Below are positions 1 to 64,000 of a DNA stretch of 64,000 bases, one piece after another; positions within the stretch are counted from its first letter, which is position 1, and each line of letters opens with the position of its first letter. Made by a program: the position numbers and the translations under genes. The notes under the pieces were generated by a model, which worked only from the letters and a program-made list of their open reading frames with translations, was not told where the DNA came from and made no database searches. The stretch is taken from NCBI GenBank assembly GCA_947495135.1, contig CANLXN010000009.1, positions 116,165-180,164 of the forward strand. Reading direction: 5' to 3'. This DNA comes from an uncultured Flavobacteriaceae bacterium. Lineage in GTDB: Bacteria; Bacteroidota; Bacteroidia; Flavobacteriales; Flavobacteriaceae.

Positions 1-598
1 ATTGCCATTGTTCTCCCGATGCCAATGGAGCTCCAATACCCATTTTAATGGGTTTAACAATCTGAGGCAAGGCCCCCTCTTCTCTGTCCAATACAATACC
101 GGTACGAATTTTAGTCACCTTTATACCTAGCTCAGAAAACCTGTCGGCTACCGCTTCCCATTTCTCTGTGACCTTTGCTAAAAAAGAATTCCCAACTACG
201 GTTTCATCCTCTGTGTATAAATGATCCTTGGAACTTGGGAAAATACTAATACCGCTTGCCGAAAGATAATGCTCTACTTGATGATCCATTTTTTCTAGCG
301 CATTTTTGATCACCATTGCACTATCTACCCTACTATCAACAATCAACTTCTTATATTTAGTAGTCCATCTTTTAGAGACTGACGCTCCGGCCAAATTAAT
401 AATGGCATCTACATCCTTGAACGCGTCAGTGTCGATTTCTTCGTTATCTGGATTCCAGTAAAAACCTTTGTAATTTGATTCTTGAACAATTTTCCCCCTT
501 CGCGTTGTTAAAAAATGTACTTCAATTTTCTTTTCATGACATTGACGCACAATTTCTTGCCCTATTAACCCTGTAGCACCTGCAATTAATACCTTCAT
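1..598 (-). CDS. TIGR01777-family NAD(P)-dependent epimerase/oxidoreductase (3' end runs off window)
   Basis: Translated by hand; not in ORF track. ATG at 598 gives MKVLIAGATGLIGQEIV (Rossmann GxxGxxG), then DAIINLAGASVSKRWT, SASGISIF and RTGIVL...GALPQIVKPIKMGIGAPLASGEQWQ, typical of this family. Confidence 0.85.
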   Translation of the reverse strand, partial: MKVLIAGATGLIGQEIVRQCHEKKIEVHFLTTRRGKIVQESNYKGFYWNPDNEEIDTDAFKDVDAIINLAGASVSKRWTTKYKKLIVDSRVDSAMVIKNALEKMDHQVEHYLSASGISIFPSSKDHLYTEDETVVGNSFLAKVTEKWEAVADRFSELGIKVTKIRTGIVLDREEGALPQIVKPIKMGIGAPLASGEQWQ

Positions 599-699
599 CT
601 AAACTACCTTTATTTGTTATAAAATTACCATTTAGAATAGGTAATTCCATACTCCTTAACTCAATATTAGTAATCGGTTCATCATCAAAAGAATAATTA

Positions 700-2322
700 T
701 TAAAAGACTTGCTCTCCATTAACGAAGGTGGCTATTACCTTTGTCTTAGGAATGTCGTTCTCTGGACAGGTCATGATATCTTTTTCTAGCACAGTAAAAT
801 CGGCAAATTTATTCGCCTCGATAGAGCCTTTTTCGTCTTCCTCAAAATTAGAATAGGCCGCCCAGATAGTCATTCCACGTAAGGTCTCTTCTCGGCTCAG
901 CCCTTCTTCTTTTCTATAACCGTTTTCAGGATAGTTCTTTAAATCCTTTCGAGCAACGGCAGCGTAAAATGTGTGCATCGGATTTACCTTTTCAACTGGA
1001 AAATCGGTTCCTAATGCTATAATCCCAGCTTTATCTAATAGGGTTTTATAGGCATATGCACCTTTTATTCGTTCTTCTCCAACTCTATCCTCGGCCCAAT
1101 ACATATCGCTAGTTGCATGGGTTGGTTGAACAGAAGGGATAATATTCATCGAAAAATCATCGAAGTTGGAAAGACTCACTACTTGAGCATGTTCTACTTT
1201 CCATCGCGCATCGTTTTTATCTTTTAGAGCGTTTTTATAAGCACGTAACACCGCTACATTGGCAGAATCCCCAATGGCATGTGTATTCATCTGATAGCCT
1301 GCTTCCGCAATACGCGAGGCAACGGCATCCAGCTCAGCAGGTGGAGTAATCATCGCTCCGAAATGATTTTCTTTATCGCTGTATTCAGACCTAAGCGCGG
1401 CACCCCTCGAGCCTAAGGCTCCATCTGCATATACTTTTACCGAACGAACATTTAATCGATCGGTTTTAATGATTCCTTTTGATAAAAAATAATCCAAATT
1501 GGACGGAGTATTACTTACCATGGCGTATACCTTTATCTTTAGCTCCCCAGTACTTTGCATTTCCTTAATGAGTTCTATCACCTCTGCGCTAAGGCCAGCA
1601 TCGTTAATGGTTGTTAAGCCTAATTCAAAGCATTTTTTTTCGGCATCTTTCAAGGCACTTGAGTTGTAGGCTTTTGTCGCCTTCGGAATAGTTGCCCTAA
1701 TAAGTTTCATCGGACTATCAATTACAATTCCGCTAGGTGCTCCATTTTCTAGAACCACTTCTCCACCTGGCACCTTCGTATCTGCAGTTATACCTGCCAT
1801 TTCGAGCGCCTTACTATTTGCCCAGTATGCATGACCATCTATTCGTGTTAATGCTACTGGAACATCTGGAAATAGTGAATCTAAAGACGCTTTATTGGGA
1901 AAGTCTTTTTTATTCCAATCGTTTTGATCCCAACCCCTCCCTAATATAAAGGTGCTGTTTTTTTCTTTCTGAAAGTTGGCCACTCGATCCACCACCTCTG
2001 CCTCACTGGTAGTACCCACCAAGTCTACCTGTTGCATGGTAACTCCTAAATTATATAAGTGAGCGTGCCCATCTATCAATCCCGGCACAATGGTATTGCC
2101 TTCTGCGTCAAAGGAGGTTGTTGGCTCGTATTTCTTTTTAAGTACTTCGGAAGTACCTACTTCTACGATCTTTCCGTTGCGTACAACAAAACTTTCGGCT
2201 GTATCGAAGCTTTCATTAACAGTATAAATCTGTGCATTATACACCAGAAGGTCGACTGGCGCCTTTTCCGAAGAACAAGAAAACAGAATAACTAGGAGGA
2301 AAATTGAAATAGAATACTTCAT
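700..2322 (-). CDS. Amidohydrolase family 3 (YtcJ-like) lipoprotein
   Basis: 540 aa; lipobox LFSC; metal motifs PGLIDGHAH, HAIGD, KVEHAQ, GTDFPVE; C-terminal KGSIEANKFADFTVL. Confidence 0.9.
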   Translation of the reverse strand: MKYSISIFLLVILFSCSSEKAPVDLLVYNAQIYTVNESFDTAESFVVRNGKIVEVGTSEVLKKKYEPTTSFDAEGNTIVPGLIDGHAHLYNLGVTMQQVDLVGTTSEAEVVDRVANFQKEKNSTFILGRGWDQNDWNKKDFPNKASLDSLFPDVPVALTRIDGHAYWANSKALEMAGITADTKVPGGEVVLENGAPSGIVIDSPMKLIRATIPKATKAYNSSALKDAEKKCFELGLTTINDAGLSAEVIELIKEMQSTGELKIKVYAMVSNTPSNLDYFLSKGIIKTDRLNVRSVKVYADGALGSRGAALRSEYSDKENHFGAMITPPAELDAVASRIAEAGYQMNTHAIGDSANVAVLRAYKNALKDKNDARWKVEHAQVVSLSNFDDFSMNIIPSVQPTHATSDMYWAEDRVGEERIKGAYAYKTLLDKAGIIALGTDFPVEKVNPMHTFYAAVARKDLKNYPENGYRKEEGLSREETLRGMTIWAAYSNFEEDEKGSIEANKFADFTVLEKDIMTCPENDIPKTKVIATFVNGEQVF

Positions 2323-2346
2323 GATAAGTTGGTTTTCAGTAAAAAT

Positions 2347-2380
2347 AAAAAAAGCATTCCACTTACGAAGAATGCTTTTT
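2347..2380. terminator. Intrinsic terminator hairpin
   Basis: AAAAGCATTC-loop-GAATGCTTTT with A/T tracts on both sides, downstream of the minus-strand barrel gene. Confidence 0.6.
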
Positions 2381-2585
2381 CCAATATTAAACTTTAAGTA
2401 TACTTTTCAATTCATAGCTAAACTAAAAATAAAACACGCACTACCATGTTATATCATTAGGATACATTCTAAATTAAATCGTTGCGTTAAAGAGGGATGT
2501 TTTTTTTTGAGGATTTTAAATTCAGGATTTATGCTGTCCAATTCATAGATCATTTACAGAAAACGGTGTCTAAAGCTAGCACTCT

Positions 2586-4367
2586 CTACCAATCGAATTT
2601 ATAGGTTGCCCCAGCCAATCCTTGAATTCCTTGAACGGGCGTATTCAACCATTTTTCGTAATTATCACTCAACAAATTACTTCCTTTCAGAAATATAGAA
2701 AGACGTTCGTTAACCCTGTAACCCAAATGCAGATTGGCATCTACATAACCATCTAAAGTAACTACCTCATCAAAAGTGGTAGAAGGGATTCCGTTTTGTG
2801 CCACTGTAAAGAAATCTTTTCGTTCGCCTACGTAAAACAAGGACGCTCCACCATAGATCTTCTCGGTAATTTTAAAATTGGAAAATACAGAAGCAGTTAG
2901 TTCAGGGAGGTTCCAAGCTTCTTGTTGGTCTTCTAAGCCATAGCTAAAGAAATTTACAGTAGCCCCTAAACTAAAAGTGTTCGAAATCTCCACTTTTAGT
3001 TCTCCAAAAGCGTTGAAGGTAGTCACATCGTCGTAAATAACCCCAAAAGAGTTACCGTATTCATAGCCTTCTAAATCTGGCACCCTTCCTTTATAGGTAT
3101 TGATTTGGTATAGAGCTCGATCGTTTTCGTTCCCAAACGATGCGCGCATATTATAGCCTACCGAGTTGGACAATTTTCCTTTCAAACCAGCAAAGGCTCT
3201 ATACAACTCGCTCGTAGGGGTTATAGAAAGAGTTGGCGAAACGAATGGGTTTTCGTTTTTGAAATTATAATAGGTGTTTTGATTTAGTCCTCCTTCGGCA
3301 CCTCCATAAGCAATTAGAAGTTCGTCTACCAAACGGTAAGATGCTAGAATATCCGGATAAATAAACAAATCCAATTCGCTTTCTTGTGTGTTTACCCCCA
3401 TTACAATAGACGCCCCTAGCGACAATGTAAGGTCGTCGTTAACGTATACAAGTGATGGTGTGAGACCGGCATTTAGGAACCCATAGTCAATTCCTTCTGT
3501 ATTGAAATAATTTCTGTCAAATTTCCCAGTGAGATAATCAAGTTCACCTTTCAGTTTAAAGTTCATTTCGGATATTTCAAAAAGAAACTCGGGACTTGCC
3601 GTAAAGTTAATTTCAGAGGAAGAAAAACCATCCGTTAAAAATCTCAAATCCGCTTGAGCTCCTGTAAAAAATGATTCGTCCAATTCTATATTTCCACCAA
3701 TATTTACACTAAAATAGGTTTGCTTAGGGTCTATTGCTTCCAATTCTTCCGATGTAAACGTTCGAGCTAGGTCGTTTAATCCGTACCAATTAAAAACTTG
3801 ATGTTCGATACCTGCATTCAGTCCAAACGACATATCCCTGTTTCTACTATAGTAATTACCCTCTAATTGGGTGTCGTAAAATTTGTTATCCAATAAGACA
3901 TCTTTGATATCTCCTTGAGACGAATTATGCTTGAAAAATATACCCGCATTATCGGTTCTACTTATCTCAAAGTTGCTGTAAAGCTCCCCCAAAATAGTGG
4001 TGTAATTTCCAAAGCCAAGCGTAGCGTAACTATCGTATAATTTAATTGGTTTTGCTTTCTCAACAGTAGCTGCTTTTCCTTTGGCTGGGGTAAACGTAGA
4101 AGCCACTGGAACGGAAAAAATGCTGTAATCTACTTTTTTCTTTGTGGTACTTACGGAATCATTCAACACAGGTGTTTCCTTTACTTTGAAAGCATCGCTA
4201 ATTGTAGGCGTATAGGGTTTGACAATATTTACAACCTCGGTGCCCAGATCGTCATCTTCTTGGGCGTAACTAAAGGTAGTTATGAAAAACAGTAACGGCA
4301 AGAGCTTAAGTACTCTCCCGGCAAGCATAAAATTAGTCATGCCTAGTTTTGATATAATCGACTTCAT
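2586..4367 (-). CDS. Outer-membrane beta-barrel protein (usually annotated TonB-dependent receptor-like) co-transcribed with the TPR gene
   Basis: Signal peptide ending SYA|Q; amphipathic strands; C-terminal GATYKFDW aromatic barrel signature. Start moved to MKSIIS (4367), which removes the overlap with the upstream gene. Confidence 0.75.
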   Translation of the reverse strand: MKSIISKLGMTNFMLAGRVLKLLPLLFFITTFSYAQEDDDLGTEVVNIVKPYTPTISDAFKVKETPVLNDSVSTTKKKVDYSIFSVPVASTFTPAKGKAATVEKAKPIKLYDSYATLGFGNYTTILGELYSNFEISRTDNAGIFFKHNSSQGDIKDVLLDNKFYDTQLEGNYYSRNRDMSFGLNAGIEHQVFNWYGLNDLARTFTSEELEAIDPKQTYFSVNIGGNIELDESFFTGAQADLRFLTDGFSSSEINFTASPEFLFEISEMNFKLKGELDYLTGKFDRNYFNTEGIDYGFLNAGLTPSLVYVNDDLTLSLGASIVMGVNTQESELDLFIYPDILASYRLVDELLIAYGGAEGGLNQNTYYNFKNENPFVSPTLSITPTSELYRAFAGLKGKLSNSVGYNMRASFGNENDRALYQINTYKGRVPDLEGYEYGNSFGVIYDDVTTFNAFGELKVEISNTFSLGATVNFFSYGLEDQQEAWNLPELTASVFSNFKITEKIYGGASLFYVGERKDFFTVAQNGIPSTTFDEVVTLDGYVDANLHLGYRVNERLSIFLKGSNLLSDNYEKWLNTPVQGIQGLAGATYKFDW

Positions 4368-4410
4368 GTTATGAGACATACACGTAGGTTTTATTTCGAA
4401 ATTGATGTTG

Positions 4411-7400
4411 TTAGTTCCCATCTGTTTCCACAGAAGAGTTTGTTTTAGATTCGGCTGCTTTTATTTTAGCGAGTTCCGCTTTTGCTTCTTCAACCACATC
4501 TGGATAGTCTACAAAATTAGAGATCACACTTTCAAGTATGTAGGTAGCCTGATAGGCATCTTCCAAGGCGTAAAAGTTCTTGGCCATGAGCACAAGTCCT
4601 TTGGCGCCATAATATTTATATCCGCTATAATCCTTCGCCAGTTTTTGAACTGAAGCATTAGAACCTGCAAAGTCTGCCTCCTTATTCTTAAAGTAAGCCT
4701 CGTAGTAAAGTGCTTCGGCTGCCAGTTTCCCAGTTGCAATTTTTGATACTTCCGCATAGGCAACTTTTGCTTTTGTTTCATCATCAGTTTCTATGGCAGA
4801 GCGTGCAATGATAATTTGAGCATCACTTTTAATCGTATTGTCTATTTTGGAATTTTGTAGCACCTTTTCGGCATAAATAACAGCATCTGCATACTGTTTT
4901 AATTCGTAGCTCGCCTTCATACTATTGGTCTGAGCAAAAATGACGTTTTGGGGAAAATCGGCTTCACTTTCGAGACGCTTTAAATAGGTAAGTGCATTTT
5001 GATATTCCTTTTGAGCAAGGTATAATTCAGATATTCTCGCCAAGGCTTGTTCTGTGAATTCACTTCTATCCTTGTCTACTACAAATTTGTAATGCGGAAT
5101 GGCCCTTTCTGAACTCTCTTCACCAAAGTAAAGTTGCGCCAAATAAAAGTGTGCTTTTAGCGCGTGAATTCCGTTAGGAAAATCGTTGAGGTAGGATTCA
5201 AATCTTGTGATCGCTTGTGCCGTTTTATTTTCCAAATAAGGTTGTTCCGCAGCTTGATAGCTGGCATCGTCCAATTCAGAATTCTCCACTTCTACAAAAT
5301 CGAGCGTGGCCACCCAATCTGCGTATTCGCCTACTCTTCCTTCATCTATATAAATAAGCTTTGCAGAAGACACGGCCTGCAATGCCTCTGGAGTAGAAGG
5401 ATATTTGTTTGCTACTTTCTTAAAAATTGATAAGGCTTCATTGCTTTTGCCTGAATTATCCAAAATAAGTGCCTTCTTGAGCAAGGCCTTTGAGACATAA
5501 CTACTTCCTGGGAGCTCCTGTTCTAGTTGATCGTAGGAAGCAATGGCGCTAGCCGTTTTATTCATGGACAAATAGGTATTTCCCAATTCGTAAAGGGCGT
5601 CGTCCCTGTAAATTGATTTTGGAAACTTGCTACTAAAGTCTTTCAGCTCCTCGAGTTTTGTATTGGCTCGATCTACAAATCCGTAACTAATTGCCTTCTG
5701 AAAGGATGCATAATCGCGGTCTGGTGAATTTCCTTCAATTGCATTATTGTAATTCTCCATAGCTGGCCAGTACTTGCTAGTCACAAAATAACTATCTCCT
5801 AAACGCAGATAGGTATCGTTTTTACGGGTGGGGTCTAAAGAAACATCGGACAAAAATTGATTAAAATTAGAAATGGCTTCTTCGTAATTTTTAAGTTTGA
5901 AGTAATTGTAAGCCAAGTTATAACGCACGTTTTCATTTTCTGGAGTTTGATTCGACTTAGGGAGCTGTAAAAACTGTTTGTACCCTACTAATGAGGATTC
6001 AAAATTAGAATCTTGATAATCGCTTTCAGCTTTCCAATAGGTGGCCCGTGCAGTAAACACAGGATCAAAAGGTTCTTTTAATGATTTATTGAACATTACT
6101 ACTGCCGCTGCATAATTACCTTCAGCATACTCTTCAACTCCTCTATAGAAGGTTACTTTTTGATATGCTTTTTTATTTTCGAAGGATTTGTTGTTCTCTA
6201 ACAAATCGATGGCGTCCTTATAATTTTTTGAAGTGATGTACGAATCGATCAACAAATCTTTAAGCGCTTCGTTGTTTCCATTATTTGGGTACATTTCTAA
6301 AAAGGATAAAATTACCTTGGGAACACTCTCATAACTATTACCAATCTCATAACTTAACTTTGCGTAATTGAGCCAAGCATCTTCTCTAATTTCTGCCGAG
6401 AAGTCCATTTCAGAAGCATTTTTAAAGGCATTGAGCGCCTGCTGCTTTTGATCCAACTTTAGGTAGCTCTCGGCCAAATGATAATAGGCATTTTGAGCTA
6501 CGGCATTTCGACCATCTACAATCTTATTGAATTCGTTGATGGCTTCTTGATATTGACCTTGCTTATAATAAGCGTAGCCTAATTGATAGTAATCTGTGTT
6601 ATTCCATTTACCGCGTTTTCCTTTGTACTCCTTTAAATAAGGGATGGCCTCCGCATATTTCTTCATATTGAAATAACTCTCTCCAATAATCTTAGAAAGT
6701 TCACTTTTTTCTTGAGGTTTACTGTTTTCATATTGCTCTTTACCAAGTTCAATTGCTTTTTCAAATTTCCCTAGTTTGAAATTCATATCGGCTTGGTAAT
6801 AGCTCAATCCTTCGGCATAGCGATCTTCTCCTTTAACCTCTTCGAAAAGTTCATTTGCTTCTTCATAATTATCGCCTTCGTATTCGATGAATCCCAAATA
6901 ATATTTCGCTTGCGAACCATATTTTTCAGAATCACTTACCCTGTTTAAGTATTTTTTGGCCTCATTAAAACGCTTGCTCTTAAAATAAGCATATCCATTA
7001 TTGAAATTATATTCCTCCATCTGTCCACGACTCAAGCTTCCTTCGTCTACTTTATCGTACCATTTGCGAGCGTAACTATACTTTCCGTTCTCAAAATAAT
7101 AGCTCGCCACATTAATAAAAGCGTCGTTTCTTTTAATACTTGTTGGATATTCCTCTACAAAAGATTCCATTAACCCGTCGGCGTTTTGCTGATTTAAGCG
7201 AACCGCACAGTTAGCGATATAGTAGGCACAATCTCCTTGAATGGTATTATCATTAGAGCTACCTTTCACTTTGGCAAACATAGATTGTGCTGCGAGGAAT
7301 TGATCGTTATTATACAATTCAATAGCCTTATTGTAATCCAATAGTTCATTGGTATAGGCTGCTGTTTGTTGGGCGGATACTTTTCCGAAGAAAAAAAAGA

Positions 7401-7455
7401 AAACGGATAAAAAGACGAGATTTTTATACATCATAGAACTGTTTAGGGCATTCAA
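4411..7455 (-). CDS. Large periplasmic tetratricopeptide-repeat protein
   Basis: 1014 aa; signal peptide ending VSA|Q; many TPR units (AYYHLAESY, ALYELGNTY, YFYLAQLYF). Confidence 0.9.
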   Translation of the reverse strand: MNALNSSMMYKNLVFLSVFFFFFGKVSAQQTAAYTNELLDYNKAIELYNNDQFLAAQSMFAKVKGSSNDNTIQGDCAYYIANCAVRLNQQNADGLMESFVEEYPTSIKRNDAFINVASYYFENGKYSYARKWYDKVDEGSLSRGQMEEYNFNNGYAYFKSKRFNEAKKYLNRVSDSEKYGSQAKYYLGFIEYEGDNYEEANELFEEVKGEDRYAEGLSYYQADMNFKLGKFEKAIELGKEQYENSKPQEKSELSKIIGESYFNMKKYAEAIPYLKEYKGKRGKWNNTDYYQLGYAYYKQGQYQEAINEFNKIVDGRNAVAQNAYYHLAESYLKLDQKQQALNAFKNASEMDFSAEIREDAWLNYAKLSYEIGNSYESVPKVILSFLEMYPNNGNNEALKDLLIDSYITSKNYKDAIDLLENNKSFENKKAYQKVTFYRGVEEYAEGNYAAAVVMFNKSLKEPFDPVFTARATYWKAESDYQDSNFESSLVGYKQFLQLPKSNQTPENENVRYNLAYNYFKLKNYEEAISNFNQFLSDVSLDPTRKNDTYLRLGDSYFVTSKYWPAMENYNNAIEGNSPDRDYASFQKAISYGFVDRANTKLEELKDFSSKFPKSIYRDDALYELGNTYLSMNKTASAIASYDQLEQELPGSSYVSKALLKKALILDNSGKSNEALSIFKKVANKYPSTPEALQAVSSAKLIYIDEGRVGEYADWVATLDFVEVENSELDDASYQAAEQPYLENKTAQAITRFESYLNDFPNGIHALKAHFYLAQLYFGEESSERAIPHYKFVVDKDRSEFTEQALARISELYLAQKEYQNALTYLKRLESEADFPQNVIFAQTNSMKASYELKQYADAVIYAEKVLQNSKIDNTIKSDAQIIIARSAIETDDETKAKVAYAEVSKIATGKLAAEALYYEAYFKNKEADFAGSNASVQKLAKDYSGYKYYGAKGLVLMAKNFYALEDAYQATYILESVISNFVDYPDVVEEAKAELAKIKAAESKTNSSVETDGN

Positions 7456-7584
7456 TAATTGGAACCACTATTTGCTTTATAACGGGATAATTATACAATC
7501 CGTATGTTTTTAATGGCTTTAAAATAGTTGGTAGGGAAAATTACTGTAATTTTAAAGCACTATTCATTTGTAGTTTTAATTATT

Positions 7585-8055
7585 ATGAAGAAATTATTGT
7601 TAATAGCGATCGCCCTAGTTTCAGCGAGTTGTGTATCTCAAGGAGGAATTAACTCTGGTCTTGTTTCAGAAAAGAACGGAAAAATAGGAATTGGAACGTC
7701 GAATCCGGACGAATTACTCACCGTAAAGGGAAAAATTCACACCCAAGAAGTGTTGGTAGATTTAAATGGTGCTGTAGCCCCAGATTATGTTTTCAATACT
7801 TATTACGACGGAAATTCTTTAGAAAAACCCGAATATACATTCAAATCGTTGAGCGAAATAGCTTCGTTTGTCGAAGAAAATAGGCATCTTCCTGCGGTTC
7901 CCTCCGCAAAGGAAATAGAAGAGAAAGGTCTTAGTCTTAAAGAAATGAACCTTCTGCTCTTGGAAAAGATAGAAGAATTAACCCTTCATACCTTGGAGCA
8001 GCAGAAACACATTGAAGTGCTTCAGAAAAAGGTAGAGGCTTTAGAAAATAAATAA
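7585..8055 (+). CDS. Small secreted protein/lipoprotein consisting of the Bacteroidetes GIGT...PDYVF...HLP...LLEKIEELTL coiled-coil module (tail-fibre/S74-chaperone-like)
   Basis: Start MKKLLLIAIALVSASC at 7585; motifs GKIGIGTSNP, PDYVF, NRHLPAVPSA, EMNLLLLEKIEELTLH. Confidence 0.7.
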   Translation: MKKLLLIAIALVSASCVSQGGINSGLVSEKNGKIGIGTSNPDELLTVKGKIHTQEVLVDLNGAVAPDYVFNTYYDGNSLEKPEYTFKSLSEIASFVEENRHLPAVPSAKEIEEKGLSLKEMNLLLLEKIEELTLHTLEQQKHIEVLQKKVEALENK

Positions 8056-8133
8056 AGAAGTTAAGAGTTTTCAGTTGGAGTTGGTCGTATTTCAATTTAC
8101 TTTTGAAATCTCTTAATCATAAAATTATCCACC

Positions 8134-8817
8134 ATGTCTGAAAGTATTCTGGAATTAAAGAACGCTTCCATTTTTCAACGCGAAAACCTTATTCTGAACG
8201 ATGTTTCAGTAAAAATTAATAAGGGTGAATTTGTGTATCTTATTGGTAAGACTGGAAGTGGGAAGAGTAGTTTTATGAAAACACTTTATGGAGATCTTCC
8301 TTTGCAAAAGGGAGAAGGACATATTGTAGGCTTCGATTTACCCACTTTGCAAGAAAAAGACATCCCATTTTTAAGAAGAAAACTGGGTGTGGTCTTCCAA
8401 GATTTTAAATTATTAAACGACCGTACCGTAAAAGCCAATCTTTATTTTGTTCTTACCGCAACTGGGTGGAAAGACAAAGTAGCCATGGACGAAAAAATTG
8501 ATGAAGTTTTGGACAAGGTAGATATGAAAACCAAGAGCTTTAAATATCCTTATCAATTATCGGGTGGAGAACAGCAGCGTGTTGCTATTGCCAGGGCTTT
8601 GTTAAACGACCCAGAATTGATCATTGCAGACGAGCCTACCGGAAATTTAGATCCTCAAACCAGTGTAGAAGTAATGCAAGTATTGCAGGAAATTAATAAA
8701 AATGGCAACACTATTTTAATGGCTACTCACGACTACGCCCTACTTCTTAAATATCCTTCCAAGACGTTAAAATGTGATGACAATCAGGTTTTCGAAGTAG
8801 TTCAGAAAACAGTTTGA
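8134..8817 (+). CDS. ftsE: Cell-division ABC ATPase FtsE
   Basis: Walker [18 protein letters not shown] signature, [14 protein letters not shown]; 227 aa; TACTTTTG promoter-like 8-mer just upstream. Confidence 0.88.
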
Positions 8818-8903
8818 TAGTTGAAATTATTTTTTTTAAGAACCAGGAGACCTCGGCTTTGTTTAAGTCGCTCTCCAATTATCCTCCATCTCAAAACTCA
8901 ATC

Positions 8904-9575
8904 TCAAATCTCCTTAACCGCTCTTAGCATCTCTCTTTTCCCAGGAGGTCCTGGTAAACGCTCCACCAAAAAGCCCACAGCCTGCATTGCTCTTCTCACA
9001 CTTCCTTTGGCAGCATAGGTTACCAACACACCTTCTTCTTTTAAAGATTTGTACATGATCTCAAAAATATCTTCAGTCCATAGGTCGGGTTGAACTCGAG
9101 CTCCAAATGCATCGAAGTAGATAAGGTCGTAGCAATTAACTTCCTCAATATCTGCAAAGAATTGTTTTCGTTTTGTTAAACTGAAATATTCGTTGATTGT
9201 AGTAGTTTCTTCCCAAGGCACCTCGTGAAGCTGGTCGAACAAGGCTTGCGGAGCCTTCACCAGCGTTGGATAATTGAGTTCCTTTACTTCGGAAATATCT
9301 ACTGGATATGCTTCTACGCCAGTATAGGAAACACTGCGTTTGGTTTTTTCAGCCTGAACTGCGGTTAAAAAAGCATTAAGACCGGTCCCGAATCCTATTT
9401 CTAAGATAGAAACTTCCTTTCTTTGAAAATTTCCGAAGAAATACTCGAAACCGGTCTCAATAAAAACATGCAACGCTTCATTGATCGCTCCATGCTTTGA
9501 GTGGTACTGCTCGTTCCAATCGGGTAAATGAATGGTAATAGAACCATCGCCTGTTCGAAGGAACTCGCGTTTCAT
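8904..9575 (-). CDS. mnmD: tRNA mnm5s2U methyltransferase (MnmC N-terminal domain, MnmD)
   Basis: EQYHSKHGA, LEIGFGTGLN, IYFDAFG, PGPPGKREM motifs. Confidence 0.88.
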   Translation of the reverse strand: MKREFLRTGDGSITIHLPDWNEQYHSKHGAINEALHVFIETGFEYFFGNFQRKEVSILEIGFGTGLNAFLTAVQAEKTKRSVSYTGVEAYPVDISEVKELNYPTLVKAPQALFDQLHEVPWEETTTINEYFSLTKRKQFFADIEEVNCYDLIYFDAFGARVQPDLWTEDIFEIMYKSLKEEGVLVTYAAKGSVRRAMQAVGFLVERLPGPPGKREMLRAVKEI

Positions 9576-9576
9576 A

Positions 9577-10116
9577 TTAATTTGTTTCTGGAGCAGGAAT
9601 TAGAACACCCGATGAAGTAAACGAATACGAAACCTCTGGCTCCGTGATTGCGTCAATCTCTTCCTTTGTTTTACCTCCATCTTCAGCAAAGTGCTTCAAC
9701 TCTTCTACACTGGTAGTTGCGATAAAAGCCTTTCCTTCTACAATTACTTCCTGCCCTGCAATGTCCATTGGCATAAAGAAACCGTAGTCCTTAAATTTTA
9801 CGAAAGACTCCATCTCTCCCATGTCCAAACGCATCCAGCAGCCTTTATTTTGGCATACTTTCTTAACAGTCGCCTTAAATTTGGTAGTAACTGTATCGCC
9901 TTCCTTCATGCTTTTATAAGCCTCTAGCATTTCATCTTTGGACAAAACGCCCTTGTCGTCGATCTGTTCTCCAAACGATTGGTATGCGAGTTTAGAATTA
10001 GTAGTTTCTTCCACTGTTTCTACAACAGCCTCTGCTGTAGAATTTGTCTTATCTTTCGTTTCATTGCAGCTCCATAGAACGGCACCGATTGCTAATATTG
10101 CTATTGTTTTTTTCAT
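9577..10116 (-). CDS. DUF4920-family lipoprotein
   Basis: Start MKKTIAILAIGAVLWSC (lipobox) at 10116; KVCQNKGCWM and VKFKDYGFFMP motifs. Confidence 0.8.
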   Translation of the reverse strand: MKKTIAILAIGAVLWSCNETKDKTNSTAEAVVETVEETTNSKLAYQSFGEQIDDKGVLSKDEMLEAYKSMKEGDTVTTKFKATVKKVCQNKGCWMRLDMGEMESFVKFKDYGFFMPMDIAGQEVIVEGKAFIATTSVEELKHFAEDGGKTKEEIDAITEPEVSYSFTSSGVLIPAPETN

Positions 10117-10229
10117 CTTTTTCTGAAATTGATATGAATTTAGAATATACTGCAATTTTATGAAATTTTTGCGTTTTTTATGGGGGAAATTTTGCCTAAT
10201 TTTGGCGTATCTAAAAAAGAACCAATCCC

Positions 10230-11291
10230 ATGAGTCAACCAACAATTACCGTACAGAAAGCTTCCAACTCCCGAATTGATCAGGTTGACTTTGACAATCT
10301 CGTCTTCGGAAACGTTTTTAGCGATCATATGTTCGAGTGTGATTACAAAGACGGTAAATGGCAAAACCCTACAATTAAGCCTTACGGACCACTCACCATG
10401 TATCCATCCGCAAAGGTGTTTCATTACGGTCAAGCCGTTTTTGAAGGAATGAAGGCCTTCAAGGATGACAATGGAAAGGTATTCTTATTTCGACCTGCAG
10501 ATAATTTAAACAGGATTAATAAGTCGTCACACCGTATGGCTATTCCTGAATTCCCAGAAGATTTGTTCTTCGACGGATTAACAGAATTGCTCAAACTCGA
10601 TCGGGAATGGGTGAAACCAGGTCTTGGAAACTCTCTTTATATTCGTCCTTTTGTTATTGCAACCCAAAACGGAGTATCTGCCTCTCCATCTACAGAATAT
10701 AAATTCATGATCATACTTTCTCCTGCACAAGCCTATTATACGGGTGATGTAAAAGTAATGATTGCAGAGAAGTTTAGTAGAGCAGCAGATGGAGGTGTTG
10801 GTTATGCAAAAGCAGCTGGAAATTATGGTGCACAATTCTATCCAACCAACTTGGCAAGAGAAAAAGGATTCCAACAAATTATCTGGACCGATGCCAATGA
10901 GCACAAATATTTAGAAGAGGCTGGAACCATGAATATCTTCTTCCGAATTAACGATCAACTGGTTACGGCACCCAATAACGACCGTATCCTTGACGGAATT
11001 ACCCGAAAAAGCTTAATAAAACTAGCAGAACGCGAAGGTGTGGGCGTAGAAGTTCGTCAAGTATCCATTGCGGAAATTGTGGAAGCAGCCAAAGACGGTT
11101 CCTTGAAAGAGATTTTTGGAGCAGGGACTGCCGCTGTTATTAGTCCGGTAAGCGCCTTTAGCTACAACGATACTGTTTACACCTTGCCAGTAATGGAGCA
11201 TTCGTTTGCCAAGAAATTTAAAAGTCTTCTTATGAACATTCAATACAATTTGGCCGAAGACATGTACGGTTGGAGGTACGCTATTGATTAG
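10230..11291 (+). CDS. ilvE: Branched-chain amino acid aminotransferase
   Basis: HYGQAVFEGMKA, LYIRPF, AKAAGNY, EEAGTMN, ILDGITR, GAGTAA motifs. Confidence 0.93.
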   Translation: MSQPTITVQKASNSRIDQVDFDNLVFGNVFSDHMFECDYKDGKWQNPTIKPYGPLTMYPSAKVFHYGQAVFEGMKAFKDDNGKVFLFRPADNLNRINKSSHRMAIPEFPEDLFFDGLTELLKLDREWVKPGLGNSLYIRPFVIATQNGVSASPSTEYKFMIILSPAQAYYTGDVKVMIAEKFSRAADGGVGYAKAAGNYGAQFYPTNLAREKGFQQIIWTDANEHKYLEEAGTMNIFFRINDQLVTAPNNDRILDGITRKSLIKLAEREGVGVEVRQVSIAEIVEAAKDGSLKEIFGAGTAAVISPVSAFSYNDTVYTLPVMEHSFAKKFKSLLMNIQYNLAEDMYGWRYAID

Positions 11292-11354
11292 AGCTTAGGC
11301 TTGAAATGTGAGAGAAAAAACCTATTTCTAAGCGCTCATTGAATATTAATCCCG

Positions 11355-11741
11355 CTACTTATCGAGTATCTCTTGGATATTGGGCTTAAAATAATTAGGC
11401 CCCTTTAGTACTTTTCCGTCTTCGCGATAGATAGGCTTACCGTTGGCACCTAATTTACTCATGTTACTACGCTGAATTTCATTGAAAACTTCTTCTATTT
11501 TATCTTGCATCCCATGTTCGATGATTGTTCCGCATAAGATATAGAGCATATCCCCTAGCGCATCTGCGACTTCTACTAGGTCATTATTTTGAGCGGCCTC
11601 AAGGTATTCTTCATTCTCTTCCTTCATTAAATTAAAACGGAGCATGTTTCGATCTTCGCCAATATTGGCGATCGGACTGTAATTTCGGTTTAGTTCAAAG
11701 GCGGTGTGAAATTCGTGTACGGCGGCTATTTTATTTTTCAT
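11355..11741 (-). CDS. MazG-like nucleoside triphosphate pyrophosphohydrolase
   Basis: EENEEY, EVADALGDMLY, SNMSKLG, REDGKVLKGPNYF; start moved to MKNKIAAV. Confidence 0.85.
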   Translation of the reverse strand: MKNKIAAVHEFHTAFELNRNYSPIANIGEDRNMLRFNLMKEENEEYLEAAQNNDLVEVADALGDMLYILCGTIIEHGMQDKIEEVFNEIQRSNMSKLGANGKPIYREDGKVLKGPNYFKPNIQEILDK

Positions 11742-11813
11742 AAGAATTGCCCTTCGAAGACGGGCGTATTTTTGAATTAGTATCGTATTTTTGCATTGTA
11801 AAACTACAAATTT

Positions 11814-12005
11814 ATGTTTTCTACCGGACAATTAATTTTTGCTATTCTTTTTGCCGTTGCATTTGTGATTCTCATCGTGATTAGCTATCGAAAAGACGTT
11901 AAAAGAGACCGCAAATACGCCAAAGGAAGCATCTGGATTTTGGTAGGCTTCTTAGTCTTTGTTGGTTTATTGATGGCCGCGAAAGTGTATTTGAAAGGGC
12001 AATAA
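11814..12005 (+). CDS. Small two-TM membrane protein
   Basis: 63 aa; two hydrophobic helices separated by a basic loop; divergent from the MazG-like gene. Confidence 0.65.
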   Translation: MFSTGQLIFAILFAVAFVILIVISYRKDVKRDRKYAKGSIWILVGFLVFVGLLMAAKVYLKGQ

Positions 12006-12143
12006 TTAGTCCGTTGCCTCAAATAAATTTCAGCTTCTCACCTCCTATCTCCAAAATTCTTATTAATTTAATAGTCTAGTACCCCTAGAATCTACCCTCC
12101 CCGAACCAGTTTTCTATTCTCCCCTTTGTTGTGTTTTTTAATT

Positions 12144-12161
12144 ATACCCGGTATTGGGTAT
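12144..12161. promoter_or_regulatory. Palindromic operator ATACCC-N6-GGGTAT (NarL-like 7-2-7), copy 1
   Basis: ATACCCGGTATTGGGTAT; GAGTTTTG (-7-like) starts 40 bp downstream at 12184; same layout at 16274. Confidence 0.65.
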
Positions 12162-12306
12162 GGTTTGATATATCCTAATTGTTGAGTTTTGGAGTATTAA
12201 AAAGTAATTAAAATGACCGAGCCGAAAAAATTTAGTCCGACAATTAGGCTATTCCTTGCATCTTTTTGTCCTTTACATATATAACTTTTCATTTTAAAAA
12301 TTTATT

Positions 12307-13365
12307 ATGAGAATAAAACTACCCTCATTAAGCCGTCTTTTAAATTTCTACATAAATAGAGATAACGCAGATATAGCTTTAGCCCAATATGACGACAAGT
12401 ACATAAGAGAAAATGGTATAGAATATATTGCAATTATTAGGACCAATAATCCAATATTAAAATATAAGCTAGAATTTGGTGTTTCAGATGACAACATAAC
12501 GATCCAAAAATGGAACACCAAGGCCAAAGCCAATATATTAACGATTCCAAGTAATTTGCCTGTTCATACTGAAGCAATTCCATTTAAAGCCCAAACCAAA
12601 TTCATAAAGTCCAAAATTAAACGTGTCGGCAAAATAGCCTTCATTGAACACCTGAAAGATGAAAAATTTGAACAAAGAAGTATCTCAAATGAGAACTCAC
12701 ATTTAGGAGGAACGTTGGGAGGAACTTTTCACCTTAGCAAATTTAGTGGCACATACGGCATTACCAATTGGCATGTCTTATATAAATCTCGCGCAGAATA
12801 TGGTGATGACTTCACGTTCGATTTAAATCTTCCTATATATTACCCTCGCTTACAAAATTATGATTCAAAAACCGAGAAGAAACACGCGGAAATGGGAAAA
12901 ACAATATGGGCATCAGACAAGAACCTTGATGCATGTATTTTTAAAATTACTAAAGAAAATCACAGAAAAGTCATTCAAAAAAGTGTTCAGCACATCACTT
13001 CGATTATACCTCCAAAATTTAATTTAATAGTTAGTTTTTCCGGATTATCGACTCGATATAAATGTGGAGAGGTGAGAAGCGATAATACCACCGTTAAAGT
13101 TGATAGTAATAAGGGTATATATCGTAATCAAATTCAATTAAAAAGAATTTCGCAAAAAGGGGATAGTGGGTCTATTTTATTCCATGGAAAACACGCCGTT
13201 GGACTACTTTTTTCTAGTAGTAAGGAAGGAAAAAATCAATTTTCATATGCAAATAGGCTCGATAAAATATTTGATAATCCAAGAATAGTCACTTTGGATA
13301 TTCTAAATAATAACAGAGTAAATACTCTTCACAAACTAATTTTAAAACCAGACAGGTATGTGTAA
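12307..13365 (+). CDS. Trypsin-like (S1/Nal1-like) serine protease, no signal peptide
   Basis: GTLGGTF, ITNWH (His), LDACIF (Asp), GDSGSILF (Ser), VGLLF; AT-rich gene. Confidence 0.75.
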   Translation: MRIKLPSLSRLLNFYINRDNADIALAQYDDKYIRENGIEYIAIIRTNNPILKYKLEFGVSDDNITIQKWNTKAKANILTIPSNLPVHTEAIPFKAQTKFIKSKIKRVGKIAFIEHLKDEKFEQRSISNENSHLGGTLGGTFHLSKFSGTYGITNWHVLYKSRAEYGDDFTFDLNLPIYYPRLQNYDSKTEKKHAEMGKTIWASDKNLDACIFKITKENHRKVIQKSVQHITSIIPPKFNLIVSFSGLSTRYKCGEVRSDNTTVKVDSNKGIYRNQIQLKRISQKGDSGSILFHGKHAVGLLFSSSKEGKNQFSYANRLDKIFDNPRIVTLDILNNNRVNTLHKLILKPDRYV

Positions 13366-13795
13366 ATTTAATGAAGTACATTATTTAAACGTCGAAGATA
13401 GTGACGACTATCAATTACTGCATGAAGATGCAGAATATGGGGACACCAAAATTTATGGCAAATTCGAATGGCAAGGTTCTGCAATAATCAAAATTAACTT
13501 TATACTCATAAATAAGGCCAATTCGATTAGACATTTATATAAAATGCATAGGGCAAATTTTTGTCAGTCTAAAAATAGAATTGAATTACATTTATCCAGT
13601 GATAAGAGCTTTACAAGCTCAATCGATCAATTAGACACTATCATTTCTAATAATTTAACTCTCGCTAAACAAGATAGAATAGATTTCTGTCTAAGAATTA
13701 CATCCGACAGCCAGACCAGTAATACTAGGCTTTGCGAAAATGACACTTCCGGAGACCCAGATGACAAGGATGGTTCAATTCTAATCGGAACCTAA
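13358..13795 (+). CDS. Hypothetical 145-aa protein with acidic/Gly C-terminal tail
   Basis: Start overlaps the protease stop by 8 bp; ends 3 bp before the kinase; tail NDTSGDPDDKDGSILIGT. Confidence 0.7.
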   Translation: MCKFNEVHYLNVEDSDDYQLLHEDAEYGDTKIYGKFEWQGSAIIKINFILINKANSIRHLYKMHRANFCQSKNRIELHLSSDKSFTSSIDQLDTIISNNLTLAKQDRIDFCLRITSDSQTSNTRLCENDTSGDPDDKDGSILIGT

Positions 13796-13798
13796 AAT

Positions 13799-15622
13799 AT
13801 GTCATTAAAAAGGAATTATCAGAGATTCATAATACCAGTAGTTTTTTTAGCTACTGGTTTTTGCTATTCTCAAAAAGATCTTAAACAATACGCATATGTC
13901 TTATCTCAAACGGAACAACTATTAAAACACAAAGAAATAGACAGTGCTCTACTACAACTAGAATCATTAGACACTCTTAAACTAAACGCCAGTTATTTAG
14001 CTCGATTCCATGAATTATATGGCTCTATTCTTCTTTCTGTTAACCTGCATGGAGAATCGCATTCATCATTCCATCGAGCTAAATTCCTGTATGATTCATT
14101 AGGTTTCGCTTATAAAGAACAAAATATAAACTTGAAAATAATTCAGGTTGATAATCGAACATCTCCTTATAAGGAAGGGATGGAGGAAACTAAAAGAGAA
14201 ATTTCAGAATTAATTTTAGAATATTGTATTTATGCTAAGACGTGTATGGGAAACAATGAAATTTCAGAATGTTATAGCTTGAACGCTGCACGGTATTTAC
14301 ATTTAGAAAAAAGCTTCGAATCCAATTTAAATTTTGATAAGGCAATTTCTTATGCTGAAAAAGCAAATGACTCTTCACTCATAATTAAAAATTCATTCAA
14401 CAAGGCCATTGTTTACAAAGTGCTCCTTAAAGATTTGGATAGCGCGATGTATTATTATAAAAAGATTGAACCGATTATATTAAAATCGGGTAATAAAAAT
14501 AACATTGCTGCCCTCTATAATAATCAAGCAGAGATTTATCAAGAGTACCGTCAGTATCAACTAGCCAAACATCTTTATTTAAAGGCATTGAATCTAAACT
14601 TAAAAGAAGATGGATTACACACCCAATGGAAGATTATAAGAAATCTAACTAAAAACTATGAACTGGCAGGGAATTATGAGAAAGCATTTAAAACTGAAAA
14701 AAGGAAAGATATTATTGGAGATTCTTTGGATAAACAAACTCAATACCTATCTATATTGAAGAACAGAATTAAATACCAAAGTGTTGAAAAAGAAAAACGT
14801 CTTCTAATTTCAAAGCAAAAAGAAAAAGAAACGCAAGATATTGCCGTTGGCCTTGGCGGAAGCCTCGTTGCTGTTTTTTTGATTGGTTTTTTACTATTCA
14901 AAAACACCAAGAAAAAACAGCGCATTGCGGAACAACAACGCGAACTGGAAATTCAAAAGACCGAGAAAATATTAAAAGAACAAGAGCTTACTACCATTGA
15001 TGCTATGATTGCCGGACAGGAAAAAGAGCGACAACGATTGGCAAGTGATTTGCACGACAGTGTAGGAGCTACGCTAGCGGCCGCAAAACTGCAGTTTGAT
15101 CATCTTTCTAAGAACAAATCCAAACTCGGGGAACTAGATGAACTTTTTAATAAGACGGAAAAATTATTAGATGACGCTTACACAGAAGTACGGTCTATGG
15201 CGCATGCCAAGAACAGTGGCGTTTTGGCAAAGGATGGTTTGCTGCCTGCGGTTCTAAAACTGGCGAAGAACGCTTCGGGGACTAATCAATTACAGATCGA
15301 TATACAGGATTTTGGACTGGAGGAACGATTGGAAAATTCTCTGGAGATTACTGTTTTTAGGATTATCCAAGAATTAGTAACCAACATCATTAAACATGCA
15401 AAAGCGAGTGAAGCCAATATCTCCATCACTCAGCATGAGGATTCTCTCAATATTATGGTGGAGGATAATGGGATCGGATTTAAACCGTTGGAAACCCCTA
15501 AAACAAAAGACGGTATGGGACTGGACAGCATCGAAAGACGCGTGGAGCATTTGGAAGGTAGTATGGACGTAGATTCTTCCGAAGAAAAAGGAACCACCAT
15601 TGTAATAGACATTCCCTTATGA
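13799..15622 (+). CDS. TPR-ectodomain sensor histidine kinase (HisKA_3/NarX-type)
   Basis: N-terminal signal; TPR helices (AALYNNQAEIY); TM IAVGLGGSLVAVFLIGFLLF; H-box ERQRLASDLHDSVG; ELVTNIIKHA, EDNGIGF, GMGL boxes. Confidence 0.92.
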   Translation: MSLKRNYQRFIIPVVFLATGFCYSQKDLKQYAYVLSQTEQLLKHKEIDSALLQLESLDTLKLNASYLARFHELYGSILLSVNLHGESHSSFHRAKFLYDSLGFAYKEQNINLKIIQVDNRTSPYKEGMEETKREISELILEYCIYAKTCMGNNEISECYSLNAARYLHLEKSFESNLNFDKAISYAEKANDSSLIIKNSFNKAIVYKVLLKDLDSAMYYYKKIEPIILKSGNKNNIAALYNNQAEIYQEYRQYQLAKHLYLKALNLNLKEDGLHTQWKIIRNLTKNYELAGNYEKAFKTEKRKDIIGDSLDKQTQYLSILKNRIKYQSVEKEKRLLISKQKEKETQDIAVGLGGSLVAVFLIGFLLFKNTKKKQRIAEQQRELEIQKTEKILKEQELTTIDAMIAGQEKERQRLASDLHDSVGATLAAAKLQFDHLSKNKSKLGELDELFNKTEKLLDDAYTEVRSMAHAKNSGVLAKDGLLPAVLKLAKNASGTNQLQIDIQDFGLEERLENSLEITVFRIIQELVTNIIKHAKASEANISITQHEDSLNIMVEDNGIGFKPLETPKTKDGMGLDSIERRVEHLEGSMDVDSSEEKGTTIVIDIPL

Positions 15623-16245
15623 TCACAGTAGCAATTGCAGAAGACCACCAAAGCCTAGTAGACGGTATTAACTTACTGCTCGAATACGAGGAAGACATTT
15701 CTATTGTAGGCAGTGCTAACGACGGGGAAGCGCTCTTGGCTATTGTACGTTTAAAGCAGCCCAAAGTGGTGCTAACCGACATAAAAATGCCCAAAATCGA
15801 CGGTATTTCGGCCACAAGGCTTATTAAAAAGGAGTTTCCGCATATCAAAGTGATTGCTTTTAGCATGTTCGACCAAGAAGAGGCAGTGCGTCAAATTACG
15901 GAAGCTGGTGCTTCTGGATATTTATTGAAAAATTCTCCCTTGGATCAGGTGCTCATTGCCATTAGGGAAGTTGCGGCCGGACATTCATTTTACGACAAAG
16001 CCATTGACACATCGTTCCTTTCCGAAGAAACAAAAACAGCACCTCGTAAATTGATCCTCTCTAAAAGCGAGCGTGAAATCCTAAAACTCATCGGACAAGG
16101 AAAAACCACCAGCGAAATTGCCAATCTCCGATTTACCGCAGTTTCTACCGTAGAAAAGCACCGCAAGAATATGATTCGGAAATTGGGCTTATCTGGTAAG
16201 GGAGAACTGCTGCGATATGCCTTGGAGAAGAAGTATAATTTTTAG
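15619..16245 (+). CDS. NarL/FixJ-family response regulator (REC + LuxR HTH)
   Basis: IAEDH, LTDIKMP, GASGYLLK, LSKSEREILKLIGQG...TVEKHRKN; ATGA overlap with the kinase. Confidence 0.93.
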   Translation: MITVAIAEDHQSLVDGINLLLEYEEDISIVGSANDGEALLAIVRLKQPKVVLTDIKMPKIDGISATRLIKKEFPHIKVIAFSMFDQEEAVRQITEAGASGYLLKNSPLDQVLIAIREVAAGHSFYDKAIDTSFLSEETKTAPRKLILSKSEREILKLIGQGKTTSEIANLRFTAVSTVEKHRKNMIRKLGLSGKGELLRYALEKKYNF

Positions 16246-16273
16246 ATTAAACCATTCATAATAAAACACTTAA

Positions 16274-16291
16274 ATACCCTTGACTGGGTAT
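16274..16291. promoter_or_regulatory. Palindromic operator ATACCC-N6-GGGTAT, copy 2 (may also act as terminator)
   Basis: ATACCCTTGACTGGGTAT followed by a T-run; canonical TATTTTTG (-7) starts 40 bp downstream at 16314. Confidence 0.65.
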
Positions 16292-16345
16292 TTTTTTGTG
16301 GCTTACCTACTGGTATTTTTGAGATATAATTTTAAATAAAATCTC

Positions 16346-17155
16346 ATGAAAAAATTACTACTATTATTAATAGTTCCGATTAACTTACTTGCACAAAATG
16401 ACAATTATATCACCATTGGAAACTATTTAGAATTTACCCAAAATGTTGAAATAATTGAGCTAGAGCCATCTGCTAGCTACGAAACGTTAAAATCTGTAAG
16501 TGAACCTACGACTATGGAAGCAGTAACGTTTACTATAGGAAAAAACGAAATTATTCAAGCCGAGGTTGGATGGATATTTAAAATTCTAAAAAACGACAAA
16601 AACATCTATGTTATCAAATTAATTGGCCAACCAGACTATGCTAACAAATTTTATGGCATCTCGAAATTTCAACTCATTAATAGTGCAAAACTATACGACG
16701 GCAAAAATGCCAAAGACGGATTTGTTGCTAGTGCGATAACCATTCCTGTAAAAGTAAGGTTTGGTAATGAAAAATCTGAACCATTAGCTGAAGGAGAAAG
16801 AGAAAGGTTTTTTGATTTTGAAGGGAACTATAACATAGGAATTACTGGAGGATACAGAATTCGAATCAACCAAAACGGAAGCAACTATCTTACTGGATTA
16901 GTAGGATTTAATATTGGCAGCACCAAAGTAACCCCTGAAACAGCGGATGTTGAAACTGATTCCAATAGAAGTATTCTAACTCCTTTCACTGGCCTAATGG
17001 TAGAGTTTAGTGAGTTTCAAATAGGTGCATTCGTAGGATGGGATCATGTTTCTGGTCAATTAAGTAAAAGCTGGGTATATCAAGGAAAACCATGGTTGGG
17101 TCTAGGAATTGGATACAATATCTTTGCTACAGAAGATTCTACTCCATCAAATTAG
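16346..17155 (+). CDS. Secreted/outer-membrane hypothetical protein
   Basis: Signal peptide ending LLA|Q; amphipathic strand-like C-terminus (WLGLGIGYNIF); AT-rich. Confidence 0.75.
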   Translation: MKKLLLLLIVPINLLAQNDNYITIGNYLEFTQNVEIIELEPSASYETLKSVSEPTTMEAVTFTIGKNEIIQAEVGWIFKILKNDKNIYVIKLIGQPDYANKFYGISKFQLINSAKLYDGKNAKDGFVASAITIPVKVRFGNEKSEPLAEGERERFFDFEGNYNIGITGGYRIRINQNGSNYLTGLVGFNIGSTKVTPETADVETDSNRSILTPFTGLMVEFSEFQIGAFVGWDHVSGQLSKSWVYQGKPWLGLGIGYNIFATEDSTPSN

Positions 17156-17202
17156 AGGATACAGGCAATTAACGATCATAAAGAACAATTTACACCTAAC
17201 TA

Positions 17203-17240
17203 AAAAACCTCCCAAGAGAAAATATCTCAAGGGAGGTTTT
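17203..17240. terminator. Bidirectional intrinsic terminator
   Basis: AAAACCTCCC...GGGAGGTTTT between convergent genes. Confidence 0.75.
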
Positions 17241-17262
17241 GATTTTATAAGTACTGCTATTA

Positions 17263-19305
17263 CTAGTTCTCTAAAGGCAAGAAGTTGTATTTAGCACTGT
17301 AATCTAACATCTGAGCTTCGAAGCTTTCTGGTTGCTCTACGCTGAAACTTTCGATCTCACCGGCGTCGTTCATTTTTGGAACAATTACTGGGTTTACGAA
17401 TCCGCTATAAGGTGGAGATTTAAACTTACTGTTTCTCTCCAATACCTCAGCGTGTAAGGTTTGGTCTACTTTTACACCGTAGTCTTCAACCAACGCTTTA
17501 GCCGCTTCATAATCTCCTTCCGAAGTAATTCGCTGTGTTTCTTTCAATAACATTCCGAAGATCTCACGAAGTTTTGTGTAATCCTTGATATCGTAATAGG
17601 TTTTTCCATCACGAGTTACCTTTTCAATTACGTTATCTGCAGCTCCTTTTTCAAAGGCCCATGCACTAACCCATTGTCTATTCACCATATGTGCTTCTTC
17701 TACATCGTCTCCTAATTCCAAACGTACTAATTGTCCAATTAGACCATTTCGGATGTATCCATCGTAAGCAGCTTTTCCAGTTTCTTCCCAGTTTTCAACT
17801 AAGTTAAGCTCTTGAAGTTTTGGATCCATTAGGTAGTACAGTCCGAATAAATCTGCCCGACCTTCTTCAATCGTCGACTTATAGCGTTTTAGCGTTTCCT
17901 TTGGCGTTCCCACACCTTGATTGATCTGTCCAGAGGCATGTCCAACAACTTCGTGTAAAGCGGTGTGTAATTTATCTCCTAACTGACCGTATTTTTCTTC
18001 CAATCTAATCTCTTCTTCATCATGTGCGAATTCTTGTAACCTTCCACTTCCACCGGCATTGTTGTAGGCGTTAATAATATTCCCAAGAGAAACCGACTTA
18101 CTCCCATGTGCCTGGCGAATCCAGTTGTTATTTGGCAGATTCACTCCAATTGGTGTACTTGGTGAAGCATCTCCCGCTTCTCCAGCAACAATTACTGTTT
18201 TGTAAGAAACTCCTTTTACTTCTTTCTTTTTGTGTTCTGGCATCAAAGGTGAATTGTCTTCAAACCATTGTGCTTCCTTAGATAACACAGCCATTTTCTT
18301 AGACATGTCAAAATCCTTGATTTGCACTATAGTCTCATAAGAACCTTTATATCCTTTGGGATCGTTGTATACTTCTATAAATCCATTGATCCAGTCAATG
18401 TTTCCTTCGGTAGAATTAACCCATGCAACTGCATAATCGTCCCAAGTATCTAAGCTTCCCGTTTTATAGTACTCGATTAATAATCCAATGGCTTTTGCTT
18501 GGTTTTCACTTTCGGCAACTCCCTTGGCTTTTTCTAGCCATCCAATGATTTCGTCAATTGCTGGTCCAAATAAACCACCACTTTTATAGACCTTCTCAAC
18601 TAATTTTCCATTTTCCTTTACCAAACGAGTGTTTAAACCCACTTCAATTGGCTCATCTGCATTTACCTTAATAGCACCATAATACTTCTCCACATCTGCA
18701 GTAGTAACATCTGGCCCATAAAAATTAATGGCACTTTCCAAAACAATATCCGCGTCTTTACTTAAATTAACTTTTTTGGCGTCTTTGTCGTTAAACATAA
18801 CATCAACTGCGGCAGCGGCAAGAGTGGTATTGGTTTCAGCTAAAAGTGTACTAAAATACTCTTTACTGAAATCGGGCTTCATTTTCGCATTGCTATAATG
18901 GTGGTGAATCCCGTTTGCGAACCAAACTCGTTTTAAATAAGTTTCGAAATGATTCCAGTCGGCGCTAGCTTTATCACCGCTATAGTTCTTGTAGATATTC
19001 TCCAAGGCGGCTCTAATTTTTAAATTATGTCGGTAATTTTGATCCCACATAATATCTCTTCCCGATAGACCAGCCTGGGTAAGATAATACACCAGTTTTT
19101 GCTCTTTCAATGTCAAATCTTCAAACCCTGGAATTTGATAGCGCAAAACCTTGATGTCTGCGAACTCACCTACTTTGTAATCGAATTTAGTTTCCTGCTC
19201 TACTTTAGACGAATCTACCGCGACATCGGTATTTTTTTTATCCTCTCCACAAGAAAAAAACAACATGCTCCCAAGAGCCATTGTCAACAATATATTATTC
19301 TTCAT
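17263..19305 (-). CDS. Dipeptidyl-peptidase III (peptidase M49), lipoprotein
   Basis: Hexapeptide zinc motif HEVVGH, EEGRADL, GVNLPN, EAHM; lipobox FFSC. Confidence 0.88.
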   Translation of the reverse strand: MKNNILLTMALGSMLFFSCGEDKKNTDVAVDSSKVEQETKFDYKVGEFADIKVLRYQIPGFEDLTLKEQKLVYYLTQAGLSGRDIMWDQNYRHNLKIRAALENIYKNYSGDKASADWNHFETYLKRVWFANGIHHHYSNAKMKPDFSKEYFSTLLAETNTTLAAAAVDVMFNDKDAKKVNLSKDADIVLESAINFYGPDVTTADVEKYYGAIKVNADEPIEVGLNTRLVKENGKLVEKVYKSGGLFGPAIDEIIGWLEKAKGVAESENQAKAIGLLIEYYKTGSLDTWDDYAVAWVNSTEGNIDWINGFIEVYNDPKGYKGSYETIVQIKDFDMSKKMAVLSKEAQWFEDNSPLMPEHKKKEVKGVSYKTVIVAGEAGDASPSTPIGVNLPNNNWIRQAHGSKSVSLGNIINAYNNAGGSGRLQEFAHDEEEIRLEEKYGQLGDKLHTALHEVVGHASGQINQGVGTPKETLKRYKSTIEEGRADLFGLYYLMDPKLQELNLVENWEETGKAAYDGYIRNGLIGQLVRLELGDDVEEAHMVNRQWVSAWAFEKGAADNVIEKVTRDGKTYYDIKDYTKLREIFGMLLKETQRITSEGDYEAAKALVEDYGVKVDQTLHAEVLERNSKFKSPPYSGFVNPVIVPKMNDAGEIESFSVEQPESFEAQMLDYSAKYNFLPLEN

Positions 19306-19425
19306 TATTGTATATAATTGGTTTTCTACAAATGTAACAAATTATCGGATGTACTATAATACTCATAAACAGAACGGCTACATAAAATTAATTATCTTAG
19401 CATCACTAATAAAAACAACACAACC

Positions 19426-20466
19426 ATGAAACTTTTAAAATATTTATTCTTCCTGATCCTCATTGTGATTATTGGTGGAGCAGTATACTTTGGCACAAAA
19501 GAGAGCTCATACGATCTCAGCGAATCAAAAGTAATAAATGCACCCGTTGATATGATTTTCAAGAAGGTAAACGACTATAAAACTTGGGAAAACTGGGGGC
19601 CTTGGAAAAAAGAAGATCCTACAATGGCATTCACGTATCCTGAAAACACCAGCGGTGAAGGCGGCTCCTATTCTTGGACAGGCGAAATGGACGGATCCAT
19701 GACCACCACTAAAGTTACCCAAAACAAAGAGATTCTTCAAGATTTAACGCTACAAACACCTGGAGGCGAAAGAAACCCTAAAGTGTATTGGAATTTTGAA
19801 GAAACGCAGGAAGGAACCGAAGTAACTTGGGGCATGAAGGGAGAACACACCTTCATGGATAAAGTCTATTACGGCCTAAGCGGTATGGATTTCGATAAAG
19901 ACATGAAAGAAATGCACGAATCTGGACTGGAAGGAATTGCAGCCAGCGTTGCCGAAGACATGAAAAAATACACCATCACCGTTGAAGGGGTTAAGCAATA
20001 CGGAGGAGGATATTATATGTATACTACTACCGCAAGTAAGCAAAGTGAAGTGGGCGCCAAGATGGGACCCATGATGGGGAAAGTTGCTGCTTTTATGCAA
20101 AAGAACCAAATTCAATCTTCAGGAATGCCCTTCACCATTTACAACGAATGGGATACCACGAACAACTCTACCATATTTTCAGCAGCCATCCCCGTAAATG
20201 AGCGCATCATTGTTACAGAAGGTGATGTTCTTTGTGGTTATATGCCACCGGTATCTGCAATTAAAACTACGCTCAAAGGAAATTATGAGAACCTTCCAAA
20301 AGCCTATGCAAAAGCACAGCAATACATACAAGACAACGTTATAATGGTAGACACTGCTCATAAGATGTTTGAAGTGTACACCAACGATCCTGGGGAAGTG
20401 ACTAATCCGGCAGATTGGCAAACAGATATTTACATCCCAGTACTTGTGAACATAGTTCCTAACTAA
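19426..20466 (+). CDS. SRPBCC + GyrI-like domain protein with N-terminal membrane anchor
   Basis: N-terminal TM; WENWGPW/YSW SRPBCC half; C-terminal GyrI-like (KGNYENL, FEVYTNDPG, WQTDIYIP). Confidence 0.8.
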   Translation: MKLLKYLFFLILIVIIGGAVYFGTKESSYDLSESKVINAPVDMIFKKVNDYKTWENWGPWKKEDPTMAFTYPENTSGEGGSYSWTGEMDGSMTTTKVTQNKEILQDLTLQTPGGERNPKVYWNFEETQEGTEVTWGMKGEHTFMDKVYYGLSGMDFDKDMKEMHESGLEGIAASVAEDMKKYTITVEGVKQYGGGYYMYTTTASKQSEVGAKMGPMMGKVAAFMQKNQIQSSGMPFTIYNEWDTTNNSTIFSAAIPVNERIIVTEGDVLCGYMPPVSAIKTTLKGNYENLPKAYAKAQQYIQDNVIMVDTAHKMFEVYTNDPGEVTNPADWQTDIYIPVLVNIVPN

Positions 20467-20491
20467 TCATGAAATATAATAAAGCAACTCC

Positions 20492-20863
20492 TTGAAACAA
20501 CTCCTTCTAGTTTTTTTAGGTGGCGGATTGGGAAGTTCGCTGCGTTATATACTTGGAAAATATCTCAATAGCGCAGCTAATGGAATTCCCTATGGAACCT
20601 TTGCCGCAAATATTTTAGGGAGCTTAATCATTGGAATTATTCTTGGAATGGCAGCAAAAAATGAAATGTTGTCTCAAAACACTACCCTCCTATTAGCCAC
20701 AGGTTTTTGCGGAGGGTTTACTACATTCTCCACTTTTGCCTACGAAAACCATATTTTTCTCAAAAATGGTGACTTCGGTCTCTTCGCTATTTATACCATC
20801 GCAAGTTTTATTCTTGCTTTTGCTGCTGTTTTTCTCGGAATGTGGCTGGTAAGGTTGGTCTAG
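20492..20863 (+). CDS. crcB: Fluoride efflux channel CrcB/FluC
   Basis: GGGLGSSLRY, GTFAANILGS, GFCGGFTTFSTF; TTG start. Confidence 0.92.
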   Translation: MKQLLLVFLGGGLGSSLRYILGKYLNSAANGIPYGTFAANILGSLIIGIILGMAAKNEMLSQNTTLLLATGFCGGFTTFSTFAYENHIFLKNGDFGLFAIYTIASFILAFAAVFLGMWLVRLV

Positions 20864-21468
20864 TGCTCTCCAAAATCTTTTACGCCTGCCTCGACTCGAA
20901 CCAATAAATCGTTTTCTTTTGGCGGAATAGGGCAAGAATATCTTTTATTATATGCACAATAAGGATTGTAAGCCTTGTTGAAATCTAGCACAATTACATC
21001 ACCTTTTGGAATACGTGCATCTAAAAAGCGACCTCCACCATAAGAACCATCTCCACTGCTGAGATCGGTAAAAGGCAAAAACAGATAATCTACATATTCT
21101 GGATCATCACTAGGCGGTACACTTTGAAACAAATTTAGTTTTAAAGCGGTATTGTTTATTTCAAAGTGAGCTTCTCCGTATTTTACGTATTCGGGAAGAC
21201 GATCTGTCGTTGTTGGCATTAAAAATGGTTTCTCATTAGGAGTGCGAACAAACTTTGCCTCTATTCTATAATCTAAGTTAATTGGATAAAATTCTAACGC
21301 TTCAAAATTTTCAAAATCTTTTGGCTCTAAAATAGTAGTCTCCGCATTGGCAAAATTTTCATTTTCCTCTAAACGATAGGCTTTTATATCTTCTATCATT
21401 TCAGCATTGGTTTGAGCTGTAGATATTTCAGAAACAATAAACAATAACAGAAAAGGGAGGTATTTCAT
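20860..21468 (-). CDS. DUF1684-family secreted protein
   Basis: LFLPFTD, YGGGRFLD, LDFNKAYNPYCAYN, CPIPPKEN; start moved to MKYLPF. Confidence 0.88.
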   Translation of the reverse strand: MKYLPFLLLFIVSEISTAQTNAEMIEDIKAYRLEENENFANAETTILEPKDFENFEALEFYPINLDYRIEAKFVRTPNEKPFLMPTTTDRLPEYVKYGEAHFEINNTALKLNLFQSVPPSDDPEYVDYLFLPFTDLSSGDGSYGGGRFLDARIPKGDVIVLDFNKAYNPYCAYNKRYSCPIPPKENDLLVRVEAGVKDFGEH

Positions 21469-21510
21469 CTTAAAAAGTTTATGTAAATATAATTGAATTA
21501 TAAAAATCAT

Positions 21511-21518
21511 TACATTTG
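21511..21518 (+). promoter_or_regulatory. Bacteroidetes -7 promoter element
   Basis: TACATTTG matches TAnnTTTG, 20 bp before the leader ATG. Confidence 0.65.
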
Positions 21519-21537
21519 GAATAACAAAGAAGAAAAA

Positions 21538-21609
21538 ATGAACAATCGCACCTATTTAATCCAATCGAAAACTGTAGTGTACTGCTGCGGCCGGATATGT
21601 ATGTGTTGA
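21538..21609 (+). CDS. Putative Cys-rich leader peptide MNNRTYLIQSKTVVYCCGRICMC
   Basis: 23 codons; 4 Cys in the last 8; A-rich start context; followed by a terminator. Confidence 0.7.
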   Translation: MNNRTYLIQSKTVVYCCGRICMC

Positions 21610-21636
21610 TGATAGAACTATCAAGTAATTCAATAT

Positions 21637-21675
21637 AAAAACGTCCGGTATCTCTACCGGACGTTTTATTTTTAT
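21637..21675 (+). terminator. Attenuator-type intrinsic terminator upstream of MFS gene
   Basis: AAAAACGTCCGGTA-TCTC-TACCGGACGTTTT then ATTTTTAT; lies between uORF and MFS start. Confidence 0.8.
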
Positions 21676-21696
21676 ACTACCTCACAACCCACCAAC

Positions 21697-22923
21697 ATGA
21701 AACAATTTTTTACTAACTACATAGAAAACTTTCGGGGCCTCTCCAGAGAAATCTGGCTCTTATCGCTGGTTACATTTATTAACAGAGCAGGTGCTATGGT
21801 CCTTCCGTTTCTATCCCTCTACTTGGTCAATGCAAAATGCTTTACTTTACCGCAAGTTGGATGGATTATGACGAGCTACGGAATTGGATCCTTACTTGGC
21901 ACATGGATTGGTGGAAGATTAACCGATAAAATTGGGTTTTACAAAGTGATTATTGCCAGTCTTTTTTTAGGTGGACTGGGATTTATCGCTCTCCAATTTC
22001 TGGATACTTTCTACACCATATGTATAGGAATGATGATCTTAAGTGCTCTAGCAGATGCCTACCGTCCGGCAATTTTCGTTGCCTGCGACGCCTATAGTAA
22101 ACCAGAAAACGTAACGCGGGCAATTGCACTTATTAGATTAGCCATTAATCTTGGCTTTTCTATTGGTCCTGTAATTGGAGGACTCATTATTGCTCGAATA
22201 AATTACTCTTCCCTATTCTGGATTGATGGGATTACCTGTGTTTTGGCTGCCCTCCTGCTATTCTTGGTCCTTAAGCCAAAAGCAATGAATGAGGGGCATA
22301 CAAAACAGACAGAAGCGGTAAAAGAAGGCATCTCGCCTTATAAAAATGCACTCTACCTATTGCTCGTTCTTATAATGATATTGAGCACCATCACCTTTGT
22401 TCAATATTTCTCGGTACTCCCATTGTATTACGAACAAAGGCATTTATTATCAGAAGAGCTCATCGGCCTGCTTCTCTTTCTCAATGGTGTACTCATTGTT
22501 CTTTTCGAAATGCCCATTGTGGGGTGGCTCGAACGAATCAACATCTCCAAATCCATGGCTACTTTTTGGGGAATGATCTTAATTGCACTCAGTTTTCTGG
22601 TCATGAATCTAACCAGTTGGAGCGGCGTTTTGATTATTGGCATGGTTCTCATGACTTTGGGAGAAATGGTAGGCTCGCCATTTGCAAATGCCCTAGCATT
22701 GTCAATGGCCCCCAAAGGCAGGAAAGGAACCTATATGGGTCTTTATAGTATGAGCTTTTCTATGGCGCACATTGTGGGGCATAATAGCGGGATGAATCTT
22801 GTAGATCAATTTGGATACGACTTTACATGGTATGTAATGGCGTTTGTTTTATTAGTGGTGGCCGCTATGTGTATTTGGCTGTACCGTTTGTTGAAAAAAT
22901 CGAAAGACTATGTAATCTATTAG
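21697..22923 (+). CDS. MFS transporter (12 TM)
   Basis: GRLTDKIG motif A; AINLGFSIGPVIGG; 408 aa hydrophobic. Confidence 0.9.
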   Translation: MKQFFTNYIENFRGLSREIWLLSLVTFINRAGAMVLPFLSLYLVNAKCFTLPQVGWIMTSYGIGSLLGTWIGGRLTDKIGFYKVIIASLFLGGLGFIALQFLDTFYTICIGMMILSALADAYRPAIFVACDAYSKPENVTRAIALIRLAINLGFSIGPVIGGLIIARINYSSLFWIDGITCVLAALLLFLVLKPKAMNEGHTKQTEAVKEGISPYKNALYLLLVLIMILSTITFVQYFSVLPLYYEQRHLLSEELIGLLLFLNGVLIVLFEMPIVGWLERINISKSMATFWGMILIALSFLVMNLTSWSGVLIIGMVLMTLGEMVGSPFANALALSMAPKGRKGTYMGLYSMSFSMAHIVGHNSGMNLVDQFGYDFTWYVMAFVLLVVAAMCIWLYRLLKKSKDYVIY

Positions 22924-23013
22924 TCTTTCTTACTGAAATATGAGTACATTTAATTAGTAAATAAACTTTAATAAGAGAGGCGGTCTGTTTCTCTTATTCT
23001 GAAATTTTCTATC

Positions 23014-23784
23014 ATGAAAAATGTTTGGTTAATTATTATTTTATTCGGACTGGTGGCTTGTGGAAATTCTCCTGAAAAGGAACTTCAAATCCATGACGAA
23101 CACACCCAAGAATTAGCAGCAGAGAATCTGCCAAACAAAACATTCCCGAAGCTGGATTCCACAAGATACAATGTAGGATTCCTAATAATGGATGGCGTAT
23201 ACAATACCGAATTAACAGCTCCTTACGATATTTTTCAGCATACCGTTTTCAGGGAGAACATAAAGGCCATGAATGTATTCACCGTCGCTAATACCGACGA
23301 GCCCATCCGCACCTTTGAAGGCATGAGGATTTTACCCGATTTTAATTATCTAAAAGACAAAATCCCAACAATTGATATTTTAGTAATCCCCAGTGCCGAA
23401 CATCATTTAGACACCGATCTGGAAGATGAAGAAATGTTAGACTTTGTAAAACGAACAAATAAAAGCGCCCAATTTATCACTTCTCACTGTGACGGAGCAT
23501 TTGTCTTAGCGAAAGCAGGCTTGCTTGAAGGAATCGTTTCTACCACCTTCCCCAGCGACATAGATGCCATGCGGGACATGTTTCCCACACTGGATGTTAG
23601 AAAAGACGTGCTTTTTGTGCACGATGGCAAGTATATAACCTCTGCAGGAGGCGCAAAAAGTTTTGAAGCGGCTCTTTATTTGTGTGAGTATCTCTACGGA
23701 AAAGAAATTACCCAATCCTTGGCTGGCGGATTAGTTATTGATTGGAACCTAAAGCAAGTTCCTCACCTTATCGTGCAAGATTAA
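23014..23784 (+). CDS. DJ-1/PfpI family lipoprotein
   Basis: Lipobox LVAC; ELTAPYDIF, SHCDGAFVLAKAG, ITSAGG. Confidence 0.85.
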   Translation: MKNVWLIIILFGLVACGNSPEKELQIHDEHTQELAAENLPNKTFPKLDSTRYNVGFLIMDGVYNTELTAPYDIFQHTVFRENIKAMNVFTVANTDEPIRTFEGMRILPDFNYLKDKIPTIDILVIPSAEHHLDTDLEDEEMLDFVKRTNKSAQFITSHCDGAFVLAKAGLLEGIVSTTFPSDIDAMRDMFPTLDVRKDVLFVHDGKYITSAGGAKSFEAALYLCEYLYGKEITQSLAGGLVIDWNLKQVPHLIVQD

Positions 23785-24221
23785 AGTGGTTTAATAGCAT
23801 TGCTCTCTACTACCTGTGACAATACAATCTGGGTTTTGGTTTCGCCATAACTGATGAGCTGATCTATAAAGGTCTCCAAATGTTTCTGATTTTTCAAAAC
23901 GACCTCCATTACAATATTCTCGTTCCCAGTAATACGATAACAGTTCACCACCTCATCATAAGTTTTCACTTGGGATAAGAATGGCTTCAATTTTCCCATA
24001 AATGCCCTCAAAGTAATAATTGCCTTTAGCTGGTAACCACACTCAAACGGAGAGACACTAGTACGGTATCCATAAATGACTCCCGCATCCTCCAATTTTT
24101 TAATTCGTTCGGTTACTGCTGGCGAACTAATTCCTATTCTACGACCAATTTCTGCACTGGAAAGACGAGCGTTGGTTTGAAGGGCCTCCAATATTTTTCT
24201 ATTAAGCGCGTCAATTTTCAT
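23781..24221 (-). CDS. Lrp/AsnC family transcriptional regulator
   Basis: LQTNARLSSAEIG...VTERIKKLEDAGVI HTH; CYRITG C-terminal domain; start moved to MKIDAL. Confidence 0.9.
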   Translation of the reverse strand: MKIDALNRKILEALQTNARLSSAEIGRRIGISSPAVTERIKKLEDAGVIYGYRTSVSPFECGYQLKAIITLRAFMGKLKPFLSQVKTYDEVVNCYRITGNENIVMEVVLKNQKHLETFIDQLISYGETKTQIVLSQVVESNAIKPL

Positions 24222-24352
24222 TTTTGAAACAATTTTAACGCAAAATAGCATATTATTAAACTAAAACCATCTTTTTGCTTTAAAATCCAAATGTTATTCT
24301 CGACGATTGTTGCTAAATTTGATGTAATTGCTAGAAAAATTATAATTATCAC

Positions 24353-24748
24353 ATGTTACCCAATATCCCAAGCGGCCTACCGCAATCTCCTTTATATCAA
24401 AAGGCTATAGATATCTTCGCGTTATCGCGTAGTATCTCTCATTATTTTGTTGAAGACTTGAATTACCTCGAAAATGATGGTAAAGAAGACCCACATATTT
24501 ACTTTACTGGAGATATAGTGCAGCAGTCTATTTCATTGGCTCCAGAGATTTTGAAAGCAGAAAGCCAACCCTTCGCTGAAGACAAACAAAGGCATGCCGC
24601 CTCCGTTACGCGACTTACCAATTTACTGTACTCTAATTGTGAGCGTTTGGAACGAACACATAGCAATGGACGAGACTTTCTTCCCGTACTGCGCAAAGAA
24701 TTGAAGAAATTTAGAAAATTACAGCGTAATTGGATGTTAACTTTATAA
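24353..24748 (+). CDS. Hypothetical all-helical protein (four-helix-bundle-like)
   Basis: 131 aa; helical pattern LYQKAIDIF...LRKELKKFRKLQRNW. Confidence 0.65.
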   Translation: MLPNIPSGLPQSPLYQKAIDIFALSRSISHYFVEDLNYLENDGKEDPHIYFTGDIVQQSISLAPEILKAESQPFAEDKQRHAASVTRLTNLLYSNCERLERTHSNGRDFLPVLRKELKKFRKLQRNWMLTL

Positions 24749-24778
24749 ATCTCGTATCTAAAATCCGCCGAATTTGTA

Positions 24779-26323
24779 TTAAAATGGTTGAGCAGCCCTT
24801 ATGAGTTTAAGATATCGTTCGAGTTCTTGCTTCACCTTTTTACGCAATAGAAAGAGACCAATCATATTTGGCACCATCATAGCGAACACCATTGCATCAC
24901 TAAATAGCACAACAGAACCCAAAGTAATGGCTCCACCCAATACGGTAAATAGACAAAAAATCACCTTATAGATGTACTCTTCCCGTTTTTCGCGCCCAAA
25001 TAAATAGCTCCATGCCTGATATCCGTAATAAGACCAAGAGATCATAGAAGAAAAGGCAAATAAGACCACCGCCACCGAGAGTACATATGGAAACCAAGAG
25101 ACTCCGCTCTCTAGAGCCTTTGCAGTTAACAAAACACCTTGCTCATCACTAAGAATAGTTCCAGGAACAATTTGCCCTGTAATAATCAGTGCCAAAGCGG
25201 TCATCGTACAAACTACTACCGTATCAATAAATGGTTCTAACAGTGCGACTAAACCCTCGCTTGCAGGGTACTTGGTTTTCACAGCACTATGAGCAATAGA
25301 CGAGCTTCCTATTCCCGCTTCATTGCTAAAGGCCGCTCTTCTAAAACCCTGCACCAACACCCCGACAAAACCACCTGTAACTCCTTCAGGACTAAAAGCT
25401 CCATCCCAAATCATTAAAAATGCCGTGGGGATGTCTTTCCAATTAATCCCTAAGATAATAATGATGGCCAACACATAAATTACGACCATCACTGGCACTA
25501 CCTTATCGGTTACATTTGCTATTTTCTTAATGCCGCCAATAATAACAACACCAACCAAAACCGCCATCACAAACCCAAAAACCCAACCATATCCATGAAT
25601 AAAACTCTCCTCCGCCCCAGTCACATGCTCGAACAACTTAAAAGCTTGGTTTACCTGAAACATATTTCCTCCGCCAAAAGATCCACCAATACACATTATT
25701 GCAAACAAAACAGCCAATAGTTTTCCAAATCTGGGTAATCCTGTTTCCCCTAAGCCTCTCTTTAAATAGTACATTGGCCCGCCGTAAATAGTGCCCTCTT
25801 CATTTACTTCCCGATACTTTACTCCCAACGTACATTCCACAAATTTTGAAGCCATCCCTAGGAAACCTATCAAAATCATCCAAAAGGTAGCACCAGCACC
25901 TCCAATAGAAAGTGCTATGGCTACTCCCGCAATATTCCCCAATCCAACCGTCGCAGAAACAGCCGCAGTTAAAGCCTGAAAATGACTCACCTCTCCCTCT
26001 CCTTCTACCCGAATGGTATCTGGATTATCTCCATCGACCAGGGAAACTGAAGAAGACGATAAAACGGTACTATTCTCTTCTAAGTAATCATACTTTCCTC
26101 TTACTACATCAATTGCCTTTTTAAAACCTCTTAAGTTGATTAGCTTAAAATAAAATGTAAAATAGGCCGCTCCAAAAATAAGTACTATCAATACCCAAGG
26201 TATTCCAACCGATGGGGTGACTGGAATTTCAGCAAAAACGGCGTCGGTGAACCAACTAGTTGCAGCACTAAATCGTTCGTTTAATTGTTGGTCAAATGAA
26301 GTAGAGGGTGTTAGAAAATACAT
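24779..26323 (-). CDS. Alanine/glycine:cation symporter (AGCS)
   Basis: SHFQAL, TVGLGNIAGVA, GGPMYY, GGGNMFQ, FSNEAGIGS, LEPFIDT. Confidence 0.92.
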   Translation of the reverse strand: MYFLTPSTSFDQQLNERFSAATSWFTDAVFAEIPVTPSVGIPWVLIVLIFGAAYFTFYFKLINLRGFKKAIDVVRGKYDYLEENSTVLSSSSVSLVDGDNPDTIRVEGEGEVSHFQALTAAVSATVGLGNIAGVAIALSIGGAGATFWMILIGFLGMASKFVECTLGVKYREVNEEGTIYGGPMYYLKRGLGETGLPRFGKLLAVLFAIMCIGGSFGGGNMFQVNQAFKLFEHVTGAEESFIHGYGWVFGFVMAVLVGVVIIGGIKKIANVTDKVVPVMVVIYVLAIIIILGINWKDIPTAFLMIWDGAFSPEGVTGGFVGVLVQGFRRAAFSNEAGIGSSSIAHSAVKTKYPASEGLVALLEPFIDTVVVCTMTALALIITGQIVPGTILSDEQGVLLTAKALESGVSWFPYVLSVAVVLFAFSSMISWSYYGYQAWSYLFGREKREEYIYKVIFCLFTVLGGAITLGSVVLFSDAMVFAMMVPNMIGLFLLRKKVKQELERYLKLIRAAQPF

Positions 26324-26415
26324 ATGATAAATTTTCTAGCAAATTGTGCCAAAAAAGAATATCACAAAAGGTTAAGCACTGTTGAAAATGGAAAACAAAA
26401 TGGTTAAGCATATGC

Positions 26416-27528
26416 TTAGTCTCCCTGTTTGAAGGAAGTGTACTGCAAAAAATCGTTAGCCAAAGCGAATTTAATTAATTCGGCTTTACCACCTGCTCCG
26501 CTTATGTTTAAGATTTTTTTTATTTGATGAATATGGGTCTGTAAGCCGTCTAAACTTATATGCATTTCTTGAGCTAGCTCGGGATACGATTTCTCACTTC
26601 CAAAATAGGCCAAATTACCCAACACTTCTTTCTGACGATCGGAAAGTTCTATTTTATGTGCTTTTTTAAACTCTTGCAACTCCTGTTTTACTGATCGCAA
26701 GGTGTCTAAATGACTTTCATTTGCAATTTGTAAGTGTTCCAATTCAATAGTGAGTTTTGCATTTTCCTGAGAAAGACTCTGCACCAAGGTTTGTTGCTCT
26801 TCCTTTTCAGAAAGAAACTTCCAACTATACAGCAGAATAGAAAAAAGTAAAATAAATAAAAACTTAAACGAAATAGCAGTAATGCCTCCCACCAACGACC
26901 AAAATTCTTGATCCACAATTTGAACCAATTGATCCCGAGGAATAATACGGTGAGATACCGCGATAATTATAAGCACAAACAAAGCGAAGGTTGGTAAGTA
27001 CATAAATCGCATTTGTCGAGCCGAAAAAGCATTGTTAAGTTCATAAAACAAGGAAGCTGCCACAAAAACTGAGATAGGAATATCGATTAACCAAGTGAAA
27101 CTCGAACTTAGGTGGTCGTTACTGTAAGAGGCGGCCAAAAACACAAAGGCAATCATTCCTAAAACACCTGCGTATAGAAAAATGAACTGTTTTGTAGAAA
27201 AACGTTCCACCAACTGTACTGCCATTCCTCTCTTTTTACGGTGTTCTATCGACGGCAGTGATAGTAAAATAAATAGCGAATTGGCTAAAGAGATAAGCAG
27301 CCCCCAATAAATCACCACTTTTGAAGGAATTGTGAAAACTTCGGTCAAGAAAAGGTTACCCAGTGCCCCGAGTCCCCATACAAAGATGGCGAGGCCAAAC
27401 CATTTAATTCCGTTTACAGATTGTGGGTGATCTGCCTTTTCTTTTTCTTTTACAAAAATACGCTGAATAACAACTGCACTAATCAAACAGACAATAGCCG
27501 TAACCGTATATTCAATAATAACTAACAC
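26416..27528 (-). CDS. Multi-TM membrane protein with C-terminal LuxR-type HTH
   Basis: About 7 hydrophobic helices, a coiled coil, then LSDRQKEVL...LAQEMHISLDGLQTHIHQIKKIL. Confidence 0.8.
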   Translation of the reverse strand: MLVIIEYTVTAIVCLISAVVIQRIFVKEKEKADHPQSVNGIKWFGLAIFVWGLGALGNLFLTEVFTIPSKVVIYWGLLISLANSLFILLSLPSIEHRKKRGMAVQLVERFSTKQFIFLYAGVLGMIAFVFLAASYSNDHLSSSFTWLIDIPISVFVAASLFYELNNAFSARQMRFMYLPTFALFVLIIIAVSHRIIPRDQLVQIVDQEFWSLVGGITAISFKFLFILLFSILLYSWKFLSEKEEQQTLVQSLSQENAKLTIELEHLQIANESHLDTLRSVKQELQEFKKAHKIELSDRQKEVLGNLAYFGSEKSYPELAQEMHISLDGLQTHIHQIKKILNISGAGGKAELIKFALANDFLQYTSFKQGD

Positions 27529-27588
27529 TAACTGGTTTTACTGTTAAAGATATTGAATTATCCTATAAGAACATTCGCTGTAGAAATT

Positions 27589-29028
27589 TCATTTTAATTC
27601 TGCCAAAAGAGCCAAAAACTGAACATCTTCTCTGTATTTCTCAAAAGCTTCAGTTTCCAAAATTGCTTTCTTATTAGTCCATCCTTTGGAAATAGAAAGC
27701 TTCAAATTAGCGATGACTTTTTCACGATTATTGATCATCGCAAAATCAATTGCCAGCAAATAATAAGGCCAAGCCGCCTCTGGTAAAACCACTGTAACTA
27801 ATTGATGCGCATAAATAGCTTTCTCGAATTCACCATCTCTCCGCTTGCTGTTTCCCGTTTCAACCGCCATAGCATAAACTGCAAACCCAATTCTCTTTCC
27901 CATCTTCCGGTAAGCCGAATCTTTAGAACTGATATATTTTTCGTCTAATTTTTTAAGCTCCTTGTTCCACCACTTATAGTTATGAGCAGGTTTTTTTGAA
28001 TCAATTTCCTTCATGAAACGATCCACGAACTTACTTCGAACCTCCAACTCCAATTTCTCAATTTCTTTTTCATTTTCAATCTCCGCGCGGTATTTCTTGC
28101 TACTTTTTAGTTTTTTTATTTTGCCCCGAATACTATCTAGATTGTAATACTTGGCAAAATTTGTAATGAGTCGCTCATATTCCTCCACCGCTAATTTAGT
28201 CCGTTCGTTATTTTCGAATGCACGAGCGTCTTTGTAAAGATCTTCATAATAGTTTTGGATAAATAGAACATCCTTATCCCGAATGTTTCTATTATAGGCT
28301 TGCAATTCTAACCATCCCAAAGCTTTTTGGATCTGACTTGAAGGAGGCCATTTGTGAGTATCATTATTAATGAAAAGTTCGTTCTCAATGCCAAAGGTCT
28401 CTAACCAAGCTTTTGAACCATACATTTCTTGGTAATTCATATCCTCATTACCTACTAATCCCACATACGAAAACGAGGCTCCAGGACCAGGTGTATGCGT
28501 TGTATTTGGTGAGAAACTCGCCCCACAAGCGATCACTCCTTGAATCTGACCTGTAAGAGAAGCTACAGCCGTTGCAAGCCTAGCACCGCCAGAAAAGCCT
28601 GAGGTATAAATTTGCTTTTCGTCAATATTGAAAGTCTTAAAAACTTCAGAAAAAAGGCGGTTAATAATTTCAAAATTGGCTTCGAATAAACCATTCCTAC
28701 TATTATTGGAGCAAATCAACACATAGTTGAAACGTTCGGAAGCATCTAAAAATGGTTGTATTCCATTCTTTCCGTTTCCCGAAGGATCAAAAATAAAAAC
28801 GACCGCCGACAATTGATTTGGATTGTACCGTTGAGGCAGATAGAGCGCATATGTTTCAGAAGAGCCGCCAACCGAAATAGAATCGACTACAGTTCCTTTT
28901 TCGAACAAAGTTTCCTGTGCAAAAATTTCCGAAGAGCATAAAAACGCACAAAACAAAAAAGAGAATGGTGCTATATTAAAAAGCACTATTCTCTTTAGTT
29001 TACTATTTATATTACTTAAGAAGTACAT
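27589..29028 (-). CDS. Secreted alpha/beta-hydrolase with C-terminal TPR
   Basis: Signal peptide ending IFA|Q; YALYLP, nucleophile elbow GFSGGAR, THKWP; C-terminal PYYLLAIDFA TPR-like helices. Confidence 0.75.
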   Translation of the reverse strand: MYFLSNINSKLKRIVLFNIAPFSFLFCAFLCSSEIFAQETLFEKGTVVDSISVGGSSETYALYLPQRYNPNQLSAVVFIFDPSGNGKNGIQPFLDASERFNYVLICSNNSRNGLFEANFEIINRLFSEVFKTFNIDEKQIYTSGFSGGARLATAVASLTGQIQGVIACGASFSPNTTHTPGPGASFSYVGLVGNEDMNYQEMYGSKAWLETFGIENELFINNDTHKWPPSSQIQKALGWLELQAYNRNIRDKDVLFIQNYYEDLYKDARAFENNERTKLAVEEYERLITNFAKYYNLDSIRGKIKKLKSSKKYRAEIENEKEIEKLELEVRSKFVDRFMKEIDSKKPAHNYKWWNKELKKLDEKYISSKDSAYRKMGKRIGFAVYAMAVETGNSKRRDGEFEKAIYAHQLVTVVLPEAAWPYYLLAIDFAMINNREKVIANLKLSISKGWTNKKAILETEAFEKYREDVQFLALLAELK

Positions 29029-32000
29029 TACATATTTCTACGATACTGTCCTCCCACTTCAAATAATGAATGCGTAATCTGTCCTAAAGAACAGTATTTA
29101 CAAACTTCCATCAACGCTTCAAAAATGTTCTCATTATTGATGGACCTGTGCTGTAAATCTTTAAGCAGCGCCGCGGCCTTTTCATCATTTACGGTATGAA
29201 GACTATTAACCACCTCTATTTGATATTGCTTCTCTTCTTCGGTAGCACGGATTACCTCCGCTGGCAGCACCGTTGGAGAACCGGTACTACTAAGAAATGT
29301 ATTTACACCAATAATTGGGAACTCTCCCGTATGTTTCAAAGTCTCATAATAAAGACTCTCCTCCTGAATCTTACTGCGCTGATACATCGTTTCCATAGCT
29401 CCCAAAACACCTCCACGTTCGGTTATTCTGTCGAACTCCTCTAAAACAGCATTCTCTACAAGATCTGTTAGTTCTTCTATAATAAATGAACCTTGTATAG
29501 GGTTTTCATTCTTAGCGAGACCTAACTCTTTATTGATGATGAGCTGAATTGCCATTGCTCTTCGCACACTTTCTTCGGTTGGAGTAGTAATGGCCTCATC
29601 GTAGGCGTTGGTGTGAAGTGAATTACAGTTATCATAAATTGCATAAAGCGCCTGCAAGGTTGTTCTGATGTCGTTAAAATCGATTTCCTGAGCATGCAGC
29701 GATCTTCCTGAGGTTTGAATATGATACTTCAACATTTGTGCTCTCGGGTTCGCTCCGTATTTATGTTTGAGCGCCTTCGCCCAAATCTTACGAGCAACAC
29801 GGCCTATCACCGAATACTCGGGATCTACTCCATTGCTAAAGAAAAAGGAAAGGTTAGGTCCAAACTTATTGATGTCCATCCCACGAGACAAATAGTATTC
29901 TACGTAAGTGAAACCATTGGATAATGTAAATGCTAATTGCGTAATTGGATTCGCTCCAGCTTCTGCAATGTGATATCCACTAATAGAGACTGAGTAGAAA
30001 TTACGCACCTGCTTTTCAATAAAATACTCTTGTACGTCTCCCATCAATCGCAATGCGAATTCGGTAGAAAAAATACAGGTATTCTGCGCTTGGTCTTCCT
30101 TTAAAATATCTGCCTGTACTGTACCACGTACCTGCATCAAGGTATCCGCTTTTATTTTGTAATAAACCTCCTTAGGAAGAACCTGATCTCCGGTTACTCC
30201 TAACAACATTAATCCTAATCCGTCATTCCCCTCTGGTAAGTCGCCTTGATATTGCGGGCGGGTTTGCCCCCTATAAATTTCTGTAATTTTCTTTTCTACA
30301 TCCTTCTCCAGCTTGTTTTCTTTGATGTACTTCTCGCAGTTCTGATCGATGGCAGCATTCATAAAAAATCCTAACAACATAGGAGCAGGACCATTGATGG
30401 TCATACTAACAGAAGTCATTGGATCACTTAAATCGAACCCAGAATACAATTTCTTAGCATCGTCTAAGCAACAGATCGAAACACCTGCATTACCAATCTT
30501 ACCATAGATATCTGGACGAATACCGGGATCATTTCCATAGAGTGTAACACTGTCGAAAGCAGTAGACAAACGCTTCGCAGGTAACCCATGACTTACGTAG
30601 TGAAAACGACGATTGGTTCTTTCTGGACCTCCTTCACCTGCAAACATTCGGGCGGGGTCTTCTCCAGTTCTTTTAAACGGATATAATCCGGAGGTATATG
30701 GAAACTCGCCAGGAACATTTTCCTGTAGGCACCATTTTAAAACATCTCCCCATGCTTGGTATTTTGGCAATGCCACTTTCGGTATCTGTGAATGTGACAG
30801 TGATTCTGTATGTGTATCTATCTTTATTTCTTTATCCCGTACTTTAAAGGAATAGACTGGATCTTTATACTTCTTCACTTTCTCGTCCCAACCAGTAATT
30901 ACTTCCCAGTTGTATGGATCAAGGTCCATTTTCACACGATCAAATTCGGCTATTAGAAGTTTAATTAGATCCTTATTTTCTTCCGAAATATTCATGGAAT
31001 CACCATCTAGACCTGCCTTGTCTAAATTAGGTACACTACCCGAAATAGATTCTACGGTTTTGAAAATTCCATATAGTTTTTGAGCAACTTCCACCTGTTG
31101 GTCTGCAGTCTTATCGTAGGCTCTATTGTTTTCTGAAATTTCCGAAAGATAACGCGTGCGAGCTGGAGGGATCACAAAGATCTTCTCGCTCATCTCGTCT
31201 GTAATTTCAAATGTACTGTTTAGGTTGGCTCCAGCTTTAGACACTAATTCGTCCATGATAGCCTTGTAAAGCTTATTCATTCCTGGGTCGTTAAACTGAG
31301 AAGCAATGGTTCCATGAACAGGCAATTGATCCTGAGGCGTATCCCAAAGTTGGTGATTACGCATGTATTGTTTTTTCACATCTCGCAAGGCATCTAGAGA
31401 TCCTCTTTTATCGAACTTATTGATCGCGACTAAATCGGCAAAATCGAGCATGTCAATTTTTTCCAGCTGGGTCGCAGCGCCAAATTCTGGGGTCATTACG
31501 TAAAGCGAAATATCACTGTGTTCTAAAATTTCGGTATCGCTTTGCCCTATTCCTGAAGTTTCTAAAATAATAAGGTCGTACTCTGCCGCCTTCAATACCT
31601 GAATTGCTTCCGCAACATATTTTGACAATGCTAAATTACTTTGCCTAGTTGCAAGGCTTCTCATGTAAACTCTAGGCGAATTAATAGCGTTCATACGGAT
31701 GCGATCTCCAAGCAGTGCTCCACCTGTTTTCCTTTTGGAAGGATCTACAGAAATGAGTCCAATGGTTTTTTCGGGGAAATCAATTAAGAATCGGCGCACC
31801 AATTCGTCTACCAATGATGATTTTCCAGACCCACCCGTTCCAGTAATTCCGAGTACTGGTGTACTAATATTTTCGTTTTTCTTATGAATTTGAGTCAACG
31901 CATCTTTGGCAATTTCTGGAAAATTTTCAGCAGAAGAGATCACCCGAGCAATTGCTCCGTCTACCTTGTCGGCCAATTGGTTCACTTCTCCATTCAATTT

Positions 32001-32477
32001 ATCTCCAATTGGATAATCTGCTTGTTGAACAAGATCATTGATCATTCCCTGCAACCCCATTTCTCTTCCATCATCTGGCGCATAAATACGGGTGATTCCA
32101 TAATCCATCAATTCCTTGATTTCAGAGGGAAGAATTACTCCTCCTCCGCCACCAAAGATCTTGATGTGTCCTGCTCCTTTTTCCTTGAGCAGATCGTACA
32201 TGTACTTGAAATATTCGTTGTGACCACCTTGATAGGAAGTCATTGCAATGGCATTTGCATCCTCTTGGATGGCGGTATTTACCACCTCTTCCACACTTCT
32301 ATCGTGTCCTAAGTGAATCACTTCCACGCCAGTAGTTTGAATAATCCGACGCATAATATTAATAGCCGCATCATGACCATCGAATAACGAGGCCGCTGTA
32401 ACAATTCTTACTTTATTTTTCGGGATATAAGGAGTCTGTTGCTGCATTGACAATTTAGGTTGAATTTTGTTTGACAA
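29028..32477 (-). CDS. icmF: Fused isobutyryl-CoA mutase / MeaB-like GTPase (IcmF)
   Basis: B12-binding FDGHDAAIN; GTPase [21 protein letters not shown]; mutase RMFAG (Phe at the MCM Tyr89 position) and QAQNTC (Gln at the MCM Arg207 position). Confidence 0.9.
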
Positions 32478-32578
32478 ATTTACGAAATTCGCAATTAAAG
32501 AAGGGAGTTCACTATATAATTACTACAATGAATTGTTAAGTTGCTGGAGCTGTTACGACCAAGTGCTAAAACCGACCT

Positions 32579-33349
32579 ATGTCTCTTCTAAAAATTATCA
32601 GCACTTTACTTTTAACGCTTTTATTTATTTCGTGTTCTTCAGACGACGATATCAATACCAATACGCCCAATATTTTTGAGGGTGATGCATATCTCACCAC
32701 TCAACAGGAAGTAGAAGAGTTTGGCGCAAATAACTACGACCTCATTGATGGATATCTTCAAATAGGCGACTCTATTGTTACAAATACCTCCATTGTCGAT
32801 CTCCAAACCTTAAGTTCCATTAGCGCTATCAATGGCAACCTAAGTTTTAGCGGAAACAATGCGCTCAACAGTCTCCAAGGCTTGGACAATGTAACTTCTG
32901 TAGGAGGAAGGTTATTTATTACTGGCAACGAGCTTTTACAAAACTTGGATGGTCTAAATAGTATTGGTTCTGTAGGCATAAATATTTTTATCATTTCAAA
33001 TCCGCAACTTCAAAACATGGAAGGGCTGAGTAGTATTACCACATTAGGTGAACATATTAAAATCAATAGCAACGCAGCTTTGTCTTCAGTTGAAGGTTTT
33101 AGAAACATTACTGAAATACCAGGAGGAATGGAAATTAGAGGCAACTTTACCCTCACATCTCTAGAAGGTTTTAACAATCTAACCAGTGTAGCACATTCGC
33201 TTCGAATTAATCTCAACGGCGAACTCGCTAACTTTTGCGCGTTAGAAACACTGTTTAAAACAGAGGGTGTGGGAGAAGACTACATCGTATTTGGCAATGA
33301 AATTAATCCAAGTGAGCAGGAAATTATCGATGGTAATTGTAGCCAATAA
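32579..33349 (+). CDS. Lipoprotein with receptor-L-domain/LRR-like repeats
   Basis: Lipobox FISC; repeated NxxLxxLxGLxxLTSVG units. Confidence 0.8.
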   Translation: MSLLKIISTLLLTLLFISCSSDDDINTNTPNIFEGDAYLTTQQEVEEFGANNYDLIDGYLQIGDSIVTNTSIVDLQTLSSISAINGNLSFSGNNALNSLQGLDNVTSVGGRLFITGNELLQNLDGLNSIGSVGINIFIISNPQLQNMEGLSSITTLGEHIKINSNAALSSVEGFRNITEIPGGMEIRGNFTLTSLEGFNNLTSVAHSLRINLNGELANFCALETLFKTEGVGEDYIVFGNEINPSEQEIIDGNCSQ

Positions 33350-33388
33350 TGCATTATCTTTGGCGTATTAATTTAAGAAACGTACAAA

Positions 33389-34105
33389 ATGATAATTAAA
33401 AGACTCTTATTAGTTGCCCTTGTCTTTATGGCAACTTCATGTGATGAACTTCAAAATGTTGTAAACACACTTCCTCAAGGAGATACTGGTGGAGGTATTA
33501 GTGCCGCAATGATGGGGAACGGTTTGCGTCAAGCACTAGATTTTGGTATTGACAAACAAGTAACTAAACTTACCCAGAAAGATGGGTTTTATAAAAATGA
33601 ACTCGTAAAAATTCTACTTCCGGCAGAATTGCAAAAAGTAGATCAAACCCTCCGCGATATTGGATTGGGAAGCTTGGCAGATGATGGAATTAAAGTACTT
33701 AACAGAGCTGCTGAGGATGCTGTAAAAGAAGCTACACCTATTTTTGTCGATGCAGTAAAGGGAATTACCTTCAATGATGCAAAAAACATTTTGGTTGGAG
33801 CAGACGATTCTGCAACTAATTATCTGAAGGCACGCACCAACACGGCTCTCTACAATAAGTTTAATCCAGTGATTCAAAACTCTTTCTCCAAGGTTGGAGC
33901 GGATCAAATTTGGTCTAATATTATCAATAAGTATAACACCATTCCATTTGTAAATAAAGTGAATCCAGATCTTACAGATTATGTGACAAATCAAGCATTG
34001 GAAGGAGTTTATAAGATGATTTCAGTAGAAGAAAAACAGATTAGAACGAAAGTTTCTTCACGTACTACTACTCTCTTACAACAGGTTTTTGCGCTGCAAG
34101 ATTAA
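33389..34105 (+). CDS. DUF4197-family lipoprotein
   Basis: Lipobox ATSC; GLRQAL, LNRAAEDAVKEATPIF, EEKQIR. Confidence 0.88.
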   Translation: MIIKRLLLVALVFMATSCDELQNVVNTLPQGDTGGGISAAMMGNGLRQALDFGIDKQVTKLTQKDGFYKNELVKILLPAELQKVDQTLRDIGLGSLADDGIKVLNRAAEDAVKEATPIFVDAVKGITFNDAKNILVGADDSATNYLKARTNTALYNKFNPVIQNSFSKVGADQIWSNIINKYNTIPFVNKVNPDLTDYVTNQALEGVYKMISVEEKQIRTKVSSRTTTLLQQVFALQD

Positions 34106-34869
34106 GCGTGTAACTTTTTAAAATATTGGAAAGCCGCTTTTAACCGAGAGCCGTACCAACTAAAATATTCGCCGTCTACTAAACGTATGTCGGCGTTTAT
34201 TTTTTCTGATAATTCTGAAATATGCTTTTCGCCAAACGGGAACGGTTCAGACGACAGCAGCACGGTGCTAGCGTTTTCGAGTTGTGCGATGGTTACTTCT
34301 GGATAGCGCGTTTCAGTTAAAATATTTTGAAATTTATTTAACTGAAGTAATGAGTTAATAAAAGTATCTGTACCAGCCGCCATATAGGGGTTCTTCCAAA
34401 TTAGGTAAGCTACTTTCTTTGAGGGTTTATCTTTAATGAAGCTGCTGAAATTTTCGAACTCCCGATTAATGTCGTCAATAATTGCCCGAGCCTTCTCCTG
34501 CGCCTGAAACAGATTCCCCAATAGCTGGATCATTTCATTGTTATCCTCAATAGTTGAAATATCACTCACCCAAACCGGCGCTATTGGTTCCAAGGTTGCG
34601 ACTATTTCTTTGGTATTTTCCTCTTTGTTACAGATAACGATATCGGGTTGCAGGTCGCTAATTTTATCAAAATGAACCTCCTTAGTTCCACCAACAACGG
34701 TCACTTCTTTTCGAAGTTCTTTGGGATGTACACAAAACTTAGTAACTCCTACCAATCGATCTTTCAATCCTAAATCTACCAACAACTCGGTCTGCGAAGG
34801 AACCAAAGACACTATACGCTTTGGCGGATGCGCGATGTTCAGTTGTCTCTGTAGCTGGTCGTAGATCAC
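34102..34869 (-). CDS. Helical-backbone ABC substrate-binding protein (BtuF-like)
   Basis: RIVSLVPSQTELL, VGVTKFC, GGTK, KEEN, DGEYFSWYG. Confidence 0.85.
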   Translation of the reverse strand: MIYDQLQRQLNIAHPPKRIVSLVPSQTELLVDLGLKDRLVGVTKFCVHPKELRKEVTVVGGTKEVHFDKISDLQPDIVICNKEENTKEIVATLEPIAPVWVSDISTIEDNNEMIQLLGNLFQAQEKARAIIDDINREFENFSSFIKDKPSKKVAYLIWKNPYMAAGTDTFINSLLQLNKFQNILTETRYPEVTIAQLENASTVLLSSEPFPFGEKHISELSEKINADIRLVDGEYFSWYGSRLKAAFQYFKKLHA

Positions 34870-34880
34870 GAAAAAAAGAA

Positions 34881-35699
34881 TTACTGCTTATCCAAGATCG
34901 CTGCCATTTGCAATTGCAATTTCTCGGCGGAGGCAGCAGCAGCGGTAGCAAAATTTGTGTCATTGGAGGCGTATATGATTCCTCTAGAAGAGTTAATTAG
35001 GAGTCCGACATCCTTAGTCATTCCGTATTTACACACTTCAGTTAGGCTACCTCCTTGAGCTCCTACTCCAGGAACCAAGAGAAAACTTTCCGGAATTATT
35101 TGTCTAATTTCGGCTAGGTATTCGGCTTTGGTAGCACCTACCACGTACATCAAATTTTCAGAATTGTTCCATTCCTTTGAAGTTTCAAGTACCGTTTTAT
35201 AAAGCTCTTTTCCATTAACCAATTGTGTCTGAAAATCGAATGCTCCTTGATTAGAAGTTAGTGCCAATAAAATAGTGTGTTTTCCTTCAAATGAAAGAAA
35301 GGGCTCTATCGAATCTTTTCCCATATAGGGAGCAGCGGTAACGGAATCAAAATTTAAGTCCTCAAAAAATGCTTTGGCGTACATCGCCGACGTATTTCCA
35401 ATATCGCCTCGCTTGGCATCTGCAATAGTGAAAATAGTAGGATGATGCTCGTTTAGGTAGTTAATGGTTTTGTCTAGCGCCTTCCAGCCTTTCAATCCGT
35501 ATGCTTCGAAAAATGCAATATTGGGTTTATAAGCTACCGCCAGGTGATGTGTGGCATCTATGATGGCCTTGTTAAACTCAAAGATAGGGTCTTCGGTTTC
35601 AAGTAAATGTTTCGGTATTTTATTCAAATCTACATCCAGCCCAACACAAAGAAAAGATTTTTTACGACGAATTTCTGAAACGAGTTGTTTGGTGGTCAT
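34881..35699 (-). CDS. pyrF: Orotidine-5'-phosphate decarboxylase
   Basis: [38 protein letters not shown]. Confidence 0.95.
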
Positions 35700-35731
35700 T
35701 GATTCAAAACAGTTTAGATAATTGATCTAGC

Positions 35732-36808
35732 TTAAAACGATTCTCCAGATTCCTTTAATTTTTCGGTATTGCTCACTAACTGCAACTCGTCGATAATTTT
35801 TTGAACATCCCCGTCGATGATATTACTCAAATCGTACAAGGTCAAGTTAATTCTGTGATCGGTCACACGGCCTTGCGGATAGTTGTAGGTTCTAATTTTT
35901 GCGCTTCTATCTCCGCTAGTTACCATAGAACCACGTTTTAGAGCATCTTCGGCCTGTTTTTTGGCCAACTCTAAATCGTATAAACGTGAGCGAAGTACTT
36001 TAAAGGCCTTTTCCTTATTCTTATGCTGAGATTTCTGATCTTGACACTGTGCTACTAAGCCAGTAGGTTCGTGAGTTAATCTTACGGCCGAATAGGTTGT
36101 ATTAACCGATTGCCCACCTGGTCCTGACGAACAGAAATAATCGACCCGAACTTCTTTTGGGTTAATTTCAACATCAAATTCCTCTGCTTCTGCAAAAACC
36201 ATCACCGTTGCTGCGCTTGTATGCACCCTCCCTTGAGTTTCGGTTTGTGGTACTCGTTGCACACGGTGCACTCCTGCTTCATATTTTAAAGTTCCATAAA
36301 CATCCTCTCCTTCTACTTCAAACTGAATTTCTTTAAATCCACCACTGGTACCTTCACTAAAATCGACCACACTTACCTTCCAGCCCTTATTCTCGCAGTA
36401 TTTGGTATACATTCTATGTAGATCTCCTGCAAAGATACTAGCCTCATCTCCACCTGTTCCTGCTCTAATTTCCATTACTGCATTTTTTGCGTCTTCTGGA
36501 TCTTTTGGAATAAGGAGGAATTTGATTTCTTCTTCTAGTTCAGGAATGCGGGATTTCGCGTCATCCAGTTCCATTTTAGCCATTTCGACCATTTCGTCAT
36601 CACTTCCATCAGAAATGATTTCTTCCGCTTCATTAATACTATTGGTAAGGGTTAAGTATTCTTCGCGCTTATCCATTAAAGTACGGAGATCTTTGTACTC
36701 TTTATTTAATTGGACATACCGTTTTTGATCTGTAATAATATCGGGCTGAATAATGAGATCACTCACCTCGTCAAATCGTTGTTTTATTATTTGAAGTCTA
36801 TCTAGCAT
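35732..36808 (-). CDS. prfA: Peptide chain release factor 1
   Basis: GTGGDEA, PQTET recognition loop region, [22 protein letters not shown]. Confidence 0.96.
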
Positions 36809-36898
36809 AAATTAGAAGCCATTAAGTTATATGGACATCGACAAATTTACAATTTTTTTACCCGAAAAGAAACAGCAAGCACAGGCTTCTGCAACCCA

Positions 36899-37636
36899 TT
36901 AATCTTTAGAGGGATCCCTTTTGCTTAAAAGCTTTCCACTATCGTTTATATGGAAGCAAAAGAAATAAATAAAGCAGTACGATCCAAGTAATAAAAACCT
37001 TGCCGTATACTGCCCTAACGCACTATCGACAATTTTATAATAGCCAATACCACGAAACGTTTCAGAAAAGACTATTAAGATGAGAAACATGACAAACAAA
37101 ACAGAGGAACCCGTATTGGTTTCATTTAAATAAATAAAGGCGTAGATATGCAAGATGTATACTATTGTCATCTGTATTGAAATAATCACTAGTAACGGAA
37201 TAGAAACTATATAGTCGAAAAGAACTTCAACAAATGAGAAAGAAAGCCAACCAAATACGATGGCAGAAACGGAGATAGCGATAATTATAATAGGGTCCAA
37301 ACGCTTGAGGGTGACCTTCGACCGAATAAGAATTAAAAGTAATAAAAACCCAATAGCATTGAGGAGCATCGTAATGCAGGCAATGTTATCATTTTCATAC
37401 CAAATACTCAGCAAACTAGAGAACCCATGAAGAAATACAAATCCCAAGGCGAAGGAGTTGACTCGAGATTTCTCAAAAACTAATAGCGATGCTAAAAAAG
37501 AAAAAGCGGTGAGCGCTCTTAGTCCTCTAAAGTATATGTAATCTTGATCGGGATCAATAGACATACTTAGTATAAACAACAATACACTCAACAATATAGC
37601 AATTCGAATATGTTGTATGTTTGATAATTTAATCAT
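36899..37636 (-). CDS. Polytopic membrane protein, tandem paralog 1 of 3
   Basis: 7-8 TM; shares SSxxSIWY and FSExFRxxxYY motifs with neighbours. Confidence 0.75.
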   Translation of the reverse strand: MIKLSNIQHIRIAILLSVLLFILSMSIDPDQDYIYFRGLRALTAFSFLASLLVFEKSRVNSFALGFVFLHGFSSLLSIWYENDNIACITMLLNAIGFLLLLILIRSKVTLKRLDPIIIIAISVSAIVFGWLSFSFVEVLFDYIVSIPLLVIISIQMTIVYILHIYAFIYLNETNTGSSVLFVMFLILIVFSETFRGIGYYKIVDSALGQYTARFLLLGSYCFIYFFCFHINDSGKLLSKRDPSKD

Positions 37637-37669
37637 AGTTAAATTTTAATAGCTATTTGAGAGTATTCC

Positions 37670-38410
37670 TTATACCTGTTCTGTTGTACTTATCACCCTA
37701 ATTTTCATAAAAATAAAATGACACAACAAAGAATATGAAATAATCAATAGCGCACGGCCAATTTGCTGACTAATTATTGGATCTACAAATTCATAATATC
37801 CAGCACCTCTAAGCATATCCGAAAAAACTAAAAAAATGAGGTAAAATATAAAGACTAAAGAGTCTCTAGAGTTAGCCTCATTGTGGTAGATAAACGCTAG
37901 AACTAATAACACAAAAAAAGTGGCAGTAAGAGCGCATATCGTTAAAACCAGAAACAGAGTTTCCAAGTATGGAGACAAAATATTGATAAAGGCAACAAGT
38001 AATAATCCGCAAATAGCAGCTACCACACCAAGTGCGATAGACAAGAGAACACCAGGGTTTTTAAAAAGCACCATGCGATAGACCATTTTTACTAAATAAA
38101 AAAGCGCAATCGTTTCGAGTCCCATTGTTAGAATAGCAACCCATTGAACATGAAACCATATGGAGAATAAACTAGAAACAGCGAATATTATTAGGAAAAC
38201 TTGAATGAGATCATTTTTATTTTTGCCAAAAAGAAACAGGATAAGGTAGGAAAAGCATATTACTGGCCGCAAAATTCTAAAGGCATAAAAATCCTCTCCA
38301 ACTGGGCTGTAGAAGAAGTTTAATACAATTAATGCCAGTCCAACGGTAATTAAAACCGCTTTGTGATGTCTTTCTAGAAATGTTGGGGATTTTAACAATT
38401 TTTCAAACAA
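37670..38410 (-). CDS. Polytopic membrane protein, tandem paralog 2 of 3
   Basis: VSSLFSIWF; VFSDMLRGAGYY. Confidence 0.75.
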   Translation of the reverse strand: MFEKLLKSPTFLERHHKAVLITVGLALIVLNFFYSPVGEDFYAFRILRPVICFSYLILFLFGKNKNDLIQVFLIIFAVSSLFSIWFHVQWVAILTMGLETIALFYLVKMVYRMVLFKNPGVLLSIALGVVAAICGLLLVAFINILSPYLETLFLVLTICALTATFFVLLVLAFIYHNEANSRDSLVFIFYLIFLVFSDMLRGAGYYEFVDPIISQQIGRALLIISYSLLCHFIFMKIRVISTTEQV

Positions 38411-38448
38411 TTAATAATTTATAGTTAGGACATTTAAAATATGACTTC

Positions 38449-39171
38449 TCATCTAGCACCGAGAACTTCCTCTGTCTTTTTAGGTATTAAATCGAAATAT
38501 ACAATTAATGACATTCCCAATAAAAGAAGGGCTCGCGCCACATATACTGAAATATCTCCGTAGGCAAAATTATAATATGCAATTGCTCTAAAGACCTCTG
38601 CAAAAACAAGTACAAAAACAAAACTGGTAAAAACGAGAGTGGCCTTAGAACTAAATTTATGATTATATAATAATGACATAAAGCCCGTAACTACCAAACT
38701 CATAGCTCCCAATAAAAGTAGAAAATAATGAAGTTGGCCCAAGGCGAAATCTCGCATCATTACCACAAATTCGTAAAGAAGGTATGCGTTAAGCAAAACC
38801 AGTAAAGTGAAAATGGCTATAAAAAATACGTTCATTTTCTTGAAGCTTACTTTAGGAAAAAGCGCGGCTATTAGAACCACAAACGAAACGAAATTAAGTG
38901 CCATAGATAGCGTTGCTAACCATGGCTGTTCGTACCAAATGGTTAAAAAACTCGAAACGCCATATAAGCAGAGAAAAAAGACAAGGATTCTATTCGCTTT
39001 AGACTTTTTGAGGTACAGCAAAAGAAACAAATAAGAAAAACAAATAAGCCCTCGAATGGCCCGATACCATTGAAAATCGCCAGTTTGATGAACAAAAATG
39101 CTGAGTAACAGCAGCAATGTCGCGAACACAACAAATGTAATGGTGTATTTTTTCAGAAGACCTCCTCGCAT
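38449..39171 (-). CDS. Polytopic membrane protein, tandem paralog 3 of 3
   Basis: VSSFLTIWY; VFAEVFRAIAYY. Confidence 0.75.
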   Translation of the reverse strand: MRGGLLKKYTITFVVFATLLLLLSIFVHQTGDFQWYRAIRGLICFSYLFLLLYLKKSKANRILVFFLCLYGVSSFLTIWYEQPWLATLSMALNFVSFVVLIAALFPKVSFKKMNVFFIAIFTLLVLLNAYLLYEFVVMMRDFALGQLHYFLLLLGAMSLVVTGFMSLLYNHKFSSKATLVFTSFVFVLVFAEVFRAIAYYNFAYGDISVYVARALLLLGMSLIVYFDLIPKKTEEVLGAR

Positions 39172-39252
39172 TATTAAATATAAACAATATCTAATCTTAA
39201 TCTGTGAGGAAATTAAGAATAAGTCGGGCGAAAATATGAATTTTCGTAATTA

Positions 39253-40434
39253 CTAGCTATACGTGTAGACACCTATTTTTGAAGATATCGTTAACTTCTT
39301 ACCTTCTGAAGCTTCTACTCGGCCAACAACTTTAGCATCAACATTAAACGAATTCGAAATTGAAATAATGTCTGCTGCAATTTCTTCAGGTACGTATAAT
39401 TCCATTCTATGTCCCATGTTGAAAACTTGATACATCTCCTTCCAATCTGTTCCACTTTCCTCTTGAATGAGTCTGAAAAGTGGTGGCACATCGAACAAGT
39501 TATCTTTTATGATATGCAAATCGTCAATAAAATGCAGAATTTTGGTTTGGGCACCTCCACTGCAATGGACCATTCCATGGATTTCATTATTGCTATATGC
39601 CGCAAGAATTGCTTTTATAATAGGAGCATAAGTTCGTGTTGGAGATAACACTAATTTCCCAGCATTTATCGGACTTCCATCTACTTCGTCTGTAAGTTTT
39701 TTTGAACCCGAATACACCAAATCCTCCGGTACAGCCCTGTCGTAACTTTCACTGAATTTTTCAGCTAAATACTTGTGAAACACATCATGGCGAGCACTGG
39801 TTAACCCGTTACTTCCCATACCTCCGTTGTATTCAGTTTCATAAGTAGCCTGTCCAAAAGAAGCCAATCCAACAATTACATCTCCAGGCTTAATATTAGC
39901 ATTATCTACCACCTCATCCCTTTTCATTCTAGCGGTAACAGTTGAGTCTACAATGATAGTACGGACTAAATCGCCAACATCTGCTGTTTCTCCACCAGTA
40001 GAATAAATCTTTACACCAAATTTTTCCAGATCCTTTATCAGTTCTTCGGTACCATTAATTATAGCTGAAATGACTTCCCCTGGAATTAAATTTTTATTTC
40101 GACCGATAGTGGAAGAAAGCATAATATTGTCTACAGCCCCTACGCAAAGTAAGTCGTCAATATTCATGATGAGCGCATCTTGAGCAATACCTTTCCATAC
40201 AGAAAGATCTCCTGTTTCCTTCCAATACATATAAGCCAAAGAAGACTTAGTTCCAGCGCCATCGGCATGCATAATCAAGCAGTGATCTTCGCTTGCGGTA
40301 AGGTAATCTGGCACAATTTTACAAAAGGCTTTTGGAAAAAGTCCCTTGTCCACATTCTTTATGGCGTTGTGGACATCTTCTTTACCCGCTGATACACCTC
40401 TTTGCGCGTAGCGTTTGGAAATTTCTTGACTCAT
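39253..40434 (-). CDS. purM: Phosphoribosylformylglycinamidine cyclo-ligase (AIR synthase, Bacteroidetes type)
   Basis: RYAQRGVSA, HADGAGTKS, MNIDDL, GGETADVGD, SNGLTSARH, HCSGG, VFNMGHRM. Confidence 0.9.
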   Translation of the reverse strand: MSQEISKRYAQRGVSAGKEDVHNAIKNVDKGLFPKAFCKIVPDYLTASEDHCLIMHADGAGTKSSLAYMYWKETGDLSVWKGIAQDALIMNIDDLLCVGAVDNIMLSSTIGRNKNLIPGEVISAIINGTEELIKDLEKFGVKIYSTGGETADVGDLVRTIIVDSTVTARMKRDEVVDNANIKPGDVIVGLASFGQATYETEYNGGMGSNGLTSARHDVFHKYLAEKFSESYDRAVPEDLVYSGSKKLTDEVDGSPINAGKLVLSPTRTYAPIIKAILAAYSNNEIHGMVHCSGGAQTKILHFIDDLHIIKDNLFDVPPLFRLIQEESGTDWKEMYQVFNMGHRMELYVPEEIAADIISISNSFNVDAKVVGRVEASEGKKLTISSKIGVYTYS

Positions 40435-40467
40435 AATAGAAAATTGAATTACAAAAGTACATAATGC

Positions 40468-40499
40468 AAAAACGTCCCAAAAATAAGGGACGTTTTTTT
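40468..40499. terminator. Intrinsic terminator at end of curli secretion operon
   Basis: AAAAACGTCCC-loop-GGGACGTTTTT. Confidence 0.8.
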
Positions 40500-40519
40500 A
40501 TTAAGTTATTTTAACAACA

Positions 40520-42043
40520 CTATTGCCAATCTGGCATGCTTGCGTTCGTAAACACCAATTCTCTTGTAGAACTTCCGCCCAATGGTATCACATAAATATT
40601 TTCAATCGATAAGTTATCATTGGATGTGTTGGTTACGATAATTGACCCTTCGTCTGGGGAATATTTTACGTCGAGATCATTGGTACCGTTTATTTTGTCT
40701 ATCGACAACTCGATTGTTTCGCTGGTATCAAAATCAAATTCGAATATTCGGGTATCTAATTGTCTATAATTAACATTTTCGAATCCAGTGATGTCTTGCG
40801 TATACAAAACACGTTGTCCGTCAATCGAGAAATCAATTCCACCAATGGCTCCTGGTTCACCTTCCACCACAGATTTAACTATCCCACCATCTGTTGGATC
40901 AATAATTATGATCTTCGCATTATACCCTATTGCATTATTCAGTTTTAAAACAACAAAGTCACTAAATTCATTGGTTGCAACTTCTGTTATAAAATCTTGA
41001 GGATCTGCTTCCCAAACCAATGTTGTTCCCGATCCATCTGCATTAATAGAATACAATCTATTGAAATTAGGGTAGTATAACTTTTCTCCGTTCGGAAACC
41101 AATCAAATTCTATCTCATCGTTTCGGAATCCCGCAACTGGAACAGTCGAAGTAAGTTGATCGACGCCAGACCCATCAGAATTCATTGAAAATAAATGTAC
41201 TGCAGTTCCAACAGTCCTTAAAAATGCAATTTTCTCGTTGGTTCTATTCTTTCTTGGCTTAAAACTATTGGTCTCTGCATCTGTCAATGCAAATTCATCC
41301 TCATTAGGATCATTTTCTTCTCCGTCTTCATTGGTGTCGTTACCAGAATAAATTACGAAATTCCCGTTATCCTCCTCTCGAGTGTATAAAAAACGATTTA
41401 GATTTTCAGTAGAAGTGGTGAAACTACTAATTGAGCTTTGTACTACCGGTGCTATGTCGTCATCTGCTTTTACTTGCCAGAAATAGGTTGTTGCTAAGGT
41501 TAAATTGGCAACTGTATAGGTAGTGTCCTGTAAATTTTCGAACAACTGGATTTCGTTGGTTGACCCATTACGAACTTCCAAGGTATAGGTTAACTCATCA
41601 TCGTTGTCGTCACTTCCTATCCATAAGAAATCAACACTTAGTGCTACATCGGTACTATTATCCAATGGAAAAATAAGAATTGGCTCATTTGGTGGCACAT
41701 TGTCCCCCGTTCGTTCTTCCAATTCAAACACCAAATTAGTCGTTCCGCCGGTTATAATGGTTGCTGCTTCGAAAGAAACAATAAAATCATCTAATTCTGC
41801 CTGTACAGAATAATCGCCAGTTGAAATATCTTCAATTATAAAAGCTCCAAGATCGTCTGTAAAAACAGTATTAGAAGTTGGATTTGTTGTTATTTTCACA
41901 TTAGCCAGAGGAAGGTTTCCGTCTGCGGCCACCACAAATCCAGTTAGTGTCCCAAAACCGTTTTGTTCAAAGGTATCTTCAGAACAGCCTCCAAACATAA
42001 GTAGAAGTGTGCAGCTTGTTAATATATATAGTATTCTTTTCAT
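40520..42043 (-). CDS. Curli-operon lipoprotein: carboxypeptidase-regulatory-like + FN3-like + TolB/PD40 beta-propeller
   Basis: Lipobox FGGC; GTLTGFV...LANVKITT...G.F; YFWQVKADD; propeller motifs IAFLR, FDWFPNGEKLYY, FSIDGQRVLY, YSPDEGSII; 2 bp after csgG stop. Confidence 0.8.
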   Translation of the reverse strand: MKRILYILTSCTLLLMFGGCSEDTFEQNGFGTLTGFVVAADGNLPLANVKITTNPTSNTVFTDDLGAFIIEDISTGDYSVQAELDDFIVSFEAATIITGGTTNLVFELEERTGDNVPPNEPILIFPLDNSTDVALSVDFLWIGSDDNDDELTYTLEVRNGSTNEIQLFENLQDTTYTVANLTLATTYFWQVKADDDIAPVVQSSISSFTTSTENLNRFLYTREEDNGNFVIYSGNDTNEDGEENDPNEDEFALTDAETNSFKPRKNRTNEKIAFLRTVGTAVHLFSMNSDGSGVDQLTSTVPVAGFRNDEIEFDWFPNGEKLYYPNFNRLYSINADGSGTTLVWEADPQDFITEVATNEFSDFVVLKLNNAIGYNAKIIIIDPTDGGIVKSVVEGEPGAIGGIDFSIDGQRVLYTQDITGFENVNYRQLDTRIFEFDFDTSETIELSIDKINGTNDLDVKYSPDEGSIIVTNTSNDNLSIENIYVIPLGGSSTRELVFTNASMPDWQ

Positions 42044-42045
42044 CG

Positions 42046-43464
42046 CTATTCAATTATTATTGGTTCAATAATACTTTTTCTTCTTACGGAGGTTTCACCG
42101 AAATGATATTTGATTCCTACTCCAAAGTTATAAAAGTAGTCATCTCTTTTCCCGTTTTCTACAAGATCTAATTCATCAGAAAACGAAATGTTTTGTTCGC
42201 CAAAGGCCTCCAGGCTAATTGCTGAAGAAAGATTGTAATTAACACCAAGTCCAAACCTAAGTCGCGGTGCAAGTCCAATATTTTTTACCATGTTATTTTG
42301 ACCATCTAAGTCGATTAAATACCCAAAACCAGCGTATAAAACAGGTGTAATATCATCGAGCGGAAGCACACTATATTCTATGTCCAATCCTACAGAAGCG
42401 AAATCTTTCGAAAAATCGTCTCCCGTTTCAAAGCGGTAAACCCCTCCATTTGCTATAAGGCTAAAATTCTTACTTACTCTTCTTGAGTAATTAATTTCAC
42501 CACTATAACCAAGTCTCTTCTTGGAGTAATCGCCATTAAGAATTGGAAATCCTAGGCTTAAACCTACTGCATCTTTGGAGGTTCTATCGATTTGTTTACG
42601 GTCGTAAAGTAACTTAGATTCTTCATAATCCTTTTCTTCTCGATATGCCTCAATTAGTTCATCATCTACACCATCTTTGGTAGACCAAAGATCATCTTCA
42701 ATACCTTCGATAATCAAGGACTCCACGGCTTTCTCTATAGCGTCTTTGAGAGCTAGTTCTACTGGCTCATTTTTAGTAAATCCAGTTTCTGCTTCTAATA
42801 GTCGTTGGAAATTTACATATCGAAAAACTCCTACATCTACTGCTTGAGATAGAATAGTTTTTGAAACATATACTGTTTTCAATATCCTTCCATTGGAAGT
42901 TGATACAGCGCGCAAGTAGACGGTAATTCTGTCTTGTCTATATTGCGTAGAACCGCCTACACCAAAATAGCGAGCTCCAGCACCTCCTGTAAGTATATTA
43001 GTATCATAGGAGATGATCCCTCCTTCTAATAATATACCTGCATAAAGCAATGGCGGTAAGTTAGGTTCGTTCGGATTTTTATTCTTTCTGTATTCATCCC
43101 TGGTAGAACGAATAATGTTTCTTTCATTTAGGAGGTTAGACAAGTTTTCTCGCTCAATAGTATTAAACCAACGAGAATCTTCTAACGCTTTTATAAGAAC
43201 TGTAGTCGCACCTTGTGGGACTGCAGTACTGAAGGTACTACCCGCTTCGGTACTTTTATATTGCCCTGTTTGATCCTTAAAGTTATAAACACCCACCACT
43301 ATTGGTTCGGCTGGCATTGGCAACTCACGTAAAATCTTAGTTCGTGGAGATAACTCCCCAGTTCTAGCAGGCTGTTGCGATACGGGTTGATTAAAATAAC
43401 TCCCACAACTAGTTGCCATTAAGCCACACCCAAGTATTGTCAAAAATTTCAGATAATGTTTCAT
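42046..43464 (-). CDS. csgG: Curli secretion channel CsgG with C-terminal beta-barrel extension
   Basis: Lipobox ATSC; VYNFKDQTGQYK, STAVPQGA, SRWF...ERENLSNLLNERNIIR, GGIISYDTN, GVGGSTQYRQD; start moved to MKHYLK. Confidence 0.93.
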   Translation of the reverse strand: MKHYLKFLTILGCGLMATSCGSYFNQPVSQQPARTGELSPRTKILRELPMPAEPIVVGVYNFKDQTGQYKSTEAGSTFSTAVPQGATTVLIKALEDSRWFNTIERENLSNLLNERNIIRSTRDEYRKNKNPNEPNLPPLLYAGILLEGGIISYDTNILTGGAGARYFGVGGSTQYRQDRITVYLRAVSTSNGRILKTVYVSKTILSQAVDVGVFRYVNFQRLLEAETGFTKNEPVELALKDAIEKAVESLIIEGIEDDLWSTKDGVDDELIEAYREEKDYEESKLLYDRKQIDRTSKDAVGLSLGFPILNGDYSKKRLGYSGEINYSRRVSKNFSLIANGGVYRFETGDDFSKDFASVGLDIEYSVLPLDDITPVLYAGFGYLIDLDGQNNMVKNIGLAPRLRFGLGVNYNLSSAISLEAFGEQNISFSDELDLVENGKRDDYFYNFGVGIKYHFGETSVRRKSIIEPIIIE

Positions 43465-43471
43465 GCAGCGT

Positions 43472-43870
43472 TTAATTTGGAACGATAATTTGCGTTTGTT
43501 CACCTGTGTTGGTGTCTAAGATATTTATGACTAATCCTTCGGCCGAATCAAAAATCTCTAGAGATAAGCTACCAAAGCTGAAAGATCCTTCTTCAAGCCC
43601 TTCGCCCAATTGCGAAGTAAATAAGCTTCTGGACAATTGCCCAAGGATTTGACGATTCAAATTAGCTGCAAACTCTTCGAGTTCTGTTCTATCCCTATCT
43701 TCAGCACTAGGGTCTGTGAAGGAGTTTTGAGCATTGGCAGAGGCCAGCAATTGCTGATACATAAAGGTATCTCCACCGCCAAAATTTGGATTCTTAGGTC
43801 TGTAGGATAGTTGTTGACCAACGCAAGCGCAAGTAAACAGAATACAAACCGTAGTGATAAGTATTTTCAT
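43472..43870 (-). CDS. csgF: Curli assembly protein CsgF
   Basis: QQLSYRPKNPNFGGG...LLASANAQN N-terminus; C-terminal TGEQTQIIVP. Confidence 0.92.
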   Translation of the reverse strand: MKILITTVCILFTCACVGQQLSYRPKNPNFGGGDTFMYQQLLASANAQNSFTDPSAEDRDRTELEEFAANLNRQILGQLSRSLFTSQLGEGLEEGSFSFGSLSLEIFDSAEGLVINILDTNTGEQTQIIVPN

Positions 43871-43881
43871 GGGTTTATTGA

Positions 43882-44703
43882 TTAGTAACGTTTAATTTTT
43901 TTTGAATCACGTTTTTGGCGTCGTAAATGCAAGCTTACTCTTGCCATGGTTGCGTCTTTCATTTTTTGAAGGTAGTCAATTCCTGGAATTGCGAAAAACC
44001 GAAAAACCAGTGTTTCCCCTACAAAAACTTCGATTCGAGTGTTTCGACCTACGCCTAACACTTCTTTAATTTTTATAATTTCTTCGGAATTGATATTGTT
44101 CTGTAGGTATTGACTATAGAACATCTGATAAAAATCTTTTCCTGGTTTCGTTTTTGTTTCTTCCAAAACAATGCCTGTAAGAACGATACCATCACCCCCA
44201 GCGCTTGCAACATCCTGACTGTCAATTTGTTTAGGCTGATTATCCGATTGATCATCTTGGACTACGCTAACAGCATCTGGATCGTTGTAAGATGGATTAT
44301 CGTTAATAACTACTCGATCCTTTCCTACCACTTGTTCATCTTGATTGTATATCAGTAATAGGATAATTATTCGATCCTGTGTATCTAGATTGATAGTCGT
44401 TTTGGCGAGATTGGCTTTTTCACCCGTGGCAAGTACAACCCTGCCAGATTGCTCATTCTTCGATTTATTTTTTGTTTCGGAATTTGTTCTGAAAACGGTA
44501 AATACATATTTCAGACTTTGACTCAATTGAGACTTATTGAAAGCCGATGTGGTAATTTCAATGAATTCGTAATTGGAGTCTAAATTGATTTTTGCCTCCA
44601 CCTCTGTATTATAGATCTGTGCATTCATGTTCTCAGTGGTTAAAGAGAGAAAAACGCAGGCTAATAAAAAGTAGGTAAAAGGGGTAGGCTTGCTAAAAAG
44701 CAT
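43882..44703 (-). CDS. csgE: CsgE-family protein with extra N-terminal CsgH-like beta domain
   Basis: C-terminal GIVLEETKTKPGKDFYQMFY is the CsgE motif; position between csgB and csgF. Confidence 0.78.
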   Translation of the reverse strand: MLFSKPTPFTYFLLACVFLSLTTENMNAQIYNTEVEAKINLDSNYEFIEITTSAFNKSQLSQSLKYVFTVFRTNSETKNKSKNEQSGRVVLATGEKANLAKTTINLDTQDRIIILLLIYNQDEQVVGKDRVVINDNPSYNDPDAVSVVQDDQSDNQPKQIDSQDVASAGGDGIVLTGIVLEETKTKPGKDFYQMFYSQYLQNNINSEEIIKIKEVLGVGRNTRIEVFVGETLVFRFFAIPGIDYLQKMKDATMARVSLHLRRQKRDSKKIKRY

Positions 44704-44708
44704 GAGGT

Positions 44709-45215
44709 TTAGAAATTTCGAACAATAACACTTTGCCCTTCACCTTGCATGGTGACTTTTAATTTTTCTGAAATACCATTTCCGCCATACCAGGTAAGGT
44801 TTTGGTTATTTCCATTTTGGATAATTTCTCCTTGAAGCGATTCAACATTTAACCCTGAGAAGTTAAGAACGCTGTTGTTATCTCCATTTTGAAGTATTTT
44901 TTCTTGAATAGTATTACCTCGAAGGTTTACATAAACATCATTATCGTCCCCTATTTGAACGAATTGAACATCACTTCTCTGAGACTGAACCCTTGCAGTG
45001 ATATCATTATTATTACCCACTTGTTGGATAAAAACAGAATTTCCATTAGAAGAAGTGGACATTTGTGAAGAATTCTGTGAAGACAAAAAGTTATTTTCAG
45101 AATTCTCTTGCTTGAAAGCATCAAGCGCTGTAGTAGTATCGTTATATGTTTGTCCAAAGCTAAGACTTGCTGTAAAAAGCATGGCTAGCATCAGGTATAT
45201 TTGTTTAGTCTTCAT
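44709..45215 (-). CDS. csgB: Minor curlin / nucleator-like (CsgB-like)
   Basis: 168 aa; signal peptide; degenerate QxGxxN repeats (QQVGNNN, VQIGDDN, LQNGDNN, IQNGNNQ) with basic residues; heads the secretion operon. Confidence 0.75.
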   Translation of the reverse strand: MKTKQIYLMLAMLFTASLSFGQTYNDTTTALDAFKQENSENNFLSSQNSSQMSTSSNGNSVFIQQVGNNNDITARVQSQRSDVQFVQIGDDNDVYVNLRGNTIQEKILQNGDNNSVLNFSGLNVESLQGEIIQNGNNQNLTWYGGNGISEKLKVTMQGEGQSVIVRNF

Positions 45216-45278
45216 AGCAGTTGTTTTAAGGGATTAAGATACGTAATTTCTGCGAAACTCAGCACTTAAAATATTCAA

Positions 45279-45293
45279 TCTTGAAGTTCAAGA
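45279..45293. promoter_or_regulatory. Perfect inverted repeat upstream of csgB operon
   Basis: TCTTGAA-G-TTCAAGA. Confidence 0.35.
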
Positions 45294-45402
45294 ATAATTG
45301 ATATTTGTACTTGAAATTTTATTTAAAAACAAGTATAAGAGCCAGGCAAAAACCCAACCCTTATACTGTTTTTCATAATCGTCAATTTAATTGATCTGAT
45401 TA

Positions 45403-46857
45403 TTAGTTGTTTTGTGTAACAGAAGAAACGTTTGAGTTTCCTACTTGGTTAACAGAACTCATGTGGTTGTTACCATTTTGGTCAACAGTACTTAAGTTGA
45501 AGTCTCCCATTTGGTTTACAACACTCATGTGCTGTAATCCATCTTGATCAACAGTACTAGAGTTAGCTAAACCATCTTGATCAACATCAGAGTTGTTCAT
45601 GTCTCCTGTTTGAGTAACTGCAGATCCATTAAGAGTTCCAATTTGATCAACATCAGAAACATTCATATCTCCTGTTTGAGTAGTGCTTGATCCGTTGCTG
45701 TTTCCAGTTTGAGAAACATCACTATCATTAGAATCACCAACTTGCTGAGTTACTTGCGTATTTAAGTCTCCGGTTTGAGCAACATCACTATCGTTTAGGT
45801 CCCCAATTTGAAGAACGAACGATCCATTGTTGTTTCCAGATTGAGCAACGAAAGACTCGTTATCATCTCCAAACTGACCTGTAGTAGAAGAGTTTCCGTT
45901 TCCAATTTGGTAGGTCTCAGCATCATTAGAGTTTCCTCCTTGTTGCGTTAACTGTCCATTGTTGTTTCCTTGCTGCTCAACATAACTAGCATTAGTATCC
46001 CCAGCTTGGATTACATCACTGTTGTTTTGGTTTCCAATTTGGAAAGTCAACGCATAGTTAGCGTTACCATCTTGGTCGATAGTACTGTTGTTATCGTTAC
46101 CGTACTGACCAGCACCGCCGTAGTTATCGTTACCGTCTTGGTCGATATCGGAAGTGTTGTTGTCACCAATTTGCTCGTTTTGACCCCAGTTGTTGTCTCC
46201 GTTTTGGTTTACATCACTATCGTTACCTACTCCAGTTTGCCAGATATCAGAGATGTTTCCATTTCCATTTTGATCTGCCAGTGCATCGTTCATGTTTCCG
46301 TTTTGCTCTACGTAAGAATCGTTGGCATCACCACCATATTGATTAACTAAAGAAACGTTATCATTCCCAGACTGATATACTTCACTTACATGGAAACCAT
46401 TTCCAGATCCGTATCCTTGGAATACATCACTATCGTTGTTGTTACCGTCTTGAGAAACAATGCTTGAGCTACTGAAGCCCCACTGATCTGTATAAGCGTC
46501 GTTATCAACACCAACTTGGTCTACATCACTAATATTATCATCTCCATCCTGCCAGATGAAGTTATTGTTAGTTGCACCACTTTGGTTTACAGAAGAAATG
46601 TTTCTATCTGAAAGCCCATCTCCACCTGGTCCACCACCAGTTTGTCTTGTCTCATTAGTGTTAGAAACACCATTTTGATCTACGGTTGAATCATTGTCGT
46701 CTCCAACAGAATCAACATCCGAAGAATTTGTTAGCCCAGTTTGAACCACTGAAGATGAATTACCACTTCCAATTTGATCCACTGTACTGACATTAAATTG
46801 CCCGAACATTACAGAGCCACACATTAGGGCCGCTGCGGTTAAAAATACATTTTTCAT
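45403..46857 (-). CDS. csgA: Long major curlin 1 (484 aa)
   Basis: Signal peptide, then continuous 11-residue QxGxxNxSxVx half-repeats ending QNN. Confidence 0.9.
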   Translation of the reverse strand: MKNVFLTAAALMCGSVMFGQFNVSTVDQIGSGNSSSVVQTGLTNSSDVDSVGDDNDSTVDQNGVSNTNETRQTGGGPGGDGLSDRNISSVNQSGATNNNFIWQDGDDNISDVDQVGVDNDAYTDQWGFSSSSIVSQDGNNNDSDVFQGYGSGNGFHVSEVYQSGNDNVSLVNQYGGDANDSYVEQNGNMNDALADQNGNGNISDIWQTGVGNDSDVNQNGDNNWGQNEQIGDNNTSDIDQDGNDNYGGAGQYGNDNNSTIDQDGNANYALTFQIGNQNNSDVIQAGDTNASYVEQQGNNNGQLTQQGGNSNDAETYQIGNGNSSTTGQFGDDNESFVAQSGNNNGSFVLQIGDLNDSDVAQTGDLNTQVTQQVGDSNDSDVSQTGNSNGSSTTQTGDMNVSDVDQIGTLNGSAVTQTGDMNNSDVDQDGLANSSTVDQDGLQHMSVVNQMGDFNLSTVDQNGNNHMSSVNQVGNSNVSSVTQNN

Positions 46858-47030
46858 AATCTTAAAAGTATTAAATTTGGTTATTAAAATTGTTTTCAGG
46901 TATCTATGTTTAGTTGAACATATTCATTTATAAAAACGCGTCTAACACAGGGCTTTCTAAAAAAAGCACTACGAGCTTGCCGAGTTTAATTTTGAGGAGA
47001 GGGATTGGTAAGCTTAATATTTAGTTATAG

Positions 47031-47216
47031 TTGCACTTCAAATATCTAACAAATATCAATACGTTCTATACGTATAAACACTTACAAGCTAACACCTTAA
47101 CATTATTTGTAGGAAAAAACCTTGTTTTTAAAATATGGTATATCGACAGAGTGAAATCAAACATCGATGAACTACCAAAATGTATACAAATTACACATAA
47201 GTTAAAATTTTGTTAA
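47031..47216 (-). promoter_or_regulatory. Curlin promoter module, copy 1
   Basis: Ungapped match to 50132-50317; TCGAY repeats at 47143/47164; GTTAA repeats at 47201/47212. Confidence 0.7.
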
Positions 47217-47634
47217 AATACTTCATCCTTTACGTCTATTCAATTTATGCTAGATGAACGCTCAAATTTCACCGATGAATTACTATTCTAAGCCTTCTCT
47301 TTTTCCTACAAAAACAACTGTCATGGCATTTCACATTAAAAACGATTTAGAAAGAACATATGCCGGTAGGCTTAAATATTAATCCATCCATAAAATATAC
47401 CTTCAAATGTGTTCTTCAATTAGACGATCCTGCTCTTTTTGCCAACCTACCCCTGTGGTTATAACGAGAAAAAGTTAGATGGAAAATTATATTCTATCAT
47501 TTAGCACATTGGCCCAATTCCGAAAATTTCAGCAATGAGTAGCGTTCAAAACTATTGAAATTAATCTCCAGGCATATGCTTACTCCAACAATAATACTGA
47601 AGCATGCCAGCAAACAAGGCGTCAAAAAATGCAA

Positions 47635-47667
47635 TAAAAAAGAGCGACCCAATTATGAGTCGCTCTT
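47635..47667 (-). terminator. Terminator of curlin 2
   Basis: Minus strand GAGCGACTCATAATTGGGTCGCTCTTTTTT. Confidence 0.8.
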
Positions 47668-47716
47668 CATACTGATATTTAGAAAGTTTCAACTAAACTT
47701 TCCAAAGAATAATTAA

Positions 47717-49930
47717 TTAGTTGTTCTGAGTTACAGAAGAAGTATTGCTGTTTCCAATCTGGTTAACCGTACTTGTGTGGTTGTTTCCATTTTGATCAAC
47801 AGTACTTAAGTTGAAATCTCCAACTTGGTTAACAGTACTCATGTGCTGTAATCCGTCTTGGTCAACAGTGCTTGAGTTAGCCAAACCGTTTTGGTCTACA
47901 TCACTCATGTTCATATCTCCTGTTTGAGTAACTGCAGATCCGTTAAGAGTTCCAGTTTGGTCAACATCAGAAATGTTCATGTCTCCTGTTTGAGTAGTAC
48001 TAGATCCGTTGCTGTTTCCGTTTTGAGAAACATCGCTATCGTTAGAGTTACCTACTTGCTGAGTTACTTGCGTATTCAAATCTCCGTTTTGGTCAACATC
48101 GCTATCGTTTAAATCTCCAATTTGAAGAACGAAAGATCCGTTGTTGTTTCCAAACTGTCCAACGTTAGAGCTGTTATTGTCTCCAAACTGTCCAGTAGTA
48201 GATCCGTTTCCGTTTCCGTACTGCTGTACAAAGCTAAAGTTAGTATCTCCATCCTGCACAGTAAGGTTACCATTGCTGTTTCCGAACTGATCTACTAAAC
48301 TAAAGTTAGAGTCACCATCTTGATCTACTTGAGAATTGTTAGTTAATCCAATTTGAGAAACTAAAGATTCGTTAAAGTCACCATCTTGATCAACATCACT
48401 GTTGTTAGCGGTACCGTCTTGTCCAACAAAAGAATCGTTGTTGTCTCCAGTCTGGTCTACATCACTTACGTGATCGTCTCCACCAGCTCCAAAGTATCCC
48501 TGTAATACTTCAGAGTTGTTGTTATCTCCAATAGAAGTAACTGAACTACTATTATTGTTTCCAATTTGCTCTACGTTAGAAGTGTTCATGTTTCCGAACT
48601 GTTGAACAACACTACCGTTGTCGTTTCCTAATTGGTTTACAGCAGAAACGTTGTTGTCTCCTGTGTATCCTTGTTGTACAAAAGAGTTGTTGTTATCTCC
48701 AGTAGAAGTTACGTCAGACTCGTTAGTTACACCAATTTGTCCTACAAAAGAGCTGTTACCGTTTCCAACCTGATCTACGTCAGAATCGTTAGCAGTACCG
48801 TCTTGTCCAACAAAAGAATCGTTGTTGTCTCCAGTCTGGTCTACATCACTTACGTGATCGTCTCCACTTACGAAGTATCCTTGAAGAACTTCAGAAGTAT
48901 TGCTGTTTCCATTTTGGTCAACAGTACTCATGTTGTTATTTCCAATTTGCTCTACAATAGAACCGTTACTATCTCCAAACTGCCCAACATAACTATCGTT
49001 AGTCATTCCTGTTTGTAGAACAGTAGATCCATTGCTGTTTCCAAACTGATCTGTCCAGCTACTGTTAGAATCTCCGTTTTGGTCTGTACTAGCAGAGTTA
49101 GAATCTCCGAAAGACTGAACTACAGAAAAGTTGCTGTTTCCATCTTGGTCTGTGTCATTCGTATTTAAGTTTCCTACTTGAGCAACATACGAATAGTTAC
49201 TGTCTCCAGTCTGGTCTACAGTACTAGTATTGCTGTCTCCAGTGAATCCCTGATAAGACTGAGAAGTGTTAGCATCACCATTTTGGTTGATAGTACTTGT
49301 GTTAGCATTACCATCTTGCCACATTTGAGAGGAATTACTATCTCCTGTTTGATCTGTAAAGCTAGAGTTAGAATTTCCTGTTTGATCCTCATCAGAAACG
49401 TTTAAATCTCCATTTTGAGTTACAAAAGAAACATTCCCATTCCCTAATTGGTCTTGCGTAGAATCATTCATGTCTCCTACTTGAGCGTTGTAACCAATGT
49501 TACCATCACCTGTTTGAGTGATTGCAGAATTATTGTCATCAGACCCATCAGTATCTCCGTACTGATCGATATGACCAACGTTTGCATTACCAGATTGAGT
49601 TACAGAACCAACGTTGTTATCATTAACAGAAGCCCCACCACCAAAACCTTGGTGTACGTCTGCTTCGTTATTATTTCCAGTTTGAAGAACATCAGCTTCG
49701 TTTCCGTTACCTAATTGGTCAACATCGTTATTGTTAGCGTCTCCTAACTGATCTACGTCAGAATCGTTGTTGTCTCCAACTTGGTCTACCGTAGAAACGT
49801 TTACCGCACCGGTCTGGTCAACATCGGATGCATTACCGTTACCAGTCTGATTGACTGCGCTGTTGTTAAATTGTGCGAACGCCACTGCTCCAATGAACAT
49901 TGCCGCTACACTTAATACTACTTTTTTCAT
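47717..49930 (-). CDS. csgA: Long major curlin 2 (737 aa)
   Basis: MKKVVLSVAAMFIGAVAFA|QFN; about 60 half-repeats; ends QNN. Confidence 0.92.
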   Translation of the reverse strand: MKKVVLSVAAMFIGAVAFAQFNNSAVNQTGNGNASDVDQTGAVNVSTVDQVGDNNDSDVDQLGDANNNDVDQLGNGNEADVLQTGNNNEADVHQGFGGGASVNDNNVGSVTQSGNANVGHIDQYGDTDGSDDNNSAITQTGDGNIGYNAQVGDMNDSTQDQLGNGNVSFVTQNGDLNVSDEDQTGNSNSSFTDQTGDSNSSQMWQDGNANTSTINQNGDANTSQSYQGFTGDSNTSTVDQTGDSNYSYVAQVGNLNTNDTDQDGNSNFSVVQSFGDSNSASTDQNGDSNSSWTDQFGNSNGSTVLQTGMTNDSYVGQFGDSNGSIVEQIGNNNMSTVDQNGNSNTSEVLQGYFVSGDDHVSDVDQTGDNNDSFVGQDGTANDSDVDQVGNGNSSFVGQIGVTNESDVTSTGDNNNSFVQQGYTGDNNVSAVNQLGNDNGSVVQQFGNMNTSNVEQIGNNNSSSVTSIGDNNNSEVLQGYFGAGGDDHVSDVDQTGDNNDSFVGQDGTANNSDVDQDGDFNESLVSQIGLTNNSQVDQDGDSNFSLVDQFGNSNGNLTVQDGDTNFSFVQQYGNGNGSTTGQFGDNNSSNVGQFGNNNGSFVLQIGDLNDSDVDQNGDLNTQVTQQVGNSNDSDVSQNGNSNGSSTTQTGDMNISDVDQTGTLNGSAVTQTGDMNMSDVDQNGLANSSTVDQDGLQHMSTVNQVGDFNLSTVDQNGNNHTSTVNQIGNSNTSSVTQNN

Positions 49931-50131
49931 AATTTGTGAAGTTTTAAATAAAGGTTACTATACTAGTTGTATTGGTTTTAATTTATGTTTGATTTGTTCT
50001 TAAATTAACTTTTTCGCGCTTCTTTAACCCACATGTAAAACACCAGCGCTTATTTGTAGCTGATCGTTAAAACAGTGACTTTAAAAAAAATTGTTGAGGA
50101 GGAAGAGTCAGTTGTTTAAATTGGTAATTAG

Positions 50132-50317
50132 TTGCATGTCAAAGGTGCAACAAAAACTAATACCTGCTATACGTACAAACACTTAGTACCGTATTTATCG
50201 AATTGTTTTGAAGGAAAATTCCTCATTTGTTGTTTATGGTATTCCGACAGACTTCACAATTTGACCGACAAACTACGCGATTGTATACAAATTACACATT
50301 TGTTAAAATTTTGTTAA
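50132..50317 (-). promoter_or_regulatory. Curlin promoter module, copy 2
   Basis: CCGAC repeats at 50244/50265; TGTTAA at 50301/50312; minus-strand CACCTTTG (-7-like). Confidence 0.7.
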
Positions 50318-50520
50318 AAAACAAACGATAACGTTGTAGAAATAATCATCCTCGACAAACTGTAAAATATTATCGCTCAATAGAATGGCTAGCAAATTCT
50401 ATTCCTACAAATATTCATGAACGAAGCTTTTTTGGAGGTAAGCATATTTCAGAAAAAAATACTTCTTTGGTATTTATAAACATCAATCCTATTTTATGGG
50501 TCGATTGTTCAAATTGTTTA

Positions 50521-50556
50521 AAAAAAAAGCGCAAATCATTAAAGACTTACGCTTTT
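50521..50556 (-). terminator. Terminator of curlin 3
   Basis: AAAAGCG...CGCTTTT with poly-U on the minus strand. Confidence 0.65.
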
Positions 50557-50590
50557 ACCAACAAACTAACTTTTAGTGGCTACTAAACTC

Positions 50591-52237
50591 CTAGTTGTTT
50601 TGAGAAACATAAGAAGTGTTGTTATTTCCAACTTGGTTCACCGTACTTGAATGGTTGTCACCGTTTTGATCAACAGTACTTAAGTTATAGTCGCCCATTT
50701 GATAAACGGTGCTCATATGCTCTAAACCATCTTGATCTACTGTGCTTGAGTTAGCCATCCCATTTTGGTAAACGTCGCTAACATTCATATCGCCTGTTTG
50801 GGTAACTGCAGATGCATTAAGAGTTCCTGTTTGATCTACGTAAGATATATTCATATCTCCTGTTTGAGCGGTGCTCGATCCGTTGCTATTTCCGGTTTGG
50901 TCTACATAACTGGTATTCATGTAACCAACTTGCTCAGTAACTTGCGTGTTTAGGTCTCCGTATTGATCTACATAACTTGCGTTCATATCCCCAATTTGCA
51001 GAACGAAAGATCCGTTGTTGTTTCCATACTGCGCTACATTGGAAGTGTTTTCATATCCATACTGTCCTACACTAGATGCATTTCCATTACCAGTTTGGTT
51101 TACTTCGCTATAGTTAGCTTCACCTTCCTGATACGTTAAACTACCATTGTAATTTCCGGTTTGGTTGACATCGCTCAAGTTATAATCACCTTCTTGATCC
51201 ACCGTAGAGTAGTTGCCCTCTCCATTCTGCGCTACAGAAGACTCATTTGCTTCGCCATACTGATACACTTCAGATTCGTTGTAATCTCCATCTTGCGCTA
51301 CTAAAGAAACATTTTCATCTCCTGTTTGATCGGTATAGCTATCGTTATAGTTTCCAATTTGAGTAACGGCTGATGCATTATAATCGCCATACTGACTCGT
51401 ATAATTTGAGTTATAATCTCCTTCTTGCGCAACAATGCTGCTGTTATATGCTCCTTCCTGATAAACTTCAGAATCGTTAGCCTCTCCAACTTGCAGGACT
51501 AATGAAGCATTGTAATCACCATACTGATCTACTTCCGAGTAGTTATCCTCACCATCTTGACCAACTAAAGACAAGTTTTCATCCCCAGTTTGATACACAT
51601 TACTATCGTTATAGTTTCCAATTTGTACCACTGCAGACACATTGTAGTTTCCATCTTGTTCTGTATAACTTGTATTGTAATCTCCAGTCTGCGTTTCACT
51701 AGATGTATTGAAATCGCCGTACTGCTCTACTTCCGTCTCATTAGCGTTACCCAATTGATCTTGTGTAGAACTGTTGTAGTCACCTTCTTGGCTATTAAAT
51801 GCGTAATTATCATCTCCTGTTTGGTAAATGGCAGAATCGTTATAATCAGATCCATTGCTACCACCTTCTTGGTCAATGTGACCCTCATTGTCGTTTCCAG
51901 ATTGAGTTACTGAAGCAACGTTATAGTCGTTGTCGCCAGCACCAGAACCAAAACCTTGATGTATGTCTGCTTCGTTGTAATCTCCATTCTGAAGAACATC
52001 TGCTTCGTTACCATCACCGAGCTGATCTACATCACTGTTGTTATAGGCTCCAACCTGCTCTACATTAGCGTAGTTGTAATCTCCATATTGGTCTACAGTA
52101 GAACCATTATATGCTCCCACCTGATATACGTCTGAAACATTTTCGTTTCCAGTTTGTTGAACTGCGTTGTCATTAAATTGGGCGAAAGCTACTGCGCCGA
52201 TTAGCATTGCTGCTACACTTAAAATTCTCTTTTTCAT
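50591..52237 (-). CDS. csgA: Long major curlin 3, Tyr/Glu-enriched (548 aa)
   Basis: Same signal peptide and repeat frame; QYGDYN-type repeats; about 49 Tyr by manual count. Confidence 0.92.
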   Translation of the reverse strand: MKKRILSVAAMLIGAVAFAQFNDNAVQQTGNENVSDVYQVGAYNGSTVDQYGDYNYANVEQVGAYNNSDVDQLGDGNEADVLQNGDYNEADIHQGFGSGAGDNDYNVASVTQSGNDNEGHIDQEGGSNGSDYNDSAIYQTGDDNYAFNSQEGDYNSSTQDQLGNANETEVEQYGDFNTSSETQTGDYNTSYTEQDGNYNVSAVVQIGNYNDSNVYQTGDENLSLVGQDGEDNYSEVDQYGDYNASLVLQVGEANDSEVYQEGAYNSSIVAQEGDYNSNYTSQYGDYNASAVTQIGNYNDSYTDQTGDENVSLVAQDGDYNESEVYQYGEANESSVAQNGEGNYSTVDQEGDYNLSDVNQTGNYNGSLTYQEGEANYSEVNQTGNGNASSVGQYGYENTSNVAQYGNNNGSFVLQIGDMNASYVDQYGDLNTQVTEQVGYMNTSYVDQTGNSNGSSTAQTGDMNISYVDQTGTLNASAVTQTGDMNVSDVYQNGMANSSTVDQDGLEHMSTVYQMGDYNLSTVDQNGDNHSSTVNQVGNNNTSYVSQNN

Positions 52238-52409
52238 AAATGAGGTTTTAAAATTAAATTGATTAAAAAATATACTTAGTGTACTAATTCAATAAGTTAT
52301 GAGTGTATGTACCACTCTGGAGAATCCATCAGATTTGACTCTGAAAGACATTCCATTGCTTTTAGGATTTAAAATTTCGAGGAGAATTGGTATTCGTTGT
52401 AATCCTTTG

Positions 52410-52594
52410 CTGCGGTTCAAAGATGCTGCAAAAACTAATTCCCAGAATACGCGTATACACTTACCTACCGCGATTTTAACAATTTTTGTAGGAGAATACG
52501 GTGATTTTATTTTTCAACCCATCGACAGAAACGAATAAAAATCGGCCAAAAGCGCAAATTTGCAATTTTTGGCTAAATGTTAAAATTATGTAAA
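52410..52594 (-). promoter_or_regulatory. Curlin promoter module, copy 3
   Basis: TTCAAAGATG (minus CATCTTTG), ATACGCGTATACACTTA, TTGTAGGAG, ATCGACAGA, TGTTAA/TGTAAA at 52578/52589. Confidence 0.65.
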
Positions 52595-52981
52595 TTACCT
52601 ACAGTATCATTTTAAAAATGTAAAACCAACGTTTAAAAACTAAATTAATCGACAAAAAACACAGCCAACGCTTGCCTTTTTCTTAGAAAAATGACTAAAA
52701 AATCAATTATTACAAATGAAAGAAATAAAACGAATCGAAACCAGGTTCTTCTTGACGCTAAAAAAGCTCATTAATAATAGAAATGGAATGGAACATATTG
52801 GAACTATTATTACAACCGCTCCAAATCTGATTGTAAGACCAGGGTCCCTTTAGAGTTAGGATACGTTTCAACTTTTAGAATAGATTAGTTTCTTCAGTAT
52901 AACAGCTACTGGCTCATGGTTGGATCGATAGAGAAAGACCCTAAAGAAGTAAGAATCGAAAAATACGCAATATGATTGCAT

Positions 52982-53013
52982 AAAAAAAGAGCGACTCATT
53001 GCGAGTCGCTCTT
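52982..53013 (-). terminator. Terminator of curlin 4
   Basis: AAAAAAAGAGCGACTC-ATTGC-GAGTCGCTCTT; near-identical to the curlin 2 terminator. Confidence 0.85.
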
Positions 53014-53057
53014 GATACTGAAAACTAGAAAGCCTAAAACTTTCTCTAGAATAATTA

Positions 53058-55160
53058 TTAGTTGTTCTGAGTTACAGAAGAACTGTTGTTGTTTCCAATT
53101 TGGTTAACCGTACTTGTGTGGTTGTTACCGTTTTGGTCAACTGTACTTAAGTTGAAGTCTCCAACTTGGCTTACCGTACTCATGTGTTGGAATCCATCCT
53201 GATCTACTGTACTTGAGTTAGCCAAACCATCTTGGTCAACATCACTCATGTTCATGTCTCCTGTTTGAGTCACTGCAGATCCGTTAAGAGTTCCAGTTTG
53301 ATCAACATCAGATATGTTCATGTCTCCTACTTGAGTAGTGCTAGATCCGTTGCTGTTTCCGTTTTGAGAAACATCACTATCGTTAGAATCACCAATTTGC
53401 TGAGTTACTTGCGCATTTAAATCTCCAGTTTGAGCAACATCACTATCGTTTAAATCTCCAATTTGAAGAACGAAAGAGCTATTGTTGTTTCCAACCTGAT
53501 CAACATTAGAACCGTTATTGTTTCCAAATTGTCCTGTAGAAGAACCGTTACCGTTTCCAGTTTGGTTGACTAAGCTAAAGTTAGTATCTCCTTGTTGCAT
53601 AGTAAGGTTTCCGTTAGCGTTACCAATTTGAGCAACTGAACTATTGTTACCGTTTCCAGTTTGGTCTACATCACTGTTGTTAAAGTCTCCATCTTGCTCA
53701 ACATAAGAAATGTTATCATCTCCAAGCTGATCTACAGTAGAAGTGTTGTCGTTAGAATCAAAAGTCTGATAAACCTCAGAACGGTTACGATCTCCCGTTT
53801 GTTGAACAGAACTGTTGTTGTTGTTTCCAATGTATCCTTGGATAGCATAAGAGTAGTTATTGTCTCCAGTTTGATCTACATCAGAAACATTGTTGTCTCC
53901 TCTCTGCCCTAAAATAGCAGTGTTAGCATTTCCTGTTTGATCGGTATCGCTAATGTTGCTATCTCCAAATTGCCAAGTAAGACCGTAGTTATTGTCTCCT
54001 GTTTGAGTGATATCAGATTCTCCATTCGTAGATTCAAATCCAGCACCTAATATTGCGTTTCCTTGATCTACATCCACAACGTTTCCATTACCAAACTGAT
54101 CTACATCAGAATCGTTATCGTCTCCGTATGCTTCAACATCTGCAGTGTTATTGTCTCCTTGTTGGTTGATATCAGAATTGTTATCAAAACCACGTTGAGC
54201 CATTAAGCTTGTGTTATTGTCTCCCGTTTGATCTGTATCACTATCGTTGTCATCACCTTCTTGATACTCTGTAGAAACATTGCTGTTTCCTTCTTGATCT
54301 ACATTAGAATCGTTATCGTCTCCAATTTGATCTGTATCTGCAGCATTGAAGTTACCGTGCTGATCGATGTCAGAATCGTTTCCGTTTCCTAATTGATCAA
54401 TACTAGCAACGTTGTCGCTAGAAGTCCTTCCAGAACCGTCTGAGAAACGCTGATCGATATGACCATCGTTATCATCTCCTAATTGATATACAGTTGCATC
54501 GTTGTTGTTGTTTCCAGTTGGGCTAGAAAAACCACCTTGGTGTACATCTGAAGAGTTGTCATTTCCAAACTGCTCTACGAATGAGTTGTTCCCATCACCG
54601 TCTTGAATAACATCACTTACATTATCGTCTCCTTGCTGATCTACCCATGAACTATTTGCGTTCCCATCTTGATCTACATCAGATTCGTTTGTAACACCAA
54701 TTTGACCTACGAAAGAGAAGTTTCCGTCTCCGTCTTGATCTACATCACTGTCGTTAGCTGTACCATCCTGTCCTACGAAAGAAAAGTTACCATCGCCTGT
54801 TTGATCTACATCACTTACGTGATCGTTTCCACCTGCGAAATATCCTTGAAGTACTTCCGAAGAGTTGTTATCTCCGGTAGAAGTAACATCAGATTGGTTG
54901 TTTTCTCCAAATTGCTCTACAGTAGAAGTGTTAGCGTCTCCAACCTGATCTACATCAGAATCGTTAGATACACCAACTTGGTCTACGTCAGAACCGTTGT
55001 TGTCTCCTGTTTGATCAACAGTAGAAACGTTCGTCATTCCTGTTTGATCTACATCAGATCCATTACCTGAACCAGTCTGATTGACTGTGCTCACGTTAAA
55101 TTGTGCAAATGCTGTTGCTCCAATGAACAATGCCGCTGCACTTAATACTACTTTTTTCAT
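53058..55160 (-). CDS. csgA: Long major curlin 4 (700 aa)
   Basis: True start MKKVVLSAAALFIGATAFA at 55160; repeats end QNN. Confidence 0.92.
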   Translation of the reverse strand: MKKVVLSAAALFIGATAFAQFNVSTVNQTGSGNGSDVDQTGMTNVSTVDQTGDNNGSDVDQVGVSNDSDVDQVGDANTSTVEQFGENNQSDVTSTGDNNSSEVLQGYFAGGNDHVSDVDQTGDGNFSFVGQDGTANDSDVDQDGDGNFSFVGQIGVTNESDVDQDGNANSSWVDQQGDDNVSDVIQDGDGNNSFVEQFGNDNSSDVHQGGFSSPTGNNNNDATVYQLGDDNDGHIDQRFSDGSGRTSSDNVASIDQLGNGNDSDIDQHGNFNAADTDQIGDDNDSNVDQEGNSNVSTEYQEGDDNDSDTDQTGDNNTSLMAQRGFDNNSDINQQGDNNTADVEAYGDDNDSDVDQFGNGNVVDVDQGNAILGAGFESTNGESDITQTGDNNYGLTWQFGDSNISDTDQTGNANTAILGQRGDNNVSDVDQTGDNNYSYAIQGYIGNNNNSSVQQTGDRNRSEVYQTFDSNDNTSTVDQLGDDNISYVEQDGDFNNSDVDQTGNGNNSSVAQIGNANGNLTMQQGDTNFSLVNQTGNGNGSSTGQFGNNNGSNVDQVGNNNSSFVLQIGDLNDSDVAQTGDLNAQVTQQIGDSNDSDVSQNGNSNGSSTTQVGDMNISDVDQTGTLNGSAVTQTGDMNMSDVDQDGLANSSTVDQDGFQHMSTVSQVGDFNLSTVDQNGNNHTSTVNQIGNNNSSSVTQNN

Positions 55161-55392
55161 AATGTGAAGTTTTTTAAAAAAGGTTACTATACTAGTTGTA
55201 TGTAGCTGAAAAAGTTGTGAATTTTTCAGCATTTCAAATATTAGGATAAATATTTATTCCTACATACGTAGTAACACGTACTGTAGGAATACCCAATAAA
55301 TTAAATAGGAAATTACTGATAAAAAAGTCAATTTAATCGGTATAATTATATTTTTAATGGCTCAAAAACACAATTTCCTACAAAACCCTATA

Positions 55393-55409
55393 TGTTAAAT
55401 TTATGTTAA
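55393..55409 (-). promoter_or_regulatory. TGTTAA-N5-TGTTAA direct repeat upstream of curlin 4
   Basis: TGTTAAATTTATGTTAA; same 11-bp period as the other copies. Confidence 0.6.
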
Positions 55410-55706
55410 ATTAAAATTTGTTCATGTAGTCAACATTTTACCATCGACATAAGACATTCTTTTTCGCTCAAATGCATAATGTTTTCTTCTGAAATTTGCG
55501 AAAAACTCAAAAAAGAGCATCGAAAACATCAAATTCGAAATATTTCCTACAAAAAAATTAAATTTTACGAATGAAGACCTCCACTTTCGCATCCCTATAA
55601 ATGCGGGATACGCCATTCAAAAATGACATAACAAGGAAAATCTGTCACTACTCGCCCTACAAATCCGTAAAGAGTTGATATACAGAAATTTAAAAAAAGT
55701 AAACCA

Positions 55707-56065
55707 CCAGTTATTCGGTACTATGGACGAAGTATTGCCAACTCCTAGCTGTTATACATTACTAGAATGACTATTTGGAGTTTGAGATATCTCAGTGGTA
55801 TTTAAATGACCGCTTTGAAGTACATCCGCCTCATTAGCGCCACCCAAATCATCGGTATCTGCAGAATTATCATCCCCTAATTGACTAAATGAGAGCTATT
55901 AAAATCTCCTTGCTGATCTAGGATAGTGTACTTGCTCGCTCCTGTCTAATCTCTATCTGAAACATTAGTATCTCCAGGTTAAGTGGTCACTCGAGCATTG
56001 AGTTGAGCAAACAATGTTCCTCCAAATAATAAGAACAAGGGTGTACATATGGAAATCTTATGCAT
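55707..56065 (-). pseudogene. Degraded short curlin pseudogene
   Basis: MHKISICTPLFLLFGGTLFA|Q signal, then TT*PGDTNVSDRD*TG...DQQGDFNSS, a frameshift, QLGDDNSADTDDLGGANEADVLQSG...NV*QLGVGNTSSIVPNN. Two in-frame stops fall at repeat Gln positions. Confidence 0.8.
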
Positions 56066-56400
56066 AATGGCAGGTATTTTGGTTGAAGTATTTAACATCC
56101 AATTGTACTGCCATTTGATATATCCGCAAAGTTTCCAAGTGTTTTTACTGAAATGATCGACATTCAAAAAAAGGGATTCTCTCTTTTTTAACCGAAATTT
56201 TCGAAATCCAGTGATGGTTCTAAAAAAATACTTTCTGACCGACCCATGTGTAGAAAGAAATTCGTACCCAACCAATATAAACAGAGGAAAATTGAATTGT
56301 GAAAATTTCCGAAGAAATACGTTTTCAAATTCACCAACTTATATCCAAATTATCAATCGTCCATGGTATCCCCCCATCGTATATCACCAACTACTTTCAT

Positions 56401-56433
56401 AAAAAAAGCGGAAACCATTTCTGATTTCCGCCT
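56401..56433 (-). terminator. Terminator of curlin 5
   Basis: AAAAAAAGCGGAAA...TTTCCGCCTT. Confidence 0.7.
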
Positions 56434-56465
56434 TCTCAAAGTAAATAATATATTGGTAATATATC

Positions 56466-58388
56466 TTAGTTGTTTTGAGTAACTGTAGAACCATTCATGT
56501 TTCCAATCTGGTTTACTGTACTAGTGTGGTTGTTACCATTTTGACTTACATCACTGTTGTTCATGTTACCATCTTGTAACACAGTACTCATGTGAGAAAG
56601 ACCAGTTTGTCCAACAACACTTGTGTTATCGTCACCCATTTGATCTACATCTGAAGTATTCATATCTCCAGTCTGAACTACGTCTGAATCATTTCTGTCT
56701 CCAGTTTGGTCTACATCTGAAACATTCAGGTCTCCAGCTTGTTCAACATAACTTTCGTTATCGTCACCCATTTGATCTACCGTAGAAAGGTTGTCGTTAG
56801 ATCCAAAAGTTTGGTATACATAAGACTCGTTTCCGTCCCCTGTTTGCTGAACTGAACTATTGTTGTTATTTCCAACATATCCTTGAATAGCATAAGAGAA
56901 GTTATCGTCCCCTGTTTGATCCACATCAGAAACGTTGTTGTCTCCTCTTTGACCCAAGATAGCACTGTTACCATCCCCTGTTTGGTCGGTATCGCTAATG
57001 TTGCTATCTCCAAATTGCCATGTAAGACCGTAGTTGTTATCTCCTGTTTGAGTGATATCAGACTCACCATTAGTCGATTCAAATCCAGCTCCTAATCCTG
57101 AATTTCCTTGATCAACGTCTACTTCATTGTTGTCACCAATTTGATCTACATCAGAATTGTTATCGTCTCCAAATGCTTCAACATTAGAAATGTTGCTATC
57201 TCCTGTTTGATCTACTCTAGAGAAGTTTGCATCTCCTTGTTGGATCATAGTACTGGCGTTCATATCTCCAGTTTGCCAAGTGTAACTGTTGTTCAGGTCA
57301 CCTATTTGATCTTCATCTGAAGTGTTAGAATCACCAAATTGGTTGTTACGGCTAAAGTTGTTGTCTCCTGTTTGGTCAATTGTAGACATGTTCATGTCTC
57401 CAGACTGTTGGATCGTACCACTGTTAGAATCTCCTGTTTGAGTTACAGCTCCGTTGTTATCATCTGCACCGTCTGCAGAGAATAATTGGTAAACGTTACC
57501 ACTGTTTCCATTACCTGTTTGAGTAATAGCAGAAACATTGTTGTCGTTGTCCTCAGTAGAAACACCTGTTAAACCTTGCCAAGATACAGCAACGTTGTTA
57601 TCACCTGTTTGCATAACATCAGACTCATTTCCGTTACCTAATTGCTCAGTTAATGAAGTGTTAGAGTTTCCGTTTTGGTCAACATCAGAGTTGTTAGAGT
57701 CTCCTCTTACAATAAGATCTGCGCTATTAGAATCACCAAATTGATCTACCGTACTTACGTTAGAGTTTCCAGTTTGAGACATTGAATTAGCGTTGAAATC
57801 ACCAGACTGGCTTGTAAAGCTAGAGTTAGAGTCACCTATTTGATCCTCATCTGAAGCGTTGTTATCTCCATTTTGAATAACGAAAGAGGTGTTTAAGTTT
57901 CCAACTTGGTCTTGAGTAGAACCATTCATGTCACCTACTTGAGAATTATACCCAAAGTTATCATCTCCTGTTTGGTTAATTGCAGAGTTGTTATCGTCAG
58001 ACCCATCTGTATCACCGTACTGGTCGATGTGACCTGTGTTTCCATTCCCAGATTGAGTTACAGAACCTACGTTGTTGTCATTAATTGAAGCACCAGTACC
58101 AAAACCTTGGTGTACGTCTGCTTCGTTGTTATCTCCTGTTTGAAGAACATCGGCTTCGTTTCCGTTACCTAATTGATCTACGTCGTTGTTGTTAGAGACA
58201 CCTACCTGATCAACATCAGAATCGTTGCTGTCTCCTACTTGATCAACTGTAGAAGCGTTCGTCGCTCCTGTTTGGTCAACATCAGATCCGTTTCCGTTTC
58301 CTGTTTGATTGACAGTACTCACGTTAAATTGTGCAAAAGCCACTGCTCCAATGAACATAGCTGCTACACTTAATACTACTTTTTTCAT
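56466..58388 (-). CDS. csgA: Long major curlin 5 (640 aa)
   Basis: Same signal peptide as curlin 2; repeats end QNN. Confidence 0.92.
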   Translation of the reverse strand: MKKVVLSVAAMFIGAVAFAQFNVSTVNQTGNGNGSDVDQTGATNASTVDQVGDSNDSDVDQVGVSNNNDVDQLGNGNEADVLQTGDNNEADVHQGFGTGASINDNNVGSVTQSGNGNTGHIDQYGDTDGSDDNNSAINQTGDDNFGYNSQVGDMNGSTQDQVGNLNTSFVIQNGDNNASDEDQIGDSNSSFTSQSGDFNANSMSQTGNSNVSTVDQFGDSNSADLIVRGDSNNSDVDQNGNSNTSLTEQLGNGNESDVMQTGDNNVAVSWQGLTGVSTEDNDNNVSAITQTGNGNSGNVYQLFSADGADDNNGAVTQTGDSNSGTIQQSGDMNMSTIDQTGDNNFSRNNQFGDSNTSDEDQIGDLNNSYTWQTGDMNASTMIQQGDANFSRVDQTGDSNISNVEAFGDDNNSDVDQIGDNNEVDVDQGNSGLGAGFESTNGESDITQTGDNNYGLTWQFGDSNISDTDQTGDGNSAILGQRGDNNVSDVDQTGDDNFSYAIQGYVGNNNNSSVQQTGDGNESYVYQTFGSNDNLSTVDQMGDDNESYVEQAGDLNVSDVDQTGDRNDSDVVQTGDMNTSDVDQMGDDNTSVVGQTGLSHMSTVLQDGNMNNSDVSQNGNNHTSTVNQIGNMNGSTVTQNN

Positions 58389-58587
58389 AATTGTGAAGTT
58401 GTTAATAAAGGTTATAATACTTGTTAGTTGAACAGATAAGTGAGGTTACAATTATCTGTTGGTCAAATATCATAAGAATTATCAATTTTTAGGTACGTAC
58501 TAATACGTAGCCACCCATAAAAGAGGGTAAAACCGTAAGAAAAATGGTAGGAAAAATGCTTAATCAACGATTAATTATAAATTAGAA

Positions 58588-58639
58588 TCGATGAACTACA
58601 CAATTTTGATCGATGAAAGAAATGTTAATTTTATGTTAA
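58588..58639 (-). promoter_or_regulatory. TCGATGAA repeats plus TGTTAA-N5-TGTTAA upstream of curlin 5
   Basis: TCGAT at 58588/58610; TGTTAA at 58623/58634. Confidence 0.6.
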
Positions 58640-58905
58640 AATCTATAAATGAAACAAATTAGGTTTTTTTAATTCGCTGAAAGACAATCTTTACCGACAA
58701 CAGACCTGCTTTTTGTAAAAGAAATCTAAAGAAATACTAAACAGAAAGAAGTTTCTTACAAATAATACGCAATCGTAATAGCTTTACTATTACAAGTTGT
58801 AAGAAGTTACCTAGCATAAAACCGCAAAAAGCTATGTCTTTTTTTTCGCTATATATAGGTACAATTTAAACTTCAAAAATAGATGTCATTCAACTAGAAC
58901 TTAAC

Positions 58906-61092
58906 TTATCTAGTGAAAAGCAACTCTCTGTACTTGGTCATTGGCCAAAGTTCATCATCTACTAATAATTCCAACTTGTCGCAATGATATCGAATTTGTT
59001 CAAAATACGGCTTCACCTCATCACAATAGGTATGTGCCCGTTTTTCACCACTTTCAATTTGATTGGCCTTCTTTCTAGCATCGGTCATTTCGGTGATCCC
59101 TTTATTGATATGTTCTATATGATCGCTAATGCTTTCAATTAACTTCATCTGTTCTCCAGCTACCTTCTTAAAGCTGTTTCCATAGATATCCTTCAACCCC
59201 GTAACATTTTCAATAAGAATGTTTTGATATCTAATTGCCGTAGGAATCACATGGTTCCGCGCAATATCTCCAAGAACACGACCTTCTATCTGGATTCTCA
59301 TCGCATACTCTTCCACCTGAATCTCGTAACGAGCTTCCAATTCAACTGGCGTAAGGATACCTAAATCTCCGAAAAGCTTTATCGCCTTATCCGAAACATT
59401 CGCCTTTAGTGCTGCTGGGGTTGTTTTATTATTACTTAGGCCTCTTTTAGCAGCTTCCTTCTCCCATGCATCCCCATATCCATCTCCTTCAAAACGGATT
59501 CTTTTCGACTCCTTAATATATTCTCTCAATACATTGAAGATCGCATCATCCTTTTTCATCTTCTTTTTCGCCACAAGGATATCTACTTGCTCTTTGAAAT
59601 CGAACAGCTGTCTAGCAACAATTGTATTTAAAACCGTCATTGGATTTGCACAGTTCGCCGTAGATCCTACTGCTCGCAATTCAAACTTGTTTCCAGTAAA
59701 TGCAAAAGGCGAAGTTCTATTTCGATCTGTATTATCCATTAAAATCTCTGGAATTTTCCCTACTACATTCAATTTAAGGTCGGTTTTCTCTTGTGGAGAG
59801 AGCTTGCCATTGGTTACTTTCTCCAACTCGTCCAGCACATCCGTGAGTTGAGATCCTATAAACACTGATATAATAGCGGGAGGCGCCTCATTAGCACCCA
59901 AGCGATGATCGTTGCTAGCACTCGCTATGGATGCTCTAATAAGTTCTTCGTAATCATGTACCGCTTTTATGGTATTTATGAAAAAAGTCAAAAACTGTAA
60001 ATTCTTCATAGGCGTACTTCCAGGGCTTAATAAGTTAACTCCTGTATTAGTAGCCAAAGACCAGTTATTATGTTTTCCGCTCCCGTTTATTCCTTTAAAT
60101 GGTTTCTCATGAAAGAGCACTTTAAAATGATGCCGTTCTGCCACCTTGTCCATCACATCCATCAATAAAGAGTTGTGATCTACTGCAAGATTTGCTTCTT
60201 CAAATATAGGAGCCAACTCAAACTGATTGGGCGCTACTTCGTTATGCCGAGTTTTAACAGGCACTCCTAGAAGCATGCATTCGGTTTCCATATCCCTCAT
60301 AAAATTGAGAACTCTATTAGGTATGGATCCAAAATAATGATCGTCCAGTTGTTGACCTTTCGCTGGAGCATGACCTAAAAGGGTTCTTCCAGTAATCATA
60401 ATATCTGGACGAGAAGAAGCCAGCGCCTTATCGATTAAGAAGTATTCCTGTTCCCATCCTAAGGTAGCGTTTACCTTAGTTACCGTCTTATCGAAATATT
60501 TTGCAACAGCCGTAGCCGCAGTATCTACACAGTGAAGAGATCTTAACAAAGGTGTTTTATTATCGAGAGCCTCTCCCGTGTAGGCAACAAACACAGTTGG
60601 AATACAAAGTGTCGTTCCATAGATAAAAGCAGGAGATGTTGGATCCCAAGCAGTGTAACCTCTCGCCTCAAAAGTGTTTCTTATTCCTCCATTAGGAAAA
60701 CTAGAAGCATCGGGTTCTTGTTGAACTAGCTGTCCTCCGCCAAACTTTTCAATCGCTCGCCCATCCTCCATCGTTTCGAAAAAAGCATCATGTTTTTCGG
60801 CAGTCGATCCTGTAAGAGGCTGAAACCAATGCGTATAATGTGTTGCCCCTTTAGAAATAGCCCATTCTTTCATTCCCGTTGCAATATGATCTGCCGCGGA
60901 GCGATCTATTTTCGCACCACTAATAACCGCATCTTGTACACTCTTAAAAGAGTCTTTGGTGAGGTATTGGAGCATGGCCATATCGTTGAATACGTTCTTT
61001 CCAAAAATTTCGGATCGTCTAGCTGGTTCATTTACCGCGACCGGTACTCTATGTAATGTATCTCTAATTGCTTGAAATCTTAACACTGCCAT
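58906..61092 (-). CDS. glnA: Glutamine synthetase type III
   Basis: 728 aa; THYTHWFQP, EPDASSFPNGG, GWEQEYF, HNEVAPNQFE, NGSGKHNNW, DRNRTSPFAFTGNKFE. Confidence 0.94.
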   Translation of the reverse strand: MAVLRFQAIRDTLHRVPVAVNEPARRSEIFGKNVFNDMAMLQYLTKDSFKSVQDAVISGAKIDRSAADHIATGMKEWAISKGATHYTHWFQPLTGSTAEKHDAFFETMEDGRAIEKFGGGQLVQQEPDASSFPNGGIRNTFEARGYTAWDPTSPAFIYGTTLCIPTVFVAYTGEALDNKTPLLRSLHCVDTAATAVAKYFDKTVTKVNATLGWEQEYFLIDKALASSRPDIMITGRTLLGHAPAKGQQLDDHYFGSIPNRVLNFMRDMETECMLLGVPVKTRHNEVAPNQFELAPIFEEANLAVDHNSLLMDVMDKVAERHHFKVLFHEKPFKGINGSGKHNNWSLATNTGVNLLSPGSTPMKNLQFLTFFINTIKAVHDYEELIRASIASASNDHRLGANEAPPAIISVFIGSQLTDVLDELEKVTNGKLSPQEKTDLKLNVVGKIPEILMDNTDRNRTSPFAFTGNKFELRAVGSTANCANPMTVLNTIVARQLFDFKEQVDILVAKKKMKKDDAIFNVLREYIKESKRIRFEGDGYGDAWEKEAAKRGLSNNKTTPAALKANVSDKAIKLFGDLGILTPVELEARYEIQVEEYAMRIQIEGRVLGDIARNHVIPTAIRYQNILIENVTGLKDIYGNSFKKVAGEQMKLIESISDHIEHINKGITEMTDARKKANQIESGEKRAHTYCDEVKPYFEQIRYHCDKLELLVDDELWPMTKYRELLFTR

Positions 61093-61140
61093 GATTGAAA
61101 ATTTAATTATTACAACAAAGTTACATTTTTATAACAATAC

Positions 61141-61208
61141 CCCCCAAAAAATAGGGGTGTTAACACAAAAAATGCAATTGTTGATAATTAACCCCTATAA
61201 TTTTGGAG
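61141..61208. promoter_or_regulatory. Two palindromic boxes CCCC-YA-W5-TW-GGRG between divergent GS genes
   Basis: CCCCCAAAAAATAGGGG (61141-61157) and CCCCTATAATTTTGGAG (61192-61208), between the two divergent -7 elements. Confidence 0.5.
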
Positions 61209-61269
61209 TACGTGACCTAATTCTTTATATATTTGCCGCGTTTAACTATCAAAACACATACATAGCACT

Positions 61270-62280
61270 ATGAGCAAGTCTAAATTAGAATACATATGGT
61301 TGGATGGGTACAAGCCCACACAAAACATGAGAAGTAAAACCAAAGTAGAAGATAACTTTAGCGGAAAGCTGGAAGATTGTCCAATTTGGTCTTTTGACGG
61401 TTCATCTACGCGACAAGCACTAGGTGATTCTTCAGACTGTTTGTTGAAACCAGTAGCAATCTATCCAGATCCGGCGCGTGAAAACGGTTTTTTAGTAATG
61501 ACTGAAGTTCTAAATTCAGACGGAACGCCGCACTCATCAAATGCAAGAGCGACTATCGATGACGATGACTCCGATTTCTGGTTTGGATTTGAGCAGGAAT
61601 ATTTCATTATGGATACGCATACGCAACTTCCATTAGGGTTTCCTATTGGCGGATATCCTGGACCTCAAGGAATGTACTATTGTTCTGTTGGTGGTAGACA
61701 TACGCATGGACGTGATTTCGTAGAGGCGCACGCAGACCTTTGCATCGCAGCTGGATTAAACTTCGAAGGAATTAATCAAGAAGTAGCAAGTGGACAGTGG
61801 GAATTTCAACTGTTTGCTAAGGGAGCAAAAAAGGCAGGAGACGAAATATGGATTGCTCGTTATTTATTAGATCGTTTAACCGAGCAATACGGTTACTATA
61901 TAGAATATCACCCAAAACCTGTAAAAGGAGATTGGAATGGTAGTGGAATGCACGCGAATTTCTCTAATACTGTTTTAAGAACCTGCGGTTCTAGAGAAAC
62001 CTATGAGAAAATATGTGAAGCGTTTAGACCTGTTACTTCCGAGCATATCGATGTCTATGGAGAATTTAACGATCAACGTTTAACTGGATTGCATGAAACA
62101 GCTTCCATTAAAGACTTCAGCTACGGTGTATCTGATAGAGGAGCGTCTATTCGTATTCCTATTATTACTGTGGAAAATGGTTGGAAAGGATGGTTAGAAG
62201 ACAGAAGACCAGCTTCAAATGCGGATCCTTATAAAATTGCAGGAAGAATTATTAAGACCGTGAAGTCTGCCAAAATATAA
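61270..62280 (+). CDS. glnII: Glutamine synthetase type II
   Basis: 336 aa; EYIWLDG, WSFDGSST, WFGFEQEY, PQGMYYC, NQEV...QWEFQ, NGSGMH, RLTGLHET, LEDRRPASN. Confidence 0.92.
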   Translation: MSKSKLEYIWLDGYKPTQNMRSKTKVEDNFSGKLEDCPIWSFDGSSTRQALGDSSDCLLKPVAIYPDPARENGFLVMTEVLNSDGTPHSSNARATIDDDDSDFWFGFEQEYFIMDTHTQLPLGFPIGGYPGPQGMYYCSVGGRHTHGRDFVEAHADLCIAAGLNFEGINQEVASGQWEFQLFAKGAKKAGDEIWIARYLLDRLTEQYGYYIEYHPKPVKGDWNGSGMHANFSNTVLRTCGSRETYEKICEAFRPVTSEHIDVYGEFNDQRLTGLHETASIKDFSYGVSDRGASIRIPIITVENGWKGWLEDRRPASNADPYKIAGRIIKTVKSAKI

Positions 62281-62301
62281 ATAAATACAAATTGTTGGTT
62301 T

Positions 62302-62332
62302 AAAAAAGCACTCAGAAATGGGTGCTTTTTTT
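62302..62332. terminator. Bidirectional intrinsic terminator
   Basis: AAAAAAGCACTC-loop-GGGTGCTTTTTTT between convergent genes. Confidence 0.8.
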
Positions 62333-62355
62333 ATTTCATCAGCCAAATAATAAGA

Positions 62356-63324
62356 CTAGGTAAACGCTAAACTCACAAACACCATATAGGCGAAAACCAG
62401 AATAAGTCCTTTATATCTTCCTATTAAAAATCGCTTAGGGATAAATGCCAACGGAATAAGGATGGCGGCAAATCCTAGAAGCCAAAAAATGTCACTATTT
62501 AATACTTGAATTTCGGTCACTGCAATGGGTTGAATAATTGCTGTGATTCCAAGCACGGAAGCAATGTTAAAAATGTTAGAACCAATAAGATTTCCCAACG
62601 AAAGCGCTTTCTCCTTTTTAAGCGCTGCAATAATGGACGCTGCCAACTCTGGCACACTAGTTCCAATTGCAATCATCGTAACAGCAATCACACGCTCACT
62701 TACTTCCATCACTCTTGCCAAATCCACTGCGCCTTCTACCAACCAAACACTTCCAAAGTAGAGTGCTGCACCTCCAATGAGTAACCAAATAACAATTTTA
62801 AAATTGGAAACGACAGCTAATTTATCATCTACCTCATCACTAACTTCCTGTTTTTCCGATAGTGCATCTGCTGCCGATTTCTTTCTTGCTCGTGCAATAA
62901 GCAACCACAAATAAATAATCAACATTACAAGAAGTGCAATTCCTTCGGTTCGATCTAAAACATTTCCACTTTTCAGTAAAAAATAAAGAGCTACGGAGAG
63001 CAGCATCATTACTGGCCAATTAAATTTGTAAAAATCTTTGTCAATCGCCAAAGGAGCAATAACCGCGGTCACCCCAAGGACAAGGCCAATATTCGCAATA
63101 TTACTACCAATTACGTTCCCAAGAGAAATTGAAGAAAGTCCATCCAATGCTGCTTGCACACTCACCAACAATTCTGGTGCAGAAGTAGCAAAAGACACAA
63201 CGGTAAGACCAATTACCATTTTAGAAAGTTTCAGCTTAAAAGAAAGTGCTACCGAAGACCTCACTAAGAATTCACCTCCAACAACAAGGAGAGTTAATCC
63301 AATAATAATTAAAAATATGCTCAT
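62356..63324 (-). CDS. Calcium/sodium antiporter (YrbG-like)
   Basis: Two alpha repeats SFATSAPE...GNVIGSNIAN and GTSVPE...GNLIGSNIFN. Confidence 0.92.
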   Translation of the reverse strand: MSIFLIIIGLTLLVVGGEFLVRSSVALSFKLKLSKMVIGLTVVSFATSAPELLVSVQAALDGLSSISLGNVIGSNIANIGLVLGVTAVIAPLAIDKDFYKFNWPVMMLLSVALYFLLKSGNVLDRTEGIALLVMLIIYLWLLIARARKKSAADALSEKQEVSDEVDDKLAVVSNFKIVIWLLIGGAALYFGSVWLVEGAVDLARVMEVSERVIAVTMIAIGTSVPELAASIIAALKKEKALSLGNLIGSNIFNIASVLGITAIIQPIAVTEIQVLNSDIFWLLGFAAILIPLAFIPKRFLIGRYKGLILVFAYMVFVSLAFT

Positions 63325-63433
63325 AGAATTTTATTGCCATGCGAAGATAGTAATAGATTTATGAATTACGATGAACCAATTGTAAATGAAAGCTTCCTAT
63401 CGCAGACCTCGAATCTCACTTTTAATTACCAAT

Positions 63434-63499
63434 TAACTATATTTTCAGTTACATAACTATAAAAATAGTTGTATAACTGAAAATATAGTTATAGATTTG
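63434..63499 (+). promoter_or_regulatory. Three TAACT-N8-AGTTR operators plus -7 element of the blaI-like operon
   Basis: 18-bp palindromes start at 63434, 63454, 63474 (20-bp period); TAGATTTG at 63492-63499. Confidence 0.8.
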
Positions 63500-63537
63500 T
63501 ACTTCATCATTCAAATTTCAGTGTTAAATATCATTAT

Positions 63538-63894
63538 ATGGAACGATTAACAAATAAGGAAGAAGAAATTATGCAGGCACTTTGGGAACTCGAGAAGGGT
63601 TTCGTGAAAGAGATTATTTCGCAATTACCTGGAGAAAATCACTACAACACCATTTCCACCATTGTTCGTAATTTGGAAGAAAAGGGCTTTGTTTCTTATC
63701 ACGCATTTGGAAAAACACATCAATATTACCCCTTGGTATCTAAAGATAAATATGCCGACAAGTTTATGAACCTCGCTTCCAAGCGATACTTTAATAATAG
63801 CTACAAAAGCATGGTGTCTTTCTTTGCAAAGGAAGAAAAAATAAGTGCAGAGGAGCTTCGAGAAATATTAGAAATCATCGAAAAAAAGAAATAA
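63538..63894 (+). CDS. BlaI/MecI/CopY family repressor
   Basis: LTNKEEEIMQALW, YNTISTIVRNLEEKGFV, YYPLVSK, SLVSFF-like MVSFF. Confidence 0.92.
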   Translation: MERLTNKEEEIMQALWELEKGFVKEIISQLPGENHYNTISTIVRNLEEKGFVSYHAFGKTHQYYPLVSKDKYADKFMNLASKRYFNNSYKSMVSFFAKEEKISAEELREILEIIEKKK

Positions 63895-64000
63895 ATGGAA
63901 ATTGGGATTCACCTTTTAAAATCGGTTACCGTACTCTCTATATTCTATATAGTGTACTTTCTTTTTCTTCGGAAAGACACCTTATTTAGAATTAAAAGGC
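63895..64000 (+). CDS. 5' end of probable M56/BlaR1-family membrane metallopeptidase (truncated by window)
   Basis: ATG immediately after blaI stop; MEIGIHLLKSVTVLSIFYIVYFLFLRKDTLFR; typical partner of BlaI. Confidence 0.7.
   Translation, partial: MEIGIHLLKSVTVLSIFYIVYFLFLRKDTLFRIKR

What the first reader, a model, noticed from the sequence alone, without database searches (positions are those of the whole stretch)
45403..58388. Curlin paralogs are mosaics of shared blocks with a common C-terminal cap
Curlins 1-4 share a closely similar last about 120 aa (NN[GS]SFVLQIGD...GLANSSTVDQDGLQHMS...QNN), near-identical in DNA among 1, 2 and 4. Curlins 2, 3 and 5 share the N-terminal EADV.QGFG...GSDD block. 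Curlins 4 and 5 share the GAGFESTNGESDITQTGDNNYGLTWQFG...YQTF.SNDN block. The SEVLQGYF...DHVSDVDQTG block occurs twice in curlin 2 and once in curlin 4. This indicates block shuffling or gene conversion, with loop-bearing modules exchanged while the fibre-stacking end stays compatible.
Basis: seen in the sequence. Interest (0 to 1): 0.62.

Follow-up and report, generated by a model that had tools for sequence, protein, structure and literature searches.

The report
Mosaic curli fibre gene array
Five neighbouring genes for curli (bacterial amyloid fibre) subunits in a marine flavobacterium are patchworks: three anciently separate gene lineages now carry one shared tail end, which shows recombination among the copies but is an ordinary way for tandem repeat-gene families to evolve.

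Summary
The block sharing is real. Five tandem curlin genes (484-737 aa, minus strand) lie upstream of csgB-like, csgE, csgF and csgG, and each is an array of 11-aa units xSxVxQxGxxN. All four block statements hold.

One statement is overstated. The shared tail is 85-90% identical in DNA among curlins 1, 2 and 4, not near-identical. The longest exact match between any two copies is 35 nt.

Uniform divergence is refuted:
- Trees of residues 23-180 put the genes in three old lineages that also occur in other genera. Curlins 2, 3 and 5 form one, curlin 4 a second and curlin 1 a third.
- In the last 143 aa, curlins 1-4 form one clade.
- AU tests reject each grouping on the other region.
- Synonymous divergence runs from about 0.5 (tail) through about 0.9 (N-terminal block of curlins 2/5; GAGFES block of curlins 4/5) to saturation.

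The loop-bearing modules are old arc-insertion cassettes found in other genera. They are as conserved between genera as between the copies here.

Best reading: homologous recombination (gene conversion or unequal crossing-over) among tandem paralogs, old rather than ongoing. The idea that ends are kept compatible for co-assembly is untested, and several relatives have paralogs with dissimilar ends. Multi-copy, multi-repeat curlins are already described. Interest is modest.

The parts
45403..46857 (-). curlin 1 (c1, 484 aa, 40 Q.G units). N-terminal core of the W1 lineage plus the shared C-terminal cap.
   Evidence: Pfam Curlin_rpt E 1.3e-45. Unit map. PDB sequence hits 8C50 E 3.8e-36 and 8ENQ.
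45901..46857 (-). c1 residues 1-319: old lineage-specific core, including the RQTGGGPGGDGLSD loop.
   Evidence: Residues 23-176 are 68% identical to G396_13322 (another genus) against 47-52% to own paralogs. Clade with the G396 curlins 100/98*. Same-codon rate against c2/c4 is 0.43-0.50, equal to chance at 0.49.
45406..45900 (-). c1 residues 320-484: shared C-terminal cap.
   Evidence: 85-88% aa to c2/c4 against 58% to G396_13322. dS 0.49-0.71. Same-codon rate 0.72-0.79.
47717..49930 (-). curlin 2 (c2, 737 aa, 64 units): N+X block, private stretch, two Z modules, cap.
49271..49930 (-). c2 residues 1-220: N-terminal block with the X loops (QGFG..., GHIDQYGDTDGSDD), shared with c5 and, to residue 166, with c3.
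   Evidence: c2/c5 gap-free, 79.9% nt. Over residues 1-176: 86% aa, dS 0.89, against 60-65% aa and saturated dS to G013_11607 and G391_18969.
48344..49042 (-). c2 residues 297-529: tandem Z modules (SEVLQGYF..DDHVSDVDQTG).
   Evidence: Internal duplication at 74% nt. Matches c4 65-162 at 74.7% nt. Z copies are 72-79% aa to each other within and between genomes. dS to c4 is 1.1-1.4.
47720..48343 (-). c2 residues 530-737: shared cap, in its longest form with c4.
   Evidence: c2/c4 625 nt gap-free at 84.8%. The window self-BLAST match continues about 87 nt past the stop.
50591..52237 (-). curlin 3 (c3, 548 aa, 46 units): N+X block, Tyr/Glu-rich private core, older copy of the cap.
   Evidence: 71-76% nt to the others at both ends, dS 1.1 to saturated. 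49 Tyr.
53058..55160 (-). curlin 4 (c4, 700 aa from MKKVVLS, 55 units): N, Z, private stretch with a QGGF loop, Y, cap.
   Evidence: Best collinear partner outside the genome is G013_9956.
54636..55010 (-). c4 residues 51-175: Z module, at the same positions as in G013_9956.
   Evidence: Residues 45-180 are 77% aa to G013_9956 against 67-71% to the c2 Z copies. Windows map 45->45, 56->56, 67->67, 78->78.
53652..54161 (-). c4 residues 334-503: Y module (NVEAYGDDN, GAGFESTNG loop, YAIQGY, YQTFDSNDN), shared with c5.
   Evidence: 80.9% nt gap-free to c5. dS 0.91 to c5 against saturated to G282_3725, although aa identity is 79-84% in both cases.
53061..53684 (-). c4 residues 493-700: shared cap.
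   Evidence: Residues 551-700 are 87-91% aa to c1/c2 against 51-56% to G013_9956 and G282_3725. c1-c4 form a clade at 98/96*.
56466..58388 (-). curlin 5 (c5, 640 aa, 49 units): N+X, X2, Y, and its own divergent C-terminus.
   Evidence: AF2 model pLDDT 81.2, an all-beta solenoid.
57234..57707 (-). c5 residues 228-385: X2 module (WQGLTG..., YQLFSADGADD).
   Evidence: Residues 243-385 are 73% aa to G391_8615 against 56% or less to own paralogs.
56697..57206 (-). c5 residues 395-564: Y module.
   Evidence: Over residues 397-550: 84% aa to c4, 81% to G282_3725 and 73% to G396_10153.
56469..56741 (-). c5 residues 550-640: C-terminus outside the c1-c4 cap clade.
   Evidence: 66-70% aa to all partners. 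67-70% nt to c1/c2/c4, which is background level. Lies outside the starred cap clade.
47630..47716 (-). 3' flank of c2 with a terminator hairpin, homologous to the 3' flank of c4.
   Evidence: Self-BLAST 47630-48341 against 52977-53682. Hairpin at 47668-47639.
52977..53057 (-). 3' flank of c4 with a terminator hairpin.
   Evidence: Hairpin at 53013-52987.
55161..55201 (-). About 39 nt upstream of the c4 start, 86-92% alike upstream of c2 (49931-49972) and c5 (58389-58425).
55710..56065 (-). Decayed sixth short curlin in the c5-c4 spacer: signal peptide, repeats, stop codons and a frameshift.
   Evidence: Curlin_rpt hit with an internal TAA. Three-frame (minus-strand) translation. Coordinates.
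42046..45215 (-). Downstream secretion and nucleation genes: csgB-like 44709-45215, csgE-like 43882-44703, csgF 43472-43870, csgG with an OMP barrel 42046-43503.
   Evidence: Pfam CsgE, CsgF, CsgG and OMP_b-brl. The csgB-like ORF has no family hit and is named from its position and Q.G..N repeats only.

Best explanation
This is a curli (type VIII secretion) locus of a marine Flavobacteriaceae genome with an expanded tandem array of CsgA-type fibre subunits.

The genes descend from at least three old curlin lineages, each marked by its own loop-bearing (arc-insertion) modules:
- an X lineage (c2, c3, c5);
- a Z/Y lineage (c4);
- a W1 lineage (c1).

The copies lie head to tail and consist of very similar 11-aa repeat units. 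Homologous recombination between misaligned or neighbouring copies (interlocus gene conversion, unequal crossing-over, or both) has therefore repeatedly replaced parts of one gene with parts of another.

Shown:
- One C-terminal cap of about 143-208 aa now sits on c1, c2, c4 and, in older form, c3.
- c4 carries the signal peptide and first two repeats of c5/c2.
- c2 and c5 share residues 1-220.
- c4 and c5 share the Y module.
- Block ages differ. dS is about 0.5-0.7 for the cap, about 0.9 for N+X and Y, 1.1-1.4 for Z, and saturated for the private cores.
- The events are old. No near-identical tracts remain.

Inferred:
- The array grew from 2-3 genes, as in same-genus relatives, to five plus one pseudogene by such recombination.
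- The proteins form beta-solenoid subunits in which the irregular modules are surface loops.
- Shared ends may allow mixed fibres and use of one CsgG/E/F/B machinery. This last point is speculative.
For: - Locus identity: Curlin_rpt, CsgE, CsgF and CsgG hits. PDB sequence hits to curlin structures 8C50 and 8ENQ. All Curlin_rpt matches in the genome lie in this locus.
- Block map: collinear gap-free DNA blocks at 75-85% against an off-diagonal background of 67-72%.
- Phylogenetic conflict, N-part (residues 23-180): c2/c3/c5 group with G013_11607 and G391_18969 (97/98*). c4 groups with G013_9956 (88/86). c1 groups with the G396 curlins (100/98*). AU rejects a c1-c4 clade (p 1e-62).
- Phylogenetic conflict, C-part (last 143 aa): c1-c4 form one clade (98/96*). 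AU rejects c1+G396 (p 3e-5) and c4+G013_9956 (p 2e-67). The last-74-aa tree gives the same clade at 96/95*.
- Crossing identities: c1 23-176 is 68% to G396_13322 against 47% to c2, while c1 320-484 is 58% against 88%.
- Synonymous signal: the same-codon rate at identical residues is 0.43-0.50 (chance 0.49) in the c1 N-part against 0.68-0.79 in the cap (Fisher p 0.001-0.007).
- Block dS values differ.
- Shared flanks: 87 nt 3' of c2/c4, and 39 nt 5' of c2/c4/c5.
- Relatives: 1-3 shorter curlins in the same synteny. The modules X, X2, Z, Y and W1 occur in other genera in other combinations.
- Structure: c5 AF2 model, pLDDT 81, solenoid with non-strand loops at 95-103, 125-130, 273-281, 302-308 and 428-439, exactly at the irregular units.
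- Assembly check: independent contigs span junctions.
Against: - No tract longer than 35 nt is identical between paralogs. Recent or continuing conversion is not shown, and conversion cannot be told from unequal crossing-over.
- With only the five paralogs, short N and C alignments do not resolve conflicting topologies (AU p 0.1-0.5). The conflict appears only once outgroup genes are added.
- The clades tested were named after I had seen the identity painting.
- The C-terminal alignment to outgroups is ungapped from the end and may be out of register where outgroups carry irregular units. This inflates some distances.
- The nearest genomes are distant (CsgG 54-63% identical). Orthology of c1, c4 and c5 cores to single outgroup genes rests on module content and position.
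- Some block sharing (Z, and the amino-acid level of Y) is explained by conservation alone. Identity is as high between genera as within the genome.
Confidence: 0.8

Rival explanations
1. Differential loss without exchange. One or two long ancestral curlins carried all modules. Each copy then lost different modules by repeat-mediated deletion, and the similar ends reflect only purifying selection.
For: Deletions and expansions of 11-aa units are easy in such arrays. G391_6364 in another genus carries X, Z, a QGGF loop and part of Y in one gene. Z and Y are about as conserved between genera as within this genome at the amino-acid level.
Against: - It cannot explain why the N-part of c1, c4 and c2/c3/c5 falls in three separate cross-genus clades while their caps form one within-genome clade.
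- It cannot explain why synonymous sites in the cap are far less diverged than in the N-part of the same gene pairs.
- Paralogs in G003, G005, G012, G013 and G282 have ends only 43-68% alike, so selection does not force near-identity.
Confidence: 0.1
2. Horizontal import. Some modules or whole curlin genes came from other Flavobacteriaceae genera, for example by transformation in mixed biofilms, and recombined into the resident array.
For: Two between-genus block comparisons are not saturated at synonymous sites, unlike the rest. c5 X2 against G391_8615 has dS 1.06 and same-codon rate 0.63. c2 Z2 against the second Z of G013_9956 has dS 1.12 and same-codon rate 0.67. The Y module of G282, from a different genus, is 78-81% identical, whereas same-genus G013 reaches only 55-57%.
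Against: The samples are about 100 codons each among about a dozen comparisons. Shared codon bias can give the same effect. Base composition across the array is flat at 36-40% GC. No mobile-element genes lie in the spacers, and the spacers are unique in the genome.
Confidence: 0.07
3. Artefact. The mosaic comes from mis-assembly of similar repeats, or the similarities are chance matches of low-complexity N/D/S/G/Q-rich sequence.
For: Draft genome of 45 contigs. Highly repetitive, compositionally biased proteins.
Against: - Paralogs share no exact match longer than 35 nt, too short to mislead an assembler.
- Contigs from independent metagenomes and a metatranscriptome match at 97-100% across block junctions.
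- Blocks are long, gap-free and far above the in-register background.
Confidence: 0.02

Closest known systems
Multi-copy, many-repeat CsgA homologues outside Enterobacteria (Dueholm et al. 2012, PMC3521004; Sleutel et al. 2023, PMC10192328)
   Same: - Curlin repeats and linkage to csgG/E/F.
- Several csgA-like genes per genome (up to 6, and up to 30, reported).
- Repeat numbers of 4-62.
- A 'centrosymmetric' class in which motif a equals motif b, seen here as the 11-aa period.
- A 'degenerate' class with arc insertions, exemplified by the flavobacterium Sediminicola.
- Dueholm et al. already state that CsgA homologues underwent many recombination events, some inside repeats.
   Different: Within the parts I read, those papers do not dissect one array. 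They do not show that distinct old curlin lineages in one genome were given a common C-terminal cap and N-terminus, or that named loop cassettes recur across genera in different combinations.
Concerted evolution of tandem or dispersed bacterial paralogs by interlocus gene conversion, e.g. tufA/tufB in Salmonella (my own knowledge)
   Same: Segments of paralogs are more alike within a genome than to orthologs elsewhere. Trees conflict between segments. Synonymous divergence is reduced in the converted segment.
   Different: Here conversion is partial (ends only) and old (dS about 0.5), with no near-identical tracts. The substrate is an internally repetitive gene, so register shifts and unequal crossing-over are equally likely.
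Spider silk (spidroin) gene families: conserved terminal domains flanking variable repeat modules (my own knowledge)
   Same: Fibre subunit paralogs whose assembly-relevant ends are kept alike while repetitive cores are reshuffled by recombination.
   Different: There is no homology. The curlin ends are ordinary repeats of the same solenoid, not separate globular domains. A functional need for matching ends is not shown here.
Pontibacter korlensis R15.5 curlin, PDB 8C50, and E. coli CsgA, PDB 8ENQ
   Same: Sequence-level homology (E 3.8e-36 and 4e-3). The predicted two-sheet beta-solenoid is of the same kind.
   Different: These proteins are two to five times longer and carry loop insertions. 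A Foldseek search of the 640-aa model against the PDB gave no significant match.

Membership tests
Curli major subunit family (CsgA-like, Pfam PF07012 Curlin_rpt) | Tandem curlin repeats with the conserved S/N-x-Q-x-G-x-x-N kernel | tested here: met
   13-25 Curlin_rpt stretches per protein, E 1e-45 to 2e-79. 40-64 Q.G units of 11 aa per protein.
Curli major subunit family (CsgA-like, Pfam PF07012 Curlin_rpt) | Sec signal peptide and export through a linked CsgG/CsgE/CsgF machinery | tested here: met
   N-terminal MKKVVLSVAAMFIGAVAFAQ-type leader, modelled as helix 2-17. csgE, csgF and csgG lie directly downstream on the same strand. Export itself is not testable here.
Curli major subunit family (CsgA-like, Pfam PF07012 Curlin_rpt) | Two-sheet beta-solenoid fold | tested here: met
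   AF2 model of c5: pLDDT 81.2, pTM 0.72, 52 strands and no helices after the leader. Sequence hits to solved curlins 8C50 and 8ENQ. The Foldseek PDB search was uninformative.
Curli major subunit family (CsgA-like, Pfam PF07012 Curlin_rpt) | Forms extracellular amyloid fibres nucleated by CsgB | not testable with these tools
   Only indirect: RNA-run contigs on c1, c2 and c5. The csgB-like ORF has no family hit.
Concerted evolution / interlocus gene conversion among paralogs | A segment is more alike between paralogs of one genome than between orthologs of different genomes | tested here: met
   Cap: 85-91% within the genome against 51-58% to the partners of the N-part lineages. c4 residues 1-44: 89% to c5 against 61% to G013_9956.
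Concerted evolution / interlocus gene conversion among paralogs | Significant phylogenetic conflict between segments of the same genes | tested here: met
   AU tests p 1e-62, 3e-5 and 2e-67, with starred clades. The five-taxon test without outgroups was inconclusive.
Concerted evolution / interlocus gene conversion among paralogs | Lower synonymous divergence in the exchanged segment | tested here: met
   c1 against c2/c4: dS 1.3-1.9 in the N-part against 0.49-0.71 in the cap. Same-codon rate 0.43-0.50 against 0.68-0.79.
Concerted evolution / interlocus gene conversion among paralogs | Recent, near-identical conversion tracts (evidence that the process is ongoing) | tested here: not met
   The longest exact match between paralogs is 35 nt. 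The best 66-nt windows reach 94%.
Sleutel et al. curlin classes (centrosymmetric / degenerate with arc insertions) | Motif a and motif b near-identical (CS class); insertions after a motif (D class) | tested here: met
   Strict 11-aa period of xSxVxQxGxxN units. Irregular units of 13-31 aa map to non-strand loops in the model. The classes are as described in PMC10192328.

The most novel reading that the evidence does not exclude
The array may be a combinatorial cassette system. A small set of ancient loop cassettes (X, X2, Z, Y, W1) would be moved among curlin genes, within and perhaps between Flavobacteriaceae genera, by recombination in the uniform 11-aa repeat scaffold. The subunit ends would be co-homogenised within a genome so that all paralogs co-polymerise into one mixed fibre with a diversified, tunable surface.
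Probability: 0.2. Interest if true: 0.6.

Novelty: new member of a known kind. Interest (0 to 1): 0.36.

Why it matters
Curli are a model functional amyloid and a scaffold for engineered living materials. It is known that many bacteria carry several long CsgA homologues, but not why, or how such families diversify.

This array offers a worked example. Three old subunit lineages carry one common tail, and loop cassettes recur across genera. This gives a direct, testable question: do subunits with matched ends and different loop decorations co-assemble into mixed fibres? It also supplies natural swap points for engineering solenoid amyloids.

In evolutionary terms it is an expected behaviour of tandem repeat-gene families, so the surprise for a specialist is moderate.

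Tried and rejected
- Five-taxon DNA trees of the N-terminal 66 codons and C-terminal 91 codons with AU tests: unresolved (p 0.1-0.5). Only branch lengths differ.
- My first 'background' estimate with nominal 11-aa register was meaningless, because insertions break the register (mean 32% nt). I replaced it with best-window painting.
- Search of 5.8 billion proteins with c4: no close relative, best 31-36% identity. No strain comparison was possible that way.
- Rfam scan of 44000-59000: nothing near any gathering score. The weak hits sit on the terminator hairpins.
- BLAST of the spacers against the whole genome: they are unique, so not IS or MITE copies.
- Foldseek of the c5 model against the PDB: no significant match.
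- Short-sided 'joints' in metagenome contigs: disregarded as repeat or other-organism noise.
- The idea that the divergent c5 C-terminus is native to the G282_3725 lineage: not supported. Identity is 66%, against 66-70% to the own paralogs.
- The idea that terminal homogenisation is general in the family: rejected. It holds for this genome, for G396 and partly for G001, but not for G003, G005, G012, G013 or G282.
- Literature search for curli together with gene conversion, concerted evolution or mosaic paralogs: the ten top-ranked papers listed contained no curli paper.

Full report
**What is there.** The region lies in a curli locus on the minus strand. CsgG (with an added OMP beta-barrel domain), CsgF and a CsgE-like protein are identified by Pfam. 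A 168-aa csgB-like ORF lies upstream of them, followed by five large ORFs that each match Curlin_rpt with 13-25 stretches. I call these ORFs c1-c5:
- c1: 45403-46857
- c2: 47717-49930
- c3: 50591-52237
- c4: 53058-55160, taking the start homologous to the others
- c5: 56466-58388

Every Curlin_rpt match in the 4.29-Mb genome lies in this locus. c1 hits the solved curlins 8C50 (E 3.8e-36) and 8ENQ. Cutting the proteins at each Q.G shows a strict period of 11 residues, xSxVxQxGxxN, with 40-64 units per protein. A few longer, irregular units interrupt the arrays. This corresponds to the centrosymmetric curlin class with arc insertions described by Sleutel et al. (PMC10192328).

**Check of the observation.** Self-BLAST of the region and of the five coding sequences gives long, mostly gap-free, in-frame collinear blocks:

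| Pair | Residues | Length or note | nt identity |
|---|---|---|---|
| c2/c4 | C-terminal 208 aa | 625 nt | 84.8% |
| c1/c4 | C-terminal 207 aa | | 81.0% |
| c1/c2 | C-terminal | | 77.9% |
| c3 vs c1/c2/c4 | C-terminal | | 75-76% |
| c2/c5 | 1-220 | | 79.9% |
| c3 vs c2/c5 | 1-166 | | 71-73% |
| c4 vs c2/c5 | 1-71 | | 78-81% |
| c4 334-503 / c5 395-564 | GAGFES block | | 80.9% |
| c2 297-407 / c2 424-535 | internal duplication | | 74% |
| c2 310-407 / c4 65-162 | SEVLQGYF block | | 74.7% |

- The c2/c4 match in the window self-BLAST continues about 87 nt past the stop.
- Off-diagonal matches between unrelated repeat stretches reach 67-72% nt. Best 33-aa windows without a true homologue reach 45-64% aa, so the blocks stand well above background.
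- The statement that the tail is near-identical in DNA among curlins 1, 2 and 4 is not correct. Over the 143 codons from NNN[GS]SFVLQIGD to the stop, identity is 85.1-89.5%, and no exact match between any two paralogs exceeds 35 nt.
- The c5 C-terminus is at background level to the others: 67-70% nt and 66-70% aa.

**Is divergence uniform?** It is not.
- Nei-Gojobori estimates differ between blocks of the same gene pairs:
  - c1 against c4: dS 1.3 in the first 66 codons, 0.49 in the cap.
  - c1 against c2: 1.9 and 0.71.
  - c4 against c5: 0.78 (N), 0.91 (Y) and saturated (C).
- A measure free of amino-acid constraint is the share of identical residues encoded by the same codon. Chance is 0.49 given the family's codon usage. 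For c1 against c2/c4 it is 0.43-0.50 in the N-part and 0.68-0.79 in the cap (Fisher p 0.001-0.007).
- For c2/c5 the ends do not differ at synonymous sites (0.65 against 0.63). The divergent c5 tail is therefore mainly an amino-acid-level difference.
- With only five sequences, trees of the short end regions are unresolved.

**Relatives.**
- Same-genus genomes are distant, with CsgG 54-63% identical.
- They keep the synteny: glutamine-synthetase-like gene, curlins, csgB, csgE, csgF, csgG.
- They have only one to three curlins of 228-525 aa, separated by 30-100 nt. Here the spacers are 660-1305 nt.
- A family-wide search with the Y block found it in other genera, at 78% identity in G282 and 71% in G396. 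It also revealed arrays of up to at least twelve curlins in G391.
- The irregular modules are old and recur elsewhere:

| Module | Found in other genomes |
|---|---|
| X | At the same residues 89-133 in G013_11607 and G391_18969 |
| X2 | G391_8615 |
| Z | Twice in G013_9956, once in G391_6364 |
| Y | G282_3725 and G396_10153 |
| GGGPGGDGLSD loop of c1 | G396_13322 |

**Painting each gene against own paralogs and outgroup genes** (33-aa windows):
- c1 residues 23-176 are 68% identical to G396_13322 but 47-52% to own paralogs. c1 residues 320-484 are 85-88% to c2/c4 but 58% to G396_13322.
- c4 residues 45-180 are 77% to G013_9956, position for position, against 67-71% to c2. c4 residues 1-44 are 89% to c5 against 61% to G013_9956. 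c4 residues 551-700 are 87-91% to c1/c2 against 51-56% to outgroups.
- c5 residues 243-385 are 73% to G391_8615 against 56% or less to own paralogs.
- c2 and c5 are 86% alike over residues 1-176 against 60-65% to outgroups.
- Z and Y are about as conserved between genera as within this genome at the protein level. At synonymous sites, however, Y of c4/c5 (dS 0.91) and N+X of c2/c5 (dS 0.89) are clearly younger than the saturated between-genus comparisons.

**Formal test**.
- Tree of residues 23-180 with 16 outgroup curlins:
  - c2, c3 and c5 group with G013_11607 and G391_18969 (97/98*).
  - c4 groups with G013_9956 (88/86).
  - c1 groups with the three G396 curlins (100/98*).
  - The AU test rejects a c1-c4 clade (p 1e-62).
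- Tree of the last 143 residues:
  - c1-c4 form one clade (98/96*).
  - The AU test rejects c1 with its G396 partners (p 3e-5) and c4 with G013_9956 (p 2e-67).
- The last-74-residue tree, which contains only regular units, gives the same cap clade at 96/95*.
- Caveats: the clades were named after the painting had been seen, and the ungapped C-terminal alignment may be out of register for some outgroups.

**Not an artefact.** Exact matches of 35 nt or less cannot mislead an assembler. Short contigs from two metagenomes, one organism-labelled run and a metatranscriptome match the region at 97-100% and span several junctions: 45867-46175 across the c1 cap junction, 48248-48483 across the c2 Z-cap junction, and 54864-55297 across the c4 N-Z junction. 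The RNA contigs lie on c1, c2 and c5. This suggests transcription in nature, although DNA carry-over cannot be excluded.

**Structure.** An AF2 model of c5, built on an alignment of the five paralogs, has mean pLDDT 81.2 and pTM 0.72. It consists of 52 short strands after a helical leader. The only non-strand stretches are at 95-103, 125-130, 273-281, 302-308, 428-439 and around 504-508, which are exactly the irregular X, X2 and Y units. 'Loop-bearing modules' is therefore a fair description. Foldseek against the PDB found nothing significant.

**Explanation.**
- *Shown.* Three old curlin lineages in one array share one C-terminal cap. c4 also shares its leader and first repeats with c5/c2. 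Further blocks (N+X, Y) are shared pairwise at intermediate age.
- *Mechanism.* This requires homologous recombination between paralogs.
- *Supporting detail.* The shared short flanks, a terminator-bearing 87 nt after c2 and c4, about 65 nt after c3 and c5, and 39 nt before c2, c4 and c5, show that exchanged or duplicated tracts ran past the coding ends.
- *Unresolved.* Whether individual events were non-reciprocal conversions or unequal crossovers cannot be decided. Unequal crossovers would also explain growth from two or three genes to five plus a pseudogene. The flank pairing c5~c3 and c4~c2 hints at duplication of a two-gene unit at dS about 1.1-1.4, followed by later homogenisation. That is inference.
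- *Age.* With dS of 0.5 or more and no identical tracts, the process is old rather than demonstrably active.

The proposal is that ends are kept compatible for stacking. It fits what is known of E. coli CsgA, where the terminal repeats R1 and R5 drive nucleation and polymerisation (my own knowledge). It also fits the docking models of Sleutel et al.. It remains untested. Paralogs in G003, G005, G012, G013 and G282 have N- and C-terminal 44-residue ends only 43-68% alike, so near-identity of the ends is not required in this family.

**Comparison with the literature.** Dueholm et al. (PMC3521004) report Bacteroidetes curli systems, up to six csgA/B homologues, up to 22 repeats, and note recombination within repeats. 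Sleutel et al. report up to 30 copies per genome, 4-62 repeats and arc-insertion variants in a flavobacterium. The ten top-ranked results of a text search combining curli with gene conversion, concerted evolution or mosaic paralogs contained no curli paper. The locus is thus a new, well-resolved example within a known kind.

**Verdict.** Novelty: new member of a known kind. Interest 0.36.

Noticed in passing
window 55710-56065 (-): Decayed sixth short curlin in the c5-c4 spacer. It has a signal peptide (MHKISICTPLFLLFGGTLFAQ), curlin repeats broken by stop codons and one frameshift, and ends ...SSIVPNN.
   Followed up: partly
window 50591-52237 (-): c3 has 49 Tyr and 32 Glu. Every other paralog has 10 Tyr and 7-14 Glu. 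Its private core (167-379) is an internal duplication (185-265 against 273-353).
   Followed up: no
window 43882-44703 (-): The CsgE-like protein has a C-terminal CsgE domain (residues 175-267). Its N-terminal residues 51-125 give a weak, sub-threshold match to the CsgH chaperone model NF041112 (E 1.8e-5, 24.7 bits, cut-off 35).
   Followed up: no
window 42046-43503 (-) and 40520-42043 (-): CsgG carries an extra OMP beta-barrel domain (PF13505, residues 313-468). A 507-aa ORF follows csgG directly. An ORF of 505-507 aa sits in the same place after csgG in G396 and G391.
   Followed up: no
window 46858-47716, 49931-50590, 52238-53057, 55161-56465: The spacers between the curlin genes are 660-1305 nt, AT-rich (30-33% GC) and unique in the genome. 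Same-genus relatives have spacers of 30-100 nt. c1, c2, c3 and c4 are each followed by a terminator-like hairpin. A 194-nt stretch upstream of c1 (47028-47221) is 71% like one upstream of c2 (50129-50322).
   Followed up: partly
window 45867-46956, 48270-49168, 56711-56873: Contigs of an environmental RNA-seq run (X3) match c1, c2 and c5 at 99-100%, which suggests the genes are transcribed in nature. Marine and biofilm metagenomes hold a 97-100% identical strain.
   Followed up: partly
L019/L020 (G391:C4:308000-340000): Another genus of the family has at least twelve tandem curlin genes between the same flanking genes. One is an 823-aa member with long, unusual repeat units (...NRGGIDKATPLLYRSSGN...). 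One gene combines X, Z, QGGF and part of Y.
   Followed up: no
c5 243-385 vs G391_8615 420-562; c2 450-542 vs G013_9956 182-274: Two between-genus module comparisons are not saturated at synonymous sites (dS 1.06 and 1.12; same-codon rate 0.63 and 0.67 against chance 0.49). All the other between-genus comparisons are saturated. This may hint at horizontal movement of modules, or it may be noise.
   Followed up: no

What the first reader, a model, noticed from the sequence alone, without database searches (positions are those of the whole stretch)
50591..52237. One curlin paralog has been systematically converted to tyrosine
Curlin 3 is collinear with curlin 2 at both ends but has about 49 Tyr in 548 aa (about 9%) versus about 10 in 737 aa, plus more Glu. 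Substitutions fall at recurring repeat positions (QYG, GDYN, VYQ, SYV), which would stack into Tyr ladders on the beta-solenoid. Possible roles, all inferred: lateral bundling as in ice-nucleation proteins, dityrosine or DOPA cross-linking and adhesion, or redox/charge transport.
Basis: partly seen in the sequence, partly recalled or inferred. Interest (0 to 1): 0.72.

Follow-up and report, generated by a model that had tools for sequence, protein, structure and literature searches.

The report
Tyrosine-coated curli fibre subunit paralogue
One of five tandem curli (bacterial amyloid fibre) subunit genes in a marine flavobacterium keeps its fibre core unchanged but has many outward-facing residues replaced by tyrosine and glutamate, so it probably builds a fibre with a different, stickier surface; this is a new variation on a known theme, not a new kind of system.

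Summary
The ORF at 50591-52237 (- strand, 548 aa) is an intact curlin with 49 Tyr (8.9%). Its four tandem paralogues have exactly 10 Tyr each (1.4-2.1%), and 14 curlins from six syntenic Flavobacteriaceae loci have 0.7-2.9%.

All 46 Tyr that lie in canonical 11-residue units (Q-x-G-x-x-N-x-S-x-V-x) sit at solvent-exposed positions and never at the core Q, G, N, S or V.

The Tyr are derived. In the conserved termini, this paralogue carries 56 lineage-specific replacements against 17 in the others combined, and 15 of its 56 are changes to Tyr.

The gene is old (synonymous sites saturated) and under purifying selection. Environmental variants give 20 synonymous against 5 replacement changes, and no Tyr is lost.

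"Tyr ladders" are only weakly supported: runs reach at most 3 rungs, and stacking is not above chance (P=0.12).

The clearer pattern is face-specific recoding. The acidic flank becomes Tyr+Glu, the Phe flank becomes aliphatic, and 39% of the arc x5 positions are Tyr, while net charge density is unchanged.

Best reading: a surface-chemistry specialist curlin that changes fibre adhesion and cohesion. Cross-linking, ice nucleation and conduction remain untested, and conduction is disfavoured.

Novelty: new variant of a known kind.

The parts
50591..52237 (-). A3: Tyr-rich curlin (CsgA-type) paralogue, 548 aa plus stop
   Evidence: ORF. Pfam Curlin_rpt E=5.5e-70 with 17 stretches. 49 Tyr. AF2 pLDDT 90.1 as a beta-solenoid. 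Homology to solved curlin 8C50, E=4e-31.
52178..52237 (-). Signal peptide, residues 1-20 (MKKRILSVAAMLIGAVAFAQ)
   Evidence: Read directly from the sequence. It is shared with all paralogues. AF2 gives a low-confidence helix at residues 1-17.
51824..52177 (-). N-terminal conserved repeat block, residues 21-138; holds 10 Tyr
   Evidence: Residues 1-138 are 71% identical to A1 and A4. A3 has 38 unique replacements here, 9 of them to Tyr.
51032..51823 (-). Central block, residues 139-402: 24 uninterrupted 11-mers with 29 Tyr (11%). One flank is Tyr+Glu/Asp, the other aliphatic, and x5 arc positions are mostly Tyr.
   Evidence: Flank Tyr 10/36 against 1/36 (P=0.006). Aliphatic residues 2/36 against 18/36 (P=4e-5).
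50594..51031 (-). C-terminal conserved block, residues 403-548; holds 10 Tyr, including a 3-rung x9 ladder (Y422, Y444, Y466) and a 2-rung x11 ladder (Y490, Y512)
   Evidence: 76-81% identical to A2, A4 and A5. A3 has 18 unique replacements here, 6 to Tyr, of which 4 are D to Y. Ladders.
50525..50556 (-). Terminator-like hairpin plus T-run, about 35 nt after the A3 stop codon
   Evidence: A2, A4 and A5 each have a similar hairpin, which implies separately terminated transcripts.
56466..58388 (-). A1: curlin paralogue, 640 aa, 10 Tyr
53058..55163 (-). A2: curlin paralogue, 701 aa from the conserved MKK start (the ORF extends upstream to 55232), 10 Tyr
47717..49930 (-). A4: curlin paralogue ('curlin 2' of the finding), 737 aa, 10 Tyr
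45403..46857 (-). A5: curlin paralogue, 484 aa, 10 Tyr
44709..45215 (-). Short degenerate curlin-like protein (168 aa), candidate nucleator (CsgB analogue)
   Evidence: It holds QxGxxN repeats. A protein of similar size occupies the same position before csgE in all syntenic loci. It has no Pfam or NCBIfam hit, so the role is inferred.
42046..44703 (-). csgE (43882-44703), csgF (43472-43870) and csgG with a C-terminal OMP barrel extension (42046-43503): the secretion and assembly machinery
   Evidence: Pfam CsgE 5e-8, CsgF 1e-29, CsgG 2e-67 plus OMP_b-brl.

Best explanation
A3 is an intact, secreted CsgA-type curlin of the centrosymmetric class. It is one of five tandem paralogues served by one CsgB-like/CsgE/CsgF/CsgG machinery in a marine, biofilm-associated member of the Flavobacteriaceae.

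Its amyloid core (Q1, G3, N6, S8, V10 of each 11-residue half-repeat) is fully conserved, so it should fold into the same two-sheet beta-solenoid and stack head-to-tail. Because its terminal repeats stay 71-81% identical to those of its paralogues, it could also polymerise together with them.

What changed is the solvent-exposed surface:
- The flank that is an Asp grid in the paralogues (S-D-V-D) became a mixed Tyr/Glu/Asp flank, with about one Tyr per strand.
- The flank that carries Phe in the paralogues became aliphatic (Ala, Leu, Val, Ile).
- The first strand residue after each arc (x5, G-D-Y-N) is Tyr in 39% of units.
- Net negative charge density stayed at 15%.

The most likely consequence is a fibre, or a fibre segment, with altered adhesion and cohesion. 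Tyr gives versatile contacts (pi, hydrogen-bond, hydrophobic) to organic surfaces, polysaccharides or neighbouring fibres. The acid grid that mediates divalent-cation bridging and mineral nucleation in a related curlin is thinned, with about a quarter of its positions taken by Tyr.

Shown here: gene integrity, fold prediction, positional restriction of Tyr, derived direction of change, purifying selection.
Inferred: secretion, co-assembly, and the adhesive or cohesive role.
For: Family and context:
- Pfam Curlin_rpt hit, with CsgE, CsgF and CsgG adjacent.
- Homology to the cryo-EM curlin 8C50, E=4e-31.
- AF2 pLDDT 90.1 and pTM 0.83, with 9-residue strands every 11 residues.

Position of the Tyr:
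- 44 of 46 Q-x-G-anchored units are perfect 11-mers. Tyr occurs only at x2, x4, x5, x7, x9 and x11.
- Sleutel et al. 2023 define these as outward-facing '$' and arc positions (PMC10192328).

Direction of change:
- The paralogues lack Tyr at 46 of the 49 A3 Tyr columns; A4 has D, N, S or F at 35 of them.
- A3 has 56 unique replacements against 17 in the others combined, with 15 to Tyr and 7 to Glu.
- 7 of 15 changes away from Asp went to Tyr, against 1/8 expected (P=0.001).
- Third-codon-position T content is not raised, so mutation bias is not the cause.
- 14 curlins in six syntenic Flavobacteriaceae loci have 0.7-2.9% Tyr.

Selection:
- dN/dS is about 0.06-0.15 where dS could be estimated; two of the A3 comparisons were too saturated to give a value.
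- Metagenome variants give 20 synonymous against 5 non-synonymous changes after removing 3 paralogue cross-mappings. Four synonymous changes fall inside Tyr codons and none replaces a Tyr.

Face specificity and charge:
- Face-specific recoding.
- Net negative charge density is 15.0%, against 13.2-15.8% in the paralogues.

Functional analogies from the literature:
- The D/E grid of Pontibacter R15.5 mediates fibril sheets and Ca-phosphate encrustation (PMC10192328).
- In simulations Tyr gives the strongest adhesion of CsgA to both polar and non-polar surfaces (PMC5262458).
- Extra csgA copies were proposed to modulate fibre physicochemistry (PMC3521004).

Habitat: the sequence is held by marine, biofilm and macroalgae metagenomes.
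Against: - There is no expression data; no RNA run holds the sequence.
- No orthologue of A3 was found in any other genome or in 1.84 billion cluster representatives, so conservation of individual Tyr across species cannot be tested.
- Synonymous sites are saturated, so a formal positive-selection test is impossible.
- 8.9% Tyr is only twice the local proteome average and lies within the range of other ORFs in the window, 1.6-9.2%.
- A few distant curlins reach 8-9% Tyr.
- The adhesive or cohesive role is inference.
Confidence: 0.6

Rival explanations
1. Cross-linkable fibre. The exposed Tyr are substrates for oxidative coupling (dityrosine) or hydroxylation to DOPA, which would lock fibres covalently to each other or to surfaces, as in resilin, spore coats or mussel adhesives.
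For: - High density of exposed Tyr on the arcs and one flank.
- Neighbouring Tyr one turn apart do occur, 12 pairs.
- The habitat is marine biofilm and macroalgae. That such settings supply peroxide and haloperoxidases is my own general knowledge.
- Engineered Tyr/DOPA curli adhesives exist (reviews found).
Against: - No tyrosinase, laccase, peroxidase or haloperoxidase was found among the 30 window ORFs scanned.
- The Tyr on the flank are staggered, one per strand, not paired.
- Nothing in the sequence distinguishes a modified from an unmodified Tyr.
Confidence: 0.13
2. Assembly modulator. Replacing surface Asp 'gatekeepers' with Tyr makes A3 a faster-nucleating or templating subunit (a primer, branch point or cap) that tunes polymerisation of the other four curlins instead of presenting a new surface.
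For: - Asp gatekeepers temper CsgA nucleation through their negative charge (PMC9900396).
- A3 lost about 40% of its Asp relative to the paralogues.
- The conserved termini suggest co-assembly.
- Codon usage is distinct and the leader differs, which suggests separate regulation.
Against: - Net negative charge density is unchanged at 15.0%, because Glu was gained. The charge that underlies gatekeeping is therefore retained.
- A3 is as long and regular as a bulk subunit, with 44 half-repeats.
Confidence: 0.15
3. No special function. The Tyr excess is a by-product of relaxed constraint or mutation bias in a redundant paralogue.
For: - A3 evolves about three times faster at the protein level than its paralogues combined.
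- Exposed positions of curlins tolerate many residues, Tyr included (PMC10192328).
- Codon usage is less biased.
Against: - The core motif is perfectly kept and the array is the most regular of the five.
- Population variants are 20 synonymous against 5 non-synonymous, with no Tyr lost.
- dN/dS is at most 0.15 wherever dS could be estimated.
- T is not in excess at third codon positions.
- The substitutions are directional (P=0.001-0.016) and face-specific (P=0.006).
- Charge is compensated by Glu.
Confidence: 0.07
4. Continuous aromatic ladders serve long-range electron transport or INP-like ordered lateral bundling and ice nucleation.
For: - Tyr at fixed repeat positions.
- Short ladders exist at x5, x9 and x11.
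- The even-lag pair counts are slightly higher: 12 pairs at lags 2 and 4 against 9 at lags 1 and 3.
Against: - The longest Tyr run is 3 rungs, and rows are interrupted by Glu, Ala, Asp or Gly.
- Lag-2 stacking is not above chance (P=0.12).
- No Trp and almost no Phe are present to fill the gaps.
- The protein has no TxT-type water-ordering motif, judged by my reading of the units.
- The Tyr-bearing flank switches sheets at about residue 400.
Confidence: 0.04

Closest known systems
Pontibacter korlensis curlin R15.5 (PDB 8C50; Sleutel et al. 2023, PMC10192328)
   Same: - Bacteroidota origin and centrosymmetric class of curlin.
- Many near-identical half-repeats with the motif N-$-Psi-$-Psi-$-Q plus X-G-X-X arcs.
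- Direct sequence homology, E=4e-31.
- Very acidic, with one solvent-exposed flank forming a regular grid of side chains that controls lateral fibre contacts.
   Different: - The R15.5 grid is pure Asp/Glu. In A3, 10 of 36 grid positions in the central block are Tyr, the opposite flank is aliphatic, and the arcs carry Tyr.
- A3 has about 22 turns against 15.5.
- A3 is one of five tandem paralogues.
E. coli CsgA/CsgB curli system
   Same: - Curlin_rpt repeats.
- Genetic linkage to csgE, csgF and csgG.
- A Sec signal peptide.
- A predicted beta-solenoid amyloid subunit.
   Different: - The E. coli protein is non-centrosymmetric with 5 repeats and has an N22 targeting segment and CsgC/CsgD partners.
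- Here there are about 22 turns and no recognisable N22.
- Neither csgC nor csgD turned up among the 30 window ORFs scanned; Dueholm et al. report that Bacteroidetes lack both, Spirosoma's csgD homologue excepted.
- CsgG carries an extra OMP barrel.
- NCBIfam CsgA and CsgB models both hit the protein, through repeats only, so the two roles cannot be told apart.
Multi-copy csgA/B loci (Dueholm et al. 2012, PMC3521004; Sleutel et al. 2023)
   Same: - Genomes with up to 6 (Dueholm) or up to 30 (Sleutel) curlin homologues are known.
[quoted passage not shown]
   Different: Neither of these two papers contains the word 'tyrosine', and a full-text search for 'tyrosine-rich' plus 'curli' found no natural Tyr-rich curlin. 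A3 gives a concrete, statistically supported example of such a paralogue.
TARA Oceans relative, curlin T4 (L002 10001-11536)
   Same: - Same syntenic cassette and the same 11-mer family.
- It is the Tyr-richest of four curlins in its locus, at 6.7%.
   Different: - It is the orthologue of A2, not of A3.
- Its Tyr replace Phe on the non-acidic flank, while the acidic flank stays pure Asp.
- Tyr enrichment of one paralogue therefore looks like it arose twice, by different routes.
Engineered aromatic/Tyr or DOPA-bearing CsgA materials
   Same: Both place Tyr or other aromatics on the outside of an unchanged curli core to change adhesion or conductivity (reviews found; simulation in PMC5262458).
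   Different: Those are laboratory constructs, usually terminal fusions. A3 is a natural protein with the residues built into the repeat surface.

Membership tests
Curlin (CsgA/CsgB-type, Pfam PF07012) | Repeated Curlin_rpt matches above the gathering score | tested here: met
   E=5.5e-70, 231 bits against a cut-off of 20.7, 17 stretches.
Curlin (CsgA/CsgB-type, Pfam PF07012) | Half-repeat motif N-$-Psi1-$-Psi2-$-Q joined by X-G-X-X arcs | tested here: met
   In 44 11-mers: Q1 44/44, G3 44/44, N6 42/44, S8 36/44, V10 33/44. The motif definition is from PMC10192328.
Curlin (CsgA/CsgB-type, Pfam PF07012) | Two-sheet beta-solenoid fold | tested here: met
   AF2 gives pLDDT 90.1, with a 9-residue strand every 11 residues. 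Sequence homology to the cryo-EM structure 8C50. Foldseek against the PDB returned only weak generic beta-helix hits (E of at least 0.15), so the structural match itself is unconfirmed.
Curlin (CsgA/CsgB-type, Pfam PF07012) | Encoded next to csgE, csgF and csgG, and carries a signal peptide | tested here: met
   CsgE, CsgF and CsgG at 42046-44703. The N-terminus MKKRILSVAAMLIGAVAFAQ was read directly; no signal-peptide predictor was available.
Curlin (CsgA/CsgB-type, Pfam PF07012) | Secreted through CsgG and polymerised into amyloid fibres | not testable with these tools
   Needs expression, ThT or Congo-red binding and electron microscopy.
Centrosymmetric (CS) class of curlins (Sleutel 2023) | Core-facing residues of motif a and motif b are (near) identical | tested here: met
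   Every 11-mer has the same core, so odd and even units are equivalent.
CsgA versus CsgB assignment | Separate equivalog models or a nucleator-specific terminal repeat | tested here: inconclusive
   NCBIfam CsgB (240 bits) and CsgA (156 bits) both hit through repeats. Dueholm 2012 states the two are separable only in Gammaproteobacteria. Length and array position favour a major-subunit role.
Tyr-ladder beta-solenoids (INP-like lateral bundling) | Continuous same-position Tyr ladder along the solenoid | tested here: not met
   The longest run is 3 rungs. Lag-2 Tyr pairs number 12 against 8.9 expected, P=0.12.
Oxidatively cross-linked Tyr/DOPA structural proteins | A dedicated oxidase (tyrosinase, laccase or peroxidase) linked to the substrate gene | tested here: not met
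   None among 30 ORFs of the window scanned with Pfam. The rest of the genome was not available.
Oxidatively cross-linked Tyr/DOPA structural proteins | Dityrosine or DOPA present in the mature protein | not testable with these tools
   Needs fluorescence, NBT staining or mass spectrometry.
Conductive aromatic-stack filaments | Uninterrupted chain of closely spaced aromatic rings along the fibre | tested here: not met
   The x5 rows read D A Y Y D A Y Y Y G Y ... and Y F Y E Y Y Y E A Y ..., and the flank Tyr are staggered.

The most novel reading that the evidence does not exclude
A3 is a natural 'functionalised amyloid'. The cell would deliberately display a dense array of Tyr on an inert curli scaffold so that the fibre can be covalently cured (dityrosine or DOPA) by environmental or bacterial oxidants, or can bind crystalline or algal polysaccharides through CH-pi stacking. 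It could also be mixed with the four acidic paralogues as a block copolymer. That would be a natural counterpart of engineered Tyr/DOPA curli glues, and a case of paralogue arrays encoding programmable fibre surfaces.
Probability: 0.15. Interest if true: 0.7.

Novelty: new variant of a known kind. Interest (0 to 1): 0.45.

Why it matters
Curli are the best-understood functional amyloids and a main chassis for engineered living materials. What the many extra curlin copies in environmental bacteria do is still an open question.

This locus offers a clean natural experiment. It has five paralogues with the same core and termini, and one of them has its surface rewritten towards Tyr/Glu on one flank and aliphatics on the other, with charge held constant.

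If the surface change alters adhesion, bundling, mineralisation or cross-linking, three things would follow:
- Paralogue arrays would be shown to act as a toolkit for fibre surface chemistry.
- The result would give design rules for which positions tolerate which residues.
- It would provide a ready-made Tyr-rich scaffold.

If the surface change has no such effect, the locus is simply another divergent curlin.

Tried and rejected
- Searching for orthologues of A3 led nowhere.
  - The word-indexed protein search found nothing above 35% identity.
  - The exhaustive HMMER search of 1.84 billion representatives found nothing above 44%.
  - The scan of 185,579 species genomes found only a 36% Photobacterium hit.
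  - Exact-sequence look-ups failed.
  - The metagenome scan gave one syntenic TARA relative, but its Tyr-richer curlin is the A2 orthologue.
- A dN/dS test for positive selection was abandoned because synonymous sites between A3 and its paralogues are saturated (pS 0.59-0.76).
- Foldseek against the PDB gave only insignificant generic beta-helix hits.
- Tandem Repeats Finder found no recent DNA-level repeat inside A3. The 8-unit internal duplication (residues 194-281 against 282-369) shows only at protein level by my own inspection, has a counterpart in A4, and cannot explain most Tyr, because only 5 Tyr are shared between the two copies.
- Mutation bias towards T was rejected.
- I looked for Tyr-modifying enzymes in the window and found none.
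- RNA evidence: no run holds the sequence.
- Rfam and tRNA scans of the window were empty.
- The sigma-70 promoter scan found fewer sites than the shuffled controls (33 against a mean of 45.6); Bacteroidota also use a different promoter type (own knowledge).
- Other Tyr-rich curlins in the databases (P0203, P0143, P0015) are of the degenerate class and carry Phe and Trp as well, so they are not comparable.
Full report
**1. What is at the coordinates**

The ORF at 50591-52237 on the minus strand encodes a 548-aa protein. It matches Pfam Curlin_rpt with E=5.5e-70 over 17 stretches.

It is the third of five tandem curlin genes:
- A1, 56466-58388
- A2, 53058-55163
- A3, 50591-52237 (the finding)
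- A4, 47717-49930
- A5, 45403-46857

Downstream follow a short degenerate curlin-like gene (44709-45215), then csgE, csgF, a csgG with a C-terminal outer-membrane barrel extension, and a CarboxypepD_reg/fn3 protein that starts with a lipoprotein-like signal sequence. Glutamine synthetase III lies upstream.

The same cassette, in the same place between GSIII and an AIRS-like gene, occurs in Altibacter, Zeaxanthinibacter, Bizionia, Dokdonia and a TARA Oceans scaffold, with one to four curlins per locus. The best GSIII matches (84-87% identity) include Altibacter, Aureisphaera, Ulvibacter and Patiriisocius. The window therefore comes from a poorly sampled marine member of the Flavobacteriaceae. 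The A3 DNA itself is held by marine, biofilm and macroalgae metagenomes.

**2. The observation**

- A3 has 49 Tyr (8.9%), 32 Glu, 6 Phe and 0 Trp.
- A4 has 10 Tyr in 737 aa and 9 Glu.
- A1, A2 and A5 also have 10 Tyr each.

Against the paralogue rate of 1.56% the excess has P=4e-22. Against the 4.5% Tyr of 35 non-curlin ORFs of the window it has P=6e-6. A3 is thus about 5.7-fold richer in Tyr than its sisters but only twofold richer than the local proteome.

Fourteen curlins from six syntenic loci have 0.7-2.9% Tyr. The four TARA curlins have 4.0-6.7%. Among 217 more distant curlin homologues the median is 2.5%, the 95th percentile is 6.0%, and two reach 8.9-9.3%. Those two are irregular, degenerate-class proteins that are also rich in Phe and Trp.

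Contigs from three metagenomes reproduce A3 at about 98.5-100% identity, which rules out an assembly artefact.

**3. Anatomy**

A3 is the most regular of the five paralogues. Forty-four of its 46 Q-x-G-anchored units are exactly 11 residues long, Q1-x2-G3-x4-x5-N6-x7-S8-x9-V10-x11. Core conservation is Q1 44/44, G3 44/44, N6 42/44, S8 36/44 and V10 33/44.

This is the N-$-Psi1-$-Psi2-$-Q motif with X-G-X-X arcs described by Sleutel et al. In that scheme the Psi, N and Q residues face the steric zipper and the '$' residues are solvent-exposed. Because both half-repeats are the same, A3 belongs to their centrosymmetric class (PMC10192328).

AlphaFold2 predicts a confident solenoid (pLDDT 90.1, pTM 0.83), with a 9-residue strand every 11 residues and breaks at G3-x4. 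A3 is homologous in sequence to the cryo-EM structure of Pontibacter korlensis curlin R15.5 (8C50, E=4e-31). Foldseek against the PDB returned only insignificant beta-helix hits.

All 46 Tyr in canonical units lie at x2 (8), x4 (2), x5 (17), x7 (5), x9 (7) or x11 (7). None lies at a core position.

**4. Direction and age of the change**

In the five-way alignment, only three of the 49 Tyr columns of A3 hold Tyr in any paralogue. A4 has N (13), D (12), S (5), F (5), V (4) and others there.

A3 is 71-81% identical to its sisters in the two conserved terminal blocks. There it carries 56 replacements found in no other paralogue. The other paralogues have 17 such replacements between them. Fifteen of A3's 56 are to Tyr and seven are to Glu, and none of the 17 is to Tyr (Fisher P=0.016). 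Seven of the 15 changes away from Asp went to Tyr, where one in eight single-step paths would (P=0.001).

Third-codon-position T is not elevated in A3 (39% against 41-43%), so a strand-specific mutation bias is unlikely.

A3 is not a recent conversion. Synonymous differences to every paralogue are saturated (pS 0.59-0.76), while dN/dS, where it could be estimated, is roughly 0.06-0.15.

At population level, metagenome contigs show 28 single-base differences. Three of them reproduce the paralogue residues and come from short, mismatch-rich contigs, so I treat them as cross-mapping. The remainder are 20 synonymous and 5 non-synonymous. Four synonymous TAC/TAT changes fall inside Tyr codons, and no Tyr is replaced. 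The gene is therefore maintained by selection.

**5. Ladders, or something else?**

Two 11-mers make one turn, so a ladder needs the same position to be Tyr in units i and i+2. There are 12 such pairs, against 8.9 expected when residues are shuffled within each position (P=0.12). The longest runs have three rungs: x5 twice, and x9 once in the C-terminal block at Y422, Y444 and Y466. Ladders exist, but they are short and no more frequent than the Tyr density predicts.

A clearer pattern appears when the two sheets are separated. In the uninterrupted central block (residues 139-402):
- One flank reads Y/E/D: 10 Tyr, 14 acidic and 2 aliphatic residues out of 36.
- That flank never has two Tyr in one strand (at most one each; P=0.015 for no doubling).
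- The other flank is aliphatic or small: 1 Tyr, 4 acidic and 18 aliphatic residues out of 36.
- The contrasts are significant: Tyr P=0.006, aliphatic P=4e-5.

Aligned to A4, the Tyr/Glu flank corresponds to the paralogues' acidic S-D-V-D flank. The aliphatic flank corresponds to their Phe-bearing S-F-V-G flank. Aromatic residues therefore left one flank and appeared on the other and on the arcs.

In the C-terminal block the acidic flank lies on the other sheet in all paralogues, and A3's Tyr follow it there.

Net negative charge density is unchanged: 15.0% in A3 against 13.2-15.8% in the paralogues. Glu was gained as Asp was lost.

**6. Mechanism**

*Shown.* A3 is an intact curlin with an unchanged core and a recoded surface. 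It is kept by purifying selection. It has its own terminator-like hairpin (50556-50525), and its leader lacks an 18-nt block shared by A1, A2 and A4.

*Inferred.* A3 is exported and nucleated by the shared Csg machinery. It forms fibres alone or as blocks within mixed fibres, because the terminal repeats that form the subunit interface are conserved.

*Likely effect.* For the related R15.5 curlin, the regular Asp/Glu grid on one flank mediates divalent-cation-dependent side-by-side packing and nucleates calcium phosphate (PMC10192328). A3 replaces about a quarter of that grid with Tyr. In simulations of CsgA, Tyr is one of only two residues that contribute strongly to adhesion on both polar and non-polar surfaces (PMC5262458). 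The most economical reading is that A3 supplies a fibre surface with different adhesive and cohesive behaviour in a marine biofilm.

I put about 0.85 on the structural description and about 0.6 on the whole statement including the role.

**7. Rivals**

- *Oxidative cross-linking (dityrosine or DOPA)* is possible but unsupported. No oxidase lies in the window, and the flank Tyr are staggered.
- *An assembly-modulator role through loss of Asp gatekeepers* (PMC9900396) is weakened by the preserved charge density.
- *Neutral drift or mutation bias* is contradicted by the intact core, the 20:5 ratio of synonymous to non-synonymous variants, the directionality and the face specificity.
- *Electron transport or INP-like ordered bundling* needs continuous aromatic rows, which are absent.

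**8. Comparison and novelty**

A3 is a member of the curlin family: every testable defining feature is met. What appears undescribed is a paralogue whose exposed positions are recoded towards Tyr in a face-specific, charge-compensated way. A full-text search for 'tyrosine-rich' with 'curli' found no natural example. The two survey papers, and a 2026 analysis of 33,564 CsgA-like homologues, contain no occurrence of 'tyrosine', 'Tyr' or 'aromatic' among the terms I searched in each.

The TARA relative has a Tyr-enriched curlin too. It is the A2 orthologue, and its Tyr replace Phe on the non-acidic flank. Enrichment of one paralogue in Tyr may therefore have arisen twice by different routes.

This is a new variant of a known kind. 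It is interesting for amyloid and biofilm materials research but is not a new type of system.

Noticed in passing
window 42046-58388; loci L002, L004, L005, L007, L008, L009, L010, L011: The whole curli cassette (1-5 curlins, a CsgB-like gene, csgE/F/G and a CarboxypepD_reg lipoprotein) sits between GSIII and an AIRS-like gene in many Flavobacteriaceae. It is absent in Aureisphaera (L009), and two T9SS-cargo genes take its place in a widespread MAG (L010). It behaves like a variable cassette at a fixed site.
   Followed up: partly
window 42046-43503: CsgG is 485 aa and carries a C-terminal OMP_b-brl domain with a weak PorG-like match, which E. coli CsgG (277 aa) lacks. The same fusion is annotated in loci L004 and L006.
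   Followed up: no
window 40520-42043: A 507-aa lipoprotein with a CarboxypepD_reg domain, an fn3-like domain and a probable beta-propeller (Tricorn/Dpp5-like) directly follows csgG in every syntenic locus. It is a candidate conserved accessory factor of flavobacterial curli.
   Followed up: no
window 36899-39171: Three tandem paralogous ORFs of about 245 aa (28-33% identical to each other) encode polytopic membrane proteins with no Pfam or NCBIfam family. They lie between the AIRS-like gene and prfA. They are weakly similar (24-26%) to ORFs at the same position in the Altibacter-like loci L008 and L011, and are absent from the TARA locus.
   Followed up: partly
window 47165-47221 and 50266-50322; 52238-52549: The curlin genes are separated by spacers of 0.66-1.2 kb, and A2-A5 each end in a terminator-like hairpin. 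A 57-nt element (84% identical) lies about 340 nt upstream of A5 and of A4. A3's leader lacks the block ACAACTAGTATAGT shared by A1, A2 and A4.
   Followed up: partly
window 50591-52237: A3's codon usage differs from its paralogues: Asn AAC is 58% against 71-79%, and GGC occurs 8 times against 0-3. This could mean lower or different expression.
   Followed up: no
L002 10001-11536 (TARA scaffold): Curlin T4 (6.7% Tyr, 18% Asp) alternates a Tyr/Phe flank (YFG, SYS, YYS, YDY, YEY) with a pure Asp flank (DDD). This is a sharper two-faced design than A3's, and the locus also carries two CsgB-like genes.
   Followed up: partly
window 53058-55232: The A2 ORF extends 23 codons upstream of the conserved MKKVVLS start. 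The start at 55163 is the likely true one.
   Followed up: no
L011 672-5235: In the Altibacter-like genome GCA_021651095.1, a CD-NTase gene and a TIR-STING effector gene (a CBASS-type defence pair) sit next to a phage-type integrase about 5 kb upstream of the GSIII-curli region.
   Followed up: no
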